DNA from: an uncultured delta proteobacterium
GTDB taxonomy: Bacteria; Myxococcota_A; UBA9160; UBA6930
Length of the DNA stretch: 64,000 nt
Assembly (NCBI GenBank): GCA_963766175.1
Contig: CAVXZE010000021.1
Coordinates: forward strand, 64,363-128,362
Direction: 5' to 3'
In this document: positions 1 to 64,000 of the stretch, piece after piece
How the letters are laid out: each line of letters opens with the position of its first letter
Position numbering within the stretch: the first letter of the stretch is position 1
The notes under the pieces: generated by a model
Told to the model about the DNA's origin: nothing
Seen by the model: only the letters and a program-made list of their open reading frames with translations
Databases searched by the model: none
Made by a program: the position numbers and the translations under genes

Positions 1-508
1 AGATCCAGATGCTCAGACGGTGCCTGTGGACGAGCTCCGCGGTCGCGGCCAGGGCCGCGATGGCGCCTTCCCGGTCTCCGCGATCGATGAGCAGGTGCCC
101 AGACAGCCGGTAGGCCCACCCGAAGAAGGGGATGCGGGCGATCTCCTTCTTGGCGATTCCGCACCCGCCCATCGGACACAGCCACATGGCGATGAGGACG
201 TCGAGGGCCGAGGTGTGGTTGGTGACGTAGATCGCCGGACTCGACTCGCCCAGACGCTCCCGGAGTCGTACCCGGGTCCGCACCCCCAGGATCCGGACAA
301 CCGCGGGCCCGAAGATCTTCCCATACAGGTTGCCGATCCGGATTCGCAAAGGCCGCCACGGCAGCAGCAGCAGCGAGAGCAGCAGGTAGACGATCGCCCC
401 GGAGGAGACCAGGACGAAGCTGGCTACGATGCGCACCCATGTGCTGATGAATCCAAGCGGCCGTTGGGCGATCCAGAAGCTTCGCGAGGCGTTTCCGGGC
501 GAATCCAT
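1..508 (-). CDS. PlsC-family lysophospholipid acyltransferase, N-terminal part only (runs off left edge)
   Basis: Absent from the ORF track because there is no stop inside the window. Reading the minus strand from ATG 508..506 gives MDSPGNASRSFWIAQRPLGFISTWVRIVASFVLVSSGAIVYLL...IYVTNHTSALDVLIAMW...IARIPFFGWAYRLSGHLLIDRGDRE. This shows a TM helix, the H-x4-D box (NHTSALD) and FFGW/IDR boxes. It starts 7 nt after the stop of the upstream radical SAM gene. Confidence 0.8.
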   Translation of the reverse strand, partial: MDSPGNASRSFWIAQRPLGFISTWVRIVASFVLVSSGAIVYLLLSLLLLPWRPLRIRIGNLYGKIFGPAVVRILGVRTRVRLRERLGESSPAIYVTNHTSALDVLIAMWLCPMGGCGIAKKEIARIPFFGWAYRLSGHLLIDRGDREGAIAALAATAELVHRHRLSIWI

Positions 509-514
509 CTCTCG

Positions 515-2173
515 TTACCTCGCCGTCAGCGCGAGATCGGTGTACTCGCGGTAGTCAGGGTCGCGTTTGATCTGCGTTCGCACCCGGCGGAACTTCAACA
601 CCAGCGCCAGGAGGCGCCCCTGGTTGTAGAGGGTTCGCCAGGCATGGCGCGGGTAGAAGGTCATCGGACTCTCGAGGGGCAGGCCGGGGCGCCGCTCGCG
701 ACGGCTCTTGAGCCGCAGGAACCCGCCGTCCAGGGGATGGATCTTCTCGAAGGCAATACAGCTGTAGAACCAGAGCAGCGACGTCCGGCGCCGACTCACC
801 CCCCGCCCCCGGGCGCGGCGCATCACCGTCTCGATGTGCTCAGGTGTGTAGTAGGCCTTCCAGGCGCGATCGACGGCGCCCCTCCACTCTTCGGGCGACA
901 TCTGCGAGTGCGCAGTGGTGACCTGCGCGGTGTCGTACTTGTTCATGTCGGGATCCATCCACACGCCCTCCTTCTTCAGGCGCTGGTGGTCCTCGGAGCC
1001 CGGGAGTGGCGTGAGCACGAAGAACTCCATCAGGTCGATGGGCAGCTCGCGCTTGATGACCTCGATGTCGCGGGCAATGGACCCGGGAGTGTCCGATGGA
1101 AACCCCAGAATGTAACCCGCCAGGGTCATTACCCCCGCTTCGCGCCAGCGCAGGAGCATGCTGCGGTACTCGGTGATCCGGTTCTGCCGCTTCTTGCTGT
1201 GAGCCAGGGCGCTCTGATTGATGCTCTCCATGCCGATGAAGGCCCGCGCCACGCCGGCGCGCCCGCACTTCTCGATGAAACGCGGGATCTTGTGGCTCAT
1301 GGTGTCCACTTGGATGGTGAGCTTGATCTTCAGGCCCTCCTCGCGGAGCTGGATCACCCGATCCAGGATCGGCTCCCACTCGGCGTTGCGGGCAAAGTTG
1401 TCATCGGTGATGAAGAAGTTGCGGACGCCCTGGGCCAGGTTGTGGCGGATCAGCTTCTCCACGTCGTCGGCACTGCGTCGGCGTGACTCGTGGCCCTGGA
1501 CGTTGATGATGGTGCAGAAGCTGCACTCGAAGGGACAGCCGCGCCCCGCATCGAAGCTGGTGGTGGAGCCCGCGGTGCGCTGGACCTGAGCGGCGGAGAG
1601 GCGGGGGCCCGGAGCCCCGCGCAGGTCCGGCAGATCCTTCATGAAGTTGTAGAGCGGCTCGAGCTCGCCGCGGTAGGCGTCCTGGAGCAACCCGTCCAGC
1701 CGGCCCTCGGCCTCGCCGGCGAAGAGCGAGATCCCCAGCTCCATGGCCTCGCGCAGGTCGTCCGGCATCTCCGCCAGCATGGCCAGGCAGCCGCTCACGT
1801 GGAAGCCACCGATGCACACCTGCACGCCCTCAGCGCGGAACTCGCGGGCCAGGTCCACCGCCCGCGGGAACTGGTTCGACTGGACCCCCACCATTCCGAC
1901 GAGACCGAGCCCGCCGCTGTCGCGGATCTGCTTGGCGATCCGGCGGGGGCGGATGCGCGTGTTCGTCTCGTCGTAGACGCTGAGGGCGATCTCCACGTCG
2001 CGGCCCAGGCTTCGCCGCTGGGCGCAGTCCAGGCCCAAGCCGTTCATCACGGCCAGCGTGTTGGAGGGAATTGCCGAGCGCAGCCACCGGATCGGGTAGC
2101 CCTCGGCATCGTAATGGGATGGCTTGATCAGAACGAGGTGGAAGACCTCGCCCATTGGCACTGAACTCATCAA
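515..2173 (-). CDS. B12-binding-domain radical SAM protein
   Basis: 552-aa ORF. It has an N-terminal cobalamin-binding-type Rossmann segment (HLVLIKPSHYD..., GMVGVQSNQF) and a CxxxCxxC radical SAM box (GCPFECSFCT). The long C-terminal tail is typical of class B rSAM enzymes. Confidence 0.9.
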   Translation of the reverse strand: MMSSVPMGEVFHLVLIKPSHYDAEGYPIRWLRSAIPSNTLAVMNGLGLDCAQRRSLGRDVEIALSVYDETNTRIRPRRIAKQIRDSGGLGLVGMVGVQSNQFPRAVDLAREFRAEGVQVCIGGFHVSGCLAMLAEMPDDLREAMELGISLFAGEAEGRLDGLLQDAYRGELEPLYNFMKDLPDLRGAPGPRLSAAQVQRTAGSTTSFDAGRGCPFECSFCTIINVQGHESRRRSADDVEKLIRHNLAQGVRNFFITDDNFARNAEWEPILDRVIQLREEGLKIKLTIQVDTMSHKIPRFIEKCGRAGVARAFIGMESINQSALAHSKKRQNRITEYRSMLLRWREAGVMTLAGYILGFPSDTPGSIARDIEVIKRELPIDLMEFFVLTPLPGSEDHQRLKKEGVWMDPDMNKYDTAQVTTAHSQMSPEEWRGAVDRAWKAYYTPEHIETVMRRARGRGVSRRRTSLLWFYSCIAFEKIHPLDGGFLRLKSRRERRPGLPLESPMTFYPRHAWRTLYNQGRLLALVLKFRRVRTQIKRDPDYREYTDLALTAR

Positions 2174-2533
2174 CCCCCCGGCCCGGAGCCGGGCGGCACC
2201 GAGACCGTTCGAATGTAGGGTATGCGGAGGGCGAGCGCCGGTGCGGCTCCAGAGCGGGCTGAGTCCCGAAATCCGGAGTCGCGTGGAATCACCCCGACGA
2301 CGCCCTGGATCGACTTCCAGGGCATCCAGGCCCTCGTCTCCGGGCTGGGCCTCCCCGAATGGGTCCCGGACTGCCGTGAGAACCTTCCAGCCCCGACCCT
2401 ACGCCTATGGATCGATCTTCCTGCTCGACCTCGTGGCGAAAGGCGGGCTGATCCCGTACACCCGAAAGAAGCTTCGAGGGTCGGAGTAGGTCGTCGATTC
2501 GGAGCCGGGCGTCTGGCAGCGGAGGGTGGAGCG

Positions 2534-3301
2534 TTGACGAAGTCGGACTGGGATTACCGAGGGCTGGCGGCCGAGTCTTATGACCTCTGGTTCCCGAGCG
2601 AGCCCTACTGGGATCAGGAGTTCTTCTTCGAGAGGATCCGGGAGAACCAGGGGATCGCCCTCGAGGTCGCCTCGGGCACCGGGCGCCTGCTCCTTCCCTA
2701 CCTCCGAGATGGGCTGGAGGTGGAGGGGATCGATTCCTCCGAGGAGATGCTTGCCATCTGTCGCCAAAAGGCGAGGGACATGAATCTCCAACCGGTTCTC
2801 TACCAACAGCTCATGCAGGAGATGGATCTACCCCGAAAGTACGGGACCATCTTCATCCCGAATGGCTCCTTCCAGATCCTCGCCGAGCGAGAGGAGGCCT
2901 TCGAAGCCCTCTCGGGTTTTCGTCGCCACCTCGAGAAGGGAGGAGAGCTCCTGATCGCCGTCTCCGTTCCGTGGCGCGACTTTCCGCACCAGGGCCAATG
3001 GCGCCTTCGCCGTTCGGGCACACGGCCCTCCGACGGGGCCACGGTTCTGATTCACGAGTGCACGCGAAGCGATCTGGTGGAGCAGGTCCAGGATCAGTGG
3101 CTGCGATTCGAAGTCTTCAAGGATGGCGAAATCGTGCAATCGACCCTTCGCACCCACCGCCTCCGTTGGTATCACAAGCACGAGTTCTCGCTCATGCTCG
3201 AGCGCGTCGGATTCTCCGAGATCTCGGTGCGACTGGGCCTGGGCACGGAGCCGCCGGACGCCATCCATGACACGGAGCTGGTCTTCTCGGCTCGTAGCTG
3301 A
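2534..3301 (+). CDS. Class I SAM-dependent methyltransferase
   Basis: The SAM motif LEVASGTGRLLLPYLRDGLEVEGIDSSEEML lies in the 2222..3301 ORF. The upstream part of that ORF is Arg/Pro-rich junk. An in-frame TTG at 2534 is preceded by GGAGGGTGGAG (2521-2531). The start is uncertain. Confidence 0.75.
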   Translation: MTKSDWDYRGLAAESYDLWFPSEPYWDQEFFFERIRENQGIALEVASGTGRLLLPYLRDGLEVEGIDSSEEMLAICRQKARDMNLQPVLYQQLMQEMDLPRKYGTIFIPNGSFQILAEREEAFEALSGFRRHLEKGGELLIAVSVPWRDFPHQGQWRLRRSGTRPSDGATVLIHECTRSDLVEQVQDQWLRFEVFKDGEIVQSTLRTHRLRWYHKHEFSLMLERVGFSEISVRLGLGTEPPDAIHDTELVFSARS

Positions 3302-3373
3302 CCGGCCCACGCCCATCGACGCATCTGAACGGCCGCCGTCGGAGGGCGCACTGGAAGCTTGCCGAGCTGCGCT

Positions 3374-3832
3374 TCATCGGTAGGTCCTGTCGTCGTGCCG
3401 AAGCCACCCGCCAGCCCGTGCGCCAGCCGGGTCGCGGTGAGTCCAGTGCACCACGCCGCCCCGGGGATTCCATTCGTACTGGCCCCGAAAATGCACCTCG
3501 TCCCCGATCCGCAGCGAATCGAGACGGGGCGCCAGATCGATGTTGTGGCTCACCAGAATGGTCCGCTGCAGTGCGAGCCGCAGGATGAACCGCTGATGTC
3601 TCGAGCCAACCCGATCGTCGGGTAACAGCTTCTCGACGGTTCCGGTGCCTTCGACCACCACCCCGGACTGTCGCTCGCGGAAGAGCCGCGCGATTTCGGA
3701 GTTCCCCGGGTCGCCTTCGCGGAGAACGGCGTCTTCGGGAGGCGGTCGATTCTCCCAAGTTGCGACGACGTAGACGGCCGTTGCGGCGAAGAACATCACC
3801 GTTGTCCATCGAAGTCGCGACCGACGCGCCAT
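3374..3832 (-). CDS. DUF3465-family protein with N-terminal membrane anchor
   Basis: The start is taken at internal ATG 3832 (MARRSRLRWTTVMFFAATAVYVV...). The conserved GSRHQRFIL...VSHNIDL...GQYEWNPRGGVVHWTHRDP pattern resembles DUF3465. Confidence 0.65.
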   Translation of the reverse strand: MARRSRLRWTTVMFFAATAVYVVATWENRPPPEDAVLREGDPGNSEIARLFRERQSGVVVEGTGTVEKLLPDDRVGSRHQRFILRLALQRTILVSHNIDLAPRLDSLRIGDEVHFRGQYEWNPRGGVVHWTHRDPAGARAGGWLRHDDRTYR

Positions 3833-4224
3833 GGTGCGCGATTGTAGCCGCATGCAAGAGTCCAGAACTTCATGAAGCAGGCGCACCCCATGAGGCGGAT
3901 CGCTGAGCCCGAGGAAATCGCCGAGCCGGCGGGATGGCAGGCCAGATCGCCACCCCTCGCGCTGGTGCCCGGCACCGTGGCAAAGGCGCGCCTCAAGGTC
4001 TCCCACAAGCCCCGGGGCGACCCGCTCTGAGGAGGGAGGGGAGCCGATTCCGGCTCCCCCTCGTCACCCGCTATGGCGAACCCCCCTCGCTCTCCTCCCA
4101 TGCCTCGTTTCGGGGGTACACTTGAAGTGTCACCAATCCAGCCAAGCCTTCCGGTGACGTGCAGTTTCGTTGGGTGCGGACGCATCCGGCGGGGGCTGGC
4201 CGGACCCGGAATGGAGGTTTTTCG

Positions 4225-5595
4225 ATGAGCACCTGGTCGGAAATCGCTCGCGCATCCTTCGTGGGAGCCGTCTTGCTGGTGGGGTCGGCGCTATGGAATT
4301 CCCCCACCGCGATCGCCGACGAAACCTGCATGTCGCCCTACATGGCTAAGATCACCGGGCAGGAGGACTTCGTCTACGTGTGGACGCTCGGCATGGAGGG
4401 GCTCGGGGACGAGCAGGACAAGCTGGTCACGATCGATGTCAACCCCACTTCCGCAACCTTTGGGAAGGTCGTGCACTCGCTCTCGGTAGGCGGTCGTAAC
4501 GAGGCACATCACTCCGGGCTGACCGATGACCGGCACTACCTTTGGGCGGGGGGGCTCGACACGAACAAGATCTTCATCTTCGACATCCACAGCGATCCGG
4601 CGCGACCGAAGCTTCACCGGGCCATCTCCGACTTCACGGCTAGCAGCGGCGGCGTGGTCGGGCCTCACACGCACTACGCGCTGCCCGGACGGATATTGAT
4701 CACCGGCCTCTCGAACAATCGCGATCACGGAGGCCGCACTGCGATGGTCGAGTACAGCAACGAGGGAAAGTACCTGGCGACTCACTGGATGCCTACCGAC
4801 GACGACCTCCGGGGCGCACAGAAGTCGGGCCAGCTTGCGGACGGCTACGGGTACGATGTTCGCGCGCTGCCGCGTCGCAACGTGCTGGTGACGTCGTCCT
4901 TCACCGGTTGGACCAACTACATGATGGACTTCGGCAAGATGCTGAATGACGCCGAGGCCATGAAGCGCTTCGGTAACACCGTCGTGGTGTGGAACCTGCA
5001 CACGCGCACGCCGAAGAAGGTCTTCGACGTTCCCGGCGCGCCATTGGAGGTTCGCTGTGCCTGGGGTTCCAGCCACGACTATTGCTTCACCACCACCGCC
5101 TTGACCTCGAAGATCTGGCTGATCTACGAGGACGAGAGCGGGGAGTGGCAGGCCAAGGAGGTGGCGGACGTCGGCGACCCGGCCAAGGTCCCGCTGCCGG
5201 TCGACATATCCATCTCTGCCGACGACACGCGCCTATGGGTCGATACCTTCATGGACGGCAAGACGCGCATATTCGACATCAGCGACCCGCACCAGCCGGT
5301 TCAGATCCTCGAGCAGGTGATCGGCAAGCAGATCAACATGGTCTCGCAGAGCTGGGACGGCCGCCGCGTCTACTTCACGTCTTCTCTCCTCGCCAACTGG
5401 GACAAGAAGGGAGAGGACAATGAGCAGTACTTCAAGGCCTACACCTGGGATGGCGAGAAACTGTCCCCGGCCTTCTCCATCGACTTCATCGCCGAGAAGC
5501 TCGGCCGGCCCCACCAGATGCGTTTTGGCGCTTACGCGCTCTACGGAGGAAGAGACGCGGGCTCCGCGGGAGCAAAGGTGGCGGCGAGGCCCTGA
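4225..5595 (+). CDS. mtoX: Selenium-binding protein 56 family / methanethiol oxidase (MtoX-like), secreted
   Basis: 456 aa from ATG 4225, with GGAGG 9 nt upstream. There is a signal peptide (SFVGAVLLVGSALWNSPTAIA) followed by SBP56-type sequence (CMSPYMAKITGQEDFVYVWTLG..., NEAHHSGLTDDRHYLWAGGLDTNKIFIFD). Confidence 0.85.
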   Translation: MSTWSEIARASFVGAVLLVGSALWNSPTAIADETCMSPYMAKITGQEDFVYVWTLGMEGLGDEQDKLVTIDVNPTSATFGKVVHSLSVGGRNEAHHSGLTDDRHYLWAGGLDTNKIFIFDIHSDPARPKLHRAISDFTASSGGVVGPHTHYALPGRILITGLSNNRDHGGRTAMVEYSNEGKYLATHWMPTDDDLRGAQKSGQLADGYGYDVRALPRRNVLVTSSFTGWTNYMMDFGKMLNDAEAMKRFGNTVVVWNLHTRTPKKVFDVPGAPLEVRCAWGSSHDYCFTTTALTSKIWLIYEDESGEWQAKEVADVGDPAKVPLPVDISISADDTRLWVDTFMDGKTRIFDISDPHQPVQILEQVIGKQINMVSQSWDGRRVYFTSSLLANWDKKGEDNEQYFKAYTWDGEKLSPAFSIDFIAEKLGRPHQMRFGAYALYGGRDAGSAGAKVAARP

Positions 5596-5657
5596 GGCCG
5601 AGCGGAAGGCTCTCGACGATGTATGGATGCGGCGCCTTCCCGACAACCCAAGGCGAC

Positions 5658-7599
5658 ATGACGATGGTTCTTTCGACACTCCTCTGGATCGCAGTCTTCG
5701 GGCTGCTGGCTGGGAGTCCGGCTCGCGCTGTCGGCGAAGATCAACACGCCGAGCACAGCTCGCCACCCGAGGTGCTGGCACCGGGCTGGGGCCCTCTCGG
5801 ATTCGCGCCGCCCAACCCCGGCAGCTACCAGCTCCCGCCGCTCGCGGAGGCCGCCGATGGCGAGGTACTCCTCAGCAGCGGCGCTTCCAGCTCGCTCTAC
5901 GACGTCTTCGGCGGCGATCTGGTTCTGCTGAGCTTCATCTATCTGAGCTGCAACGACGTGAACGGTTGTCCTTTGGCCACCGCGGTGCTCGACAAGTTGC
6001 AGAGCCGTCTGGGGGAGGATCCGGTCATCGCCGGACGGCTGCGACTCGTGAGCCTGAGCTTCGACCCCTCCCGGGACACGCCGGAGGTGATGGGGCGCTA
6101 CGCGGAGAGCTTCGCGGGCGGCGGTGTCGATTGGGCGTTCCTTACCACTGCCTCGGAGGAGAAGCTTCAGCCGATTCTCGAGGCCTACGGTCAGAGAATC
6201 CTCAAGGAGGTCGACGCCGAGGGAAACGAACTCGGCACCTTCTCACACCTCCTACGCGTCTTTCTCATCGACCCCGAGCGGCGTATCCGCAACATCTACA
6301 CGGTCTCCTTCCTCCACGCCGACACGCTTGTCGCCGACGTGAAGACCCTCTTGAGGGAGACCGGGGCAGGGTCGGCCATTGCCGGAGTGGGCGACTCCGA
6401 CGCGCTTGCCGCTCTGGAACTACACGGCCCGGGCGATCCTCGCGAAGGTTACGAGCGATCCGACTTCCGCACCCGCTCCGTGCGCCTGGAAGCGCGGCGT
6501 GGCGCTCCCACCGACCTTGCCGCCCGGGTGCGAGACGTGCCACTCGGTTTGCCACCGGTTCCCGTACCCGCGGACAATGCCGTGACTCCGGCCAAGGTCG
6601 GCCTCGGCCGCAGGCTCTTCTACGACCGCCGCCTCTCGTTGAATGACACCTTTTCCTGCGCCATGTGCCACATCCCCGAGCAGGGCTTCACCAGCAACGA
6701 ACTGGCCACGGCGGTCGGGATCGAAGGGCGCAGCGTCCGCCGCAACGCTCCGACCGTCTACAACGTGGCCTATCTCGACCGCCTGTTTCACGACGGCCGT
6801 GAGACGCGGCTCGAACACCAGGTCTGGGGTCCGCTGCTGTCGCGCAACGAGATGGGGAACCCGTCCATCGGTGCCGTGGTCGAGAAGATCCGGGCCACCC
6901 CCGACTACGCGGGGCTCTTCGAGTCCGCCTTTGCCGGCCGCGGGCTCGCCATGGAAACCATTGGAATGGCCATCGCGAGCTACGAGCGCACCCTGCTCTC
7001 CGGCGACTCTCCTTTCGATCGCTGGCACTACGCCAAGGACACCACGGCTGTAGGCGAGGCGGTCCAGCGCGGATTCCAGCTCTTCACGGGCAAGGCGGGC
7101 TGCAGTGCCTGTCACACCGTGGGGACCGATGCCGCCCTGTTCACCGACGGAGCCCTCCACAACACGGGTATCGGCTACGCCGTGTCCATGGCAACGGACC
7201 CGAGTCCAATGCGCATCCTCGTCGCGTCCCGGGCAGTACCTGCTGGTGGACCGCGCGCTGGTGGCACAGGTCAGCGAGCGGCCACCGAGCGACCTGGGCC
7301 TCTACGAGATCACGCAGGACCCCGCCGACCGCTGGAAGTACCGGACGCCGAGCCTTCGCAATGTCGCCTTGACGGCGCCCTACATGCACGATGGCTCTCT
7401 CGCCTCCCTTGGCGATGTCGTCTCCTTCTACGACGCGGGCGGCACTCCCAATGAGACGTTGGATCCCCTGATCCGGCCGCTCGGCCTGAGGGCCGACGAA
7501 CGAGACGATCTCGTCTCCTTTCTCGAGGCCCTGACCGGTTCCGACGTGAATACACTCGTCTCGGACGCTTTTGCCGCCCCGATCGGCGACGCGCGTTAG
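5658..7599 (+). pseudogene. SCO1/SenC - di-haem cytochrome c peroxidase (MauG/CCP) fusion, interrupted by a +1 frameshift near 7200-7245
   Basis: The frame of 5619..7454 carries a signal peptide, the SCO1 thioredoxin-like part (FIYLSCNDVNGCPLA, LVSLSFDPSRDTP) and CCP haem motifs CAMCH and CSACH. The CCP C-terminus (RWKYRTPSLRNVALTAPYMHDGSLASLGDVVSFYDAGG) continues only in the +1 frame (ORF 7105..7599). Confidence 0.8.
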
Positions 7600-7627
7600 C
7601 CGGGAATCATCACCGAAGCTTCAGGAC

Positions 7628-9358
7628 TCAGGTTCGCTTGATCACCGTGCCTGCGAGGGCCTTCGCGTCATAGCTGCCTCTTTCCAGGACCGGCTTTCCA
7701 TTGATCAGGACGTACTCGATTCCTTCCGCGAACCGGTGGGGATCCTTGAAGGAGGCGCAGCTCCTCACCGTCCTGGGATTGAAGACGGTGATGTCCGCAA
7801 AGGCGCCCTTCTTCAGGATTCCCCTGCCCTCGAGTTGCATCTGCCTCGCCGGGAGGGAAGTCATCTTGCGGACCGCCTCTTCCTGGGTCAGGTATTGCTC
7901 GTCCCGGGCAAACTGACCCAGGACCTTCGTGAAAGCGCCGTAGGAGACCGGCGACGGATTCGGATAGTCGACACCGACGATGTCGGTCATGATCGCGCAA
8001 TTCGGATCGGAGATGGCCCAGGCCCCGATCCAGTCGCTGATCTTCTGGTCATCGATGCTGTAGACGAAGAAGATTCTTCCCTCTTCTTCCACGATCAGGT
8101 CGAAGGCCGTATCGTAGAGATCCGTTCCCCGCTCCTTTGCGATGTCGTGAAGCCTCCTGTTCTCGTAGGGGCGATTCTTCTCGAGCCTGAAGCCGCTCAA
8201 CATGAAGGATCCATCGAACATTTTGTCGGTCCACCAGCCGTGTTCCCAGGTTGGCCACTTGGGGGAAGCGCTCTCCATCTCCTTGGCCACCGCCTTGCGC
8301 GCCTCGGGATCACGGAGCTGCTCCAACAACTTGGCCATCCCACCGGTGTATAGTCTGGGCGGCAGGATTGCGAGCAGGCTGGTGAAGGCGCATATCCAGG
8401 GAAGCATGTCGTGACCGACGTCCACCCCTCGCTCCAGTGCTCGAGCGATCAGCTGATTGGCGCGTCGATGGGACGGCATGCTCTTGAGCTGGTTCTTGAC
8501 GGTGAAGTTCCGCCCCATCGCCCTCGCCAGCAGAAACGAGAGCTTTGTCTTCAGCCGTGTCGGATCGATGAGCTTGCCGGTCTGGAAGCCACCAAGATGG
8601 TGGGAGAGGTGCAGGGGAATCCTGTTGTTCTCTGCAACCTGGATCACCTCCTTCACCGCTTCGTCGTAGATCTCCGACATGCCTCGGGTGTGCGTGACCA
8701 GGGGAGCACCGTGCTCCGTCAGCACCGAGGCGAGCTCGGTGATCTCTTCGGTTCGGGAGAAGCATCCCGGGCAGTAGAGGAGCCCGATGGAGAGGCCGAT
8801 CGACCCCGCCTCGAGCGATTCCTCGAGCATCTGTTTCATCGTCGACATCTCGTCGGTGGTGGGAGCCCGTTCCTGCATTCCCATCAGGTTCATCCGGAGG
8901 ACGTTGTGACCGGTCAGGACGGCCACGTTGTAGGCCAGACCGTTTCGGTTCATGTGATCGAAATACTCGGCCATGCTGGCCCACTCGAAGGTCAATCCGT
9001 CCCTCGGGAACGCGAAGTTCCAGTACGTCCTGACCGTGTCATGAATCTCCGGACGGATGGGCGCAGGGCTGAAGCCACAGTTCCCGGCAATGATGGTCGT
9101 CACTCCCTGCCGCACCCATCGTTCCATCACCTCGGGATGCCTCGGGGAGGTGAGAAAGAAGTCGAGGTGGGTGTGCACATCGATGAACCCGGGCGCCACG
9201 GCCAGGCCCTGGGCATCGATCACCTTTCCGGCCTGCGCATCCGGAAAGCTCCCCACATCCTCGATGCGGTCCTCGCGGACGATCAGATCCGCCCTCACGG
9301 CCGGAGTCCCGGTGCCGTCCATGACCGATCCGTTCTTGATCAGGATGTCCTGGTCCAT
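7628..9358 (-). CDS. N-acyl-D-amino-acid deacylase (D-aminoacylase) family amidohydrolase
   Basis: Start taken at ATG 9358 (MDQDILIKNGSVMDGTG...). The metal-binding motif GFIDVHTHLD is present. The overall length and N-terminus are typical of D-aminoacylases. Confidence 0.85.
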   Translation of the reverse strand: MDQDILIKNGSVMDGTGTPAVRADLIVREDRIEDVGSFPDAQAGKVIDAQGLAVAPGFIDVHTHLDFFLTSPRHPEVMERWVRQGVTTIIAGNCGFSPAPIRPEIHDTVRTYWNFAFPRDGLTFEWASMAEYFDHMNRNGLAYNVAVLTGHNVLRMNLMGMQERAPTTDEMSTMKQMLEESLEAGSIGLSIGLLYCPGCFSRTEEITELASVLTEHGAPLVTHTRGMSEIYDEAVKEVIQVAENNRIPLHLSHHLGGFQTGKLIDPTRLKTKLSFLLARAMGRNFTVKNQLKSMPSHRRANQLIARALERGVDVGHDMLPWICAFTSLLAILPPRLYTGGMAKLLEQLRDPEARKAVAKEMESASPKWPTWEHGWWTDKMFDGSFMLSGFRLEKNRPYENRRLHDIAKERGTDLYDTAFDLIVEEEGRIFFVYSIDDQKISDWIGAWAISDPNCAIMTDIVGVDYPNPSPVSYGAFTKVLGQFARDEQYLTQEEAVRKMTSLPARQMQLEGRGILKKGAFADITVFNPRTVRSCASFKDPHRFAEGIEYVLINGKPVLERGSYDAKALAGTVIKRT

Positions 9359-9499
9359 CTTGAAGCCCTCTCTCAACAGATCTCCAGCTTCGGGCAGGAG
9401 CTCTCGATGCCGCAACCCCCTGCACCTTCAATTCTCTCGAACTTCCCGCCCTTGTCTGCATTTTTCGTATAGACTCGAAGAAACGGATCGGGACGGACC

Positions 9500-10015
9500 G
9501 TGAGGAAGGTGCGGATGCCGGACGAGAAAGGCAATCACGAAGCGTGGGTCTCCCGCGAGGAGTACGACCGCATGGAGGAGCTGCACAGGAACAACCTGTG
9601 GGCCTATGTGCATGCCTACGCGCGGGCCTGCGACTTCATCGGCAGGAACTTCGGCGATGAGGCCCTGAGACAGTTCCACGTCGAGGCGGGCAAGGAGAGC
9701 GCGCATCCCAGGCTGAGGCTGGCGGCGGAGGTGGGAGCGGAGAAGTTCATGCCGCTGCTGTGCGAGCACATGAACAACATCGGCGGCGAGTTCACACTCG
9801 AGGAGACCGACGAGGCGATCGTCGTGCGCGGGACCTGCGGCACCGGCGGACGCTACGTGCGAGAAGCGGGAACGGCACACGACAGCGAGGGCGTGCCCTA
9901 TTACTGTGTGCACTGTCCAATCTGGTGGGAGGAGATGCCGAAGGAGTTTGGCATCAACCTGACCTTCCAGATGGGCGATCAGGGCGTCGGCTGCGCCTGG
10001 CGGCTACAGAGGTAG
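9500..10015 (+). CDS. Hypothetical Cys-rich protein
   Basis: 171-aa ORF with coding-like composition and Cys motifs GTCGTGGRY, YYCVHCPIWW and GVGCAW. It is divergent from the D-aminoacylase. I recognise no family. The start may be GTG 9500 or ATG 9515. Confidence 0.55.
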   Translation: MRKVRMPDEKGNHEAWVSREEYDRMEELHRNNLWAYVHAYARACDFIGRNFGDEALRQFHVEAGKESAHPRLRLAAEVGAEKFMPLLCEHMNNIGGEFTLEETDEAIVVRGTCGTGGRYVREAGTAHDSEGVPYYCVHCPIWWEEMPKEFGINLTFQMGDQGVGCAWRLQR

Positions 10016-10070
10016 CTCCGGCACGAGCTCTCGGGGCGGCGCACCGCGCGGAGCGTTCCCGTCGCTCGCC

Positions 10071-11276
10071 TCACGCGAGATGCTTCTTGCGTTCCAGGAT
10101 GAGGCGGGCGTAAGCGCGAGAAACCAGCTCGCACAGGGCGCCCAGCGCCACCACCGAGGTCTCGGCGAGCGACTCGGAGCCGGCATCCGCGTAGAGGAGG
10201 TTCACCAGGTGGTGCCGGACGCGGATCGGGTGAACGAGCACCTCCCGCACACCCTCCCGGCCCAGAGCGCGCAGGATCCTCTGATCCGTCGCCGCATCGG
10301 GTCGGGCGCGACAGGTCTCGCCCAAGGCGGCCGCCCGGGTCAGCGCGCTCTCCAGATCCACGGGCACCATGATTCCGTCGATGACCTCGGGAACCGCTTC
10401 GCCGTCGCCGCGAAACCCGGAGACGATGCGGCCGCGCACCACGAACAGCGCTGCCGCGTCCACGTGGATGCGGGCCAGGCGAAGCGCCAGCCGCGCTACC
10501 GCGTCGCGGTCAGGTGCACGCAGGAGCTCGGCCTCGAGCGCCGCAGCGTCGGCCCGCGCCCCAGGAGCCGCCGGAGCCTCACCTGGGTCTGCGTGCGTCT
10601 CTTCTGCTGAAGCGGCGGCAGGGACCGGCGGCGTTGGCTCGGCATTCTCTACGGGCTCGGAGTTCTCCTCGGGCCCGGCGCCCTGCCCCAGGGACGCGAG
10701 CTGCCAGTCGGAGTGGAGCAGTGCAAAGGTCTCCTCGTCGATCAGCTCCTCTACCTCCGGCTCCACCGCTGCGGGTCCAGTCTCCGGGTGCGACCTCGGA
10801 TCCTTGCTGGCTTCCTCTGCGATACGCAGCTCCCCTGGGATTCCGTAGTAGTGCTCGAGAAGGGCAGATAAGCGCACCTCGGCAACTGCGTAGGGCCGGA
10901 TCCCGAGGCCGGTGGCTCTCCCCAGCTCGTCGCGCTCGGAGGCGGAGCAGGGATCGCGCATCGCCACGTGGAGCAGTCTGCCCTCGAGGCGCAGGGGCAG
11001 CACGCGGAGCTTCTCCACGAGCTCCCGAGAGACGGCAGCGAGGGCGTCCCGGGCAGGCGCCTCGATCCACGCGCAAGGCACCTCCGGCACGCCGAGAAAC
11101 GCAGCGAGGTGGCGCCCGAGTTCGTCGATGTCCACGGCCCCGAGCTCCACCAGGCTGGTCCCGAGCCGGCCCCCGTACACGGCGGTGTTCCGGGTGGCGC
11201 GCTCGAGCATCTCGCGCGAGCAGACACCCCTGTACAGGAGATAGGTTCCGAAACTCTTCGCGCGCCTCTTCCGCAT
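10071..11276 (-). CDS. T2SSE_N (GspE/MshE N-terminal-like) domain protein with GAF-like C-terminal domain
   Basis: 401-aa ORF. The N-terminus (LGTYLLYRGVCSREMLERA...LGTSLVELGAVDIDEL...LRVLPLRLEGRLLHVAMRDP) matches the GspE-N fold pattern. An acidic/Pro linker is followed by a globular C-terminal domain. Confidence 0.6.
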   Translation of the reverse strand: MRKRRAKSFGTYLLYRGVCSREMLERATRNTAVYGGRLGTSLVELGAVDIDELGRHLAAFLGVPEVPCAWIEAPARDALAAVSRELVEKLRVLPLRLEGRLLHVAMRDPCSASERDELGRATGLGIRPYAVAEVRLSALLEHYYGIPGELRIAEEASKDPRSHPETGPAAVEPEVEELIDEETFALLHSDWQLASLGQGAGPEENSEPVENAEPTPPVPAAASAEETHADPGEAPAAPGARADAAALEAELLRAPDRDAVARLALRLARIHVDAAALFVVRGRIVSGFRGDGEAVPEVIDGIMVPVDLESALTRAAALGETCRARPDAATDQRILRALGREGVREVLVHPIRVRHHLVNLLYADAGSESLAETSVVALGALCELVSRAYARLILERKKHLA

Positions 11277-11710
11277 GGGCCCGGGTCTACATCGGCACCG
11301 AGCCGGCGCTGCCTTAGCCCCTCCGCCGTCGGGTTTCAGGAGATTTCAAAGCGGTGGCCTTCCAGCGCCAACGTCGCTGGATTCATTGAGCTTTTCTGTG
11401 ATCCGCCGCAATCGCCGAGCCTGCTTCCGGAGCCGAAGATCCCTCGTTCCACGATTCGAAGCCGATGGCGCGGGCTCTCGATTGCGTTATAAAGGGTCAA
11501 GAGAGGTCTTTCGATTGGCCTCAGCTTCCGGCCTGACTCGCCTGTTCTGATCCCCTTTCGATCCTGCCTTTCGCGTCCCCTTCCGTGGTCGAACGATCGG
11601 TACTCGGGGGCGGAGCCCATTGCAGTGGATCTCCTGCATCCGGAATGACCGGGCGGGGATCCGGCGCAGGTCGCGCCTCTCTGAAGCCGAGGCGCGGCGA
11701 GGATGACGAG

Positions 11711-11995
11711 TTGAGCAAGAAGATCTACATCGGGAACCTGCCCTTTTCTTCCACGGAGGATGAGCTGCGTGCCGTTTTCGAGCGCCACGGAAACGTTGCG
11801 TCGGTGAGCGTCGTCACGGATCGAGACACCGGCCGCTCGCGCGGCTTCGCGTTCGTCGAGATGGACGACGCGAGCGCAGCCGACGATGCGATTCGCGCAC
11901 TCGATGGGAGCGAACTCGGGGGCCGCAACCTTCGCGTGAACGAGGCTCAGGACCGCCGCTCGGGCGGGGGCGGCGGCGGCCGCGATCGCTACTAG
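11711..11995 (+). CDS. RRM-type RNA-binding protein with Gly/Arg tail
   Basis: RNP-2 (KIYIGNL) and RNP-1 (RGFAFVEM) motifs are present, and the tail is RRSGGGGGGRDRY. An in-frame TTG at 11711 sits 7 nt after GAGGA. The upstream part of ORF 11585.. looks non-coding. Confidence 0.85.
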   Translation: MSKKIYIGNLPFSSTEDELRAVFERHGNVASVSVVTDRDTGRSRGFAFVEMDDASAADDAIRALDGSELGGRNLRVNEAQDRRSGGGGGGRDRY

Positions 11996-12088
11996 CCGGC
12001 CTGTAGCGATACCTGACCCCCCGGACCTTCACGCGTGTGGCAGGTCTGCACCCAGGCCAGCGAGTAGGGAGTTGATTCCAGGCGAACC

Positions 12089-12523
12089 ATGCCGAACGTC
12101 CGCATCTTCATGAGCTTTGATCGGGAGAACGACGAAGATCTGCACGATCTGCTTCTCGAGCAATCGCGCAGACAATCCTCCGGATTCGAAATCTCGGCTC
12201 GATCCGAGGCCGCGACGATGACGGATCGCTGGGACGACAAGGTTCGCCGCCAGATCTCCGAGGTGGACGAGGTCATCGTGATCTGCGGGGAGCACACGGC
12301 GTCATCGGTACGCATGAATGCCGAGCTACGGATCGCCCAGGAGGAGCAGAAACCCTACTTCCTCCTCTGGGGTCGGCGGGAGAGGATGTGCACGAAGCCA
12401 GCCGGATCCAAGCGCGACGACAGCATGTACAGTTGGACATGGGAGATCCTGCAGGATCAGATCGTCTCGACGCTCCGGAACGCCCGACCCCGCGAGGTGG
12501 CGGAGCGCTACAAACGGGCCTGA
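12089..12523 (+). CDS. TIR-like domain protein (DUF1863 / ThsB-like)
   Basis: 144 aa. The sequence is RIFMSFDRENDEDLHDLLLEQSR...FEISARSE...WDDKVRRQISEVDEVIVICGEHTASSVRMNAELRIAQEEQKPYFLLWGRRERMCTKP...YSWTW. This matches my memory of the MTH538/DUF1863 TIR-like family. By eye it is lower in GC than its neighbours. Confidence 0.65.
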   Translation: MPNVRIFMSFDRENDEDLHDLLLEQSRRQSSGFEISARSEAATMTDRWDDKVRRQISEVDEVIVICGEHTASSVRMNAELRIAQEEQKPYFLLWGRRERMCTKPAGSKRDDSMYSWTWEILQDQIVSTLRNARPREVAERYKRA

Positions 12524-12550
12524 TGCTCCTCGGAACGGCGTAGCGCGTCG

Positions 12551-13552
12551 CTACCCGAGCAGCCCCAGCGCCCTCTCCGTCAGGGTCGACATCGACAGCT
12601 TGGTGGTCTCCCACAGCGGGTCCCGTCGCTTGCCGCGGCGGTGCAGAGAGAGATTGAGGCCCGTGATGATCGCGAACTTGTAGGCGGCCAGAGCGCGGTA
12701 CCAGCGGAGATCCGGAAGGGGCGCCCCCCAGGCCTCTTCGTACATCTCCACCATCTCCTCCGCGATCGGCATCACGTCGGAGACGAGGTAGCCCTCCGAC
12801 CAGGCGGGCGGATCGCTGAAGGTGGCGATCCACCCGACATCGTTCAGCGTCGACCCGATTCCCGTCAACTCCCAGTCGACCACCGCCAGGAGCGTCCCGT
12901 CGAAGGAGCAGAAGAGGTTCGACCACTGGAAGTCCCCGTGGAAGACGCCGATGGGAGCGTTTTCCGGATGTGAGCTGAGCAGCCGCTCGCGGAGCCTCGG
13001 CACCAGGGCGAGCCGCTCGGGATCAGCTGCCCGCTCGTAGAAGCGGTCCCAGCGAATCACGTCCTCGGCGAAGGGAACCGGGTCGCCGAGGTACGCTACC
13101 TGTGCCGGATCGACTCGATGGATCCCGGCCAGGGCCGTCATGGCCTGCCGCGCCAGGTCGCGACGCGCTTCGGGGGAGAGCTCGGCCGCCCATTCGCCGG
13201 GCCCCATGCGCACCACGTCGCCCTCGAGCGCCGGAACCACAAAGTAGGGGCATCCGAACCACTCGAGGTCGTCACCGGACCACCGAACCGAGCAATGGGG
13301 CACGTCGGTTCCGTCCAGGGCCTGCAATACCGCCACCTGGCGCAGAACATCCGCCGTTCCGCGCCACTTTACCTTGGGTGGTGGCATCCGCAGAAACCAG
13401 CGCTCCTCCCGCCCGCCACTGCGGACGGTGAAGCCGTAGGAGAAGCCCGCGTGTCCGGGCATCTTGTGCACGCCGGAGACAGCGGCCTGCTGATCCGCGT
13501 ACTTCGCCCTCGCGAAACCCAGAAGCCGCTGTTCGAGCTCGCCAAGTTCCAT
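12551..13552 (-). CDS. Phosphotransferase (APH/choline-kinase-like) family protein
   Basis: 333 aa. The catalytic loop is VFHGDFQWSNLF and the DWE motif is LLAVVDWELTGIGSTLNDVGW. Confidence 0.85.
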   Translation of the reverse strand: MELGELEQRLLGFARAKYADQQAAVSGVHKMPGHAGFSYGFTVRSGGREERWFLRMPPPKVKWRGTADVLRQVAVLQALDGTDVPHCSVRWSGDDLEWFGCPYFVVPALEGDVVRMGPGEWAAELSPEARRDLARQAMTALAGIHRVDPAQVAYLGDPVPFAEDVIRWDRFYERAADPERLALVPRLRERLLSSHPENAPIGVFHGDFQWSNLFCSFDGTLLAVVDWELTGIGSTLNDVGWIATFSDPPAWSEGYLVSDVMPIAEEMVEMYEEAWGAPLPDLRWYRALAAYKFAIITGLNLSLHRRGKRRDPLWETTKLSMSTLTERALGLLG

Positions 13553-13584
13553 ACACGTGACCCGTCTGCGTGAGTTGGCCCTCG

Positions 13585-14682
13585 TCAGTCTCTCGTGAAA
13601 GGCCCCCGGCCGTGGCGTTCGACGGCGTCGCGAACTGCGAAGATGTTCCGGAGGGAGACTCGCCAGGGCATGCAGCAGACCGGAGTCACGATGAAGCGGC
13701 CGTAGGGGGCGAGCTTCACGATGTTCTCACGAACCCGGGCCTCGACAGCCGCGGGCGTGCCGTTCTCGAGCTCGCCGTTGACGAAGACGGATGCGCCCAT
13801 GATCACGATATCGGGGAACTTCTCGCGGAAGCGGACCCACTCGTCGAGATCGAGCGGGTGGCTCCCGTTGACGGCGATGACCTGGACGCCCTCGCTCTGG
13901 TGCTTCTCGATCAGCTCGACCCAGTAGGGATCGAAGCCACAGTTGTGGATGGCTAGGGGAAGGCGCGTCTCCCGGCAGAACCTGTTGATGAACTGCCCCT
14001 CGAACTTCCAGGCGTCCTCGAAGCGCAGCATGGTGCGGTTGAAGGCGTACTGGCAGTTGAACGCGAAGGTCGGCTTGCCGACGACTCCGCAGTAGGCCTG
14101 GTAGTAGTCCCACTGCGAGGCGTAGATCTTCTCGCACAGGGCGAGCAGCAGCTCCGGGTTCTCGATCACGTCCATGTAGGCCCGGCTCCCGCGCAGCATC
14201 TGGATGCTCGACCAGGTGAGGCTGGGCGAGAAGCCCCCGCCCATGCCCGTGGTCTCCTGCACGATCGCCATCGCTTCGAGGATCGTGGGCCAGGGCTCGA
14301 GCTTCGAGTGGTCCGGGATCTCGAGCCGCTCGATGTCCTCCTCCGTCGAGCACAGCTCGCCTTCGCGGATGAACGGCGTGGTGTAGTCCTTCCAGACGAA
14401 CAGATCCTCGCGGCCGTTCGCCTTGGCGAAGGCCAGCCCCTCGTAGGGACCGCAGTAGGGCGTGACGACCACCGAGACGTTGTCACCGCCCAGGACCTCG
14501 CAGACGCCGATGCTGACCTCGGCCAGCTTCTTCGAGCTGGTGAGCATCTCGCGTATGGTCAGCCCGGAGATGCGCGCGGCGATGTCCTCGGAGGCGATGA
14601 AGCTAACGGGCACCCGATCCGGCGTCTGCCCCAGCAAGGTGGCCGCCACTCGTTCTGCCGATGCCTTCCAGTCGTGCTTCAT
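13585..14682 (-). CDS. URO-D family, MtaA/MtbA-type corrinoid methyltransferase
   Basis: 365 aa. A H-x-C-G motif (AIHNCG) plus a downstream CC (TPVCCMPW) resembles the MT2 zinc site. The start ATG overlaps the corrinoid-protein stop (ATGA at 14679-14682). Confidence 0.8.
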   Translation of the reverse strand: MKHDWKASAERVAATLLGQTPDRVPVSFIASEDIAARISGLTIREMLTSSKKLAEVSIGVCEVLGGDNVSVVVTPYCGPYEGLAFAKANGREDLFVWKDYTTPFIREGELCSTEEDIERLEIPDHSKLEPWPTILEAMAIVQETTGMGGGFSPSLTWSSIQMLRGSRAYMDVIENPELLLALCEKIYASQWDYYQAYCGVVGKPTFAFNCQYAFNRTMLRFEDAWKFEGQFINRFCRETRLPLAIHNCGFDPYWVELIEKHQSEGVQVIAVNGSHPLDLDEWVRFREKFPDIVIMGASVFVNGELENGTPAAVEARVRENIVKLAPYGRFIVTPVCCMPWRVSLRNIFAVRDAVERHGRGPFTRD

Positions 14683-15329
14683 GTCTGCAGCTCTCCCTGT
14701 ACCAGCCGGCGAACACGACGCAGCGCCTCCCAGGCGTTACGGCCGTAGTCGTCGGCCCCGATGGCCTCCGCGGTATCCGGAGTCACCGCCGCTCCTCCCA
14801 CGATGACCTTTGCCGGAATTCCACTCTGCTTCAGGAGGGCAACGGTCTCGGCCATCTTCGAGACCGCGAGAGAGATCAGAGCCGAGAGCCCCACCACGTC
14901 GGCACCGACCTCCCGCGCCTTGTCCACGAACTCCTGCGGTGGCACGTCCCCGCCGAGGTCGTGCACTTCGAAGCCGTCGCCCTCGAGGACGATGCTTACG
15001 ATGTTCTTGCCGATGTCGTGATTGTCGCCCTGCACGGTACCCAGCACGACCTTGCCCGGCGGACCCACGCCCTGGCCAACCATGTGGGGACGCAGGAGGT
15101 CGAGGGCAGCCAGCGTGGCCCGGGCGCTCAACATGAGCTCGGGCACGAACAGCTCCCCCTCCTCGTAGCCCTGACCCACGAGCTCCATGCCCGGGGCCAG
15201 CCCCTTCGAAATGATGTCCTGCGGCGAGAGCCCCGCGGCAAGGGCCTCGCGCGTGGTTCCCACAACGCCCGCTTGATCCAGCTTCAGAACCAGCTGCTGC
15301 AGGCGATCCAGAAGTTCTCCGTTCGCCAT
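14679..15329 (-). CDS. Corrinoid (cobalamin-binding) methyl-carrier protein, MtaC/MtbC/MttC-like
   Basis: 216 aa. An N-terminal helical cap is followed by a B12-binding Rossmann domain with the DxHxxG motif (GDNHDIGKN) and SALISL...GGAAV. Confidence 0.9.
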   Translation of the reverse strand: MANGELLDRLQQLVLKLDQAGVVGTTREALAAGLSPQDIISKGLAPGMELVGQGYEEGELFVPELMLSARATLAALDLLRPHMVGQGVGPPGKVVLGTVQGDNHDIGKNIVSIVLEGDGFEVHDLGGDVPPQEFVDKAREVGADVVGLSALISLAVSKMAETVALLKQSGIPAKVIVGGAAVTPDTAEAIGADDYGRNAWEALRRVRRLVQGELQT

Positions 15330-15643
15330 CGTCTTCGTATCCTCTCGCCGTATCGCTCGCAGACGCGATCCGTGCCCGCGGCGTCTGGCAAGGATACCCC
15401 CAAACGGCCCAAGCCCACAGCCAGCCGGAATCCCGGCTCTCTCGGCGCTCGGCCGCTATTTGCTGGTGGACGAGCCCGGGTGGCACACGATCGAGAACGG
15501 TGTCGCCCTGGCCCCCCTGTTCGGCGGCAGTGGTGATCGAGTAGATCGTGCTCGCGCCGGTCGTATCGGGCACCGCACAGCATCAGCGCCACGACAAGCA
15601 GGGCGGCGGCGGACAGGCGCACCCTCGAAAGCGTAGGTTAGCT

Positions 15644-17239
15644 CTAGCCCCCGGAGGTCAGCTTCTGGCTTGCGAGCCGCTCGAGCGGGAAGGGATCGTC
15701 GCCCTGCAGCTCGGCTTTTTCCGGGAAGTAACGCCGCGCATCGGCGAGAAGGACGCCGGTCTCAGGGGGCAGGCCGGTCTCGATCAGCTTGCGTGCGACG
15801 CGGATGTACTCGTCCTGCACCATCTGCAGGTGCCTGGCAGCGTTCCTCTCGCCCTGCGGCACTTCCTTCAGGTCGAAGTACTCGGCCACGCTCTGCGGGG
15901 GCTTCAGAATCAGGACCGGATTCTTCTGGTCATCCTCCTCCAGGCGGCCGCGCACCGTTGCCTGGAAGAGCATCGGTGACAGGTCTTCGTGGGTGATGTT
16001 CCAAAGACGCTCGTAGGGCTTGTGGGTGAAACAGTCGACCTCATCGTCCTCGGTGACCGAGATGGCGAAGATACTGCCGGGGTACTGGGCTTGGGAGGCC
16101 CGGCAGTCCTCGAGGATCAGCTTCCCGTGGGACACGCTCTTGCTGCTTCCCCGGGCGTCTTCGGCCCCTGCTGCGGGAGCGGTGCCAGAGGAAACCGGAG
16201 CGGTGGCAGGGCTGACCGCCGGCTCTTCCCGAGGCTGCTCAGCGTGGGGGTGCACGCCGTACTCCTCGTGGCTCGAAGACCCTCGTCGAGTCACCTGCTT
16301 GCCGAGCAGGTAGGGGAAACGGATCGTGATCGTGGTGCCCTTGCCTAGCTCGGAGTCGATGGAGAGCTCTCCCTGGAACTCCTCGACCGTCTGCCTGACG
16401 AAGACGAACCCAAGCGAGTGGAGCTCTCCGTCCAGCGACTCTTTGTCGGTCAGTAGCTGCTGCTGCTTCTCCGGCGTCATGCCCGAGCCGTCGTCGCTCA
16501 CCCGCATGAAGACCGAATCCCCGTCGACGCAGGCGGTCGTGCGGAGGACGCCGACCTTCTGCTGGCTCATGGCGTCGACCGCGTTCATGATCAGGTTGAA
16601 GTACATGCGGCGGAAGCGCGGCAGGTTCCCGGACAACACGGCGGAATCCAGCTGGCCGAGCTGGAGGTCCACGCGCGCGGCGCTCTTCTCCACGACGTAG
16701 CCGCGGAGAGTGTTGCGGGTGAGGTGATCGATCTCGGCCGCGATGTCGAACTCCTCGCGCACCTGCCCGGTTGCCTGCTCGTCGAGGAAATGCTGGATCC
16801 GGCGCTGCACCCCACCGATCCAGTTGACGCAGTTCCTGTAGAGCAGGCGCGAGCCGACCGAGCGCGAGTCCTGAGGCAGGAAGTCCATGACCTTGTCGAT
16901 CCGGCCCCAGAGTGGATTCAGGATCAGCTCACAGATGGAGCAGATGGTGTCGATGTACTTCCGGCCGGTCAGCAGGATGGTCCGGTCCGGCGAGAAGTTC
17001 CTCACGGCGTTGGAGTAGTTCTGGAAGGCCTTCCGCAGCTTGACGGCCTGTTCCTTCAGCACCTGCAGGTCTTCCCCGTGCAGGACCTGCGCCTGGTCGA
17101 TGCTGTAGATCTCCAGATCCGTGTTGAGCGTCACGTGGAAGTGAATCACTTCGTTGATGAAGCGCTCCACGCGCAGGTCGTGGATGAGGAACTTGATCTC
17201 GGCGACTTCCTTCTTGATGCCTTCCTTGTAATCCGCCAT
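15644..17239 (-). CDS. Histidine-kinase-like ATPase (HATPase_c) protein with unknown N- and C-terminal domains
   Basis: 531 aa. It has an N box (FNLIMNAVDA), G1 (SDDGSGM) and a G2-like segment (GKGTTITIRFP). I see no clear HisKA H-box, no TM segments and no receiver partner. A Pro/Ala linker is followed by a ~190-aa C-terminal domain. Confidence 0.7.
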   Translation of the reverse strand: MADYKEGIKKEVAEIKFLIHDLRVERFINEVIHFHVTLNTDLEIYSIDQAQVLHGEDLQVLKEQAVKLRKAFQNYSNAVRNFSPDRTILLTGRKYIDTICSICELILNPLWGRIDKVMDFLPQDSRSVGSRLLYRNCVNWIGGVQRRIQHFLDEQATGQVREEFDIAAEIDHLTRNTLRGYVVEKSAARVDLQLGQLDSAVLSGNLPRFRRMYFNLIMNAVDAMSQQKVGVLRTTACVDGDSVFMRVSDDGSGMTPEKQQQLLTDKESLDGELHSLGFVFVRQTVEEFQGELSIDSELGKGTTITIRFPYLLGKQVTRRGSSSHEEYGVHPHAEQPREEPAVSPATAPVSSGTAPAAGAEDARGSSKSVSHGKLILEDCRASQAQYPGSIFAISVTEDDEVDCFTHKPYERLWNITHEDLSPMLFQATVRGRLEEDDQKNPVLILKPPQSVAEYFDLKEVPQGERNAARHLQMVQDEYIRVARKLIETGLPPETGVLLADARRYFPEKAELQGDDPFPLERLASQKLTSGG

Positions 17240-17971
17240 GACAGGTATCCTGGAGCCGGGTCTAGCTATTTCAGTAGGTTACGCGGCCTAGTTGCGAAGA
17301 ATTCTCGACGCTGGCTTGCCGCTGGGGGCAGGGGGGCTGGAGGGTACATGAGCGAAACGCCCGCCGCCTACCTGCCGCGGGTCAGGTGGACGGCGGCCAG
17401 CAACGTGGCGCTTTTTTTGGGGGGGGTCTGAGGCTCGAAACGGTCTGACCGGGCCCTGGGCGCAGCGGATCTGGATCACCCAACAACGGAGGCATCTACA
17501 CGTAGATCGAGCAGTTGTCACGGACTGGCCGGAACAGAGCCTGAGAATTGTCGGGCTTGGGATGCTCTGCGTTCGATTGGTGGGAGGTGCAGACATGAAG
17601 CGCCCGGCGGACCTGGTCCCACCGGGCGCCGTCGCTGTCTCTTCTGGCTTTGAGCCGCCTCGCGGATTGGACGGTTTTGCTCGGGCATTGACTTCTGCCG
17701 AGGCTAAGCTCCGCGATCGACCCTACAGGCGCAGCGACCTGCCTGCGTGGGCTTTAGCCTACCCCCCTCAAATGGGGGGGGTCAAGCAAATTCCCCTCCT
17801 CACATTGCCGTCATGACCGGCGCCGACGCCCGAGCTGGATCTGTGGAGAACCGTCCCCAAAGCCCGCCAACTCGCCATCCCTAGGCCTGGCGGTGGTCTT
17901 TGGCAGCTGATTCTGCTGTCCGCCCGGTAACGCCTACCGCTGGAATCGCCCCCGGGGCGGGGGCCCGGGTC

Positions 17972-19412
17972 ATGGACCTTTTTTCGCGGATCGCCAGTTG
18001 GCTGGGCGAGAACGAGGCCACCATCAGCGCGGTGGTGGGGATCACGGTGCTCGCTGGGGTGCTCTTTGCCGGGCTTCGTTCCCTGGTGTGGCGACGCGGA
18101 GAGACCGCCCAGGAGAGGGCTCCCAGCGCAACCGCTACTGAGCCGGCTCCAGCGGCAGAAGCCTCACCCGCCGAACTCGATCCGCTCACCGTCCCCGAGT
18201 TCGAGGGCCGCCCCGCCATCGCTGTGCTCGCGTTCGACAACCTGAGTAGTGATCGCGATCAAGAGTACTTCGCTGACGGGATCGCGGAGGATCTCATCAC
18301 ACGGCTCTCGGCTTGGCGGGAGTTCCCCGTGATCGCCCGCAACTCAAGCTTCACCTACAAGGGCAAACCCGCGGACGTGAAGCAGGTGAGTCGGGGACTC
18401 GGTGTACGTTACGTCGTCGAGGGGAGCGTTCGCAAGGTTGGTGGTCGCGTGCGGATCACCGCACAGCTTATTGATGCGACAACCGGTGGGCACGTTTGGG
18501 CGGAGCGTTATGACCGGGAGCTGGAAGACATCTTCGCCATCCAAGATGAGATCACGACAGCGATCGCTGGCGCGATGGGTGCGAAGCTCGCGGTGACCGA
18601 AGAGGAACGAGTGGCTCAGCAGCCGGCTCAGAGTCTGACCGCGTACGACCTCTTGATGCGCGGAAGGTACTGCTTCTGGCAGGGCTGGTTGGAAGGGAAC
18701 TTCCATGAGATGCAGGCTGAGGCGCGATCGTGCTTCGAGCGAGCGCGAGACCAGTCCCAGATTTGCCGAAGCGTTCGCCTGGCTCGCGATGAGCCACTGG
18801 GCGGCTTGGTTCAGTCAGAGTGACGCTCCTGCCCGATCGCTGACCGAAGCGGAGCGGGCAGCGCGAAGGAGTGTGTCGCTCGACCCGGAGCTGCCAGTCG
18901 CTCACCTCACCCTGAGCATGGTCCATGAGCTCCAGGCCAAGTGCAACGACGCGATCGCGGCCGCTCGCCTCGCGATCGAGTTGGACCCGAGCTTCGCCCG
19001 CGCATACCTGCAAATGGGTTTCTACCTCCCCCAAGTGGGCGAGTCAGACGAAGCGATCGCGATCCTGGATAAGGGGATGCGCCTTAGCCCTCGTGATCCA
19101 TGGTTGTTCGAATTTCTCCGCGCCAAGCACGAAGCCCACTTCGCGGCCCGACGCTATGAAGACGCCGTCGAATGCCTGAAGCAGAGCGTCGCGACAGGTC
19201 GGTCGTTTGGCGGTGCCAACTGGTTAGGCCTCGCGGCAAGCCTCGCTCACCTGGACCGCCTCCAAGAAGCAGAAGCAGCGCTTCACGAGGCACAAAGGCG
19301 ATTTGAAATGAAGGCGACCGTGCGCGATGTCAGGCGAATACTCTACTACAAGAATCCCGAGTTCCTCGAACGCTGGCTCGACGGCCTCCGCAAGGCCGGG
19401 CTCCCCGAGTAG
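17972..19412 (+). pseudogene. TolB-like N-domain + TPR regulatory protein, interrupted by a +1 frameshift near 18735-18750
   Basis: From ATG 17972 the sequence is MDLFSRIASWLGENEATISAVVGITVLAG (TM), then IAVLAFDNLSSDRDQEYFADGIAEDLITRLS...VRYVVEGSVRK. The TPR part (SPRFAEAFAWLAMSHW...DPSFARAYLQMGF...) continues only in the frame of ORF 18705..19412. Confidence 0.75.
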
Positions 19413-19925
19413 CCGATGGCGCAACGCGAACCAGCCCTCGTCACACCCTTCTGGGTACGCATCGCCACCGAGACCTCGCTATCGCCGGGCTGGCTTCTGA
19501 TCGCCTTCGCCGTCGTGCTCTACCCGGCGTACCTGGCGCTGGAAGCACTGTTCGGGCGGGGTTTGGCTGCGGCGACGGAATGTTTTTGGGCGGGTGGACT
19601 CGCGAGCGGTAGCCCTTCTCCGGGTCAACGCGCTGGAGGGGCTCGCAGCGTTCTATCTCAAGGCGGGTGGTATCTCAGCACCTCCCAGGCCGAGAGAATT
19701 TCATGCGGGCCGGATAAACCCCGCGAGCAGGAGCGCAGAATCGAAATCTCGGGCGGTCTCGACGTGGCCGAAAGCGCTGCTCATTCTGAGAGGAACGATG
19801 TGGCCCGATATGAGAAACGCCCCGACCGCGAGTGGGCCGGAGCGTTTCGGTGTGTCCGTGGGCGTCGTCTTCAATCGAAGCGGGAGCCGTCGCCGTGTTG
19901 CTGCAAGCCCCGCTAATCGTTCCTT

Positions 19926-20027
19926 TTCGCCAAGCTCACCGCCTTCCTCTGCAGCGATGACGCTCGCAACATCACCGGCCGAGTCATCGCCCTCGATGGC
20001 GGTAGCACACTGCGCGGCGGCGACTGA
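19926..20027 (+). pseudogene. 3' remnant (about 33 codons) of a short-chain dehydrogenase/reductase gene
   Basis: The frame reads FAKLTAFLCSDDARNITGRVIALDGGSTLRGGD-stop. This is the canonical SDR C-terminal tail (FL.SD.A..ITG..I..DGG). No SDR body is present upstream, and an in-frame TAA lies at 19914. Confidence 0.55.
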
Positions 20028-20100
20028 GCGCAACCCGCCCAACGCCCTCTCGCAGCGAGCGAGGGGGCGTCCTGGTCAGATCATGGACGGGCGCGGCGAG

Positions 20101-20496
20101 TCAGGGAGTGAGATCCACTGCCACCGAGTTGGAGAGGATGCGCATGCCTGCCGCCTCGAAGTCGGCGACGAGTTGCTGCCAGTCAGGCGTGAAAAAGAGC
20201 TTCTCGTTTGACTGCACCATCGAGGTCATGCTCGGGTACTCCGTCGCCACCGCCACCCCGCCCGTGTTGGGTCCGGCGAGCGTGGAGACCCAAAGGCGGC
20301 TTTCGCCGGTGCTCCCGTACTTCTCGAGGATCACCATGGCGCGCTTGTAGAACTCCAGGAACTTCGGCATGTCCCCGCCGATGTCGTAGGTGACGACGTT
20401 GATGACCTTGGGCGGCGTCTGAGCCATGGATGAGCTGGGCACCAGGGTGAATGCGAAGACGAACGCCAGGCCGATCAGGAGGGAAGTGAATCGCAT
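20101..20496 (-). CDS. Small secreted hypothetical protein
   Basis: The start is taken at ATG 20496, preceded by GAAAGGAGAC. The signal peptide is MRFTSLLIGLAFVFAFTLVPSSSMAQ. The protein is 131 aa. The longer 193-aa ORF in the track has an implausible N-terminus. Confidence 0.7.
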   Translation of the reverse strand: MRFTSLLIGLAFVFAFTLVPSSSMAQTPPKVINVVTYDIGGDMPKFLEFYKRAMVILEKYGSTGESRLWVSTLAGPNTGGVAVATEYPSMTSMVQSNEKLFFTPDWQQLVADFEAAGMRILSNSVAVDLTP

Positions 20497-20629
20497 GGAT
20501 GTCTCCTTTCCCCCCACCTCGATCCTGATTACGCTCCCCCATCGAGACCGTGTCAACACCCATTCGGGTTGTATTGTGAGTCTGAGGGGTTGCCCTATCT
20601 GCGCTCCTGGCAAAGGGTTTCCCGCGAAC

Positions 20630-20645
20630 ACGGAAGGATGTTTCC
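20630..20645 (+). repeat. Copy 1 of the 16-nt motif ACGGAAGGATGTTTCC (SD-like), followed by a GTG mini-ORF
   Basis: The 16 nt are identical at 20630-20645 and 20872-20887. Here the motif is followed by GTG and a 14-codon ORF (VSDSDPTRMWYTLK-stop, 20646-20690). Confidence 0.6.
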
Positions 20646-20871
20646 GTGAGTGATAGTGACCCCACCCGAATGTGGTATACACTAAAATGAGACGAAGAGC
20701 CTCGACTAGACAGCTCTCATCCGACGCGAAACCGGGCTTGATCCGCCCACCGACAGCGGCGAGGGATCACTGGCACTTCGTGGTCCTTGCTTCTGTACCT
20801 GGCGGCGCCCTGGCGTCGAGTCCCCTTTCTCGTAAACCGCGTGATTTTCCACCCTCCGACAGCCACCGAGA

Positions 20872-20887
20872 ACGGAAGGATGTTTCC
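20872..20887 (+). repeat. Copy 2 of ACGGAAGGATGTTTCC, immediately upstream of the ATG of the 20888 gene
   Basis: Same 16-mer as at 20630. It directly abuts start codon ATG 20888. Confidence 0.6.
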
Positions 20888-21388
20888 ATGGGTTCGAGAG
20901 TCGCTTGGTCAAGTATCGTAATCCTATTGGTGCTTGCGTTGGCGCAGTCAGGCCCCGCGCGTGCACAGTCGGCTTCTGGGGTATGGGACATGGTGATCAC
21001 CGCAAGAGGCAAGGGCGCTGGGGGCAAGGCGAGCTTTTCCGGCACCGGAACGCTGACGCTCGATCCCGATCGGACCTATGCGCTTGAGACCGATGGAGAT
21101 CCCCTAATAGAAGAAGGGGTGTGGTTCCAAGATGGAAAACACGTCAACCTCTTTGCCACGAATATCCTGGAGATGGTCATAGCGCTGGAGGCTGAGGTGT
21201 CGGCTCAGGTTGGAGAGCCCGTCGAGGTCATTCCTTTGAAGTCGAACACCAAGTGCGCCCTCAACCCGAACACGGGGCTTCTTTCGGTCAAGACCAAACA
21301 GTCGGTCAAGGTAATCGGCCTAACGTCGGGCACTACCATCAAGCTCGGTGTCACCACCAAGGCCACCGGAACACGGGCTGTTCCTTAG
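20888..21388 (+). CDS. Secreted hypothetical protein, probably the body of a decayed PEP-CTERM protein
   Basis: From ATG 20888 the signal peptide is MGSRVAWSSIVILLVLALAQSGPARAQ. The protein is 166 aa and Thr/Gly/Val-rich. A PEP-CTERM-like tail lies 53 nt downstream in another frame. Confidence 0.7.
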   Translation: MGSRVAWSSIVILLVLALAQSGPARAQSASGVWDMVITARGKGAGGKASFSGTGTLTLDPDRTYALETDGDPLIEEGVWFQDGKHVNLFATNILEMVIALEAEVSAQVGEPVEVIPLKSNTKCALNPNTGLLSVKTKQSVKVIGLTSGTTIKLGVTTKATGTRAVP

Positions 21389-21440
21389 AAGCCCTACGCA
21401 AGACGGGCGACATACAGCTGGCAGAGGGTTCTGCGCCGCG

Positions 21441-21515
21441 ATGATCCCCGAACCCACCACCCCCGTCCTCCTCGCCACCGGCCTAGCAGGGCTCGCAGCA
21501 GCAAGGCGGTGGCGC
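21441..21515 (+). other. Out-of-frame PEP-CTERM-like sorting tail relic
   Basis: The frame of ORF 21348.. reads MIPEPTTPVLLATGLAGLAAARRWR, i.e. PEP motif + hydrophobic helix + Arg cluster. It is +1 relative to the 20888 CDS, and no stop follows the Arg cluster. Confidence 0.45.
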
Positions 21516-21687
21516 TCACTTCACTGTTACTGCTTCTTCGTTTCCCTGAAATCCGCCATGACTCGAACCAGATCGGCTTCTTCTAGAGAGTTCCAAAGGG
21601 CCCGGGGGCGCGTCTGCGTCGCCACAGGCGAGCGAAGCCTGGGGCGGGGTGATGCGAGCCTTCGCCCTCCGCGGCAGACAACTCGAA

Positions 21688-22614
21688 TCAGCGGAGCTCG
21701 TCTCCTCGGAGGGCCCGAAAGGCAGCGCCTACCACCCCGGCGTCGTTCCCGAGCTCCGCTCTGGAGAACTGGAACCGCTGTCCCCAGGCAGTTTCTGCCA
21801 GACGAACCTTTTCGCGCAGCGCCGGAACGAAGAACTCGAATTGGTGCTCCATCAGTCCGCCGCCGAAGACGACCATCTGTGGCACGAAGGTGTGCAGAAT
21901 CGTCCAGAAGGCGGAAGCGACGGCCAGGGCGGCGCGTTCGACCAGCAACGAGGCGCTCTGGTCCCCCGCGCCGGCTCTCTCGAAGACCTCTGCGGCGTCT
22001 CCGAATCCCTCGGTCTGCCCCGCCTTCGCGAGCGCGGTGCCGGAGGCCAGACTCTCCAGGCATCCCCGCATTCCGCAGTAGCACTCCGGACCCTCCGGGT
22101 CGACGGGGATGTGGCCGATCTCCGGGTGCTCGCCATTCATGCCCCGGTAGACTCGCCCTCCGACCAGGGCTCCCCCACCCACGCCGGTTCCGAATGTCAG
22201 CATCACGACTTCCCGAAGCGAACGGGCGGAGCCCGCACACGCCTCACCGAGCACGGCGGCGTCGGCATCGTTCTCGAGATGGGCGGGTACGCGGAATCTC
22301 TCTCCCAGGACGCGCACGGGGTTCGCACCTTCCCATCCGGGCAAGGTGAATGGGTTGTGGATGGTGCCTGTCACGGGGTTCACGGGTCCGGCGCACCCGA
22401 TTCCCAGGCCGACCAGCTCTTCTCGCCTGCACCCCGCGGCCTCCAGGAGTTCGTCGATCGCGCGTGCGATCTTCTCCATGGCCTCCAGGAAACCTCTTTC
22501 CGGCTCGGTCGGGAAGACCCGCCGCCGCTCGAGGCGGCCGGATTCACGAACCACGCCGACGGAGATCGTGGTTCCTCCGATATCGACTCCGATCGCCACC
22601 GCCTCGCGCATCAA
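21688..22614 (-). CDS. ROK-family sugar kinase (glucokinase / N-acetylglucosamine kinase-like)
   Basis: 308 aa. It has the ATP motif VDIGGTT, ENDADAAVLGE and the ROK zinc motif GHIPV...CYCGMRGCLE. Confidence 0.9.
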   Translation of the reverse strand: MMREAVAIGVDIGGTTISVGVVRESGRLERRRVFPTEPERGFLEAMEKIARAIDELLEAAGCRREELVGLGIGCAGPVNPVTGTIHNPFTLPGWEGANPVRVLGERFRVPAHLENDADAAVLGEACAGSARSLREVVMLTFGTGVGGGALVGGRVYRGMNGEHPEIGHIPVDPEGPECYCGMRGCLESLASGTALAKAGQTEGFGDAAEVFERAGAGDQSASLLVERAALAVASAFWTILHTFVPQMVVFGGGLMEHQFEFFVPALREKVRLAETAWGQRFQFSRAELGNDAGVVGAAFRALRGDELR

Positions 22615-22646
22615 ACGTGACCGTCACCCGCACCCGAAGCCCGCAT

Positions 22647-23468
22647 CTAGTGGACCTCGGCGTCGCTCGACATCCTCTCGAGCAGCTGGCTGGTGATCTC
22701 CCCTACCACATCGAGATGCCCCGGACCACACCGGACCGCGTGAAACGCCTCGGCAAGATCGATCTGGTACCTCTGTCCGATCCCGGACGCCATGGTCCGG
22801 ATCAGGTCGTGAACCCCCGCGGCCAACTGCTGCTTCTCATCCGCGGTCAAGCTCAGAGGATCCGCATCCGTAAGAAACCAATCGGCCAGCATTTCGACCT
22901 GGGACTGGTGACAGAGGATGCTCTGGACCTTCTTCTCGAAGGTGTGTCCAATGTCCACGATCCGATTCGGCGCTCGCTCCGTCGGCATCATGTACCAGAC
23001 CTCCTCGGGCTGGTGAGGGTCCAGCCCCGCTTCGATCTGGTTCGGGAAATACAGTGGGAAGCAGGTGAACACCGCAACCTCCGAAGCGATCCTTCCGACG
23101 GTGATGTGGTCGGGATGGATCTCGTAGCTCAGCCAGGGATCCAAGGTGACGATTCGGTCTGCTCGGAGCTTGCGCACCCAGAAGGCGAGCTTCTCCTTCA
23201 GTTCCTCGCCATGACTGCGGAGCGACCCGTCGGGGAACCAGAAGCCGACCGGTTCGTGTCCACCGATCACCTCCATCGCCCGGGTGAGCTCGCCCCTGCG
23301 TCGCTCGGCGACCTCGGCCCGGGTTCGGCCGATGATCTTGGTTCCCATGCTCCCGTCGGTCGCGGAAATCGCGTACACCTGATGGCCTTCCTCGGCCCAC
23401 TTGGCCATACTCCCGCTCGCGAGGAACTCGGCATCGTCGGGATGTGCGTATACCGCGAGTATGTTCAT
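22647..23468 (-). CDS. PIG-L / LmbE-family deacetylase
   Basis: The start is at ATG 23468, preceded by AGGGAGAAGG. The N-terminus MNILAVYAHPDDAEF carries the AHPDD motif. The protein is 273 aa. The upstream part of the 378-aa track ORF is Pro/Arg junk. Confidence 0.85.
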   Translation of the reverse strand: MNILAVYAHPDDAEFLASGSMAKWAEEGHQVYAISATDGSMGTKIIGRTRAEVAERRRGELTRAMEVIGGHEPVGFWFPDGSLRSHGEELKEKLAFWVRKLRADRIVTLDPWLSYEIHPDHITVGRIASEVAVFTCFPLYFPNQIEAGLDPHQPEEVWYMMPTERAPNRIVDIGHTFEKKVQSILCHQSQVEMLADWFLTDADPLSLTADEKQQLAAGVHDLIRTMASGIGQRYQIDLAEAFHAVRCGPGHLDVVGEITSQLLERMSSDAEVH

Positions 23469-23551
23469 GGCCTTCTCCCTTCTGCACGGAGCTTCGCCGC
23501 GATATCGGGCGCGATCCGGCGCCCCTATCTTACCCTTCTCGTGGCTTCGGC

Positions 23552-24379
23552 ATGCCCCGTAGCCGGCTTCGGTTCGGAGCGGGTGAGCGGGGGGTTCCGG
23601 TGGCAGCCTTTCCCGATGCCGAAGCTCTGGGAGAGGCGCTCGCTCGGGAAATCCTGGAGGAGGCCGAGACGGCGCACGAGGAGGGGCGGAGCTACCTGCT
23701 GGGCTGTCCGGCGGGGCGAAGCCTTCGCAGCACCTATGCGGCCCTTGCAGATCTCGCGGCCGCACGGGGCGCCGACCTCTCACAGTTCGTCGCTGCGATG
23801 ATGGACGAGTACCTCGTCCCGGGTACGGGGGGTCCGAAGCTGTGTCCTGCCGATGCGCACTACAGCTGCCGAGGATACGGCCGTCGGGAGATTCTCGGGC
23901 GAATCAACCAGGGCCTGCCTCCGGACCGGCGGATCCCGCCGGAGAACCTCTGGTTCCCCGAGCCCGACGAACCGATGGCGTACGAAGCGCGTCTCCATGC
24001 CGCCGGCGGCATCGATCTCTTTCTGGTGGCGGCGGGCGCGTCGGACGGTCACGTCGCCTTCAATCCGGTCGGGACCACCCTCGCCACGCGAACCCGGGTG
24101 ATCCAGCTCAGCGCCGCCACCCGCTGCGACAACCTGGAGACCTTTCCGGACTTCGAGGCTCTGGATGAGGTACCGACGCTCGGCGTGAGCGTGGGGCTGG
24201 GCACGATCGTCGAACAGTCCCGCCGCGTGGTCCTGGTGATGACGGGAGCGGAGAAACGCGCTGCGGTGTCTCGTCTCCGTCGCTGCACCGACTTCACCTC
24301 CGACTGGCCGGCCAGCTTCATCTACCGCTGTCCGAACCCCGCGGTTCTCGTGGATCGGTTCGCGAGCCCCGCCGCGTAG
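23552..24379 (+). CDS. Glucosamine-6-phosphate deaminase / 6-phosphogluconolactonase (NagB/SugarP_isomerase) family protein
   Basis: Family-like segments include FPDAEALGEALAREIL, LLGCPAGRSLRSTY and DLFLVAAGASDGHVAFNP. The start is uncertain (ATG 23552 or GTG 23600). Confidence 0.75.
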   Translation: MPRSRLRFGAGERGVPVAAFPDAEALGEALAREILEEAETAHEEGRSYLLGCPAGRSLRSTYAALADLAAARGADLSQFVAAMMDEYLVPGTGGPKLCPADAHYSCRGYGRREILGRINQGLPPDRRIPPENLWFPEPDEPMAYEARLHAAGGIDLFLVAAGASDGHVAFNPVGTTLATRTRVIQLSAATRCDNLETFPDFEALDEVPTLGVSVGLGTIVEQSRRVVLVMTGAEKRAAVSRLRRCTDFTSDWPASFIYRCPNPAVLVDRFASPAA

Positions 24380-24388
24380 CGGGCCTCC

Positions 24389-25633
24389 ATGTTCCCCCCC
24401 GACGCTCCTCCCGATGCCCCCGTGCCGGCCTCCCCTTCCATCTCGATCCCGCGCGCCTATCGCGATTTCACCTTCGGGACCGGGTTGTGGTTCGGCGGTT
24501 GGGGGATGCTGCAGGTGCTGTTCTCGTGGCTCGTCGTCGGAGAGCTGCGGGCGCGCGAAGAGCTGGTGGGCATCGCACAGATGGCGCTGATGTTTCCGGC
24601 ACTCTTCTTCCTGCTGATCGGTGGCGCCATCGCCGACCGGGTCGACCGCCGGCGCCTGCTGGTGTGCTTGCAGCTTGCGGCGGGCAGTCTGGCCGCGGCG
24701 CTGGCAGCGGCCGTCTGGGCCGGAGCGCTCAGGTTCTCGCTGGTGATTGCCTTTGCGGTCACAATGGGAACGGTCTCAGCGCTCGCCTTCCCGGCGCGCG
24801 ACGCGCTGCTCTACGACGTCGCCGGCAAGAACCTGATGCGGGCGGTCACCGGAATCACACTGATCCAATTCATCGGACAGGGGATCGGCCAGCTGCTGGC
24901 GGGCTCGGCACGGTACCTGGGGAGCGCAACGGCCCTGACAGTCGAGAGCCTGCTCTTCCTGGTCGGAGCCCTGGGGTTCGCTCGAATCCCGCGCAGCGCC
25001 TCCTCTCGAGCCCGCCGCGCCGAGCGGATCCGACCATCGGAGCTCCTCGAGGGGATCCGCGAGGTGGTGCGGTCGCCCGTTCTGCGTCCTGCCTGGCTGC
25101 TGACGATGGGGGTCGGCCTGTTCTTCGCAGGGCCCTACTTCGTGGTCTTCCCGCTCTTGAACCGCGAATACTTCGGCGGTGACGTCGGCGATCTGAGCCT
25201 GATCTACATGACCTTCCCGGCCGGGTCGATCCTGGGACTGATCCTGCTGTGGCGCCGCGGCCATGTGCGACGCCCGGGCCGGGCGATCGTGCTTGCGCAG
25301 GCAACGGCCGCCCTCAGCCTTCTCCTCATCTCCGCCGGAATCCCCTTCGCCGCGACGCTCCTGGCGGGCACGATCTGGGGGGGTTGCGGTGCATTCTTCA
25401 TCAGCACTACTCGGACCGCCTTCCAGGAGATCGCCAGCGACGCGCACCGGGCGCGGGTGCTTTCGGTCCAGATGCTGGGCGTGATGGGGGCCAGCACGGT
25501 GGGCTCACCGCTCGCGGGCTTCCTCGCGGGCCAACTGGGGGCGCTCGGCACCTTCACCTTCTGTGGGATCGCGATGCTGGTCTTCGTGGCGCTCGTCTGC
25601 CTCTTCACCGACATCTGGGCCTACGAGTCGTGA
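24389..25633 (+). CDS. MFS transporter
   Basis: 414 aa with about 12 hydrophobic helices and the MFS loop motif GGAIADRVDRRRLL. Confidence 0.85.
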   Translation: MFPPDAPPDAPVPASPSISIPRAYRDFTFGTGLWFGGWGMLQVLFSWLVVGELRAREELVGIAQMALMFPALFFLLIGGAIADRVDRRRLLVCLQLAAGSLAAALAAAVWAGALRFSLVIAFAVTMGTVSALAFPARDALLYDVAGKNLMRAVTGITLIQFIGQGIGQLLAGSARYLGSATALTVESLLFLVGALGFARIPRSASSRARRAERIRPSELLEGIREVVRSPVLRPAWLLTMGVGLFFAGPYFVVFPLLNREYFGGDVGDLSLIYMTFPAGSILGLILLWRRGHVRRPGRAIVLAQATAALSLLLISAGIPFAATLLAGTIWGGCGAFFISTTRTAFQEIASDAHRARVLSVQMLGVMGASTVGSPLAGFLAGQLGALGTFTFCGIAMLVFVALVCLFTDIWAYES

Positions 25634-25939
25634 TCAGTCCAGCGTGCAGGCGGAGCCTCCGTCGTAGCGGGCGGTGCGTTCGGCGACGAACGAGATCCAG
25701 GCGCGGACCGCTTTCTCTTCCTCGAGGAGCTCTGCATCGACCTGCGCCACCACGTCTTCCATCTCGACCAGGCAACGCGCGAGGCTGCGCTCGCTGACGT
25801 AGACACACAGGCAGGCCCGCCTGGCCACGTACTCCGTGGCGGCTCCCGCCTGGTACAGGATGGGCCGCACCGAGTGGTAGGCCACTCCCACGACCAGCAG
25901 CAGCAGGACGATTGCGATCCACTTCCAGCGTCCAGCCAT
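25634..25939 (-). CDS. Small membrane-anchored hypothetical protein
   Basis: The start is at ATG 25939, 14 nt after the amine-oxidase stop and with GAGG upstream. The N-terminus MAGRWKWIAIVLLLLVVGVAY forms a TM helix followed by a ~75-aa soluble part with 4 Cys. Confidence 0.5.
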   Translation of the reverse strand: MAGRWKWIAIVLLLLVVGVAYHSVRPILYQAGAATEYVARRACLCVYVSERSLARCLVEMEDVVAQVDAELLEEEKAVRAWISFVAERTARYDGGSACTLD

Positions 25940-25953
25940 CGCTTCGCTACCTC

Positions 25954-27417
25954 TCAACCCAGCGCCGCAGCGACTTCGCGGCCCGCGCGAAGGCCGCTCT
26001 CGATGGCGCCATCGATGAATCCCCGCCACCCGTTGGCGTTGTCACCGCTCGCGTAGAAGACCCTTCCCTCCGGTCGCTGCAGCTCCCGCAGGTATCGGGT
26101 GAGCTGACCCGGCCGGAAGACGCACCAGGTGCCGCGCGCGTAGGAATCGGCATTCCAGTCGTAGCCGACCGCCCACTCGACCTCCGCCCCGGGGAGGAGC
26201 CGACGCACGGCGTTCTGGATCGCCTCGTCGTCGTTGATGTCGATCAGCTTGCCACTGGGTCCGAAGGCGGTGAAGACGGTCCCATCCGCGTCCGAGAACT
26301 CGGTCATGAGCGAGCTCAGCGGGGCCGGCCACGGCGCAACCCCGCTGAAGCCCCCGAGCTGGCCCCGGACCCTGATGTGGAGCTTCACGCCACTCCCGGC
26401 GTGACCCTCCGTGGCGGCAGCCCGCTTCTCCGAGGAGAGGGGAGGCGAGAACTCGATCTGGTTCAGGACGTTCAACGGGGAGGTGACCACGACGGCCCGG
26501 GCCGAGACCGTCTCCCCACCGTCGGTGGTGACGACCACCTGATCGCCATCCTGTCGGACGGACTTCACCGGGGTGGAGAGGCGAAGCTCGGGCCGCCCGT
26601 CGGCGAGGATCCCCTCGATCAGCGTCTTGGTGCCGCCGCGGAGCCAGTAGCGGCCGACCGAGTCCATGTACGCCAGAAGGGTCGCGCCGGGCAGGGTGTA
26701 CCAGCGAAGCATCTCGAGCATGGCCGCCTCCGATGGATCGCAGTGGCAGGAGGTGGCGAAGATGGCGTCCAGGACGTCCCGCTGATCTTCTGGAAGACGC
26801 AGCCCGTCGAGGCGACCCGCGACCGACTGGTGATCCACCTCCGCGACGCCGGGCACGAAGAGCTGATCGTGGGGGCGTGGCATGAGCTGCATCGCGTCGA
26901 AGAAGAAGGCCCCGGCGCCACGGAAGCCCAGCAGGGAAAGATCGTCGAGGGATCCCTCCCGAAGCTCGCCAGAGGTCACCCAGGCAGCCCGCGGTGGTGC
27001 CGTGAGCGCGGGCTCCTCGATCTCGAGCCCGTAGCGGGTGATCTCGGCCCAGACGTGCGGCTGGGTCCAGTGGACGAAGGCGCCTCCCAGCTCGACCTGG
27101 TGCCCTCCGACCTCCGAGGTGAAGGTCCGTCCGCCGATGCGCGGACGCGCCTCGAGGAGCAGCACGCGAAGCCCGCTCGTGCGCAGCTCCCGGGCGGCCG
27201 TCACACCGGCGAACCCGGCCCCCAGGACGATCGCGTCGTAGTCGGGGGAAGGACCGGATCCTCCCGCACGAGGCTTCTCTTCCGCTTCCGGATCCGCACC
27301 GGAGGCGGCCTTCCCGCCCGCGAGTCCGGTCGCGGCCAGCGCTCCGAGACCGGTGTTGCGAACGAACTGCCGCCGCGTCCAGCGTCCGCGGCTCGAGTCT
27401 GTCTTCCGATCAGTCAC
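25954..27417 (-). CDS. Tat-exported flavin-containing amine oxidase family protein
   Basis: GTG 27417 overlaps the cytochrome c stop (ccaGTGACTGA). The twin-arginine leader is [22 protein letters not shown]. The FAD fingerprint is [37 protein letters not shown]. Confidence 0.85.
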
Positions 27418-27820
27418 TGGCCTGGTCCTCCAGGAAGCAGATGATGTCCTGCCGATCCTCACTCCGCTTGAGTCCGGTGAACGGCATCCAGTTGCTGTCG
27501 ACGAATGCCGCAGGGTCCGCGAGGTACCGATCGAGCTTCTCGCGGTCCCAGGTGAAGTCGGCATCCCGAAACGCGTGGGAGTAGTCGAAGCCGGGGGCGG
27601 TGCCCGCCTTTCGCTCGATCACCCCGTTCAGGTTGGGACCGACCACGTGCGGGCCTCCGGCTTCGGCCGTGTGGCAGGGCTGGCATTTCACGAAGACCTG
27701 CCGGCCCCTGGTCTGATCGCAGACGCGCGTCTCATCGCCGGCGGAGGAGACCAGCGCGGCCAATCCGACGCCGGCGAGCGCGGCGCCCAGCCACAGGACC
27801 TTGGCGGATCTGAAGCGCAT
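27410..27820 (-). CDS. Class I c-type cytochrome (c2/c550-like), secreted
   Basis: 136 aa. It has a signal peptide, the haem motif CQPCH, the following GPNLNGV, and a distal Met region (NWMPFTGL). Confidence 0.85.
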
Positions 27821-28011
27821 TCGGAGCCTCCCGTTCTCGGGCGCGGCGAAACGACCCTACGCCAAGGAATCTGCGAGCGGCTATGACGGCCATCATACCC
27901 GGGACCTCTCGGTCGAACCTCCCGCGCCTGCCAGCCCGGTGGGCTATCGTGGAGAGCCCCCCAACAGCGACAGAGGATGAATCCCAAGTTCCTTTCAATG
28001 GAGGTCTCGAG

Positions 28012-28362
28012 ATGAAAGTCATCAGCCTGGACCAGATCACCCGAAACAAGGTGGACATGGAAGGCGCAAAGGATGTCTGCAAGCAGATACCCCTGGGTCA
28101 GAATGACGGCTCACCGGCGTACTCGTTCCGCGTATTCAGCCTCGATCCCAACGGTCACACCCCGTACCACCGACACCCGTACGAGCACCTGAACTACGTG
28201 ATCGAAGGCCATGGCACACTGATCGAGGAGAGCGGCGCCGCGCGCGAGGTCAAGAAGGGGGATTTCGCTCTGGTCCTTCCGAACGAGAAACACCAGTACA
28301 GGAACGAATCGAAGGATGAGCCGTTCGTGATGATTTGCGCGGTGCCGAAGGAGTTCGAGTAG
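28012..28362 (+). CDS. Cupin domain protein
   Basis: ATG 28012 lies after GGAGG. The cupin motifs are GHTPYHRHPYEHLNYVIEG and GDFALVLPNEKHQYRN. The protein is 116 aa. Confidence 0.85.
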   Translation: MKVISLDQITRNKVDMEGAKDVCKQIPLGQNDGSPAYSFRVFSLDPNGHTPYHRHPYEHLNYVIEGHGTLIEESGAAREVKKGDFALVLPNEKHQYRNESKDEPFVMICAVPKEFE

Positions 28363-28453
28363 AGAGCTCGATCCGGCTGCATCCGCGTCGGGAAGCGCGC
28401 GGTGCCATCCGGAGGTGATTCATGGCCTACCAACACTACGATCGTCTCACCGC

Positions 28454-28681
28454 TCTGGACCCCAGTTTCCCGTCTACCTGCTCGGCGCGCGGATGCAGGA
28501 GATCTATCCGCTGGTGCCGCTGGCTGGCAATCAGGGCCTCGGAATCGCGCTCTTCAGCTACGACGGGGGGCTCTACTGGGGCCTCAACGCGGACTGGGAC
28601 GCACTGCCCGACATCCACAGCATGGTGAAGGGCCTGCACGAGGAGTTCGAATCTCTCCACAAGGCGGCCCTCAAGAGCTGA
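28454..28681 (+). pseudogene. 3' remnant of a wax-ester synthase/diacylglycerol acyltransferase (WS/DGAT, DUF1298) gene
   Basis: SGPQFPVYLLGARMQEIYPLVPLAGNQGLGIALFSYDGGLYWGLNADWDALPDI matches the conserved WS/DGAT C-terminus (NVPGP..PLY..GA....P.....Q.L.I...SY.G.L..G...D...PD). There is no N-terminal HHxxxDG domain upstream. Confidence 0.6.
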
Positions 28682-28692
28682 GGCGAGGCAGT

Positions 28693-31600
28693 CTAGAAGG
28701 TGTAGCGGATGCGCATCCAGAGCTCGTCGCGCTCTCGAATCGCCGCGAGCCCGTTCTCCACGAAGCTGCGGTAGTCGCCGCGGCCGACCCGAGGATCCAG
28801 CGAATTCTGATAGAGTGGAGCCACCCTCTTCTGGAAGCTCCCGAAGAATCCGGCCATGCCCACGGAAGCCGACAAGTTCTCCGTCAGGCGGTAGGTCACC
28901 TCCGGCAAGATCGCCCCCGAAACCGACCCGAAGTCGTAGACGAAGGTGACGCTGGGAAGCAGGCGATCCTGAAAGTAGCCGGTGCTGACCGAGAAGGTCG
29001 CCAGCACGTTGAAGGGGCCGTTGCTGGTGAAGCCCCTCTCGTAGCCGTTCACGTACTGGAAGAACCACTGCGTGTTGAAGAACATGGTCCGGTTCTGGTT
29101 CAGGAAGTTCACGAAGGTGGGGCGGTCGATCGACAGCGTCAAGTTGTAGGTGTCCGCCAGACTGGTGTTCTCGAATTTGTTGTGGTTCGTGAAGGGCAGC
29201 CCCTCGATCCAGGTGAACTCGACGCCCCAGTTCGACTTGCTGAAGTCCTCGGCAAAGTCCATCGAGAAGCCGAGCACGTTGCGCTTCTGGTAGCGAAGTG
29301 CGAGGTCGCCTCCGCCGTGCCAGGTGAAGTCCCGACGTCCGAATTGGCCGTTGCCGCCGGCGATGACCGCGTTCCGTCGCACTCCGGTGATGGAGTCGTA
29401 GGCAGAGACGTTGCCGCAGTAGTTCGGCGCGGCGAAGGAGCATCCGTTCGTGCGGAAGGGGTCGTTCGGAGCGAACTCGTCGTCCTGCGGGTGGTCGGGA
29501 TCCTCGGGGAGCGAGAGCGCCGTAATCACCATCAGGACGTTCCAGGAGACGATCGCCATCTCGCTGTGCCACTGCTGTCCGGTAAAGGGATGGACGCGCT
29601 GGTACTGCCCGGGGATCGCGACGACGGAATCGTCCCCGAAGGTGGAGCCGTCGACGTTGATGTTGTAACCGGGATCACCAGGCCCCCGGCAGCCGGGCAG
29701 GATGAAGGTCTTGCCACCCTCGTAGCGGGTGCAGGCCGGGCCACCCTGGAAGCCCACCGTGCCAGGCTGGGGCCTCGAGGCGTCCGTCGTGAACGGCACG
29801 GTCCCCTGTACGAAGGTTCCCTCGAAATGCGGCCAGGCAAGCATCGACGCGCTGGCCTCAGAGTTCATCAGGTCCATCCCGTCGATGTCGCAGTTGGTGC
29901 CGTAGAAGGGACCGCAGCCCAGCAGCGCCTCCTGCTCGTCGGTCAGGACCGACGAGAGCCCGTACTGGGCGAAGATGTTCTGGACCGCAATGGGGTGATT
30001 CATGGGGGGGCCGTCGTTGGGATTCACGACGAGCGGGACCAAGGGAGTCACGACGCCGTTCGGGTAGAAGTCGGGGAGGGTGTTGCCAGCCGTCATGGCG
30101 CGCACCTGGTTCTGAGCGTCCGGGCCGTAACCGGCCAAGGCGAGAAAGATCGCTCCGCCGGTCACCCCGAAAGCAGCGTTCGGATCCTGACCCGAGAGGC
30201 CCAGGCCGACCGCCACCGCCACCGTGGGCGAGAGGGGGTTGGTGGTGTCCGCCAGGTTCTGGCTGTTGTAGACGGTCTGGCCGCAGGCGGCGGTGTCGAG
30301 AGCGTTGAAGCCGATGCTGGTGGCGCAGATGAAGTGGAAATTCTGCTGGTTCACGCTGTGCTGGGTCAGCGCATTGCTCGGCTTGAGGCAGCTCGCCTCC
30401 TTGCCAGTCCGGCAGGGACCCGTGGACATCGTATGGCGAGGCCGACCCGAGAGCGGATCCACGTTGCGGCTGTAGCTGAAGATCGGGTCCACGTAGGCCC
30501 CGTCGTTGTAGCCGTAGAAGTCGGTGATGGCGAAGCTGAAGCGGTCGTAACGCCATTCCAGACGGCCGCCCACCTCGATCCCCGACCAGCTGTCCCAGGG
30601 ATTCGAGGGCCGCACCTCTCCCGCGATCGCGGCCTGGGTGAATCCGTGGGCCATCAGACCCCAGGTCTTGTCGCAGACCGGGAGCGGCGAATAGGGCTCG
30701 CCGCAGCGCCCGAGGTCGGTCGGCTCGAACTCGTCGTAGTTCATCGCCAGCTCGAGGCGAACGTCCTCGAGAGGCCCGACGTTGTAGAAGGACCAGACCG
30801 CCCGCAGCGCCCAGAGGCCGATCCGCGACTCCTCCAGGTTCGTCAGCGAGCCAAGAGCGAGATCCTGGGGATTGAACTGGTCGGTGGTGCGGAACAGCTC
30901 CGTCTTGCCCCAGACGATGTTCTGCTTGCCGATCCGCAGCCAGAGCCGGCTGTCGAGCATCTCGATATCGGCGTAGAGTTCCTTCAGCTCCTTCTCGTCC
31001 TGCTGGCTCGCGCCGCGGTTCCAGGCCAGCTCGTCCTGGCTGAAGTTCTGGTCGAAGCTCCCGAACTTGTCCCTCCGGTACATCTCGGCGACCTCGTAGT
31101 TGGGCAGCCACAGGCCCTGGGCCACCTCCCCGCGACCCTTGCGAGGCCCGGCGAGTAGATTCGGCGCAGGCCGGAGCGGAAGGGTGCTGCCCCCGACTCC
31201 ACCGAGGACCGGGTTATAGTCGATGGGGCTCAGGGGATTCGCCTTGTCGGCCATGGCAGCGGCCGGGATGATCTCGCAGTCGGGTGTGTGAGGGAGGTTC
31301 CGGATGCCTACCAGCTCGGCGTTCCCCTTCTGCCTCTGGACGCCAAACAGGCACTTCTTCGGATTCATGAAGCCGTAGGTGTAGTAGGGGAAGGGGTCGT
31401 CCTCGGTTCCGAACTCGCCGTCCGGGCCCAGGCTGGCGGAAAGATTCTCGAGGCCGGGGATATAGGAAAAGGTCATCGGCTGGCGAGAGGGAGTCGGAAT
31501 GTCCCTCAGGTTGAAGCTCAACTGCAGCGGGTTCGAGTACTGCCGGAAACGCCGGGTGTCGCCATTGAACGCCTGCAGGCTGTAGCCGGTCCGCCGACCG

Positions 31601-31983
31601 TCCAGCAGCCGCTTGGGGAGCCTCTTGGAGCGGTCGCCGTAGGTATCCGCCGAGGAGAAGATGCCGCAGCCTCGGGTCCACACGCAGTCGTAGCGGACCT
31701 CGATGCGGCCGAAGGCCGAGATCAAGTCGAAGGGACCGAAACCGTCGGGGGCGATTTCCGCCTCTATCTCCAGGTTGAGGATGTGATACCACTGGGTGAG
31801 ATCCCAGCCGTCCTGGTAGTCGAAGTTGTTGGCGATGGATCGGACTTGCATGCCGTAGAAGCCGTGAATCGCGAGCCGTCCGTCCCAGAATTCGAGCGCA
31901 GCAGCCGGCGCCCCCAAGACGGTCAGCACGGCAATCGCGCAGACAGCACCACCAACACACCGAAACGCAGAAGCTCCCCTCAT
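28693..31983 (-). CDS. Large outer-membrane beta-barrel protein (DUF1302-like)
   Basis: 1,096 aa from ATG 31983, with AGGAGG upstream. The signal peptide ends AAALE. The composition is rich in Gly/Asn/Asp/aromatics with alternating patterns, and the protein ends ...WMRIRYTF (the terminal Phe of OM barrels). Confidence 0.8.
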   Translation of the reverse strand: MRGASAFRCVGGAVCAIAVLTVLGAPAAALEFWDGRLAIHGFYGMQVRSIANNFDYQDGWDLTQWYHILNLEIEAEIAPDGFGPFDLISAFGRIEVRYDCVWTRGCGIFSSADTYGDRSKRLPKRLLDGRRTGYSLQAFNGDTRRFRQYSNPLQLSFNLRDIPTPSRQPMTFSYIPGLENLSASLGPDGEFGTEDDPFPYYTYGFMNPKKCLFGVQRQKGNAELVGIRNLPHTPDCEIIPAAAMADKANPLSPIDYNPVLGGVGGSTLPLRPAPNLLAGPRKGRGEVAQGLWLPNYEVAEMYRRDKFGSFDQNFSQDELAWNRGASQQDEKELKELYADIEMLDSRLWLRIGKQNIVWGKTELFRTTDQFNPQDLALGSLTNLEESRIGLWALRAVWSFYNVGPLEDVRLELAMNYDEFEPTDLGRCGEPYSPLPVCDKTWGLMAHGFTQAAIAGEVRPSNPWDSWSGIEVGGRLEWRYDRFSFAITDFYGYNDGAYVDPIFSYSRNVDPLSGRPRHTMSTGPCRTGKEASCLKPSNALTQHSVNQQNFHFICATSIGFNALDTAACGQTVYNSQNLADTTNPLSPTVAVAVGLGLSGQDPNAAFGVTGGAIFLALAGYGPDAQNQVRAMTAGNTLPDFYPNGVVTPLVPLVVNPNDGPPMNHPIAVQNIFAQYGLSSVLTDEQEALLGCGPFYGTNCDIDGMDLMNSEASASMLAWPHFEGTFVQGTVPFTTDASRPQPGTVGFQGGPACTRYEGGKTFILPGCRGPGDPGYNINVDGSTFGDDSVVAIPGQYQRVHPFTGQQWHSEMAIVSWNVLMVITALSLPEDPDHPQDDEFAPNDPFRTNGCSFAAPNYCGNVSAYDSITGVRRNAVIAGGNGQFGRRDFTWHGGGDLALRYQKRNVLGFSMDFAEDFSKSNWGVEFTWIEGLPFTNHNKFENTSLADTYNLTLSIDRPTFVNFLNQNRTMFFNTQWFFQYVNGYERGFTSNGPFNVLATFSVSTGYFQDRLLPSVTFVYDFGSVSGAILPEVTYRLTENLSASVGMAGFFGSFQKRVAPLYQNSLDPRVGRGDYRSFVENGLAAIRERDELWMRIRYTF

Positions 31984-32190
31984 GACCCCTCCTGCCGCGT
32001 TTGGCCCCACCTGCCGGCGGGGTGAACAGGTAAAGTCTTATCAGTTTCAAAGCGGTCCAACCAGTTCTCCGGGGTAGAGTTCATTCGTCGTGGAGGCGTT
32101 CGGCCCCTCGGGCGCGGACTAATCTGTGGGGCAATACCCACGACTCCGTTGGTCTTGGAGGGCTGACGCGCCTCACCGCTCGCGACGGAC

Positions 32191-33714
32191 TCAGGCCAGG
32201 GTCAGGAGACGGTGCGCGCCGCTGGTGCGCTCCTGGATCGGCAAGCCGTGTGGACAGGCGCCGGTGCAGGGAGCGCTGCAACCGAAACAGGCGTCCGCCT
32301 GCCGCTCGAGCTTGGCGTAGAGACGCATCGCTTCCTTCTCGTCGCCGTAATCCTCGAAGTACATGCGGTACCGGAGCACGTCGTCGATGGCCAGGCCCGC
32401 CGGGCACGAATCCAGGCACGTCCCGCAGTGCTGGTAGCAGTGGCGCGCGGCGTTCAGCCGGTCGTACTTCTCGAGCAGTGCGAGGTCCCTTGCGGTCGGC
32501 CGCTGCCCCGAGGCGTAAAGGTACTCGTCCACGTGTTGGAGGTCGTAGAACGAGATCACCAGGCCGGAGACGTTGGGGTTGCTGAGCACCCACTTGAAGG
32601 CGGCCTGGGTGTACGTGTCCGCCTCGTCCCGGTTCTCGAGCAGACCGCGATGTCGCGCGCCCTTGAGCGTCTTCATGGCGACGACACCGACGTCGTTCTC
32701 CGCCGCGCGGTCGATGATCTCGCCCAGTAGCGGCCACGAGCCGTAGTGGTAGGCGAGCATCATCACGTCGAACCGGCCACTGTCGATCGCGCCGGTCGCG
32801 ATCTCCTCCATCCGCGGGGTATGTGACGAAAAGCCCAGGAAGCGCACCTTCCCCTGCTCCTTCAGGCGGTCGAAGGCCTCTTGGGTGTTCGGGGCGAGCA
32901 GCCGCTCCACCGAGTTGCAGGCGTGGATGTGCACCAGGTCCACGTGGTCGGTCTGTAGGCGCTCGAGGCTCGCCTCGACCACGTCCATGTGTTCGCGCAC
33001 GCTCGCGCTCGGCGAGAGGTGTCCCTGCGGCGTGCAGAACTTGGTGGCGATGAACATCTGGTCCCGGTGCCCCTTCATCGCGCGACCGAGGAGCAGCTCG
33101 GAGCCCGACTCCGCGTAGTCCGGAGCGGTGTCGAAGTAGTTGACGCCCAGCTCGATCAGGCGCCGGGCGATCTCCTCGCCACCCTTCTCGGCGCGAATCT
33201 TGGTCGATCCGAGGGAGATGTCGGAGATTCGCGCCTCGGTGCGCCCGAGCCGCCGGTACTCCTGGATGCGGGAGCCACGCCACGCCGCCTGCGGGCTCGG
33301 GTCCTCGGTGGGCGCCTCCGCGTCGCCCATCGGCTTCGACACGATGAGCCAGGGAGAGAAACGCGCAAAGCTGGCCGCGCCCACGCCCAGCACACCGCCG
33401 AGGCTCGCGCCCACGCCGGCGAGGAAGCGGCGACGGCCGGATGGTGCCTCCACGCCTTCCGGAGCGCCGGCGGCGCGGGCGGGGCGTCGGCGCGCCCAGA
33501 CGACGGTGAGGGCGAGGGAGACGATCAAGGCCACCAGTGGAATCGCGATCAGCGGCTTCGAGATCTGCCCCGGCAGGATTCCCTCGATCAGCCGAGAGAC
33601 GAATTCTCCGAGTCCGAAGTACCCCGCCACGAAGGTCAGAAGCCATGCGGCGGCGACGATCCATCCGGACAGTGAGCCGCGCTTGCCGCTGCTCGTCACG
33701 CTTTCCTGAGACAT
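32191..33714 (-). CDS. Aldo/keto reductase with C-terminal Fe-S Cys cluster, N-terminal 2-TM hairpin and internal twin-arginine motif
   Basis: From ATG 33714 there are two TM helices, then SGRRRFLAGVGASLGGVLGVGAASFA. The AKR core follows (GVNYFDTAPDYAESGSELLLG), and the C-terminus reads CYQHCGTCLDSCP...CFGCSAPCTGACP. Confidence 0.85.
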   Translation of the reverse strand: MSQESVTSSGKRGSLSGWIVAAAWLLTFVAGYFGLGEFVSRLIEGILPGQISKPLIAIPLVALIVSLALTVVWARRRPARAAGAPEGVEAPSGRRRFLAGVGASLGGVLGVGAASFARFSPWLIVSKPMGDAEAPTEDPSPQAAWRGSRIQEYRRLGRTEARISDISLGSTKIRAEKGGEEIARRLIELGVNYFDTAPDYAESGSELLLGRAMKGHRDQMFIATKFCTPQGHLSPSASVREHMDVVEASLERLQTDHVDLVHIHACNSVERLLAPNTQEAFDRLKEQGKVRFLGFSSHTPRMEEIATGAIDSGRFDVMMLAYHYGSWPLLGEIIDRAAENDVGVVAMKTLKGARHRGLLENRDEADTYTQAAFKWVLSNPNVSGLVISFYDLQHVDEYLYASGQRPTARDLALLEKYDRLNAARHCYQHCGTCLDSCPAGLAIDDVLRYRMYFEDYGDEKEAMRLYAKLERQADACFGCSAPCTGACPHGLPIQERTSGAHRLLTLA

Positions 33715-33743
33715 CCCCACCACCCCTCCGGCGCCTCGGCGGA

Positions 33744-34805
33744 CTACGTCCAACCGTGCTCGTAGCCCGTTTCGTACATCGCCACGATGTTCTCAGGCGG
33801 GCTGATCGCCTGAATGTTGTGACACGGGGCCAGTATATACCTGCCCCCTTCCCCGAGGATACGGAGATTGTCGAGAACTTCCCGACGGACGTCCTCGGGG
33901 GAGCCAAAGGCCAGCGTCTGTTGATTGTCCACGGCGCCGTGGAAGACCAGATCGTCCCCGAAATCTCGCTCGAGACCCTCTCTCTCCATGCCGGCGCATC
34001 GCCACTGGACGGGGTTCAAGATGTCGATCCCGGCATCGATCATGTCGGGAACGATCTTCCGGATCGCTCCGTCGTTGTGATGGAATACGAAAGCTCCAGC
34101 TTGGTGAACCAGGTCGATCATCCGCTTCATCCGAGGAATCAGGAATTCGCGGATGTGCGCGGGCGAATACAGCAGGCCCTTCTGGCTCCCCATGTCTTCT
34201 GAGACGTAACTGAGCAGGACCTGACCGGGCAATTGCTCGAAGATGCGTCGCGTGTTCTCGTAGCAGAAGCCGAACAGCCGATCGAGGCAGAAGTGCACCA
34301 TCTCGGGGTTGTCCAACAGGTCGATCAGAGCCTGCTCCTGCCCACGCAAGAACGTGTAGGTCAGGAAAGGCTCCGATCCCCCGCCGCGGATCGGGCGCGT
34401 CTCCTTCCCCCGGACCTGGCTCGGAATCACCGAGTAGTCGTACCAATCGGGGTCGGGCCAGCGGTCGTAGCCACGCTCGATCTCGTCGAGCGTCTGAAAC
34501 TCGGCCAGTGGATGATGGGTGCACTCGAGATACTTCCCGCTTCCGTAGTCGGCCGCCTGGTATCGGCAGCCAAAGGAATCCTCACCCGGCGGCAGTCGAG
34601 GCCCCTCGTATGTCGGCCCCACGTAGACGGGCACGTCGAGGTGCAGACGCTGGTAGAGGTCCTCGAGATCCCCACATCCCAGGTGTTTCATGAGCCGGGT
34701 GTTGGCCTCGCCGGTGGCCCAGTAGTCCATCGGCAGGCGATCCGGCGTCTCGCCATGTAGGACCGCCAGCCAGCGCTCGCGCGCCGTCATCGTCTCCTTC
34801 GGCAT
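33744..34805 (-). CDS. URO-D (uroporphyrinogen decarboxylase / MtaA-like) family protein
   Basis: 353 aa from ATG 34805 (MPKETMTARERWLAVLHGETPDRLPMDYW). It has the URO-D-type TIM-barrel pattern, with FHHNDG in place of the MtaA H-x-C-G motif. Confidence 0.85.
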   Translation of the reverse strand: MPKETMTARERWLAVLHGETPDRLPMDYWATGEANTRLMKHLGCGDLEDLYQRLHLDVPVYVGPTYEGPRLPPGEDSFGCRYQAADYGSGKYLECTHHPLAEFQTLDEIERGYDRWPDPDWYDYSVIPSQVRGKETRPIRGGGSEPFLTYTFLRGQEQALIDLLDNPEMVHFCLDRLFGFCYENTRRIFEQLPGQVLLSYVSEDMGSQKGLLYSPAHIREFLIPRMKRMIDLVHQAGAFVFHHNDGAIRKIVPDMIDAGIDILNPVQWRCAGMEREGLERDFGDDLVFHGAVDNQQTLAFGSPEDVRREVLDNLRILGEGGRYILAPCHNIQAISPPENIVAMYETGYEHGWT

Positions 34806-34822
34806 CGTCGAGGACCGTCTCC

Positions 34823-35977
34823 TCAGTCCACGAGAGCCGAGAGCACCAGATCCGAGAGTTGTTGGAGGCGGTCGAAGTTGTTCGATTCCTCCAGGAGCCC
34901 CGCGGTCAGGCAGACGAAGACGATCTCCCGCTGCGGATCGACCCAGAACATCGTCGAGCCCGCGCCGAGGCCGCCAAAGGTGCGCGGCGAAGTAGTGAGC
35001 CCGAAGGGCGTCTGGAAGATGCCCTCGCCGCGCAGGAAGAAGCCGAGCCCCAGTACTGCGGGAAACTCGTCCCACCCCCGGTGCTCGCGCATGTAGTCGA
35101 AGAGGTGGTTCGGCTCCGCGCCGGTGTGGTTTCGGGTGGCGAGGTCCAGGAGCGCGGGAGAGAGGATCCGCACACCGTCCAGCTCCCCGCCGCGGCGCAG
35201 CGTCTCTGCCCAACGGTAGACGTCGTAGGCCGTCGCGACGCCCCCCCCTCCCGGGATCTCCGTCTTCTCGTCGAGCAGAACGTTCATGGCCTCGAGCAGC
35301 TCGGGCACGAAGAGGCCCGGGCTGCGGTCGCGAACCACGACCGGGACCCGGCGCGCGGCCAGATCCGCGCGCAGGCCGAGAGCGGTGTCCTTCATCCCGA
35401 GCGGCGTAAAGAACTCGTCCGCCAGGATCTGACGGAAGGCGCGCGCGCCTCCGTCCAGGCGACGCACCAGCTCTCCGAGAACGGCATGGGCGCCGATCGG
35501 GCTGTAGCTGACCAGGCGCCCGGGCGCGGAGAGGAGGGGTTGAGCGGAGACGGCGGCCGCCATCGCCTCCAGGTCCCCGAGCTTGTCCGGCGGAAGCGGC
35601 GGCATCTCCGACGACATCCCCCCGGTCTGGGTGAGGAGATGCGCCACCGTAACGCGCTGCTTGCCCTTGACGCCGAACTCGGGAATGACCTCTGCCACGG
35701 GGGTGGTGAGCTGGATCTCACCGCGATCGACCCGGGCGAGTACGGCCGCGGCAGTGAAGGTCTTGGTGACGGAGAAGAGGCAAAAGACGTCATCGGTGCG
35801 CGCCCGACGCTGGCTCGTCCGCTCGGCGAAGCCAACCGCCTCGTGGAGGGCGATCTCGCCGCGCCGTGCAACCACCACCGCGGCTCCGTCGTAGCGCTCC
35901 GCGTCGACGTCTGCCTCGATGGTCTGGACGAGTCGCTCCAGGCGGCTCTCGTCGAATCCCAGATCCCGTGCCTTCAT
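34823..35977 (-). CDS. Serine hydrolase, beta-lactamase/esterase (class C-like) family
   Basis: 384 aa. The S-x-x-K nucleophile motif is FSVTKTF. Length and pattern are typical of the family. Confidence 0.9.
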   Translation of the reverse strand: MKARDLGFDESRLERLVQTIEADVDAERYDGAAVVVARRGEIALHEAVGFAERTSQRRARTDDVFCLFSVTKTFTAAAVLARVDRGEIQLTTPVAEVIPEFGVKGKQRVTVAHLLTQTGGMSSEMPPLPPDKLGDLEAMAAAVSAQPLLSAPGRLVSYSPIGAHAVLGELVRRLDGGARAFRQILADEFFTPLGMKDTALGLRADLAARRVPVVVRDRSPGLFVPELLEAMNVLLDEKTEIPGGGGVATAYDVYRWAETLRRGGELDGVRILSPALLDLATRNHTGAEPNHLFDYMREHRGWDEFPAVLGLGFFLRGEGIFQTPFGLTTSPRTFGGLGAGSTMFWVDPQREIVFVCLTAGLLEESNNFDRLQQLSDLVLSALVD

Positions 35978-36166
35978 GGGCTCTCCTCCAAGACGACCAG
36001 GGAAGCCGGAGAAGCGGCGTCGCCGGCCAACGTCGGGAGATTGTCGCTCGGGGCCCTTTCAGCCGCCACCCGCGCATCCGCCAGTGGCCTTTTGGGGGAA
36101 GGGATCTCTGTGCGTATAATCGACCTCCGCTCCTCGAATCGAGCCAACCGAGAGGGAGAAGAGCCC

Positions 36167-37339
36167 ATGCCCAAGACCCCGCCCAAGCTGAGGGATGTCT
36201 ACGTCGTCGGCGTCGGAATGACGCCGTTCGCGCGCCATGAGGGAAAGACGGTCGTCGATCTGGGCAGCTGGGCGATTCGCGACGCGCTGGAGGACGCCGG
36301 TCTACCCTTCGAGGCGGTGGAGGCCGCCTGGTGCGGGCACGTGGGCCAGGGCTCCACCGCTGGCCAGAAGGTGGTCGGCGCCGTGGGACAGAGTGGAATC
36401 CCGGTGATGAACGTCGAGAACGCCTGCGCGAGCGGCACCACGGCCTTCCGTGGGGCGTATATGCAGGTCGCCTCCGGAATGGCCGATGTCGCTCTCGCCG
36501 TCGGCTTCGAGAGGATGGGGCGCGGCGCGCTTCCGATGCCCAAGACCCCGGGTGAGAAGTCCGATGCCCCCCCGCCGAAGCAGGAGCCGAGCAAGAAGCC
36601 CCCGCCTCCCTTCCCCAGCCTCTTTGCGGGTCTGTTTCGGGAGCACAGCCGGCGCTACGGAACCACCGTGGAGCAGATGGCGAAGGTCGGTGTGAAGAAC
36701 CACCATCACGGCGCCCTGAACCCGCGCGCCCAGTACCGGGACGAGGTCACGGTGCAACAGGTGCTGGAGGCGCGCGAGATCGCCGATCCGCTGACCCTGC
36801 TGATGTGTTGCCCCACCGGCTCGGGCTCGGCCGCGGCGCTGCTCTGCAGCGAGGACGTGGCCCGTCAGGCCAGAGGTGAAGCGATCCAGATCCTGGCCTC
36901 CACGCTCGTCTCCGAGGCGGCCAACACCACCGGCGACCCCCTACACGCCGTCGTGGAGATCAACGAACGGGCTTCGAAGACGGCCTACGATCTCGCTGGG
37001 GTCAAGCCGGAGAATATCGAGGTCTGCGAGCTGCACGACTGCTTCGCGATTGCCGAGATCCTTCACTACGAGAACCTCGGATTCTGCGAGCGCGGCGAGG
37101 GGGGGCGGTTCATCGACGAGGGCATGAGCGCCATCGGCGGACAGGTGACCGTCAACCCAAGCGGCGGCCTTCTGGCCAAGGGACACCCGCTGGGGGCAAC
37201 GGGAGTCGCTCAGGTCTTCGAGATCGTCACCCAGCTGCGGGGCGAGGCGGGCGACCGACAGGTGCGCAATGCCCGGATCGGTCTGACCCACTGCCAGGGC
37301 TTCGGCGGCGCCACCGGCGTCCACATCTTTACCCGCTGA
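36167..37339 (+). CDS. Thiolase-family protein (SCP-x / lipid-transfer-type acetyl-CoA acetyltransferase)
   Basis: 390 aa from ATG 36167, with GAGGGAGAAGAG upstream. The catalytic Cys is in NVENACASGT, and C-terminal motifs are NPSGG and GLTHCQGFGG. The first 436 codons of track ORF 34859.. are antisense shadow. Confidence 0.9.
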   Translation: MPKTPPKLRDVYVVGVGMTPFARHEGKTVVDLGSWAIRDALEDAGLPFEAVEAAWCGHVGQGSTAGQKVVGAVGQSGIPVMNVENACASGTTAFRGAYMQVASGMADVALAVGFERMGRGALPMPKTPGEKSDAPPPKQEPSKKPPPPFPSLFAGLFREHSRRYGTTVEQMAKVGVKNHHHGALNPRAQYRDEVTVQQVLEAREIADPLTLLMCCPTGSGSAAALLCSEDVARQARGEAIQILASTLVSEAANTTGDPLHAVVEINERASKTAYDLAGVKPENIEVCELHDCFAIAEILHYENLGFCERGEGGRFIDEGMSAIGGQVTVNPSGGLLAKGHPLGATGVAQVFEIVTQLRGEAGDRQVRNARIGLTHCQGFGGATGVHIFTR

Positions 37340-37351
37340 CTCGGGTCATTC

Positions 37352-38488
37352 ATGAGTGATGGACACGCCCTGTACCCGGAGCGACTCGCGCGGATCCGCA
37401 GGACGATCGAGCTACAGCCGGTGGATCGCATTCCCTTCGTCTTCATGGGCACCGCATTCGCGCCTCGCTACATGGGCGTATCCATGGCGGAGTTCTGCGC
37501 CGACCCGGACCTCCGCGTCGACGTGACCCTGGCGGCGATGGATCGACTGGGTGGAGAGTTCGACGGCATCAATTCCCTTCCCGCCGGGCGCATCAGCGTC
37601 GCCCTCAGCGCTGCCTGGCTGTCTCGCGTTGCGGTGCCGGGCCGGGATCTGCCCGACGACAGCCTCTGGCAGGTGGACGAGGCCGAGGTGATGACCGTCG
37701 ACGACTACGACACCATCATCGATCGCGGCTGGCTGGCGTTCCTGGCAGAGTACATGCCGCGCGTCATCGATCCGGCCGAGCTCGAAGCCAACGCCACCTG
37801 GATGGGGAACAACCTCTCCAGCGTCGTGCAGCGATGCCAGGAGCGGGGCTACGTCCCCGTCTCCGGCGGCGGAACGACGATCCCCTTCGAGTGTCTCTGC
37901 GGCGGGCGCTCCATGGAGGAGTTCTTTCTCGATCTCCACCGGATTCCCGACAAGGTGAAGGCCGCCCTCGACGCGATGCAGCCCGGGATGATTCAGATCG
38001 GCGTGGACGGGGCTCGTCGATCCGGGGTGCCGGCGGTGTGGGTGGGCGGCTGGCGAGCGGCCAGCGCCATGCTGTCCCCGAAGATGTGGAACGAGTTCGT
38101 CTTCCCCTATTACCTGGAGATGGTCACCCGACTCGCCGAGAACGACATCGTGTCGGTGCTGCACTTCGATCACGACTGGAACCGTGACCTCTCCCGGCTG
38201 CGCGAGCTTCCGGCCAGGCGCTGCATCCTTAATCTGGACGGCTGGACGGACATTCGTCGCGCCAAGGAAATCCTGGGAGATCACATGGCGATCATGGGCG
38301 ACGTTCCCGCTCCCCTTCTCTCCACCGGAACCCCCGACAAGGTCTACGCCTACGTGCGCGACCTGGCTCGCGACGTGGGCCCCACCGGTCTGATCCTGTG
38401 CCCCGGCTGTGACGCTCCCATCGACGCCAAGCCCGAAAACATGGAGGCCTTCGCTGCGGCCAGCCTGGAGTTCGGAAAGGTGGTTTGA
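37352..38488 (+). CDS. URO-D family protein (divergent)
   Basis: 378 aa, starting 13 nt after the thiolase stop. The N-terminus ERLARIRRTIELQPVDRIPFVFMG and the overall pattern are URO-D-like, with LHFDHD in place of H-x-C-G. Confidence 0.75.
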   Translation: MSDGHALYPERLARIRRTIELQPVDRIPFVFMGTAFAPRYMGVSMAEFCADPDLRVDVTLAAMDRLGGEFDGINSLPAGRISVALSAAWLSRVAVPGRDLPDDSLWQVDEAEVMTVDDYDTIIDRGWLAFLAEYMPRVIDPAELEANATWMGNNLSSVVQRCQERGYVPVSGGGTTIPFECLCGGRSMEEFFLDLHRIPDKVKAALDAMQPGMIQIGVDGARRSGVPAVWVGGWRAASAMLSPKMWNEFVFPYYLEMVTRLAENDIVSVLHFDHDWNRDLSRLRELPARRCILNLDGWTDIRRAKEILGDHMAIMGDVPAPLLSTGTPDKVYAYVRDLARDVGPTGLILCPGCDAPIDAKPENMEAFAAASLEFGKVV

Positions 38489-38497
38489 TCAGCCCGC

Positions 38498-39271
38498 TCA
38501 GATTCGCCGGTAGGCGAGGTGTCGCAGCTTCCAGACGATCCCAACGCTGGGGTGAGCCTGGTTCCGCAAGGCGTCGAGATCTCGTTCGAGCCGCGCGATC
38601 TCCTGCTCCTCGACGTGGTCGCGAACGAAGGGATGATCGCGCCAGGTCCGGAGGTTCATCGCAAACATGGCCGCCGCGTCGGAGGGGAAGACGGGAAACT
38701 CGAGGATCCGGCTCTTCCACTTCGCGAGGGAGTGGGGAACCGATGCGCTCTCCAGCTCCGAGCCGATGTAGAGCTGGTTCGACTGGCTTCGGAGCATCTG
38801 GTCGAGGATCTCCAGGTATCGCTCGAGCGCGGGTGAGTTCGTCGCGATGGACTCCACCTCCTCCACCATCAGAAGTCCTCCCGGAACCAGCTGCGTTGCC
38901 CAACGCTCGATTGCCTGTATCGGATCGCGAAGGTGCGTCAGGAGGAGGCGGCAGTAGAGGAGATCTGCGGGGCCCACCGGAAACGGGACGACGTTCACAT
39001 CGTGAACGCGGAAGGCGACTCGTTCGGAGGCAAAGCGACCGGCGCGTTCGACGAACTCGGCGGAGAGATCGAGCCCGACCGTGCGCCGGCATTGCAGGAC
39101 TTCGGAGAGGAGCGCCGTGCTGTGACCCGGCCCACAACCGAGATCGACCCCGAGATTCCTCGCGCCCGGTTCCGCCTCCCGCAACAACGTCCGAGTCGCG
39201 GGCTCGAAGACGCGCGCCACCATCTCGAGCCGGGCCGACGCGAGCTCGGAATCTCCGAATGCGTAGCTCAA
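38498..39271 (-). CDS. Class I SAM-dependent methyltransferase
   Basis: 257 aa with SAM motif I GVDLGCGPGHST. Confidence 0.85.
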   Translation of the reverse strand: MSYAFGDSELASARLEMVARVFEPATRTLLREAEPGARNLGVDLGCGPGHSTALLSEVLQCRRTVGLDLSAEFVERAGRFASERVAFRVHDVNVVPFPVGPADLLYCRLLLTHLRDPIQAIERWATQLVPGGLLMVEEVESIATNSPALERYLEILDQMLRSQSNQLYIGSELESASVPHSLAKWKSRILEFPVFPSDAAAMFAMNLRTWRDHPFVRDHVEEQEIARLERDLDALRNQAHPSVGIVWKLRHLAYRRI

Positions 39272-39431
39272 TCGACCCCTCCTGATTCCGACCGCTGTAG
39301 AGACAGTGGGTGCATCGTCTCGCGAGCCGAGCGCCAGTGCAAGCCGGCGACGGCGCGGCTGCGGGCCACCACGATCTCTCGCCGCAGGGTCTCCCGGCAG
39401 ATCTTGGTTAGAATCAGCCGCGGAGGTGCGG

Positions 39432-40838
39432 ATGTCGGAGAATGTCGTCGCTCAGCTGGACCCGATTTTCAGGCCGAAGTCTCTGGCGCTGATCGGTGCA
39501 AGCAACAACCCCTCGAAATGGGGGGGCATGGTGCTCGGCCGCGCCCTCTCCTGCGCCTTTCGCGGCCGCATCTATCCGGTCAATCCGAAAGAAACGGAGA
39601 TCTCGGGTCTGCGTGCCTATCGCGATGTCCTGGAGATCCCCGATCCCGTCGATCTGGCCATCTTCACGATCCCCGCCGCAGAGATCCCGGCAACCATGAA
39701 GAGCTGCGTGGAGAAGGGCATCAAGGGAGCAGTCGTCATCTCCGCGGACTTCGCCGAGACAGGCGAGCGAGGGAGGGCTCTCGAACGGGAAACCGTCCGG
39801 ATCGCACGGGAAGGTGGACTGCGATTCATCGGCCCCAACGGAAACGGGATGTGGACATCCGCCGTCGGACTGAACGCCTCTCCTCTCCCGACTCCCTTGC
39901 CGGGGAGCCTGGCCATGATCAGCCAGAGCGGCATGTTCGGAGGGGCGGCCATCCACGCAACCTTGAGCAAGGGTTTCGGCCTGAGCAAGTTTGTCGCCAT
40001 GGGCAACCAGGCCGACCTCACCGCCGCGGACTACCTGGCGTACCTGAGCAGCGACGAAGATACCCGGGTCATCGCACTCTATCTGGAAGGCCTGAAGGAA
40101 GGCCGCAGGTTTCTCGAGGTGGCGAGAGAAGTCTCACGGCAGAAACCGATCGTGGTGTTGAAGGGAGGACGATCGGCGCCGGGAGCGAGGGCGACCCTAT
40201 CGCACACGGCCTCGATCGCGGGCGAAGACAGCATCTTCGACGCCGTCTGCCGGCAGGCCGGACTGATCCGGGTCTCCCAGCTCGAGCACCTCTTCCTGAT
40301 GGCCGAGGCGCTGCTCAGCCAGCCGCTGCCCGGAGGAGACCGGATTGCCGTGGTCGGCAATGGCGGACAGGGGGTCGCTACCGTCGACAACCTGGCGGCA
40401 CTCGGCATCGACGTGCCCGAATTCGCTGAACAGGACCAGCTCGATCTGAAGAAGCTCCTGCCTCCGCACGCCCCGATTCCGAGAAATCCCGTGGACTTCG
40501 CGGCGGGGGCAATGGACACCAGCGACGAGGTCAACGTGATCGAAAAGATCGCATCCCTCGACTACATCGACGGCATCATCACCAACGTGCCGAGAGAGAG
40601 CAGCTTCAAGTCCTCGTCCCACGCCGAGCGCAAGAAGGCGGTGATCACGGCTGCCGACCAATTCGCCCGCATCCCCGAGAAGTACGGCAAGCCGATCATC
40701 ACCCAGAAGCTGATGCCATCCGAGACCGTCGTCGAGCTTCTGCGGCAAGGCGGGATCCCGATGTACGACACGCCCCAGGAATGCGCCCTCGCCATGTCCG
40801 CCCTGACCCGCTACGCCCGGATCAAGAACCGGCCCTGA
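39432..40838 (+). CDS. ADP-forming acyl-CoA synthetase (ACD) alpha-type subunit, paralogue 1
   Basis: ATG 39432 lies after GGAGG. It has a CoA-binding N-terminus (IFRPKSLALIGASNNPSKWG), FIGPNGNGMW and a phospho-His loop (LSHTASIAGE). 468 aa. Confidence 0.85.
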   Translation: MSENVVAQLDPIFRPKSLALIGASNNPSKWGGMVLGRALSCAFRGRIYPVNPKETEISGLRAYRDVLEIPDPVDLAIFTIPAAEIPATMKSCVEKGIKGAVVISADFAETGERGRALERETVRIAREGGLRFIGPNGNGMWTSAVGLNASPLPTPLPGSLAMISQSGMFGGAAIHATLSKGFGLSKFVAMGNQADLTAADYLAYLSSDEDTRVIALYLEGLKEGRRFLEVAREVSRQKPIVVLKGGRSAPGARATLSHTASIAGEDSIFDAVCRQAGLIRVSQLEHLFLMAEALLSQPLPGGDRIAVVGNGGQGVATVDNLAALGIDVPEFAEQDQLDLKKLLPPHAPIPRNPVDFAAGAMDTSDEVNVIEKIASLDYIDGIITNVPRESSFKSSSHAERKKAVITAADQFARIPEKYGKPIITQKLMPSETVVELLRQGGIPMYDTPQECALAMSALTRYARIKNRP

Positions 40839-41013
40839 GAGGCCCGGCGCAGCGAGAATCGTCACGAAATCCTTGGGCTTGGGGGCGGTTCTGCCGACGA
40901 TCCCGGAGCCTGGGATCGGGTGCAGGTCGGTGAGAATTCCGAACAGATCGAGCGGCCGGGATGATAGAATCGAGCCCTCGCGGAGGGGCGAGACCTGACC
41001 CGAGGATCGCTCG

Positions 41014-41958
41014 ATGTCCGGTCGCGCTGCCCCGATCGCGGTGGTTCTCTGCGCCGCCCTCGCCGCGGGCGCCGGAGGGGCGGCCGCCGACTTCGCTCCC
41101 GGGGAACGAGTGGCCCACCTGGAAGCCCCTTTGCCGCTGGTGCGCGCTCTCCCCGCCCCAGCCCACTACCCGGCGAGCCTGCTCCGGCCGGCCTTCCGCG
41201 AACGTTGGGACGAGAGCACCCGCCGTGAGCGGCGTCGGGACTACGAATCTGCGGCTGCGTTGCGAAAGTCGCTGGCAACCGAGCTGCGGGATGACGTGCA
41301 CCTCCACTGGCGGATCGCGCGGGACACCCTTCGCGCCGCAGAGCAAGTCCCGCCGGGCGAGACGACCCGACGCAGAGCGCTGTATGCAGAGGCGCTCGAC
41401 TGGGCGAAGCGGGGGCGCGATCTGGACCCGAGCTGCGGGGAATGCTGCCTCTACGAATTCGCAGCCAGTGCGCGGCTGCTGGCGCCGTCCGGGGCGCTGC
41501 CCTCGCCTCAGCGTCTCCGGCGCGTTGCGACGACCCTGGAAGCCTGCCTCGAAGATCCGCCAACCTGGAGGGATGGCCCGGACGAGTCGGAGCTGGGAAA
41601 CCTCTACTACGGCGCCGCGACCTTCTACCGCCGGCTGCCCCGATCGCGCTGGTTCCAGTGGGTCGCCGGCGCGCGCGGCGACCCCGAGCGCGCAGTCACC
41701 TTGGGGCGCCGCGCCCTCTCACTCGCTCCCGACCGCATCGACTTTCACGTGGAGCTGGGAGCCTCGCTGCTCTGCCTCGCCGCCGAGCGGGGCGATCCGG
41801 AGGTGCGCGCGGAGGGGGTCCGATGGCTCGAGCGCGCCACCGCGCTGCCCCAGCGGCGGCCTGGAGACGCGACCGATCGGGAGCGTGCTCGTCTGATGCT
41901 CGACGATCCGACCCGCGCCTGTGGCGACTCGCGGGGCGGCTTCTCGCGGGGCGGCTAG
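41014..41958 (+). CDS. Secreted hypothetical helical-repeat protein
   Basis: 314 aa. It has a signal peptide (IAVVLCAALAAGAGGAAA), GAGGA 7 nt upstream of the ATG, and helical/TPR-like composition. No family recognised. Confidence 0.6.
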   Translation: MSGRAAPIAVVLCAALAAGAGGAAADFAPGERVAHLEAPLPLVRALPAPAHYPASLLRPAFRERWDESTRRERRRDYESAAALRKSLATELRDDVHLHWRIARDTLRAAEQVPPGETTRRRALYAEALDWAKRGRDLDPSCGECCLYEFAASARLLAPSGALPSPQRLRRVATTLEACLEDPPTWRDGPDESELGNLYYGAATFYRRLPRSRWFQWVAGARGDPERAVTLGRRALSLAPDRIDFHVELGASLLCLAAERGDPEVRAEGVRWLERATALPQRRPGDATDRERARLMLDDPTRACGDSRGGFSRGG

Positions 41959-42175
41959 AACAAGTGGGGTGGCTGCTCGTCTGAGGAGATCTGCCCCAGG
42001 GGCTCCAGCGGCGGGGGCGACTGGCCGATCGACCAAGGGAACGCTCTTTCCGATAGAGGGAAAGGGATTTCCGTTGCCCTCGGGAATAGGGTCTGGTGCC
42101 GCAGGAGGGCGCAGTAGAGACCTGGCCAGCTTCTTGCTACGGCTGCCGGGGGAGATCTCCGTCGGAGGAGGAAAC

Positions 42176-43366
42176 ATGCGGGCGTTGCTCGGCATGGCGG
42201 TCGCTCTTGCACTGGCATGGGCTGCACCGGCCGCGGCCGTGATCATCGCGTCGGGGGACGGCACGGGGAACACCTCTGCGCCGCCAGACGACCCGGGCTG
42301 GGACAACGTCGTCAACCTCAATGGGCTCACGGGGGTCTACATCGGGAACGGCTGGGTCCTGACGGCGAACCACGTGGGCGCGCGAAGCATGATCATCGGC
42401 AGCGACGTTTACGAACCGGTTCCTGGCTCGAAGGTGCGGCTCCAGACAGATGTCTCGAACCCCGCCGATCTGGCGCTCTTCCAGATCCTGCGCGATCCCG
42501 GCCTTCCCGACGTCGAAATCTCCGCCTCCGCGCCGCCGCTCGGGGCGGACGTCGTCATGATCGGACGCGGTCGCAACCGGGGCGCAGACACCTCGGCCTG
42601 CTACCCCCTCCGACAGGGCTGGCTGTGGGGAACGGGAAATACCATGCGCTGGGGCACCAACGCCGTCGAGGAGAAGGGCATCAACGTGTCGATCTCCGGA
42701 ACGCTGACACGCGCCTTCTCCACCGAGCTCAGCGCGTCTCGTCAGACGGACCACGAGGCCCAGGCTGCGACTGGCGACTCCGGCGGCGCCGTCTTCGTCA
42801 AGAACGGTGCAACCTGGGAGCTCGCGGGCATCATGACCGCGATCGGCACCTGGGGGGAATGCAACCTTGGCGCCGCGCTCTACGACAACCTCACCTATGC
42901 TGGCGACCTCTCCTTCTACTTCGACCAGATCGACGATATCGCTTCCGTTCCAGCCTGCGACGACGGCATCGACCAGGACGGCGACGGACTCGTCGACTAT
43001 CCAGATGACTGGGGCTGTGACGATCCGCTGGATCCGTTCGAGACTTCGGACGCGCTTCCCTGCGACGACGGCATCGACAACGATGGCGACGGCAGGGTCG
43101 ATTTCGATCCGGTGACCTTCGCCGATCCCGGCGACGAGACCACTCTCCCCGCCGGTGAGGGAGACCCGGGGTGCTGGAGCCTCACCTGGAGCACCGAGAG
43201 CTCCCAATGCCAGGACGGTATCGACAATGATGCCGATGGAACGATCGACTACGATGCGAGGCCTCTCGGCCCTCGGCTACGTAGCGACGGAGCCGGATCC
43301 CACTGCGTCGGCCTCCCGTGGCAGAGGACGGCGAGTCGTCTTTCTGTGGCCTCGGCGCGGAGCTGA
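42176..43366 (+). CDS. Secreted trypsin-like (S1) serine protease with Cys-rich DGxD(N)DGDG repeats; C-terminal anchor out of frame
   Basis: ATG 42176 lies after GGAGGAGG, followed by a signal peptide. The catalytic His is in LTANHV and the catalytic Ser in GDSGGAVF. There are three CDDGIDxDGDG repeats. The as-read C-terminus (...LPWQRTASRLSVASARS) looks non-native. Confidence 0.8.
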   Translation: MRALLGMAVALALAWAAPAAAVIIASGDGTGNTSAPPDDPGWDNVVNLNGLTGVYIGNGWVLTANHVGARSMIIGSDVYEPVPGSKVRLQTDVSNPADLALFQILRDPGLPDVEISASAPPLGADVVMIGRGRNRGADTSACYPLRQGWLWGTGNTMRWGTNAVEEKGINVSISGTLTRAFSTELSASRQTDHEAQAATGDSGGAVFVKNGATWELAGIMTAIGTWGECNLGAALYDNLTYAGDLSFYFDQIDDIASVPACDDGIDQDGDGLVDYPDDWGCDDPLDPFETSDALPCDDGIDNDGDGRVDFDPVTFADPGDETTLPAGEGDPGCWSLTWSTESSQCQDGIDNDADGTIDYDARPLGPRLRSDGAGSHCVGLPWQRTASRLSVASARS

Positions 43367-43413
43367 CCCTGCTGCTGCCCCCGCTCATCTGGGTGCATCG
43401 CCGGCGGCGTTGA
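43345..43413 (+). other. Out-of-frame C-terminal sorting tail (Cys-Gly motif + hydrophobic helix + RRRR-stop), MYXO-CTERM/PEP-CTERM-like
   Basis: The frame -1 relative to the protease reads CGLGAELTLLLPPLIWVHRRRR-stop. The stop falls directly after the Arg cluster, as in sortase/exosortase-type tails. Confidence 0.55.
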
Positions 43414-43544
43414 CGTTCACCGCCCGGCAGCCATGACGGCCGCCGTGGGGGCCGTACCACGGGTCAGCCAGGATCTCCTTGCGTCCTGGGCATCCCGTGA
43501 CGGAAAATACGGTGTGGGGGATCAGAGCGGAGGAGCGACGAGAA

Positions 43545-43931
43545 ATGGTCGCACGAAAGAAGCAGACCGCACGAGCCAAGACCACCGGGAAGAAGGCGAC
43601 GAGCCGGAAGAGCCCTCGAGAGCAGGCGCAGGCGGCGCTCGACGACTCGCTCCGGCAGCTCGAAAAGAGGTTGCCGAAGAACCTCGCGAGCCTGGCGCGC
43701 GATCTGCGCCGGAACCTGAGCAAGTTCCAGCGCCAGATCGACAGGGCCCGCAAGGAGCGCGAGGACCGCTGGAACCGGGTCGAGGACCAGATTCGCCGCG
43801 ATGCGGTAAAGGTGCTCCGCCGGCTGGAGAAGGCCGTGGAGCCACAGCGGAAGACCGGTGCGCCCAAGAAGGCCAACCGGAAGAAGGCGACGCCAGCCAA
43901 GACCGCCCCGGAAAAGACCGCGGACCGCTGA
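43545..43931 (+). CDS. Small basic coiled-coil protein (phasin/histone-like composition)
   Basis: ATG 43545 lies after GGAGGAG. The protein is 128 aa. Its termini are Lys/Arg/Ala/Thr-rich (KKQTARAKTTGKKATSRK, KKANRKKATPAKTAPEKT) and flank a heptad-like core. Confidence 0.55.
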   Translation: MVARKKQTARAKTTGKKATSRKSPREQAQAALDDSLRQLEKRLPKNLASLARDLRRNLSKFQRQIDRARKEREDRWNRVEDQIRRDAVKVLRRLEKAVEPQRKTGAPKKANRKKATPAKTAPEKTADR

Positions 43932-43989
43932 ACCGGAATGCAGTCGACGTAGCGCGGAGACAGGCTCGGTGCCGTCGTAGAGTTATCGG

Positions 43990-44550
43990 CTACCGAGGCT
44001 TCTCCAACAGAACCGAGCGGCTTCTCTTGATGTCGGGACGGTCGACGATCGAAAGGCCTGCCTTCCGGGCGGCCGCCGTCGTCCCTGCGAGCGCTTCTTC
44101 GGAAACGTGGCCGCGCGGTTCGGCGATCAGGAAACGGCCTCCGGGAGCCAGCGCATCTCCGATCTCTGCCAGGAACGGCGCCGCGTCCGGGACCTCGTGC
44201 ACCACCGCATAGGCCAGGGCAAAGTCGATCTCGCCCGCCAGATCCCGAAGACCGAGGCTCCGCGCCGAGCAGACGCGGGTTTCGATTCGATCCGAGACGC
44301 CGGCGCGAGCCGCACGCTTGCGCAGCGATCGGATCATCCGCTCCTGAAGGTCGACGCAGATGACGCGTCCACTGGGACCGACCAGCTCGGCCATTGGAAG
44401 GCTGAAGAATCCCATCGCGCACCCGACATCCAACGCGATCGAACCGCTCGTCAGGTATGGACCAAGCACCTCTTCGGGTTTCTCCCACCAGCGTCGTATC
44501 GGGCTGGCGAGCAGATAGCCCATCCACCAGGGACAGATACGTTCGGCCAT
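43990..44550 (-). CDS. Class I SAM-dependent methyltransferase
   Basis: 186 aa. It has motif I ALDVGCAMGFFS and post-I VICVDLQ. Confidence 0.85.
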   Translation of the reverse strand: MAERICPWWMGYLLASPIRRWWEKPEEVLGPYLTSGSIALDVGCAMGFFSLPMAELVGPSGRVICVDLQERMIRSLRKRAARAGVSDRIETRVCSARSLGLRDLAGEIDFALAYAVVHEVPDAAPFLAEIGDALAPGGRFLIAEPRGHVSEEALAGTTAAARKAGLSIVDRPDIKRSRSVLLEKPR

Positions 44551-44581
44551 CTCGATTCCTCCATCCGCGCTGCCACCGAGC

Positions 44582-46195
44582 CTACTGCGGCGTCGAGTCT
44601 CGATCCGCCGCGGTTGTCTCCTCGCGTTCTCCGGTGTGGTGGGAGGGCGTCCCGGGCAGCCTTCCGAGGTTTCGCCCTACGCGCACCGGAACGTTGAAAT
44701 TGTGCGGATCGAAGAGGGCGAAGTCCAGCAGGCCGTCGCCATCGAGATCGCCGAAGCGGATCACACCGGCGGTGGGGAGCTCCTGGCGATAGCCCTGCCT
44801 GGCGAACGGATGCTCACCTCCGCCAAGTGAGATCTCGATCGCATGGCCGCCTCCCGAGCGGACGAAGTCGGGGAAGCCATCCCCGTTGAGGTCGACGTCG
44901 CCGGCGGGAATGAAGCCGGCAAGGCGGAAGGTGTCGAAGCTGACGGGAAGCTCCACCTGGGTCTCCACCCACGGCTTCTCCTCGAAGCCCCGATCGGGTT
45001 CGTAGCGGTGGACGGCGACCTGGATGTCGATCTCCCGGGTCAGGAGGAACTCCACGACCTCGAGCAAGCTGAAGCGGAACCCCATGCGCAGGAGCTCGGT
45101 GCGGCCGTCCCCGTCCGTGTCGAGCAGTGCGTCGGCTACGAGGGTGCCCTTCGAGTGGAAGACCTGGTCGGGCTCTTCGAGATTCCAGCCACCGCCGCGA
45201 TTCATGTGGATATAGGTGGTGCTGGACGCATTGGAGAAATTCCCCGCCACGTGCGAGACGAGCAAGTCGAGCTTCTCGTCGCCGTCGATGTCCTTGGCCG
45301 TGCTCGCAATGCCTCCAGAGCCGCGAACGTGATCGCGCGGGGCGAGGAGGTGCAGGGCAAGCCTGCGATCCGGCGCGGTGGGCAGACTCCCGTCCCCCCT
45401 GCGCAGGTAGACCCAGATCTCGTGGCGCGTGGAAAAGACGACGTCCGCGCGTCCGTCGCCGTCGACGTCTCCCACGGACAGCTTGGGAGCGTCGACGAAG
45501 ACCTGGAGGTTGCTCTCGATGGAAACGAGACCCGACTGGGGGGCGATGAAGTAGTTGGCGCGGCGCGGCGTCTCGAGGCGCGCCCGCACATCCCCTTCGG
45601 GTGACAGGGCCAGGAGCTGGCCAAGCTGCGGGATCAGCAGCCAGGGCTCGGGACCGAAGTCCCGATAGACCAGCGGAAAGGACCCGAAGCCGCGCTCGTC
45701 GTCGCTCACACCCAGGGTGGTGGAGGCCGGAACCGGGAGGTGCCAGCTGCGGCCCGACGCGTCGGCGAGGGAGAGCAGGGTCACGCCGTCGGGACGCAGC
45801 AGCACCAGCTCCTGGCCCGGGCTCTCCTTCAGGTCCGCAATGTCGTAGACAGCGCTCCACTGCGGCATCTCGATGCTGTGATCGGGAGTGCGTGGGAGCG
45901 ATCCGTCCGGCTTCTGGAGATAGACGCGCACACTGCGCTCCTCCTCGGGCGGGATGCCGATCAACGTCACCACCATCAGATCGGTGCGCGCGTCGCCGTT
46001 CAGCTCGGCGAACTCCACGGCGACGCAGCGTCCCTGATTCGCGATGTGGTCGATGTCGAAGAAGTCACCCGCGTAGGCCACCGTGCCGGAAGAGAGGGCG
46101 ATCGAGATCAGCACCAGCCGCGTGGCGCCGAGCGCGCCGTGATCGCGGCGTGAACGACCCGCACCAGAAGACCGGCGCAGCAGAAGACGGATCAT
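44582..46195 (-). CDS. FG-GAP/VCBS repeat protein, secreted
   Basis: ATG 46195 overlaps the upstream stop (ATGA). The protein is 537 aa. Repeated Ca-binding-like loops include GDVDGDGRADVV, DIDGDEKLDLL, DTDGDGRTELL, DVDLNGDGFPDFV and DLDGDGLLDF. Confidence 0.8.
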   Translation of the reverse strand: MIRLLLRRSSGAGRSRRDHGALGATRLVLISIALSSGTVAYAGDFFDIDHIANQGRCVAVEFAELNGDARTDLMVVTLIGIPPEEERSVRVYLQKPDGSLPRTPDHSIEMPQWSAVYDIADLKESPGQELVLLRPDGVTLLSLADASGRSWHLPVPASTTLGVSDDERGFGSFPLVYRDFGPEPWLLIPQLGQLLALSPEGDVRARLETPRRANYFIAPQSGLVSIESNLQVFVDAPKLSVGDVDGDGRADVVFSTRHEIWVYLRRGDGSLPTAPDRRLALHLLAPRDHVRGSGGIASTAKDIDGDEKLDLLVSHVAGNFSNASSTTYIHMNRGGGWNLEEPDQVFHSKGTLVADALLDTDGDGRTELLRMGFRFSLLEVVEFLLTREIDIQVAVHRYEPDRGFEEKPWVETQVELPVSFDTFRLAGFIPAGDVDLNGDGFPDFVRSGGGHAIEISLGGGEHPFARQGYRQELPTAGVIRFGDLDGDGLLDFALFDPHNFNVPVRVGRNLGRLPGTPSHHTGEREETTAADRDSTPQ

Positions 46196-46728
46196 CCGCC
46201 GGTCTGCGACCGAATGGCTTCGAGAGGCCGCTCCCTCAGGATCAGCTCGGCAGCCCTTCTCGTCGTGCGTCCGACGACGCCCGCGCAGTGCTCGAGCATT
46301 CCCCCCTTCATTGCCTCCTCGAGCTCCTTGGGATCGAGCAGGTTGTAGGTCCGGCCCATGATCTTCTGTTGGATGTCGTGGCAGCGGCAGCTTCCGTACT
46401 CCCGGATGATTTCCTCGTGAAGCTCCTTGCAGAGGAGATAGGACTGCATCGGCTTCATCATGTCCCGATGGTCCTTGCGATCCCTGCCGAAGATCAACCC
46501 GATCACCATGGCGCAACCGGTGAGGGAGCCGCAGGATCCGTCGCCCGTCAGCCCGATACCGTCGGCCAGACCACTGGCGGCCTTGAAGACATCTTCGCTG
46601 GCGAGCTCGAACGCATCCAGCAGCCCCGCCACCGCGGATTGCGCGCAGCCGGTGCAGGTCTTCTCGTACTCCGCAGCCAATTGACTGGCTCTTTCGACGA
46701 TCGCTTCCGGGCTCTTCTCCGTCATCAC
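46192..46728 (-). CDS. C_GCAxxG_C_C family putative redox-active protein
   Basis: 178 aa with the family Cys pattern: CTGCAQSAVAGLLDAF, GSCGSLTGCAMVIG, SCRCHD and EHCAG. Confidence 0.75.
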   Translation of the reverse strand: MMTEKSPEAIVERASQLAAEYEKTCTGCAQSAVAGLLDAFELASEDVFKAASGLADGIGLTGDGSCGSLTGCAMVIGLIFGRDRKDHRDMMKPMQSYLLCKELHEEIIREYGSCRCHDIQQKIMGRTYNLLDPKELEEAMKGGMLEHCAGVVGRTTRRAAELILRERPLEAIRSQTGG

Positions 46729-46868
46729 TCCTTCCCCACGCCACCTCGTCTCCGTGGGGCCGACCGATGGACCCGCACTGGCTCAAGCATCTCCAGTCTA
46801 GCCCGGATCGCGAGGCGGGACGAAGCTTCGGAGATCCACTATCAAATGGAGGAAACGGAGAGTTCACC

Positions 46869-48311
46869 TTGACGAATCCGAACGACTTCGAGCCCGTCTT
46901 CCATCCCCGCTCCGTCGCCGTCGTCGGCGCCTCCAACGACATCACCAAGTTCGGAGGCCGGACCTACGCGTCCCTGAAGGCGCGGCGTTTCCAGGGCGGA
47001 CTCTATGCGGTGAACCCCAGCGTAACGGAGGTCGGCGGCGACAGGGCCTACGCGCGGGTACAGGATATTCCCGAGAAGGTGGACATGGCGATCGTCGTCG
47101 TCGCCGCTCCCCACGTGGTGCGGACCCTCGCAGACTGCGCGGAGAAGGGCGTGCGCGCCGCACAGATCCTGACCGCGGGCTTCCGGGAGAGCGGTTCCGA
47201 AGAGGGTGCCCGCTGGGAAGAGCAGATCGCCCGGATCGCGCGCCAGAGCGGAATCAGGATCGTGGGCCCCAATTGCTTCGGGATCTACAGCCCGGAGAGC
47301 GCGCTCACGGTGCTTCCGGGCCCCGACTTCCCCAGCGAGAGTGGCCCGGTGGGCCTCCTGGCCCAGAGCGGTGGCCTGACTTCCTTTCTGGTCCGCAGGG
47401 CGATGGGCCTGGGAATCCGCTTCAGCAAGGCCGTGAGCTACGGCAACGCCTGCGACCTCAACGAGACCGACTTTCTCTCCTACTTCGGAGCCGACGATCA
47501 AACCCGGATGGTGGGCGCCTACATCGAAGGCGTCCGTGATGGCAGGCGCCTCTTCGAGGTGGCGAGAAGCACTTCGCTCCGCAAGCCGATCTTCATCTGG
47601 AAGGGTGGACTCACCGCGCTCGGCAGTCGCGCGGTGGCCAGTCACACGGCCTCGCTGGGCGGCAGCCAACGGATCTGGGAGGGGTTCTTGCGCCAGACCG
47701 GTGTGATCCCCGTGGTGGGCATCGACGAGATGATCGATCTCATGGTCGGGTTTCAGCACCTGCCCGATTTTCGGGGACGGCGAGTCTCGGTCGTCAGCGG
47801 CGGCGGTGCAATCACGGTAGCGGCCTGTGACGAGCTGGATCCCGCTGGCCTCTCGTTGCCCGATTTTTCGAGTCGAACCCAGGAGACGATTCGCGCGCTG
47901 CTGCCCGCCACTGGAAACACCGTGGGGAATCCTCTCGACACCGGTCCTCCCGTATTTCTGCTCCCCACCGTGAAGCCCATCCTCGAGGCCGTCGCGGCCA
48001 GCGACCGCATCGACGCCGTCATCGTTCAGCACGAGGTGGGCAGCCATTCGCCGGATTTCGAGGAAGCAGCGGCCCAGGTGATCCCCTCGGTCCAGCAGGC
48101 CAGTGCCAAGCCCTTCCTGGTGACCATGCCGGCGCCCACGACTTCGAGCGATGCGATGGGCGTCGAAATGGTGCGCCGGAAGTATCGCGAATGGTATCTG
48201 GAGCGCGGCATCCCCGTCTTCGACACGCTTCACCGCGCCGTGCGCACCCTCGAAGCAATCATCCGCTACAACGAATTCCTGGCAAGGCACGAGTCCCGAA
48301 GCAGTCTTTGA
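46869..48311 (+). CDS. ADP-forming acyl-CoA synthetase alpha-type subunit, paralogue 2
   Basis: It has VFHPRSVAVVGASNDITKFGG, IVGPNCFGIY and ASHTASLGGS. The start is uncertain (TTG 46869 after GGAGAG; the track ORF starts at 46767). Confidence 0.85.
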   Translation: MTNPNDFEPVFHPRSVAVVGASNDITKFGGRTYASLKARRFQGGLYAVNPSVTEVGGDRAYARVQDIPEKVDMAIVVVAAPHVVRTLADCAEKGVRAAQILTAGFRESGSEEGARWEEQIARIARQSGIRIVGPNCFGIYSPESALTVLPGPDFPSESGPVGLLAQSGGLTSFLVRRAMGLGIRFSKAVSYGNACDLNETDFLSYFGADDQTRMVGAYIEGVRDGRRLFEVARSTSLRKPIFIWKGGLTALGSRAVASHTASLGGSQRIWEGFLRQTGVIPVVGIDEMIDLMVGFQHLPDFRGRRVSVVSGGGAITVAACDELDPAGLSLPDFSSRTQETIRALLPATGNTVGNPLDTGPPVFLLPTVKPILEAVAASDRIDAVIVQHEVGSHSPDFEEAAAQVIPSVQQASAKPFLVTMPAPTTSSDAMGVEMVRRKYREWYLERGIPVFDTLHRAVRTLEAIIRYNEFLARHESRSSL

Positions 48312-48425
48312 CGGATCTGCGTGGCCAAACACGGCTCCTTGACGCGGATCGGCCTGGAACTTAGGTTACCGCCCGCCTGAGATTCCCTCTTCGAGCCGTG
48401 CCCGTATTCTTCGGAGTTGCCCAAG

Positions 48426-49838
48426 ATGCCGCCCGCCATCAAAGACCAGCTGGATCCGATCTTTCGCCCGCGCTCCGTCGCCGTCGTCGGTGCTTCGAAT
48501 CGCCAGGATCGCTGGGGCTACGAGACGATGTACAACGTCTTGAACTGGAGTCAGTTCCGCGGAGAAGTGTACCCGATCCATCCAAAGGACGAGCTCGTTC
48601 ACGGACTCAAGGCCTACAAGAGCGTGATCGAGGTGCCGGGGCCCATCGATCTCGCCGTCATCGTCGTGAACGCGAGCCAGGTGGTGGACGTGTTTCGGCA
48701 GTGTGCGGAGAAGAAGGTGGGCGGCGCGGTCATCATCACAGCCGGCTTCGCCGAGGTGGGGGCCGAGGGGGCCAGGCTCCAAGAGGAGCTGGTGCAGATC
48801 TCCCGGGAGAGCGGCATCCGCTTCGTGGGCCCGAACTGCAACGGCCTCTGGACCTCGGCCGTCCGGCTGAATCTCACCTTCTGGAACCTGGTGAAGCGCG
48901 GCCCGATCGCCTTCGTATCGCAGAGCGGAACCATGGGCGACTACATGTTCGAAGTCTCGGAGTCCAAGGGATATGGATTCTCCAAGATCGTGACCTCGGG
49001 CAACCAGGCGAGCCTGGAGGTCTGCGACTATCTCGAGTATCTGGCCGACGACGACGACACCAAGGTTGTGGCGCTCTACCTGGAAGGGCTGAAGGACGGC
49101 AGGCGCTTCCTGGAGGCAGCGCGCAAGGCAACCGCCCGAAAGCCGGTGCTGGCCTACAAGGTGGGGCGCACGGAAGCCGGGTCGCGCGCCGCATCGACCC
49201 ATACGGCATCGCTCACCGGCAGCACTCAGCTCTTCGACGCGGCGTGCCGCCAGGCGGGTGTGCAGGTCTGTGACGACATGCTGGAGATGTTCGATTTCGC
49301 CGACACACTCGCCCACCAGCCCCTTCCGCCGGGCAACCGGGTCGGCATCGCGTCCGGAGGTGGCGGCTTCTGCGTGGTGACTGCGGAGGCCTGCGCAAAG
49401 GTGGGCCTCGAGGTCCCGGTGCTCGACGAGGCAGCCCAGCGCGAAGTGCTCGGGCACGTACGCGAGTTCTCGCCATCACCCCTGAACCCCCTCGACCTGA
49501 TCGCCCGCAAGACGCACCTCGACTACGGCGCAGCCATCGAGATCCTCGCCAAGCAGGACTACATCGACGGCCTGATCATCATGCCGCCCTACGGTGGCTT
49601 CCAACGAACCTCGTCATTGGATGCCATGAAGGGGCTGGTGGAGTGCTGCAATACCATTGCGGACATCCCCGGCAAGTATCAGAAGCCGGTGCTGGCGTTC
49701 GCCAGGCGGGAGATCAGGAATACGGCGACCTACCAGATTCTCGCGCGCGGCAAGATCCCCTTCTACGAGTCCCCCGAGACCTGCGCCCGGGCCATGAAGG
49801 CGCTCTGCTCCTACGCCGAATTTCGCCGATCCCGTTAG
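48426..49838 (+). CDS. ADP-forming acyl-CoA synthetase alpha-type subunit, paralogue 3
   Basis: It has IFRPRSVAVVGASNRQDRWG, FVGPNCNGLW and STHTASLTGS. ATG 48426 lies 9 nt after CGGAG (the track ORF starts at TTG 48417). Confidence 0.85.
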   Translation: MPPAIKDQLDPIFRPRSVAVVGASNRQDRWGYETMYNVLNWSQFRGEVYPIHPKDELVHGLKAYKSVIEVPGPIDLAVIVVNASQVVDVFRQCAEKKVGGAVIITAGFAEVGAEGARLQEELVQISRESGIRFVGPNCNGLWTSAVRLNLTFWNLVKRGPIAFVSQSGTMGDYMFEVSESKGYGFSKIVTSGNQASLEVCDYLEYLADDDDTKVVALYLEGLKDGRRFLEAARKATARKPVLAYKVGRTEAGSRAASTHTASLTGSTQLFDAACRQAGVQVCDDMLEMFDFADTLAHQPLPPGNRVGIASGGGGFCVVTAEACAKVGLEVPVLDEAAQREVLGHVREFSPSPLNPLDLIARKTHLDYGAAIEILAKQDYIDGLIIMPPYGGFQRTSSLDAMKGLVECCNTIADIPGKYQKPVLAFARREIRNTATYQILARGKIPFYESPETCARAMKALCSYAEFRRSR

Positions 49839-49889
49839 GAATCCGGCCGCCTTGGCCTTTGCGCCGGACCTCGTTATTCTGCGGACGCC

Positions 49890-50546
49890 ATGACACACAC
49901 CCTCTCCGAATATGAGTCGAAGCAGCTGCTAGCGGACGCCGGCATTCCGATTCCCCAGGAGCGCCTGGTCTCCTCCGCGGAGGAGGCGGTGCAGGCCGCC
50001 GAAGAGCAGGGATTCCCCGTCGCACTGAAGCTCTGCGGCCGCGGCATCGCCCACAAGACCGAGCGAAACCTGGTGCGCCTCGACGTGGGCAACGCCGAGG
50101 ACGTGCGGCGACACGCCGCAGACCTGCTGGCCCAGCGCGGGCCCGATGAGGGCGACGCGGGCGTGCTGGTCCAGGCGATGGTCTCCGGGAGACGCGAGCT
50201 GATCGCGGGCCTGCTGCGCGATCCGCAGTTCGGCCCGTGCGTGATGTTCGGCCTGGGCGGCGTATTCGCAGAGCTGATCGGCGACGTCGCGTTCGCCGTC
50301 GCCCCGCTGGCAGAGAACGACGCAGAGGACCTGATGCGCGCGCTTCGCCATCACAAGATCCTGGACGCGTTCCGGGGCGAGCCGGAGGCCGACATCGCCA
50401 AGCTGGGGCAGATCCTCGAGGCGCTGGGACGCATCGGCGAAGCTCGACCCGACGTGCTGTCGATCGACGTGAACCCCCTGATCCTCTCCGGCGCCGATCC
50501 GGTGGTCGTCGACGCGCTCGTCGAGCTCGACGGGGATCCGAGCTGA
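49890..50546 (+). CDS. ADP-forming acyl-CoA synthetase beta subunit (ATP-grasp domain)
   Basis: 218 aa. The sequence LSEYESKQLLADAGIPIP...GFPVALKL...VLVQAMV...ELIAGLLRDPQFGPCVMFGLGG is the typical ATP-grasp_5 pattern. Confidence 0.85.
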   Translation: MTHTLSEYESKQLLADAGIPIPQERLVSSAEEAVQAAEEQGFPVALKLCGRGIAHKTERNLVRLDVGNAEDVRRHAADLLAQRGPDEGDAGVLVQAMVSGRRELIAGLLRDPQFGPCVMFGLGGVFAELIGDVAFAVAPLAENDAEDLMRALRHHKILDAFRGEPEADIAKLGQILEALGRIGEARPDVLSIDVNPLILSGADPVVVDALVELDGDPS

Positions 50547-50567
50547 GGGCGGGGGCACCTCCGGACT

Positions 50568-52079
50568 TCACGCCCAGATCGCCTCCATCTCCCAGACGTC
50601 CACGGCCGACGTCAGAGCCCCTTCCCCTCGCGCGAGAAGGGTCAACGGGCGCCCTCCTTCGGATTCGAGCGCTCCCTCCCCGACGCCGGGCCAGTCTCCG
50701 CCGGCGGTGAGCGCAGCCCGACCGTTGGCGTAGATCTCCACGACCGAGCGGTCGAGAAAGATCCGCAGCTCCAGCCGGCCCTCTCCCGGGAGAACCCGGA
50801 ACTCCCCGGACCGCTCCGCGCAGCTGAGCCGGCCCGCCTCGCGGTCATAGGCGACCGCGATCTGCCTCTGACCGGGGGCGACGTCACCGAGGGTCAGACC
50901 CACCTCACGCGCTTCCCCCAGCTCGAACTCGGCGCAGATTTCCACCGTGTCCGAGGGCAGGTCCATCAGGATCGTGGGCTCGTCCTTCGGGAGGGCGATG
51001 CTCTCCCACCTCTGGTGGCGTCTTCGGAGCCGAGCCAGCTCCGGGAGAGGCTCGATTCCCAGCTGTCCGTCCGCGCGCAGACTGAGCACGCGCGGAAGGG
51101 TGAGCACGCCCCTCCAGCAGGCACCTGCTGGGCCGACCTGCACCCATCCCCACTGGATGCGCCTCCCCTGCGGATCGAGCATGGAGTTCGGAGCGTAGAA
51201 GTCCTCGCGGCGACCGAGGTCCATCGGGAGCCAATCGGTCTCCGGCCTGAAGCGATGCTCCGCGAAGTCGCCCATCGCGTAGATGACCTGGGCGAAGGGC
51301 GAGACGCAGAGCAGCCACTTGTCACCCAGAGGGAAGAAGTTCGGGCACTCCATCACGTCGGTCGCGCCCCGGAAGAGGGGTCCGAGATAGGTCCAGTCAC
51401 GGAGATCCGGCGAGCGATACAGGAGCACGCATCCGCCCTGTCCCCGGATCCCACCTCCCAGGGCCATGTACCACGACTCGCGATCTCTCCAGCAGAAGGG
51501 GTCGCGAAAGCCCTCCAGATCGCCGCGCGGAGGCGTCGAAATCACCGGATTCCCGGCGTGCTTGATCCAGCTCCGCAGACGATCCTCACTGGTCGCGATG
51601 CACTGGCACTCCGGAGAGACGCCCGTGTAGAGAATCGTCGGAACGCCGTCGTGGATCACGCAGCAGCCGGAAAAGACCCCGTCCTCGTCGTAGCTTCCGG
51701 GACCCGGAGCCAGCGCAATGGGAAGGTGCTCCCAGCGGACCAGATCTCGGCTCACCGCGTGTCCCCAGCTCATGTTTCCCCACTCGCTGCCAAAGGGATT
51801 GTGCTGGAAGAACAGATGGTATTCGCCGTCGTAGTAGACGGGCCCGTTGGGATCGTTGATCCAGTGTGCGGGGCTGGTCAGATGATAGATGGGACGACTG
51901 GGATCGGACGCCGCCCGCTCCGCGTCCGCCGCGACACTCGCGTTGGCGCGCTCGAGGGCGCGCCGATGTTCGAGATTGATCTGGTCCACGAGCCCTGACT
52001 GCCGAGATCCCGCGCCGCGGTGGCGATGGCGGGCCCCGGTGCTCGATCGGCCCTCTCCCCGAGACATGACCGTGGTCAT
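50568..52079 (-). CDS. Glycoside hydrolase family 32 (beta-fructofuranosidase / sucrose-6-P hydrolase-like)
   Basis: GH32 catalytic motifs are present: WINDPNGPVYYDGEYHLFFQHNP, FRDPFCW and MECPNFF. The start is uncertain because the N-terminal ~40 aa are Arg/Gly-rich. Confidence 0.9.
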   Translation of the reverse strand: MTTVMSRGEGRSSTGARHRHRGAGSRQSGLVDQINLEHRRALERANASVAADAERAASDPSRPIYHLTSPAHWINDPNGPVYYDGEYHLFFQHNPFGSEWGNMSWGHAVSRDLVRWEHLPIALAPGPGSYDEDGVFSGCCVIHDGVPTILYTGVSPECQCIATSEDRLRSWIKHAGNPVISTPPRGDLEGFRDPFCWRDRESWYMALGGGIRGQGGCVLLYRSPDLRDWTYLGPLFRGATDVMECPNFFPLGDKWLLCVSPFAQVIYAMGDFAEHRFRPETDWLPMDLGRREDFYAPNSMLDPQGRRIQWGWVQVGPAGACWRGVLTLPRVLSLRADGQLGIEPLPELARLRRRHQRWESIALPKDEPTILMDLPSDTVEICAEFELGEAREVGLTLGDVAPGQRQIAVAYDREAGRLSCAERSGEFRVLPGEGRLELRIFLDRSVVEIYANGRAALTAGGDWPGVGEGALESEGGRPLTLLARGEGALTSAVDVWEMEAIWA

Positions 52080-54916
52080 ACCGCAACCCAGCCGGAGCCT
52101 CCATATCTGAAGGGGAGAACCCTGACCGGTAGAGGAGAACGGTGGTGGCGGGACCTTCTGGAGCGTGGGCGAATCGGTATCGCGAGAAGTGGACCTGGGA
52201 CAAGGTGACCTTCGGTGGCCACTCGGTGGACTGCTATCCGGGCGGCTGCTCGTGGCGCGTCTACACCAAGGGCGACAAGATCGTCCGCGAGGAGCAATCC
52301 GCCCTGTGGAGCCCGACCGAGCCCGGAGTGCCCGACCTGAACCCGATGGGGTGCCAGAAAGGCGCGTGCTGGAGCCACTGCCACTACTCGCCCGACCGCG
52401 TGACCGAGCCCCTCAAGCGGGTCGGTGAGCGGGGCAAGGGACAGTTCGAGGCGGTCTCCTGGGACGAGGCGCTGGGCGACATCGCCGACGCCATGCTCGA
52501 CGCCATCGAGGACCAGGGTGTGGAATCGATCATCACCCCGCTCACACCCGAGGTCGGGGCGGGACCGGCCCGCCAACACACCTATATGTTGGGCACGCCG
52601 ACCACCGATGGCAACGCGGAGTTCCAGGACTTCAGTCCGGGCTGGCACATCACCTGGGGTCTCTACAACCCGACTGCGAGCATGGACGACTGGTTCCTGG
52701 CGGAGCTGACGCTGATCTGGCACGCGAACCCGGTCTACACCAACATCCAGTGGTACCACTTCGTAGCCGAGTCCCGATACAACGGCGGCGAGGTGGTGAC
52801 GATCGCCCCGGATTACAGCCCCTCGGCGATTCACGCGGACAACCACCAGCCGATCCGGATCGGCACCGATGCGGCGCTGGCGCTGGCGATGTGCAAGGTG
52901 ATCATCGACGCCGGCTTGTACAAGAAGCAGTTCGTGCAGGAGCAGACGGATCTCCCGCTGCTGGTGCGCAAGGACAACGGCCGCTTCCTGCGCGGCTCCG
53001 ACGTGGTGGAGGGGGAGCGCGAGGACCAGTTCTACTGGTGGGACACGCTGACCGGGACGCTGACTCCGGCGCCGCGGGGAACGCTCGCGACCACGGGCGC
53101 GGATCCGGCCCTGGAGGGCAGCTACTCGGTGCTGCTCAAGGACATGACGACGGTGGAGGTCGAGCCCGTCTTCGTGCGCCTGCAACGTCACCTGGAGGAC
53201 TACACGCCGGAGAAGGCCGGTGAGATCTGCGGAATCCACCCGGAGAACATCCGCAAGCTGGCGCGGAAGGTGGCGACGCGGAAGACCAAGATCTTCATCG
53301 GCTGGAACTCGGGCAAGTACTACCACGGGGACCTGATGGAGCGCGCGATGGCACTGCTCCTGGGTCTCACCGCCAACTGGGGCAAGAAGGGAACCGGCAC
53401 CCGCTCCTGGGCGGTCATGGGGTGGGACGGCGGCTCCTTCATGAGCCGCAAGGAAGGCCCCGGGCAGGAGGCGGCCCAGAAGCTGATCGCCTCCATGATC
53501 GCGATGAGGCGCCTCGTCAGTGCCCAGGATCCGACCATGACCCCGGAGATGATCCAGAACCGGGTGGCGGAGGAGGCGGGCGAGCTCGGCGGAATGGGGA
53601 TGATGATGCCGCCCGCGTTTCTCTGGTACTACCAGTACGGGTACAAGGAGCGCTGGAACGACCCGGAGAACAACGACCCGACCATGAAGCGCAGCTTCGG
53701 CGAGTACCTGGAGGAGGCGCTGGAGAAAGGCTGGTGGAACCCCTCCAGCAGCAAGCTCTACGAGAAGGTCGAGCCGCGGGTGCTGTTCGAATCCGGCGGC
53801 AACCTGCTGCGCCGTCAGCGGGGCGGACAGAAGCTGCTCCTGAAGCACCTCTGGCCGAAGCTCAAGATGATCGTCTCCTGCGACTACCGGATCACGACGA
53901 CCGGGCTCTATTCGGACTACATCCTTCCGGCCGCCCAGCACTACGAGAAGCTCGGCAACAGCATGCCCTCGGTGCATCACCTGAACTACGTGCTCTGCGA
54001 TCACGCCACTCCGCCGCGCGGCAATTCTCTGCCCGACCAGGAAATCGGTCTTCGCCTGGTCGAGAAGATCGAGGAGCGGGCTGCGGCGCGCGGCATGAAG
54101 GAGTTCACGGACAGCAACGGGACCGTCCGCAGCCTGGTCGGCCTGGTGCACGCCGCCACCCTGGGCGGAGCCGTACGCGACGTGGAGAAGTACCAGGAGG
54201 AGGAAATCAAAGACAGCGCGGTCTACGGGGTCCTGCCCAAGGGGACCACGCTCCAGACGCTGCGCGAGAAGGGCCAGGTGCGGTTCGCCAGCTGGGGAAT
54301 GGTGGGCCACGGCATCTCCCAGGGATCGACCATCCGGCCCGACGAGGTGCACAACCCGCTGCGCTGGCACACCGAGGACAAGGTCCCCTACGACACCCTG
54401 GTCCGGCGCGCCCAGTTCTACATCGACCACGAGTGGTTCCTGGAGGCGGGGGAGGAGCTGGCGACCCACAAGGAGCCGCCGCCTGGACACGGGGGACGAA
54501 ACCGCCGCTTCGAGATGACCAGCGGGCACAACCGCTGGAGCATCCACTCGATGAACCTGACCAACAACATCATCCAGAATACCTACCGGGGCGAGCCCAT
54601 CGTGTTCGTCAACGACAAGGACGCGGCGGAGCTGGGCATCGAGAACGGCGAGCAGGTGAAGCTGGTCAGCGACGTCGGGGACTGCCTGCTCGCTGCCAAG
54701 ATCACCCCGTCCTGCCGGCCGGGTCAGGTGATCCTGTACAACGGCTTCGAGCCCTACATGCACGAGAACTGGTACAGCCAGGCCGACTTGGAGCCCGGAC
54801 ACGTGAAGCACCTGGGCATGGTCGGCAACTACGGACACCTCAAGTACCGCGGCTTCTCGTGGCAACCGATTCCGGCGGACCGGGCGGTGCGGGTGGACCT
54901 GGAGAAGGTCAGCTAG
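52054..54916 (+). repeat. Tandem duplication unit 1 (GH32 5' end + leader + Mo-enzyme gene)
   Basis: The match to unit 2 begins at TCTCCCCGAGACATGACCGTGGTCATACCGCA (52054 vs 54967) and ends at the stop codons. The sequences 3' of the two stops are unrelated. Confidence 0.85.
52142..54916 (+). CDS. Type-II DMSO-reductase-family molybdopterin oxidoreductase catalytic (alpha) subunit, copy 1 (NarG/EbdA/SerA-like)
   Basis: 924 aa from GTG 52142, after GAGGAG. The FS0 motif is H27-x3-C31-x4-C36-x34-C71 (WTWDKVTFGGHSVDCYPGGCSWRVY...NPMGCQKG). The candidate Mo-ligand Asp is in EFQD163F. A C-terminal MGD-binding domain is present (IVFVNDKDAAELGIENGEQVKLV). An in-frame TAG at 52130 excludes a Tat leader. 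Confidence 0.9.
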   Translation: MVAGPSGAWANRYREKWTWDKVTFGGHSVDCYPGGCSWRVYTKGDKIVREEQSALWSPTEPGVPDLNPMGCQKGACWSHCHYSPDRVTEPLKRVGERGKGQFEAVSWDEALGDIADAMLDAIEDQGVESIITPLTPEVGAGPARQHTYMLGTPTTDGNAEFQDFSPGWHITWGLYNPTASMDDWFLAELTLIWHANPVYTNIQWYHFVAESRYNGGEVVTIAPDYSPSAIHADNHQPIRIGTDAALALAMCKVIIDAGLYKKQFVQEQTDLPLLVRKDNGRFLRGSDVVEGEREDQFYWWDTLTGTLTPAPRGTLATTGADPALEGSYSVLLKDMTTVEVEPVFVRLQRHLEDYTPEKAGEICGIHPENIRKLARKVATRKTKIFIGWNSGKYYHGDLMERAMALLLGLTANWGKKGTGTRSWAVMGWDGGSFMSRKEGPGQEAAQKLIASMIAMRRLVSAQDPTMTPEMIQNRVAEEAGELGGMGMMMPPAFLWYYQYGYKERWNDPENNDPTMKRSFGEYLEEALEKGWWNPSSSKLYEKVEPRVLFESGGNLLRRQRGGQKLLLKHLWPKLKMIVSCDYRITTTGLYSDYILPAAQHYEKLGNSMPSVHHLNYVLCDHATPPRGNSLPDQEIGLRLVEKIEERAAARGMKEFTDSNGTVRSLVGLVHAATLGGAVRDVEKYQEEEIKDSAVYGVLPKGTTLQTLREKGQVRFASWGMVGHGISQGSTIRPDEVHNPLRWHTEDKVPYDTLVRRAQFYIDHEWFLEAGEELATHKEPPPGHGGRNRRFEMTSGHNRWSIHSMNLTNNIIQNTYRGEPIVFVNDKDAAELGIENGEQVKLVSDVGDCLLAAKITPSCRPGQVILYNGFEPYMHENWYSQADLEPGHVKHLGMVGNYGHLKYRGFSWQPIPADRAVRVDLEKVS

Positions 54917-54966
54917 CCGAAAGCGCTGTAGATTCGCGGCCCTCGGACCGGAGAACGCCGAGACGG

Positions 54967-57946
54967 TCTCCCCGAGACATGACCGTGGTCATACCGCAGC
55001 CCGGCCAGAGCCCGCATAAAGGGGCGGTAGGACAAACCCTTCCTGTCCGTTCGGACAGGAGAACTCGGATCCGATTGCTCAGCGTGGCGGAGCGATCTGG
55101 CTGTAGGCCTGTGTCGATCGTTCCCGGTCGTCGCGGAGCTGGGCTGTGCGGTTCAGGGCCGGTAGAGGAGAACGGTGGTGGCGGGACCTTCTGGAGCGTG
55201 GGCGAATCGGTATCGCGAGAAGTGGACCTGGGACAAGGTGACCTTCGGTGGCCACTCGGTGGACTGCTATCCGGGCGGCTGCTCGTGGCGCGTCTACACC
55301 AAGGGCGACAAGATCGTCCGCGAGGAGCAATCCGCCCTGTGGAGCCCGACCGAGCCCGGAGTGCCCGACCTGAACCCGATGGGGTGCCAGAAAGGCGCGT
55401 GCTGGAGCCACTGCCACTACTCGCCCGACCGCGTGACCGAGCCCCTCAAGCGGGTCGGTGAGCGGGGCAAGGGACAGTTCGAGGCGGTCTCCTGGGACGA
55501 GGCGCTGGGCGACATCGCCGACGCCATGCTCGACGCCATCGAGGACCAGGGTGTGGAATCGATCATCACCCCGCTCACACCCGAGGTCGGGGCGGGGGCC
55601 GCCCGTTACCACACCTTTACGCTGGGCACGCCGACCACCGATGGCAACGCGGAGTTCCAGGACTTCAGTCCGGGCTGGCACATCACCTGGGGTCTCTACA
55701 ACCCGACTGCGAGCATGGACGACTGGTTCCTGGCGGAGCTGACGCTGATCTGGCACGCGAACCCGGTCTACACCAACATCCAGTGGTACCACTTCGTAGC
55801 CGAGTCCCGATACAACGGCGGCGAGGTGGTGACGATCGCCCCGGATTACAGCCCCTCGGCGATTCACGCGGACAACCACCAGCCGATCCGGATCGGCACC
55901 GATGCGGCGCTGGCGCTGGCGATGTGCAAGGTGATCATCGACGCCGGCTTGTACAAGAAGCAGTTCGTGCAGGAGCAGACGGATCTCCCGCTGCTGGTGC
56001 GCAAGGACAACGGCCGCTTCCTGCGCGGCTCCGACGTGGTGGAGGGGGAGCGCGAGGACCAGTTCTACTGGTGGGACACGCTGACCGGGACGCTGACTCC
56101 GGCGCCGCGGGGAACGCTCGCGACCACGGGCGCGGATCCGGCCCTGGAGGGCAGCTACTCGGTGCTGCTCAAGGACATGACGACGGTGGAGGTCGAGCCC
56201 GTCTTCGTGCGCCTGCAACGTCACCTGGAGGACTACACGCCGGAGAAGGCCGGTGAGATCTGCGGAATCCACCCGGAGAACATCCGCAAGCTGGCGCGGA
56301 AGGTGGCGACGCGGAAGACCAAGATCTTCATCGGCTGGAACTCGGGCAAGTACTACCACGGGGACCTGATGGAGCGCGCGATGGCGCTGCTCCTGGGTCT
56401 CACCGCCAACTGGGGCAAGAAGGGAACAGGCACCCGCTCCTGGGCGATCATGGGGTACGACGGCGGCTCCTTCATGTCCCGCAAGGAGGGCCCCGGGCAG
56501 GAGGCGGCCCAGAAGCTGATCGCCTCCATGATCGCGATGCGGCGTCTGGTCACGGCCCAGGACCCGACCATGACGGCGGAGATGGTCCAGAACCGCGTCG
56601 CGGAGGAGGCGGGCGAGCTCGGCGGAATGGGGATGATGATGCCGCCCGCGTTCCTCTGGTACTACCAGTACGGAATGAAGGAGCGCTGGAACGACCCGGA
56701 GAACAACGACCCGACCATGAAGCGCAGCTTCGGCGAGTACCTGGAGGAGGCGCTGGAGAAAGGCTGGTGGAACCCCTCCAGCAGCAAGATCTACGAAAAG
56801 GTCGAGCCGAGGGTGCTGTTCGAGTCCGGCGGCAACCTGCTGCGCCGTCAGCGGGGTGGGCAGAAGCTACTCCTGAAGCACGTCTGGCCGAAGCTCAAGA
56901 TGATCGTCTCCTGCGACTACCGGATCACGACGACCGGGCTCTATTCGGACTACATCCTTCCGGCCGCCCAGCACTACGAGAAGCTCGGCAACAGCATGCC
57001 CTCGGTGCATCACCTGAACTACGTGCTCTGTGACAAGGCGACCCCGCCGCGCGGCAATTCTCTGCCCGACCGCGAGATCGGCGTTCGCCTGGTCGAGAAG
57101 ATCGAGGAGCGGGCTGCGGCGCGCGGCATGAAGGAGTTCACGGACAGCAAGGGGACCGTCCACGGCCTGGTCGGCCTGGTGCACGCCGCCACCCTGGGCG
57201 GAGCCGTACGCGACACGGACAAGCAGTTCGAGGAGCAGATCGCCGACAGCGCGGTCTACGGGGTCCTGCCCAAGGGGACCACGCTCCAGACGCTGCGCGA
57301 GAAGGGGCAGGTGCGCTTCACCGGCTGGGGAATGGTGGGCCACGGCATCTCCCAGGGATCGACGATCCGGCCCGACGAGGTGCACAACCCGCTGCGCTGG
57401 CACACCGAGGACAAGGTCCCCTACGACACCCTGGTCCGGCGCGCCCAGTTCTACATCGACCACGAGTGGTTCCTGGAGGCGGGAGAGGAGCTGGCGACCC
57501 ACAAGGAGCCGCCCACACACGGCGGGGCCAATCGCCGCTTCGAGATGACCAGCGGACACAACCGCTGGAGCATCCACTCGATGAACCTGACCAACAACAT
57601 CATCCAGAATACCTACCGGGGCGAGCCCATCGTGTTCATCAACGACAAGGACGCGGCGGAGCTGGGCATCGAGAACGGCGAGCAGGTGAAGCTGGTCAGC
57701 AACGTCGGGGACTGCCTGCTCGCCGCAAAGATCACACCGTCTTGCCGGCCGGGCCAGGTGATCCTGTACAACGGCTTCGAGCCCTACATGCACGAGAACT
57801 GGTACAGCCAGGCCGACCTGGAGCCCGGGCACATGAAGCACCTGGGACTGGTCGGCAACTACGGTCACCTCAAGTACCGCGGCTTCTCCTGGCAGCCGAT
57901 TCCGTCGGACCGGGCGGTTCGGGTGGACCTGGAGAAGGTCTCCTAG
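54967..57946 (+). repeat. Tandem duplication unit 2 (with a ~120-nt leader insertion at about 55041-55158)
   Basis: It carries a copy of the first ~26 nt of the GH32 coding sequence (minus strand, MTTVMSRG). The leader diverges and contains an 8-bp hairpin, TCCTGTCC-GTTC-GGACAGGA, at 55041-55060. Confidence 0.85.
55175..57946 (+). CDS. Type-II DMSO-reductase-family molybdopterin oxidoreductase catalytic (alpha) subunit, copy 2
   Basis: 923 aa. It is identical to copy 1 over residues 1-~404 except for four residues at 142-149. About 30 substitutions and one 1-aa indel occur in the C-terminal half. It has the same SD/GTG context. Confidence 0.9.
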   Translation: MVAGPSGAWANRYREKWTWDKVTFGGHSVDCYPGGCSWRVYTKGDKIVREEQSALWSPTEPGVPDLNPMGCQKGACWSHCHYSPDRVTEPLKRVGERGKGQFEAVSWDEALGDIADAMLDAIEDQGVESIITPLTPEVGAGAARYHTFTLGTPTTDGNAEFQDFSPGWHITWGLYNPTASMDDWFLAELTLIWHANPVYTNIQWYHFVAESRYNGGEVVTIAPDYSPSAIHADNHQPIRIGTDAALALAMCKVIIDAGLYKKQFVQEQTDLPLLVRKDNGRFLRGSDVVEGEREDQFYWWDTLTGTLTPAPRGTLATTGADPALEGSYSVLLKDMTTVEVEPVFVRLQRHLEDYTPEKAGEICGIHPENIRKLARKVATRKTKIFIGWNSGKYYHGDLMERAMALLLGLTANWGKKGTGTRSWAIMGYDGGSFMSRKEGPGQEAAQKLIASMIAMRRLVTAQDPTMTAEMVQNRVAEEAGELGGMGMMMPPAFLWYYQYGMKERWNDPENNDPTMKRSFGEYLEEALEKGWWNPSSSKIYEKVEPRVLFESGGNLLRRQRGGQKLLLKHVWPKLKMIVSCDYRITTTGLYSDYILPAAQHYEKLGNSMPSVHHLNYVLCDKATPPRGNSLPDREIGVRLVEKIEERAAARGMKEFTDSKGTVHGLVGLVHAATLGGAVRDTDKQFEEQIADSAVYGVLPKGTTLQTLREKGQVRFTGWGMVGHGISQGSTIRPDEVHNPLRWHTEDKVPYDTLVRRAQFYIDHEWFLEAGEELATHKEPPTHGGANRRFEMTSGHNRWSIHSMNLTNNIIQNTYRGEPIVFINDKDAAELGIENGEQVKLVSNVGDCLLAAKITPSCRPGQVILYNGFEPYMHENWYSQADLEPGHMKHLGLVGNYGHLKYRGFSWQPIPSDRAVRVDLEKVS

Positions 57947-59094
57947 AAGCGGTCGACGGCCCGGGCGACGGGGAGGATCAGCACCCCGGCGCCCAGGCCG
58001 CAGGCGATCACGAAGCCGCCGAGGACCGGGTAGCCCGCATCGGTGACCATCAACCCGGCCGCGCCCGGGCCGATGGCAACCCCCACGGCCGAGATGCCCG
58101 CGGCAGCGGCCGTCCAGCGGCCGAGCGGATCGAGCGCCGCGGCGGTTCCCAACAAATAGGGCAGCGCGAAGAAGAAGGCGATCGCCCAGGCGAGAAGACC
58201 CGCCAGATAGAGTCCAGAGCTTCCCGCGATCACGACCATCCAGGTGGCGACGACGTTGGCCCCGAGTCCCACGGCGAGGAGCATCGGCCGGCCCCCGCGC
58301 GTCCCCACCACCGCGGCGATCACTCCTCCGGCGAGGCCAGCCAGTGTCGTGACGCCCAGAGCCAGGCCGACCTCCTCGCGGGAGAAGCCGACGGTGATTC
58401 CGATGCGCTCGCTGAAGGCCCAGATCGCCCCTTGCCCGACGGAGAAGAGAAAGATCGAAGCGAGAGTGGTGATCCCCAGGAGCCTCCGGCCGGGCAACCC
58501 GCGCAATCCCGCCGCAGTTTTCGGAATCGTCGGAAGCCAGAAGAGGAAGGGAAGGCAGAGAAGTGAGATCACGACGATCGCGCCGAATCCCCCCGAATGG
58601 CCCCACGGCGCGATCGCATAGGGGAGCGCCACCAGGGCTGCCGCGAAGACGAGTCCCCCGAGGACGGTTGCCTGGGCGAAGAGACGGTCGGGGTCCCGCG
58701 CCGACGCGGCAGCGGAGTTGGCGGCGGCGATCGCCGCGCCCTCTCCCAGCCCCGCGACGATCCGAGCGAGCATCAACACCGGGAAGGAATCCACCAGCGC
58801 GGAGAGCCCGTGCCCCGTGCAGGCGGCGATCGCACCGTAGACCGCCAGGTGGCGCCGCGACATACGGTCCACGCGAGGCGCCAGGATCAACGAGGCGGCA
58901 GCGAGCCCGCCGAGCTCGAGGCTCCCGAGAACGCCCGCGCCCACCTCATCCAGACCGAATCCGTCGATCAGCGATCCGATCAGCAGCGGCAGGACATTCT
59001 CGCACGTGTAAGCCACGACGAACGCCGCGACTACGGCCACGATGAGCCGCCGTGAGTCTCGGAGATTCGCCGGCTTCGTGTCCGCGTCGGCCAA
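57943..59094 (-). CDS. MFS transporter
   Basis: It has about 12 TM helices. The start is uncertain: TTG 59094 lies directly after the upstream TAG, whereas the track ATG 59139 would overlap the URO-D gene by 44 nt. It converges on Mo-enzyme copy 2 with a 4-nt overlap. Confidence 0.8.
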   Translation of the reverse strand: MADADTKPANLRDSRRLIVAVVAAFVVAYTCENVLPLLIGSLIDGFGLDEVGAGVLGSLELGGLAAASLILAPRVDRMSRRHLAVYGAIAACTGHGLSALVDSFPVLMLARIVAGLGEGAAIAAANSAAASARDPDRLFAQATVLGGLVFAAALVALPYAIAPWGHSGGFGAIVVISLLCLPFLFWLPTIPKTAAGLRGLPGRRLLGITTLASIFLFSVGQGAIWAFSERIGITVGFSREEVGLALGVTTLAGLAGGVIAAVVGTRGGRPMLLAVGLGANVVATWMVVIAGSSGLYLAGLLAWAIAFFFALPYLLGTAAALDPLGRWTAAAAGISAVGVAIGPGAAGLMVTDAGYPVLGGFVIACGLGAGVLILPVARAVDRF

Positions 59095-59095
59095 G

Positions 59096-60178
59096 CTAGG
59101 CGTAGGCACCGTACTTCTTGGTGGCCTCGAACATGGCAATGCAGTTCTCGGGATCGACCCCGGGATGCAGGGAATTCGAGGAGCAGATGATCAATCCGCC
59201 GCCCTCTCCGGCATCCTCGATCGCCTGGCTGACGGCCGCGTCCACCTCTTCGGGGGTGCCGTGGGGCAGCAGCTCGCGACAGTCGATGTTCCCGAGCAGA
59301 CAGATCCTGTCTCCGCAATACTCCTTGACCCTCTTCAAGTCCATGTCCGCGTGCGGCTCAAGGGGATTGAGCCCGTCGTAGCCGGTCTCCAGCAGGATGT
59401 CGAGCAGCCGCCAGAGATTGCCGTCGCTGTGGCGCACCACCTTGAGCCCCAGCTCCTTGGCGCGCTCGACGAGCTTCCGGTTGTAGGGGCTGACGAACTC
59501 GGCGAAGAAGAGCGGAGAGATCAGAGGTGCCTTGGTCTGAGCGATGTCGTCCTCGATCAACAACACGTCCACCCCCGCCCCTGCGACCAGATCCAGCATC
59601 TGAAGATTGAACTCCAGCGTCATCTGGGCGATGCGATGAACGAAGTCGGGCTCCTCCACCATCATGCACATCAGATTGGCCATTCCCGCCAGGCGCCAGC
59701 TGAGAACGAAGGTCCCGCGCATCATCCAGAACAGGGCGACCTCACCCTTGAAGCGCTCCCGCGCCAGATCGAGAAGCAGAAGGTGCTCCCGCTTCGGGAC
59801 AGGCGAACTGTAGCCGTCGAGCTGCCCCGCCGACTCCAGGGGATGCCCTGTGGGAACCGGGATGCCGTGCGGGTTCCGGGTATAGACGACTCCCCAGTCG
59901 TCCTGCACATGAGCCGGATCGATCTCCCTCTCGTGTCCGATCTCGAAGGCGGTGAATCCGTCGACGCCATACTCCTCGTGGATCAGGAAGAGGGTATCGA
60001 GCAGCTTCGCCTTCTCCTGATCGTTCATTTCGTGGAACTCTTTGGGTTCGGGAAGCCCGTCCGTCAGATGGCGTCCGATCCCGATGATGGGAGCTTCGTT
60101 GATGGCGTGGATGTAGAGGGGGACGCGATCCGGCTGACGAACACTCAGAGCCGTCAGGGTTCTCTCCTTGCCCGTCAT
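59096..60178 (-). CDS. URO-D family protein
   Basis: 360 aa from ATG 60178, with AGGAGG upstream. The N-terminus is MTGKERTLTALSVRQPDRVPLYIH, and RHSDGN replaces H-x-C-G. The upstream 270 codons of track ORF 59096..60988 are junk. Confidence 0.85.
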   Translation of the reverse strand: MTGKERTLTALSVRQPDRVPLYIHAINEAPIIGIGRHLTDGLPEPKEFHEMNDQEKAKLLDTLFLIHEEYGVDGFTAFEIGHEREIDPAHVQDDWGVVYTRNPHGIPVPTGHPLESAGQLDGYSSPVPKREHLLLLDLARERFKGEVALFWMMRGTFVLSWRLAGMANLMCMMVEEPDFVHRIAQMTLEFNLQMLDLVAGAGVDVLLIEDDIAQTKAPLISPLFFAEFVSPYNRKLVERAKELGLKVVRHSDGNLWRLLDILLETGYDGLNPLEPHADMDLKRVKEYCGDRICLLGNIDCRELLPHGTPEEVDAAVSQAIEDAGEGGGLIICSSNSLHPGVDPENCIAMFEATKKYGAYA

Positions 60179-60325
60179 CGATTTCCTCCTGGTCCCGCCA
60201 TTCATTGGGCGCCCCGATTCCAGCCAGCCCACCCAGAATACGTGGCATAATCGGCCTCTGGCAAGGACGGGGGCAATGAGACCGGATCGGCGGCGAGCAA
60301 CTTCCCTGAGAGAGAGGCCGGGCAG

Positions 60326-61546
60326 GTGCTGAAGCTCGCCCTGGGTGTTGCACTTCTCCTGATCATCGCCCTGATCGGCTACCGCAGAACTTTCATCCGC
60401 CTGCAGCTCCCCAGAGGAGCCCGGCTCATCTTTCTCACCGGTACCGAGTTCATTCTGGTCGGCGTGGCGCTGGGCGACCAGCTGATCGGACTCCTCGACG
60501 AGCAGACCATCCGCAGCTTGACGCCGCTGTTCAGTCTGGGACTGGGCGTGATCGGGTTGATCTTCGGGATTCAGCTGGAGCTGGACAAGATCCTCCGTTT
60601 CCCCTCTCGCTACATCCTGATGACCTTCATCCAGGCGTTCTGCACCATGCTGGTCGTGTTCTGGCCCTTCTACTTCATCCTGGAGGGTCTCTTCGGCGGC
60701 GACCGGCAGTCCATCCTTCTGGCTTCTCTGGTGCTGGCCGCCACGGCTGCCTGCACCGCCCAGACCGCTCTGGCCCTGATCCACCGCGAATTCGGCCTCC
60801 GCGGGGCACGGGTGATGGAGCTGCTCCGCTACATGTCGAGTGTCGACGCGGTGGTGGGACTTCTCACCCTCCAGATCGCACTGTGCCTGATGCAGACCCA
60901 GCCCGTGCTGGGATTCGATCTGGGCCCCGGCCTCCAGTGGTTTGCCCTCTCGCTGGTGATCGGCGGGACCACGGGTTTCCTGCTCCACCTCTTGACACGG
61001 ATCCGCTGCAGCGACGAGGAGCTCCTCATCTTCGTCCTGGGCATGGCGGTGTTCTCCGGAGGCATCGCCCTCTCCTTCAAGCTCTCTCCTCTGTTCGTCA
61101 ATACGCTGATGGGACTGGTCGTAGCCAACCTGCCCGGCTCCCGGAATCGGATCTTCAATCTCCTGGCACGACTGGAGAAGCCCTTCTACGTCGTCTTCCT
61201 GATTCTGGCCGGAGCGATCTGGCGTCCCGCACCACCGTGGGGACTGCCACTTGCCATCCTGTACCTGGGCCTCCGTCTGGTCGGGAAGGTCTCCGGGGGA
61301 TGCCTGGCCGCAAGGATCGCACCGGAGTCCACCCGTCCTCCTCTCACCGTGGGGTTGGGACTGATCTCCCAGGGCGGAATCGCCATCGCCATGGTGATGA
61401 ACTACTACCAGCTGAGCTCGGCAGCGGTGACCGACGCGGTCGTCACTACGGTGTTGATCGCCGTGATCCTGAACGAGTTGGCGAGCCCCTTCCTGGCGAG
61501 AGCCGTTCTCCGCAGAGCGGGAGAGATCGAACGATGGCCCGCATAG
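60326..61546 (+). CDS. Cation:proton antiporter (CPA2/Kef-like membrane domain), no RCK domain
   Basis: 406 aa and polytopic, with Na_H_Exchanger-like helices (GTEFILVGVALG, GLISQGGIAIAMV). Confidence 0.8.
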   Translation: MLKLALGVALLLIIALIGYRRTFIRLQLPRGARLIFLTGTEFILVGVALGDQLIGLLDEQTIRSLTPLFSLGLGVIGLIFGIQLELDKILRFPSRYILMTFIQAFCTMLVVFWPFYFILEGLFGGDRQSILLASLVLAATAACTAQTALALIHREFGLRGARVMELLRYMSSVDAVVGLLTLQIALCLMQTQPVLGFDLGPGLQWFALSLVIGGTTGFLLHLLTRIRCSDEELLIFVLGMAVFSGGIALSFKLSPLFVNTLMGLVVANLPGSRNRIFNLLARLEKPFYVVFLILAGAIWRPAPPWGLPLAILYLGLRLVGKVSGGCLAARIAPESTRPPLTVGLGLISQGGIAIAMVMNYYQLSSAAVTDAVVTTVLIAVILNELASPFLARAVLRRAGEIERWPA

Positions 61547-62874
61547 CCGCGCTGGCCATCATCATCGCCCTGATGGGGCTCGCCCTCTTCGCGTTCGGTG
61601 ACGCCGTGATCTTCGCGGATGCCCGGTCGACCATGACCTTCGGATTTCTGCTGCTGACCGCCTACCTGATCGGCGACGTCCTCTCGCGGTTCAAGCTCCC
61701 CAAGATCACCGGGTACATCCTGGCCGGAATCCTCTTCGGACCTCACCTGCTGGATCTCGTCAGCGCCGGGACGGTCCAGGAGCTCAAGCTCATCGATGAC
61801 CTGGCACTCACCTTCATCGCATTCGCCGCCGGTGGTGAATTGCGACTCGCGGGGCTCCGAGAGCGGCGAAAGAGCATCACTCTGAACGTCTTCTTCCAGA
61901 CGGTGATGGTATTTCTCGGGGTGGCTACCTTCGCCATGGCGGCGCGGTCGCTGCTCCCGTTTCTCGAAGGCAAGCCAGCAGCTCACAGCCTGGCAGTCGC
62001 CCTTCTGCTCGGCACCTTCGCCGTGGCGCGCTCGCCATCTTCGGCGATCGCCATCATCAGCGAGTGCAAGGCCCGGGGTCCGTTCACTGAGATGGTTCTC
62101 GGGGTCACCGTGGTGATCGACGCGCTGGTCATCATCTTGTTTGCGGCGATGGTGTCGATCGGGCAGGTCCTCATCACTCCGGGTGTCGAGATCGATTTTC
62201 GTTTCATCAGCATGATATTCATCGCACTCGGGGGATCGATTCTGGGTGGAATCGGTCTCGGCTGGATCATCCTTCTCTACATGAAATACGTGAGGGCCGA
62301 GGTGCTGGTCTTCATCCTGGCCCTGGCCTTCATGGTCACACTGTTCTCGCGACAGTTCGCGATGCTGCTCGACGATGCCTTCAACGTTGCGCTTCACCTG
62401 GAACCGATGCTCATCTGCGTCACCGCGGGCTTCTGGGTCCGGAACTTCTCCCCGGACGGCGGCCTGTTCATGGCGACCATCGACCGGAGCTCTCTCCCCA
62501 TCTACGTCATCTTCTTCTCTCTCACCGGCGCGGCACTGAAGGTCGACGCTCTGAGCCAGACCTGGCTGATCGCCCTCCTGCTGGTCGCCGTCCGGTGCCT
62601 GCTGGTCTGGCTGGGGGCCTATCTGGGCGGCTCGTTGTCCGGCGATCCGCCGCGCCTGCGCCGGATGAGCGGACTCAGCTTCATCGCTCAGGCGGGCGTC
62701 AGTCTGGGTCTGGCGGGCATCGTCACGCGCAGCTTCCCCGAATGGGGAGCGGCACTTTCCACCACGATCGTCGCAATCGTCGCACTCAATCAGATCATCG
62801 GCCCGATCGCCTTCAAGTTCGCCCTCGGTGCGGTGGGCGAAGCCCGTGCTAGCCCGGACCGACGAAACCGCTGA
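61534..62874 (+). CDS. Cation:proton antiporter (CPA2 family), no RCK domain
   Basis: ATG 61534 overlaps the preceding gene by 13 nt. The protein is 446 aa. Family-like segments are KLPKITGYILAGILFGPHLL, IAFAAGGEL and FIAQAGVSLGLAG. Confidence 0.85.
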   Translation: MARIAALAIIIALMGLALFAFGDAVIFADARSTMTFGFLLLTAYLIGDVLSRFKLPKITGYILAGILFGPHLLDLVSAGTVQELKLIDDLALTFIAFAAGGELRLAGLRERRKSITLNVFFQTVMVFLGVATFAMAARSLLPFLEGKPAAHSLAVALLLGTFAVARSPSSAIAIISECKARGPFTEMVLGVTVVIDALVIILFAAMVSIGQVLITPGVEIDFRFISMIFIALGGSILGGIGLGWIILLYMKYVRAEVLVFILALAFMVTLFSRQFAMLLDDAFNVALHLEPMLICVTAGFWVRNFSPDGGLFMATIDRSSLPIYVIFFSLTGAALKVDALSQTWLIALLLVAVRCLLVWLGAYLGGSLSGDPPRLRRMSGLSFIAQAGVSLGLAGIVTRSFPEWGAALSTTIVAIVALNQIIGPIAFKFALGAVGEARASPDRRNR

Positions 62875-63190
62875 CGGGGAGAGTGAAGACGATCCCGGTC
62901 CCCTTGGCAGAGAAGTCTTCGCAGACATCCCGGAGCATGCCGATCGCCTCCTCGACCTGCTCCGCCGCCACCACCGAGAGGATCAGGTAGCTCTCCTCAC
63001 CGCCGCCCGGAAAGAGCGAGCGAAAGCCCGAGAAGACCGGAAGCTCGGTGCTCACGATCTGCCCCATCCCCTTGGCGTCGACGATCGTCGCACCCGGCAG
63101 ACCGAGCTCCAGGAAGCCCTCCATCACGCGTTCCACGCGTCGGTAGCCCTTGACGACCGCGACCACGAGCTGCCGACTGCTAGTAGACAT
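62849..63190 (-). CDS. P-II-like small signalling protein
   Basis: 113 aa with a beta-alpha-beta-beta-alpha-beta-like pattern: LVVAVVKGYRRVERVMEGFLELGLPGATIVDAKGMGQ ...LILSVVAAEQVEEAIGMLRDV...GIVFTLPV. Its start overlaps the EIIA gene end by 11 nt, and its 3' end overlaps the antiporter 3' end by 26 nt. Confidence 0.55.
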   Translation of the reverse strand: MSTSSRQLVVAVVKGYRRVERVMEGFLELGLPGATIVDAKGMGQIVSTELPVFSGFRSLFPGGGEESYLILSVVAAEQVEEAIGMLRDVCEDFSAKGTGIVFTLPVSGFVGPG

Positions 63191-63656
63191 GACGGGCGTC
63201 TTGCTCGAGCAGCATCCGAAACAGCTCCTCCGGCCCCGCCGCGCTCCGCAGCTCCGCCAGCGTCTCCTCGGGAGAGACGATCCGCGCCAGGCGGGCCAGC
63301 AGGCGGAGATGCTCGCTCCTGGCGTCCTCCGGACTGAGCAGCAGAAAGAGCAGGTCGACCGGTTCGGAGTCCAGGGCGGCGAAATCCAGGCCGTCGCAGC
63401 ACCGCCCCACCGCCAGAGCGGTCTTCTCGAGACCGCGCACGATGGCGTGGGGCAGAGCGAGTCCGTCCCCGATCCCGGTGGATTGCTGCGCCTCCCTCTC
63501 CAGAAGGCGATCCAGTAGCTCCTGCTCGTCGAGCGCGGGCAGCACCGCGACCACCCGCGCGACGAGGTCCTTCATGAAGGAAGTCTTGTCCAGAGAGGGC
63601 AGATCCCATAGAACGAGGTTCTCTTGCAGGTAGTCCCCGAGACGCAGTATCGGCAC
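63180..63656 (-). CDS. PTS EIIA type-2 (PtsN / EIIA-Ntr-like) domain protein
   Basis: 158 aa from GTG 63656, with GGAGG ~10 nt upstream. The phospho-His loop is STGIGDGLALPHAIV, followed by LLFLLLSPE...HLRLLARLARI. Confidence 0.8.
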   Translation of the reverse strand: MPILRLGDYLQENLVLWDLPSLDKTSFMKDLVARVVAVLPALDEQELLDRLLEREAQQSTGIGDGLALPHAIVRGLEKTALAVGRCCDGLDFAALDSEPVDLLFLLLSPEDARSEHLRLLARLARIVSPEETLAELRSAAGPEELFRMLLEQDARHVY

Positions 63657-63780
63657 CTTCTTCAGACCTCCGCTCGCTGTGGGCAGGCCGCTGCCGCCCG
63701 GGCCAGGAAGATTGTAGACCGAGGAGACAGCGAAGGTCAGTCCAGGCCTTGCCTTTGGCAGACCGCCGGTCAGGGGGGGG

Positions 63781-64000
63781 TCAGTGCGACTGGTCGAAGG
63801 TCCACTCGCTGAAGAGCTTGGTCCGGAAGGCGCGGAGCTCATCGGAGCGAGCTGCCCCGCTGTTCGCCTCGATCTCGATGAATTTCTCGGTGAGAGCCAC
63901 CAGGCGTACCGCGATCATCCGAGAGATCGCGAACATCATCTTGAGGACCGCGGTGTCCCCGTCCTCGACCCGAGCCACCACCCCCTCTTGCGGGATGGCG
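63781..64000 (-). CDS. Hypothetical protein, C-terminal part only (runs off right edge)
   Basis: The open frame reaches the window edge and ends ...VARVEDGDTAVLKMMFAISRMIAVRLVALTEKFIEIEAN...FSEWTFDQSH-stop. It may be the tail of a cNMP-binding-type regulator, but that is a guess. Confidence 0.4.
   Translation of the reverse strand, partial: AIPQEGVVARVEDGDTAVLKMMFAISRMIAVRLVALTEKFIEIEANSGAARSDELRAFRTKLFSEWTFDQSH

Follow-up and report, generated by a model that had tools for sequence, protein, structure and literature searches.

A tandem pair of leaderless EBDH-like molybdoenzyme alpha subunits that probably borrow partners encoded elsewhere

The window, which is the whole 64 kb stretch of DNA analysed here, was found to carry a tandem pair of genes, designated A1 and A2, for leaderless alpha subunits of the type-II DMSO reductase (DMSOR) family. 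With a probability of roughly 0.6, A1 and A2 are isoforms of an EBDH-like cytoplasmic catalytic subunit, equipped with Mo-bis-pyranopterin and the FS0 cluster, that work with beta and membrane partners borrowed from a common pool. The genes for the iron-sulfur and membrane partners most likely lie at other places in the genome, where they would serve many alphas in common. On the best reading, this cytoplasmic, leaderless variant of the EBDH-like enzymes is new.

52142..54916, + strand: A1, leaderless type-II DMSOR/EBDH-like alpha subunit, 924 aa, loop type PARQHTYM
55175..57946, + strand: A2, leaderless type-II DMSOR/EBDH-like alpha subunit, 923 aa, loop type AARYHTFT

The start codon of both genes is GTG, and the same string, TAG-AGG-AGA-ACG-GTG, is found at both starts. 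It includes an AGGAGA ribosome-binding site and an in-frame TAG four codons 5' of the GTG, which makes a Tat leader impossible on either protein, as an earlier sequence-only reading of this DNA had claimed. The assignment of the two ORFs of 923/924 aa as type-II DMSOR alpha subunits, made in that reading, was corroborated by Pfam, TIGR03479 and the EbdA match, which agree. In Pfam both copies matched Molybdopterin (PF00384, E 1e-25) followed by the C-terminal Molydop_binding domain (PF01568, E 4e-16), the latter being the cofactor-binding domain that had been anticipated. The NCBIfam model TIGR03479 ('DMSO_red_II_alp') gave scores of 816-818 bits, which do not reach its curated cut-off of 984.75, and its alignment begins at model position 43, such that about 42 leader positions are missing. 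Scores against the EbdA equivalog NF042978 were 716-722 bits, far from the cut-off of 2000.

The best solved relative is EbdA from Aromatoleum aromaticum EbdABC (2IVF; E 6e-208, about 40% identity, aligned from EbdA residue 62), which is the best match of A1 and A2 over the full length by both sequence and fold. Sequence scores of the solved relatives were 696 bits for EbdA, 442 for PcrA, 161 for NarG and 111 for NxrA. A fold search ranked them in the same order, a coarse ranking only, as the AlphaFold2 model of A1 was built from a 32-sequence alignment and has a mean pLDDT of 59.8, with cofactor-binding regions below 50. Acetylene hydratase (E 4.5e-15, TM 0.33) and transhydroxylase (TM 0.34) were remote, both TM values being derived from the same poor model. 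One homologue is labelled 'steroid C-25 hydroxylase alpha subunit' by JGI.

52220..52354, + strand: A1 FS0 [4Fe-4S] ligand motif H27-x3-C31-x4-C36-x34-C71, codons verified and aligned to the EbdA FS0
52550..52552, + strand: A1 Glu137, at the position of the EbdA active-site His192
52628..52630, + strand: A1 Asp163, candidate Mo ligand, at the position of EbdA Asp223 by alignment

The FS0 ligands H27, C31, C36 and C71 and the candidate ligand D163 are present in both copies, and alignment to EbdA upheld the proposed His/Cys motif and Asp ligand. The FS0 ligands are invariant across the leaderless clade. No substitution of Asp163 occurs among the 65 aligned relatives, of which 57 are leaderless and 8 Tat-type alphas, and Lys392, at the position of EbdA Lys450, the Lys that holds the Asp ligand monodentate, is likewise invariant. 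The domain order, the His-first FS0, the Asp ligand, the Lys partner and the EbdB-like beta of the family are all as in EbdABC. The extra FS0 residue, put forward earlier as an anomaly, does not set the pair apart, since its C-x4-C spacing compares with C-x5-C in EbdA itself and C-x3-C in PcrA and NarG. EbdA His192, in contrast, is replaced by Glu in 56/57 leaderless alphas, so that the chemistry may differ from that of EBDH. This position is variable among Tat-type alphas, and S25DH too was reported to be devoid of the His192-type residue of EBDH (PMC6153880).

Hundreds of leaderless relatives of about 922 aa occur in metagenome-assembled genomes (MAGs) of Binatia, "delta proteobacterium", Myxococcota and Chloroflexota, and the best 120 database homologues are all about 868-937 aa long with a query coverage of 95-100%. 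In many relatives, a stop codon interrupts the frame 10-40 codons ahead of the conserved YRxKWxWDK motif, and RRxFL leaders are found on the Tat-type paralogues of the same genomes. Lack of a leader is a trait of the whole clade. The clade is compact and monophyletic in a tree with EbdA (sequence from the PDB alignment) and Tat-type paralogues as outgroups, S25dA, CmdA, AhyA, SerA, DdhA and ClrA being outside the set, and its FS0 motif reads H-S-V-D-C-Y-P-G-G-C. The earlier suggestion of a new subfamily is borne out by this monophyly, by the clade's own FS0 motif and near-invariant Glu, and by scores below the TIGR03479 and EbdA cut-offs. All characterised EBDH-like members have been described as periplasmic alpha-beta-gamma enzymes (PMC7411048, PMC6153880). 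In the literature on Binatia/Binatota, Dehalococcoidia and EBDH-like enzymes, neither a description of the leaderless clade nor a biochemically characterised member of it was found. Unlike EbdABC, p-cymene dehydrogenase and the steroid C25/C26 dehydrogenases, the clade that includes A1 and A2 has no Tat leader and no adjoining EB_dh haem-b gamma, and its loci usually have no chaperone gene.

The 64 kb window holds no gene for a four-cluster NarH/EbdB-type beta subunit, a haem-b gamma subunit, a NarJ/EbdD/SdhD-type chaperone or a membrane dihaem cytochrome b. A tblastn search of the window with the family's own beta, EB_dh gamma, NarJ-like delta, cytochrome b561 and the small membrane protein c12 gave no match, and a Pfam survey of its approximately 55 ORFs found no Fer4_11, EB_dh (PF09459) or Nitrate_red_del (PF02613) domain; the pair is partner-less in 64 kb, as had been stated. 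The same survey returned the GH32, MFS and URO-D neighbours named earlier, together with subunits of an ADP-forming acyl-CoA synthetase. These neighbours point to no substrate for A1 or A2.

In related loci, an EbdB-like beta gene adjoins 40 of the 89 alphas for which this could be determined (~45%) and is then directly downstream of the leaderless alpha, while the other 49 have none. Whole orthologous groups are consistently orphan, including the A1/A2 pair, which was found in three MAGs. The alpha-only arrangement is a common state of the family, not a peculiarity of the window. Genomes contain several alphas per beta, with at least 6 to 8 alphas in each and an alpha to beta ratio above 2:1. 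The beta encoded at locus L005 matches EbdB with E 3e-120. Cytochrome b561 (PF01292), with five invariant His residues, is encoded directly upstream of leaderless alpha-beta genes in at least four loci (L012, L016, L034 and L086/L087), and c12 is upstream of alphas in L005, L014, L004 and L086. Placement of this cytochrome b561 (cluster c53) in Tat-type operons was ruled out, as strand and gene order put it at the head of leaderless alpha-beta. A role of c12 as universal partner was unsupported; it occurs with cytochrome b561 but no alpha in L088/L089, and alone in L085. The EB_dh gamma gene was found only in Tat-type gamma-beta-alpha operons and not beside leaderless alphas, and the NarJ/EbdD/SdhD-type chaperone gene adjoins Tat-type operons, with the exception of L027, where it is two genes downstream of a leaderless alpha-beta.

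The same orphan pair is present at L077 in the MAG CAVROS01. For 21.3 kb, L077 and the window are collinear, with 95.8% identity, and the MAG seems to derive from the same or a sister species. CAVROS01 also carries L005, comprising c12-alpha-beta-alpha and a divergent mobB-beta. As the window alone was covered for the source organism, its own beta and cytochrome b are proposed from this MAG of ~96% identity. The pair was likewise present in a second MAG, at L003. The earlier reading had suggested looking for the same alpha-only arrangement in related genomes, and L077 and L003 show it.

In the preferred reading, A1 and A2 would join a beta subunit in the cytoplasm and, via beta, be linked to a dihaem cytochrome b in the membrane; both partners would come from another locus and serve several alpha paralogues. 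Each alpha would act on its own hydrophobic or alkyl substrate in an oxidation that is most likely a water-dependent hydroxylation, and two electrons would travel by way of FS0, the clusters of beta and haem b to quinone. Homology and gene neighbourhood are the grounds on which hydroxylase chemistry, substrates, electron acceptor and metal (Mo or W) are proposed here. The sharing of partners is modelled on the steroid C25 dehydrogenase alphas of Sterolibacterium denitrificans, which has eight alpha paralogues, of which alpha1 was made active with beta3-gamma3 and one chaperone, SdhD (PMC6016249). Some alphas of that organism have no adjacent beta/gamma of their own, the partners and the single chaperone cross isoenzymes, and substrate ranges differ (PMC6016249). 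Many alpha paralogues per genome, some of them devoid of adjoining partners, are features that the leaderless clade shares with these enzymes. The S. denitrificans alphas, however, have Tat leaders and need a haem-b gamma, whereas the leaderless expansion is a different clade in other phyla and its apparent core is alpha-beta plus membrane cytochrome b561.

52054..52099, + strand: 46-nt conserved upstream segment, copy 1 (TCTCCCCGAGAC-ATGACCGTGGTCAT-ACCGCA...), 93.5% identical to copy 2
54967..55012, + strand: 46-nt conserved upstream segment, copy 2, in the A1-A2 spacer
52066..52079, strand not applicable: palindromic box ATGACC-GT-GGTCAT, candidate operator, 63 nt 5' of the A1 start codon
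54979..54992, strand not applicable: palindromic box ATGACC-GT-GGTCAT, spacer copy, 183 nt 5' of the A2 start codon

Copy 1 of the 46-nt segment stands apart from the main duplicated block. All eight perfect matches to the palindromic box in 1.3 Mb of related loci are upstream of leaderless alpha genes. Allowing up to two mismatches, the box occurs at about -80 to -260 in 29 of 64 leaderless alphas as against 0 of 6 Tat-type alphas, and it is common to orphan alphas and alpha-beta operons. A1 and A2 may each be on their own transcript behind this family-specific box.

A different function considered for the pair is that of a cytoplasm-facing reductase of an oxyanion or other oxidised compound, which would operate in the manner of NarGHI with shared partners and pass electrons from quinol to substrate. 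The type-II DMSOR group includes NarG, PcrA, SerA, ClrA and NxrA, and PcrA, the second-best structural relative with 442 bits, was crystallised in PcrAB (4YDD) as a heterodimer of alpha and beta to which no gamma was tightly bound. NarG is likewise a type-II alpha with His-ligated FS0 and Asp ligand, and the cytochrome b561-alpha-beta operons suggest the NarGHI layout, in which a cytoplasmic alpha-beta docks on a dihaem cytochrome b in the membrane; NnrS and hemerythrin genes adjoin the Tat-type operon in L086. Nevertheless, the similarity to EbdA is much above that to any reductase: PcrAB, a periplasmic, Tat-exported oxyanion reductase, shares about 30% identity, and NarG, of approximately 1245 aa, aligned only in pieces. 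The membrane protein of the leaderless operons is of the FdnI/HyaC type and belongs to another family than NarI, and narJ is normally within the nar operon. The number of alphas per genome and a hypervariable loop, described below, are easier to reconcile with a wide range of organic substrates than with a small number of oxyanions. Instead of respiratory or oxyanion transport genes, the related loci adjoin beta-oxidation-type genes (acyl-CoA dehydrogenase, SCP-x-type thiolase, AMP-dependent ligase, enoyl-CoA hydratase and SDR) and TetR, MerR and Crp regulator genes. A reductase is accordingly held to be unlikely, and electron flow is probably opposite to that in NarGHI.

The sequence-only reading had also offered a stand-alone enzyme, possibly non-redox or internally redox-balanced. 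Such an enzyme might catalyse a non-redox reaction in the manner of a hydratase or transhydroxylase, or its FS0 might trade electrons directly with a ferredoxin or flavoprotein in solution. The 49/89 alphas with no adjacent beta, the consistently orphan groups and the empty 64 kb would all fit such an enzyme, and an excess of alphas over betas of more than twofold is what a beta-independent enzyme would also give. Precedents exist in the wider DMSOR family in single-subunit acetylene hydratase and redox-neutral pyrogallol transhydroxylase, cytoplasmic Mo/W-bis-PGD enzymes that have no gamma, although transhydroxylase is itself an alpha-beta pair. Both, which catalyse no net redox reaction, are outside type II and far remoter from A1 and A2 than the beta-dependent EbdA, PcrA and NarG, and the FS0 ligands, Asp ligand and Lys partner have been kept. 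Moreover, orphans are a median of 79% identical to the nearest beta-linked alpha (80.8% for A1 and the L005 alpha, the closest one), orphan and beta-linked alphas are interspersed in the tree, and no alignment column was found to separate them. The palindromic box is the same on both, and orphan alphas of S. denitrificans depend on beta and gamma from another locus (PMC6016249). For these reasons a stand-alone enzyme is judged quite improbable, and the borrowing of partners encoded elsewhere, raised in the same reading, is favoured by the ~45% of relatives that are beta-linked, the 81% identity to the L005 alpha, the shared box and the lack of a discriminating column. Borrowed partners and a new subfamily are compatible, and both are supported.

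52565..52588, + strand: A1 codons 142-149, hypervariable loop between Glu137 and the Mo ligand, sole A1/A2 difference in nt 1-1200
55598..55621, + strand: A2 codons 142-149, alternative version of the loop, from the A1/A2 comparison

A1 and A2 share 96% protein identity and 96.3% DNA identity. Both ORFs are full length with a GC3 of 0.92, and dN/dS between them is 0.27, which shows that the two genes are intact and under purifying selection. The loop patch of 24 nt contains 9 nt differences, all of which recode (P142A, Q145Y, Y148F and M149T). The loop is the most variable segment in the family, with an entropy of 1.66 against a mean of 0.87, and the two loop types are found again at L077 and L003, so that, with the window, three genomes conserve both. 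It seems likely that A1 and A2 differ in specificity through this loop, which selection would hold distinct while gene conversion evens out the surrounding 1.2 kb. An assembly duplication or chimera, or pseudogenes decaying after partner loss, might be suspected from the very high identity, the almost identical 1.2 kb and the absence of either exact protein from a large protein collection, but this highly improbable explanation is already largely refuted by the intact reading frames, the different spacers of A1 and A2, the conserved loop variants and the occurrence of the same tandem pair and flanking genes in two MAGs that were assembled independently, where they lie on contigs of 197 kb and 708 kb.

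More tentatively, the family may constitute a modular cytoplasmic toolkit for O2-independent C-H oxidation, used much as P450s are, although this broader view is rather doubtful at present. Half a dozen or more interchangeable alphas per genome of uncultured soil bacteria would each owe their specificity to the loop beside the Mo ligand, and one or a few beta/cytochrome b561/c12 modules would serve as shared exits to the quinone pool. One regulator reading the ATGAC-N4-GTCAT box would switch all alphas, and A1/A2 would be isoenzymes whose loops are kept apart by selection despite ongoing gene conversion.

The characterised EBDH-type hydroxylases, acting on ethylbenzene, p-cymene and steroid C25/C26, are few, hard to produce and Tat-exported. 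If the proposed role is correct, soils and sediments would have a wider known repertoire of C-H activation without oxygen, the loci considered here coming from Binatia-like, Myxococcota and Chloroflexota MAGs, and loop 142-149 would give enzyme engineers a set of naturally occurring specificity variants. The known application of the periplasmic relatives is regioselective hydroxylation, as in 25-hydroxyvitamin D3 synthesis, and a cytoplasmic version might be expressed more easily because export and a haem-b gamma are not needed. For 'orphan' molybdoenzyme alphas in MAGs in general, paralogous loci should be checked before a stand-alone enzyme is called.

55041..55060, + strand: perfect 9-bp inverted repeat (TCCTGTCCG / CGGACAGGA) in the A1-A2 spacer, no T tract

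An Rfam scan of the whole window gave no match, and no Moco riboswitch was found 5' of A1 or A2. A scan of 51.8-58.3 kb for sigma-70 promoters and intrinsic terminators returned none above the shuffled expectation. The 9-bp inverted repeat, which was not called in the terminator scan, could be a hairpin at the end of the A1 transcript.

The A1 and A2 genes, each encoding an alpha (catalytic) subunit of the type-II DMSO reductase family, lie among the following features.

Features of the window
4159-5595, SBP56-family protein (selenium-binding or methanethiol-oxidase type)
5619-7454, fusion of SCO1/SenC and MauG-type dihaem peroxidase, following the SBP56 gene
13585-14682, URO-D-family protein, translationally coupled to a B12-binding corrinoid protein (14679-15329)
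37352-38488, further URO-D-family gene
39306-40838, 46767-48311, 48417-49838 and 49890-50546, three CoA_binding_2 and Succ_CoA_lig paralogues and one ATP-grasp_5 protein; the ADP-forming acyl-CoA synthetase-type subunits at 46767-50546 are immediate neighbours of A1 and A2
50568-52079, minus strand, GH32 hydrolase
52054-52099 and 54967-55012, second duplicated segment (46 nt)
52066-52079 and 54979-54992, palindrome ATGACC-GT-GGTCAT inside the 46-nt segment
52142-54916, plus strand, A1, ORF of 924 aa with a GTG start
55175-57946, plus strand, A2, ORF of 923 aa with a GTG start, head to tail with A1
57943-59139, minus strand, MFS transporter
about 59096-60100, URO-D-family protein adjoining the MFS gene downstream of A2

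The sequence-only reading of a tandem pair of leaderless alpha subunits was borne out. The sequence directly 5' of the GTG, TAG-AGG-AGA-ACG, is identical for both ORFs and supplies an in-frame stop four codons upstream together with an AGGAGA ribosome-binding site. The proteins are 96% identical, and the duplicated DNA begins 16 nt 5' of the GTG and ends with the stop codon (96.3% identity), the 46-nt segment further upstream being separate. GC at third codon positions is 0.92 in both genes, the maximum in the window. The same reading had named GH32, MFS and URO-D proteins as neighbours and had seen no beta, gamma or chaperone gene in the 64 kb, and both statements held. Queries from related loci for beta, EB_dh gamma, NarJ-like delta, cytochrome b561 and the small membrane protein c12 gave no tblastn match in the window, and the Fer4_11, EB_dh and Nitrate_red_del domains were not found by Pfam in about 55 ORFs covering it. 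The sole Fe-S protein in that survey was an aldo-keto reductase, 20 kb off, that carries a two-cluster ferredoxin domain. A1 and A2 are a real, intact, conserved and leaderless pair whose partner genes are absent locally; the window itself gave no clue to their substrate.

Both proteins contain Molybdopterin and Molydop_binding domains (Pfam). The top NCBIfam models were TIGR03479 (type-II DMSO reductase alpha, 816-818 bits) and the EbdA equivalog (716-722 bits), with scores under the curated cut-offs of both (985 and 2000, respectively); the matches start at model positions 43 and 62, leaving the Tat-leader portion unmatched. Among solved structures, EbdA (2IVF) scored 696 bits over residues 7-922, followed by PcrA (442), NarG (161) and NxrA (111), acetylene hydratase reaching merely E 4.5e-15, and a fold search with an AlphaFold model of low confidence (mean pLDDT 59.8) gave the same ranking. 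The ligands of the N-terminal [4Fe-4S] cluster FS0 of EbdA align to H27, C31, C36 and C71, the Mo ligand Asp223 to D163 and Lys450 to K392. The C-x4-C spacing at FS0, initially taken as an oddity, is not one: it is intermediate between C-x5-C of EbdA and C-x3-C of PcrA and NarG. The counterpart of EbdA His192 is Glu (Glu137) in 56 of 57 leaderless alphas; S25DH has also been reported without an equivalent of this His (PMC6153880).

More than 4000 homologues were found in a large protein collection. The best 120 of these (76-91% identity, 868-937 aa, query coverage 95-100%) belong to MAGs that carry the label Candidatus Binatia, Deltaproteobacteria or Myxococcota, and the clade falls essentially into one cluster at 50%, the next representative being 51% identical. 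A one-genome-per-species scan gave 473 encoding stretches, the best 78 of which were examined. Two classes occur in the same genomes: a leaderless class with the motif HSVDCYPGGC, many members having an in-frame stop just 10-40 codons upstream of a conserved YRxKWxWDK motif, and a Tat class bearing RRxFL leaders and, in place of HSVDCYPGGC, H(W/F)VNCWYQxHC. Neighbour-joining with EbdA as the root recovered the leaderless class as monophyletic, with A1 and A2 clustering with the pair of locus L003; the identity of A1 is about 40% to EbdA and 36-39% to most Tat-type paralogues. Database labels for clade members are generic only, and no description of the leaderless clade was found in the literature searched. 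The characterised EBDH-like enzymes, steroid dehydrogenases included, are all Tat-exported and periplasmic (PMC7411048). The clade is best described as a variant form within the known EBDH-like type-II Mo enzymes, being cytoplasmic, without EB_dh gamma, with an invariant Glu for the EBDH His and with many alphas per beta; within it the tandem orphan pair (orphans being alphas with no adjacent beta gene) is an ordinary member and no singular oddity. Leaderless EBDH-like lineages also occur outside the clade, namely P0121 (L082-L084, 6757-10847), a beta-alpha operon with no gamma gene, and P0135 (L081, 102-2936), from a Sterolibacterium sp. MAG, beside a TetR gene and close to genes for multihaem and b561 cytochromes.

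The usual partner in this compact, uncharacterised clade is an EbdB-like beta subunit, in operons sometimes headed by a membrane cytochrome b561. Beta is directly adjacent to 40 of the 89 alphas with judgeable surroundings, mostly 20-100 bp downstream, and to none of the other 49. The beta of locus L005 matches EbdB with E 3e-120 and has its first cluster motif from residue 20, so that it likewise lacks a signal. ORF clustering over the loci gave 106 alphas, 39 betas and a next family of 11 members, with no third common gene. A PF01292 (FdnI/HyaC-type) cytochrome b561 with five invariant His stands directly 5' of leaderless alpha-beta genes in L012, L016, L034 and L086/L087, and c12 (150 aa, no Pfam match) lies upstream in L005, L014 and L004; the leaderless operon of L086 reads c12, cytochrome b561, alpha, beta. 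EB_dh gamma and NarJ-like delta are located in divergent Tat-type gamma-beta-alpha(-delta) operons, and in L027 (10001-16651) a delta gene follows two genes 3' of a leaderless alpha-beta pair. Neighbours in related loci encode acyl-CoA dehydrogenase, SCP-x thiolase, AMP-ligase, enoyl-CoA hydratase and SDR proteins, a beta-oxidation-type setting consistent with the breakdown of alkyl, isoprenoid or steroid-like compounds.

The tandem pair recurs in other genomes. L077 (CAVROS010000007.1, MAG MFD03804.bin.2.110) is collinear with the window from 42.7 to 64 kb at 95.8% nucleotide identity and has the same pair flanked by the same GH32 and MFS genes; L003 (MAG MFD03804.bin.2.13) shows the same arrangement, its flanks being about 83% and its alphas about 92% identical. 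MAG MFD03804.bin.2.110 also contains L005 (c12, alpha, beta, alpha and a divergent mobB-beta) and further orphan alphas (L058, L070 and L080), which gives at least 6-8 alphas and 2-4 betas per genome in this lineage. The nearest beta-linked relative of A1 is the first alpha of L005 (80.8% identity).

We infer that A1 and A2 form cytoplasmic complexes with beta and membrane partners whose genes lie at other loci and which also serve other alpha paralogues, and that each alpha may have an organic substrate of its own, oxidised probably in a water-dependent hydroxylation, by analogy with EBDH-like enzymes. A direct precedent for such sharing is S. denitrificans, where alpha1, one of eight alpha paralogues, gave an active enzyme when made together with beta3-gamma3 and a single chaperone (PMC6016249). 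A beta-independent enzyme is possible, the orphan state being stable inside several orthologous groups, though orphans and beta-linked alphas have zero discriminating alignment columns, the largest frequency difference being 0.46. Possible, too, is a reductase like NarGHI, given the type-II family shared with NarG, which the pair matches far behind EbdA. An artefact or pseudogene is essentially excluded, the same pair in L077 and L003 making misassembly unlikely.

Over nt 1-1200, A1 and A2 differ by nine substitutions only, all in codons 142-149 and all recoding (PARQHTYM in A1, AARYHTFT in A2); the last 1.5 kb differs by about 6%, and overall dN/dS is 0.27. This loop, flanked by the invariant TPE137 and TDGNAEFQD163FSPG, varies more than any other segment in the family (entropy 1.66 versus a mean of 0.87). 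Both versions recur in L077 and L003, in reversed order in L003, each coupled to AVMGW or AIMGY at residues 424-428, where residues 425 and 428 flank W423, the equivalent of EbdA Trp481. The simplest reading of these sequences is that gene conversion homogenises the two genes while selection preserves two different substrate pockets.

Loci totalling 1.3 Mb contain eight perfect ATGACC-N2-GGTCAT sites, and each of these lies upstream of a leaderless alpha. With up to 2 mismatches, at -80 to -260 from the conserved motif, the site was found for 29 of 64 leaderless versus 0 of 6 Tat-type alphas, and at the same tolerance it was absent from a control stretch inside genes. The box (consensus ATGAC-N4-GTCAT-A) precedes both orphans (window, L077, L003, L058, L070, L080) and alpha-beta operons (L005, L012, L016, L021, L027 and others); Chloroflexota members are without it. 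Its 5-4-5 geometry is like that of Crp/Fnr-type sites, and a Crp/Fnr regulator is hypothesised; genes of that family occur near alphas in five loci, TetR and MerR regulators being at least as common. The mechanical GH32 start (ATG 52079-52077, minus strand) coincides with the outer arm of the box at 52066-52079; the true start is probably further downstream, because the box also precedes A2, where no divergent gene exists.

Some minor features were observed in the related loci. Beta and alpha genes are split by apparent frameshifts in long-read MFD MAGs (L002/L014 8921-9959, L005 about 7300-8400, L077 9436-15242), one beta appearing as 273 + 86 aa; the splits more likely reflect faulty assembly than pseudogenes. 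One metagenome contig (L086/L087, 1-13950) carries a Tat-type operon (EB_dh gamma, beta, alpha, NarJ-like delta, plus hemerythrin and NnrS) back to back with a leaderless one, so both architectures coexist in one organism. A c12 and cytochrome b561 unit lies beside acyl-CoA dehydrogenases with no molybdoenzyme gene nearby (L088/L089, 9001-10051) and c12 stands alone in a 5.8-Mb genome (L085, 9001-9441); c12 is therefore not dedicated to alpha-beta enzymes. Between alpha-beta and the chaperone gene, L027 encodes a 639-aa protein with a Tat leader that joins a flavin amine-oxidase to a cytochrome c domain, and a homologue of the amine-oxidase part is found in the window at 25954-27564 (minus strand), 25 kb from A1.

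Elsewhere in the window, the CoA_binding_2/Succ_CoA_lig and ATP-grasp_5 proteins are ADP-forming acyl-CoA synthetase subunits; GH32 and A1 are immediately preceded by two genes of the former type and the ATP-grasp gene, a layout kept in L077 and L003. The coupled URO-D and corrinoid-protein genes (13585-15329) are arranged as in methyltransferase systems, and the SBP56 and SCO1/SenC-MauG pair (4159-7454) presumably resembles methanethiol oxidase clusters of methylotrophs. A small TIR/ThsB-like domain protein (12089-12523, Pfam E 2e-06) is possibly a defence-system remnant, a protein of 1105 aa (28693-32010, minus strand) matches DUF1302 weakly and may belong to the outer membrane, and 11585-11995 encodes a bacterial RRM_1 RNA-binding protein.
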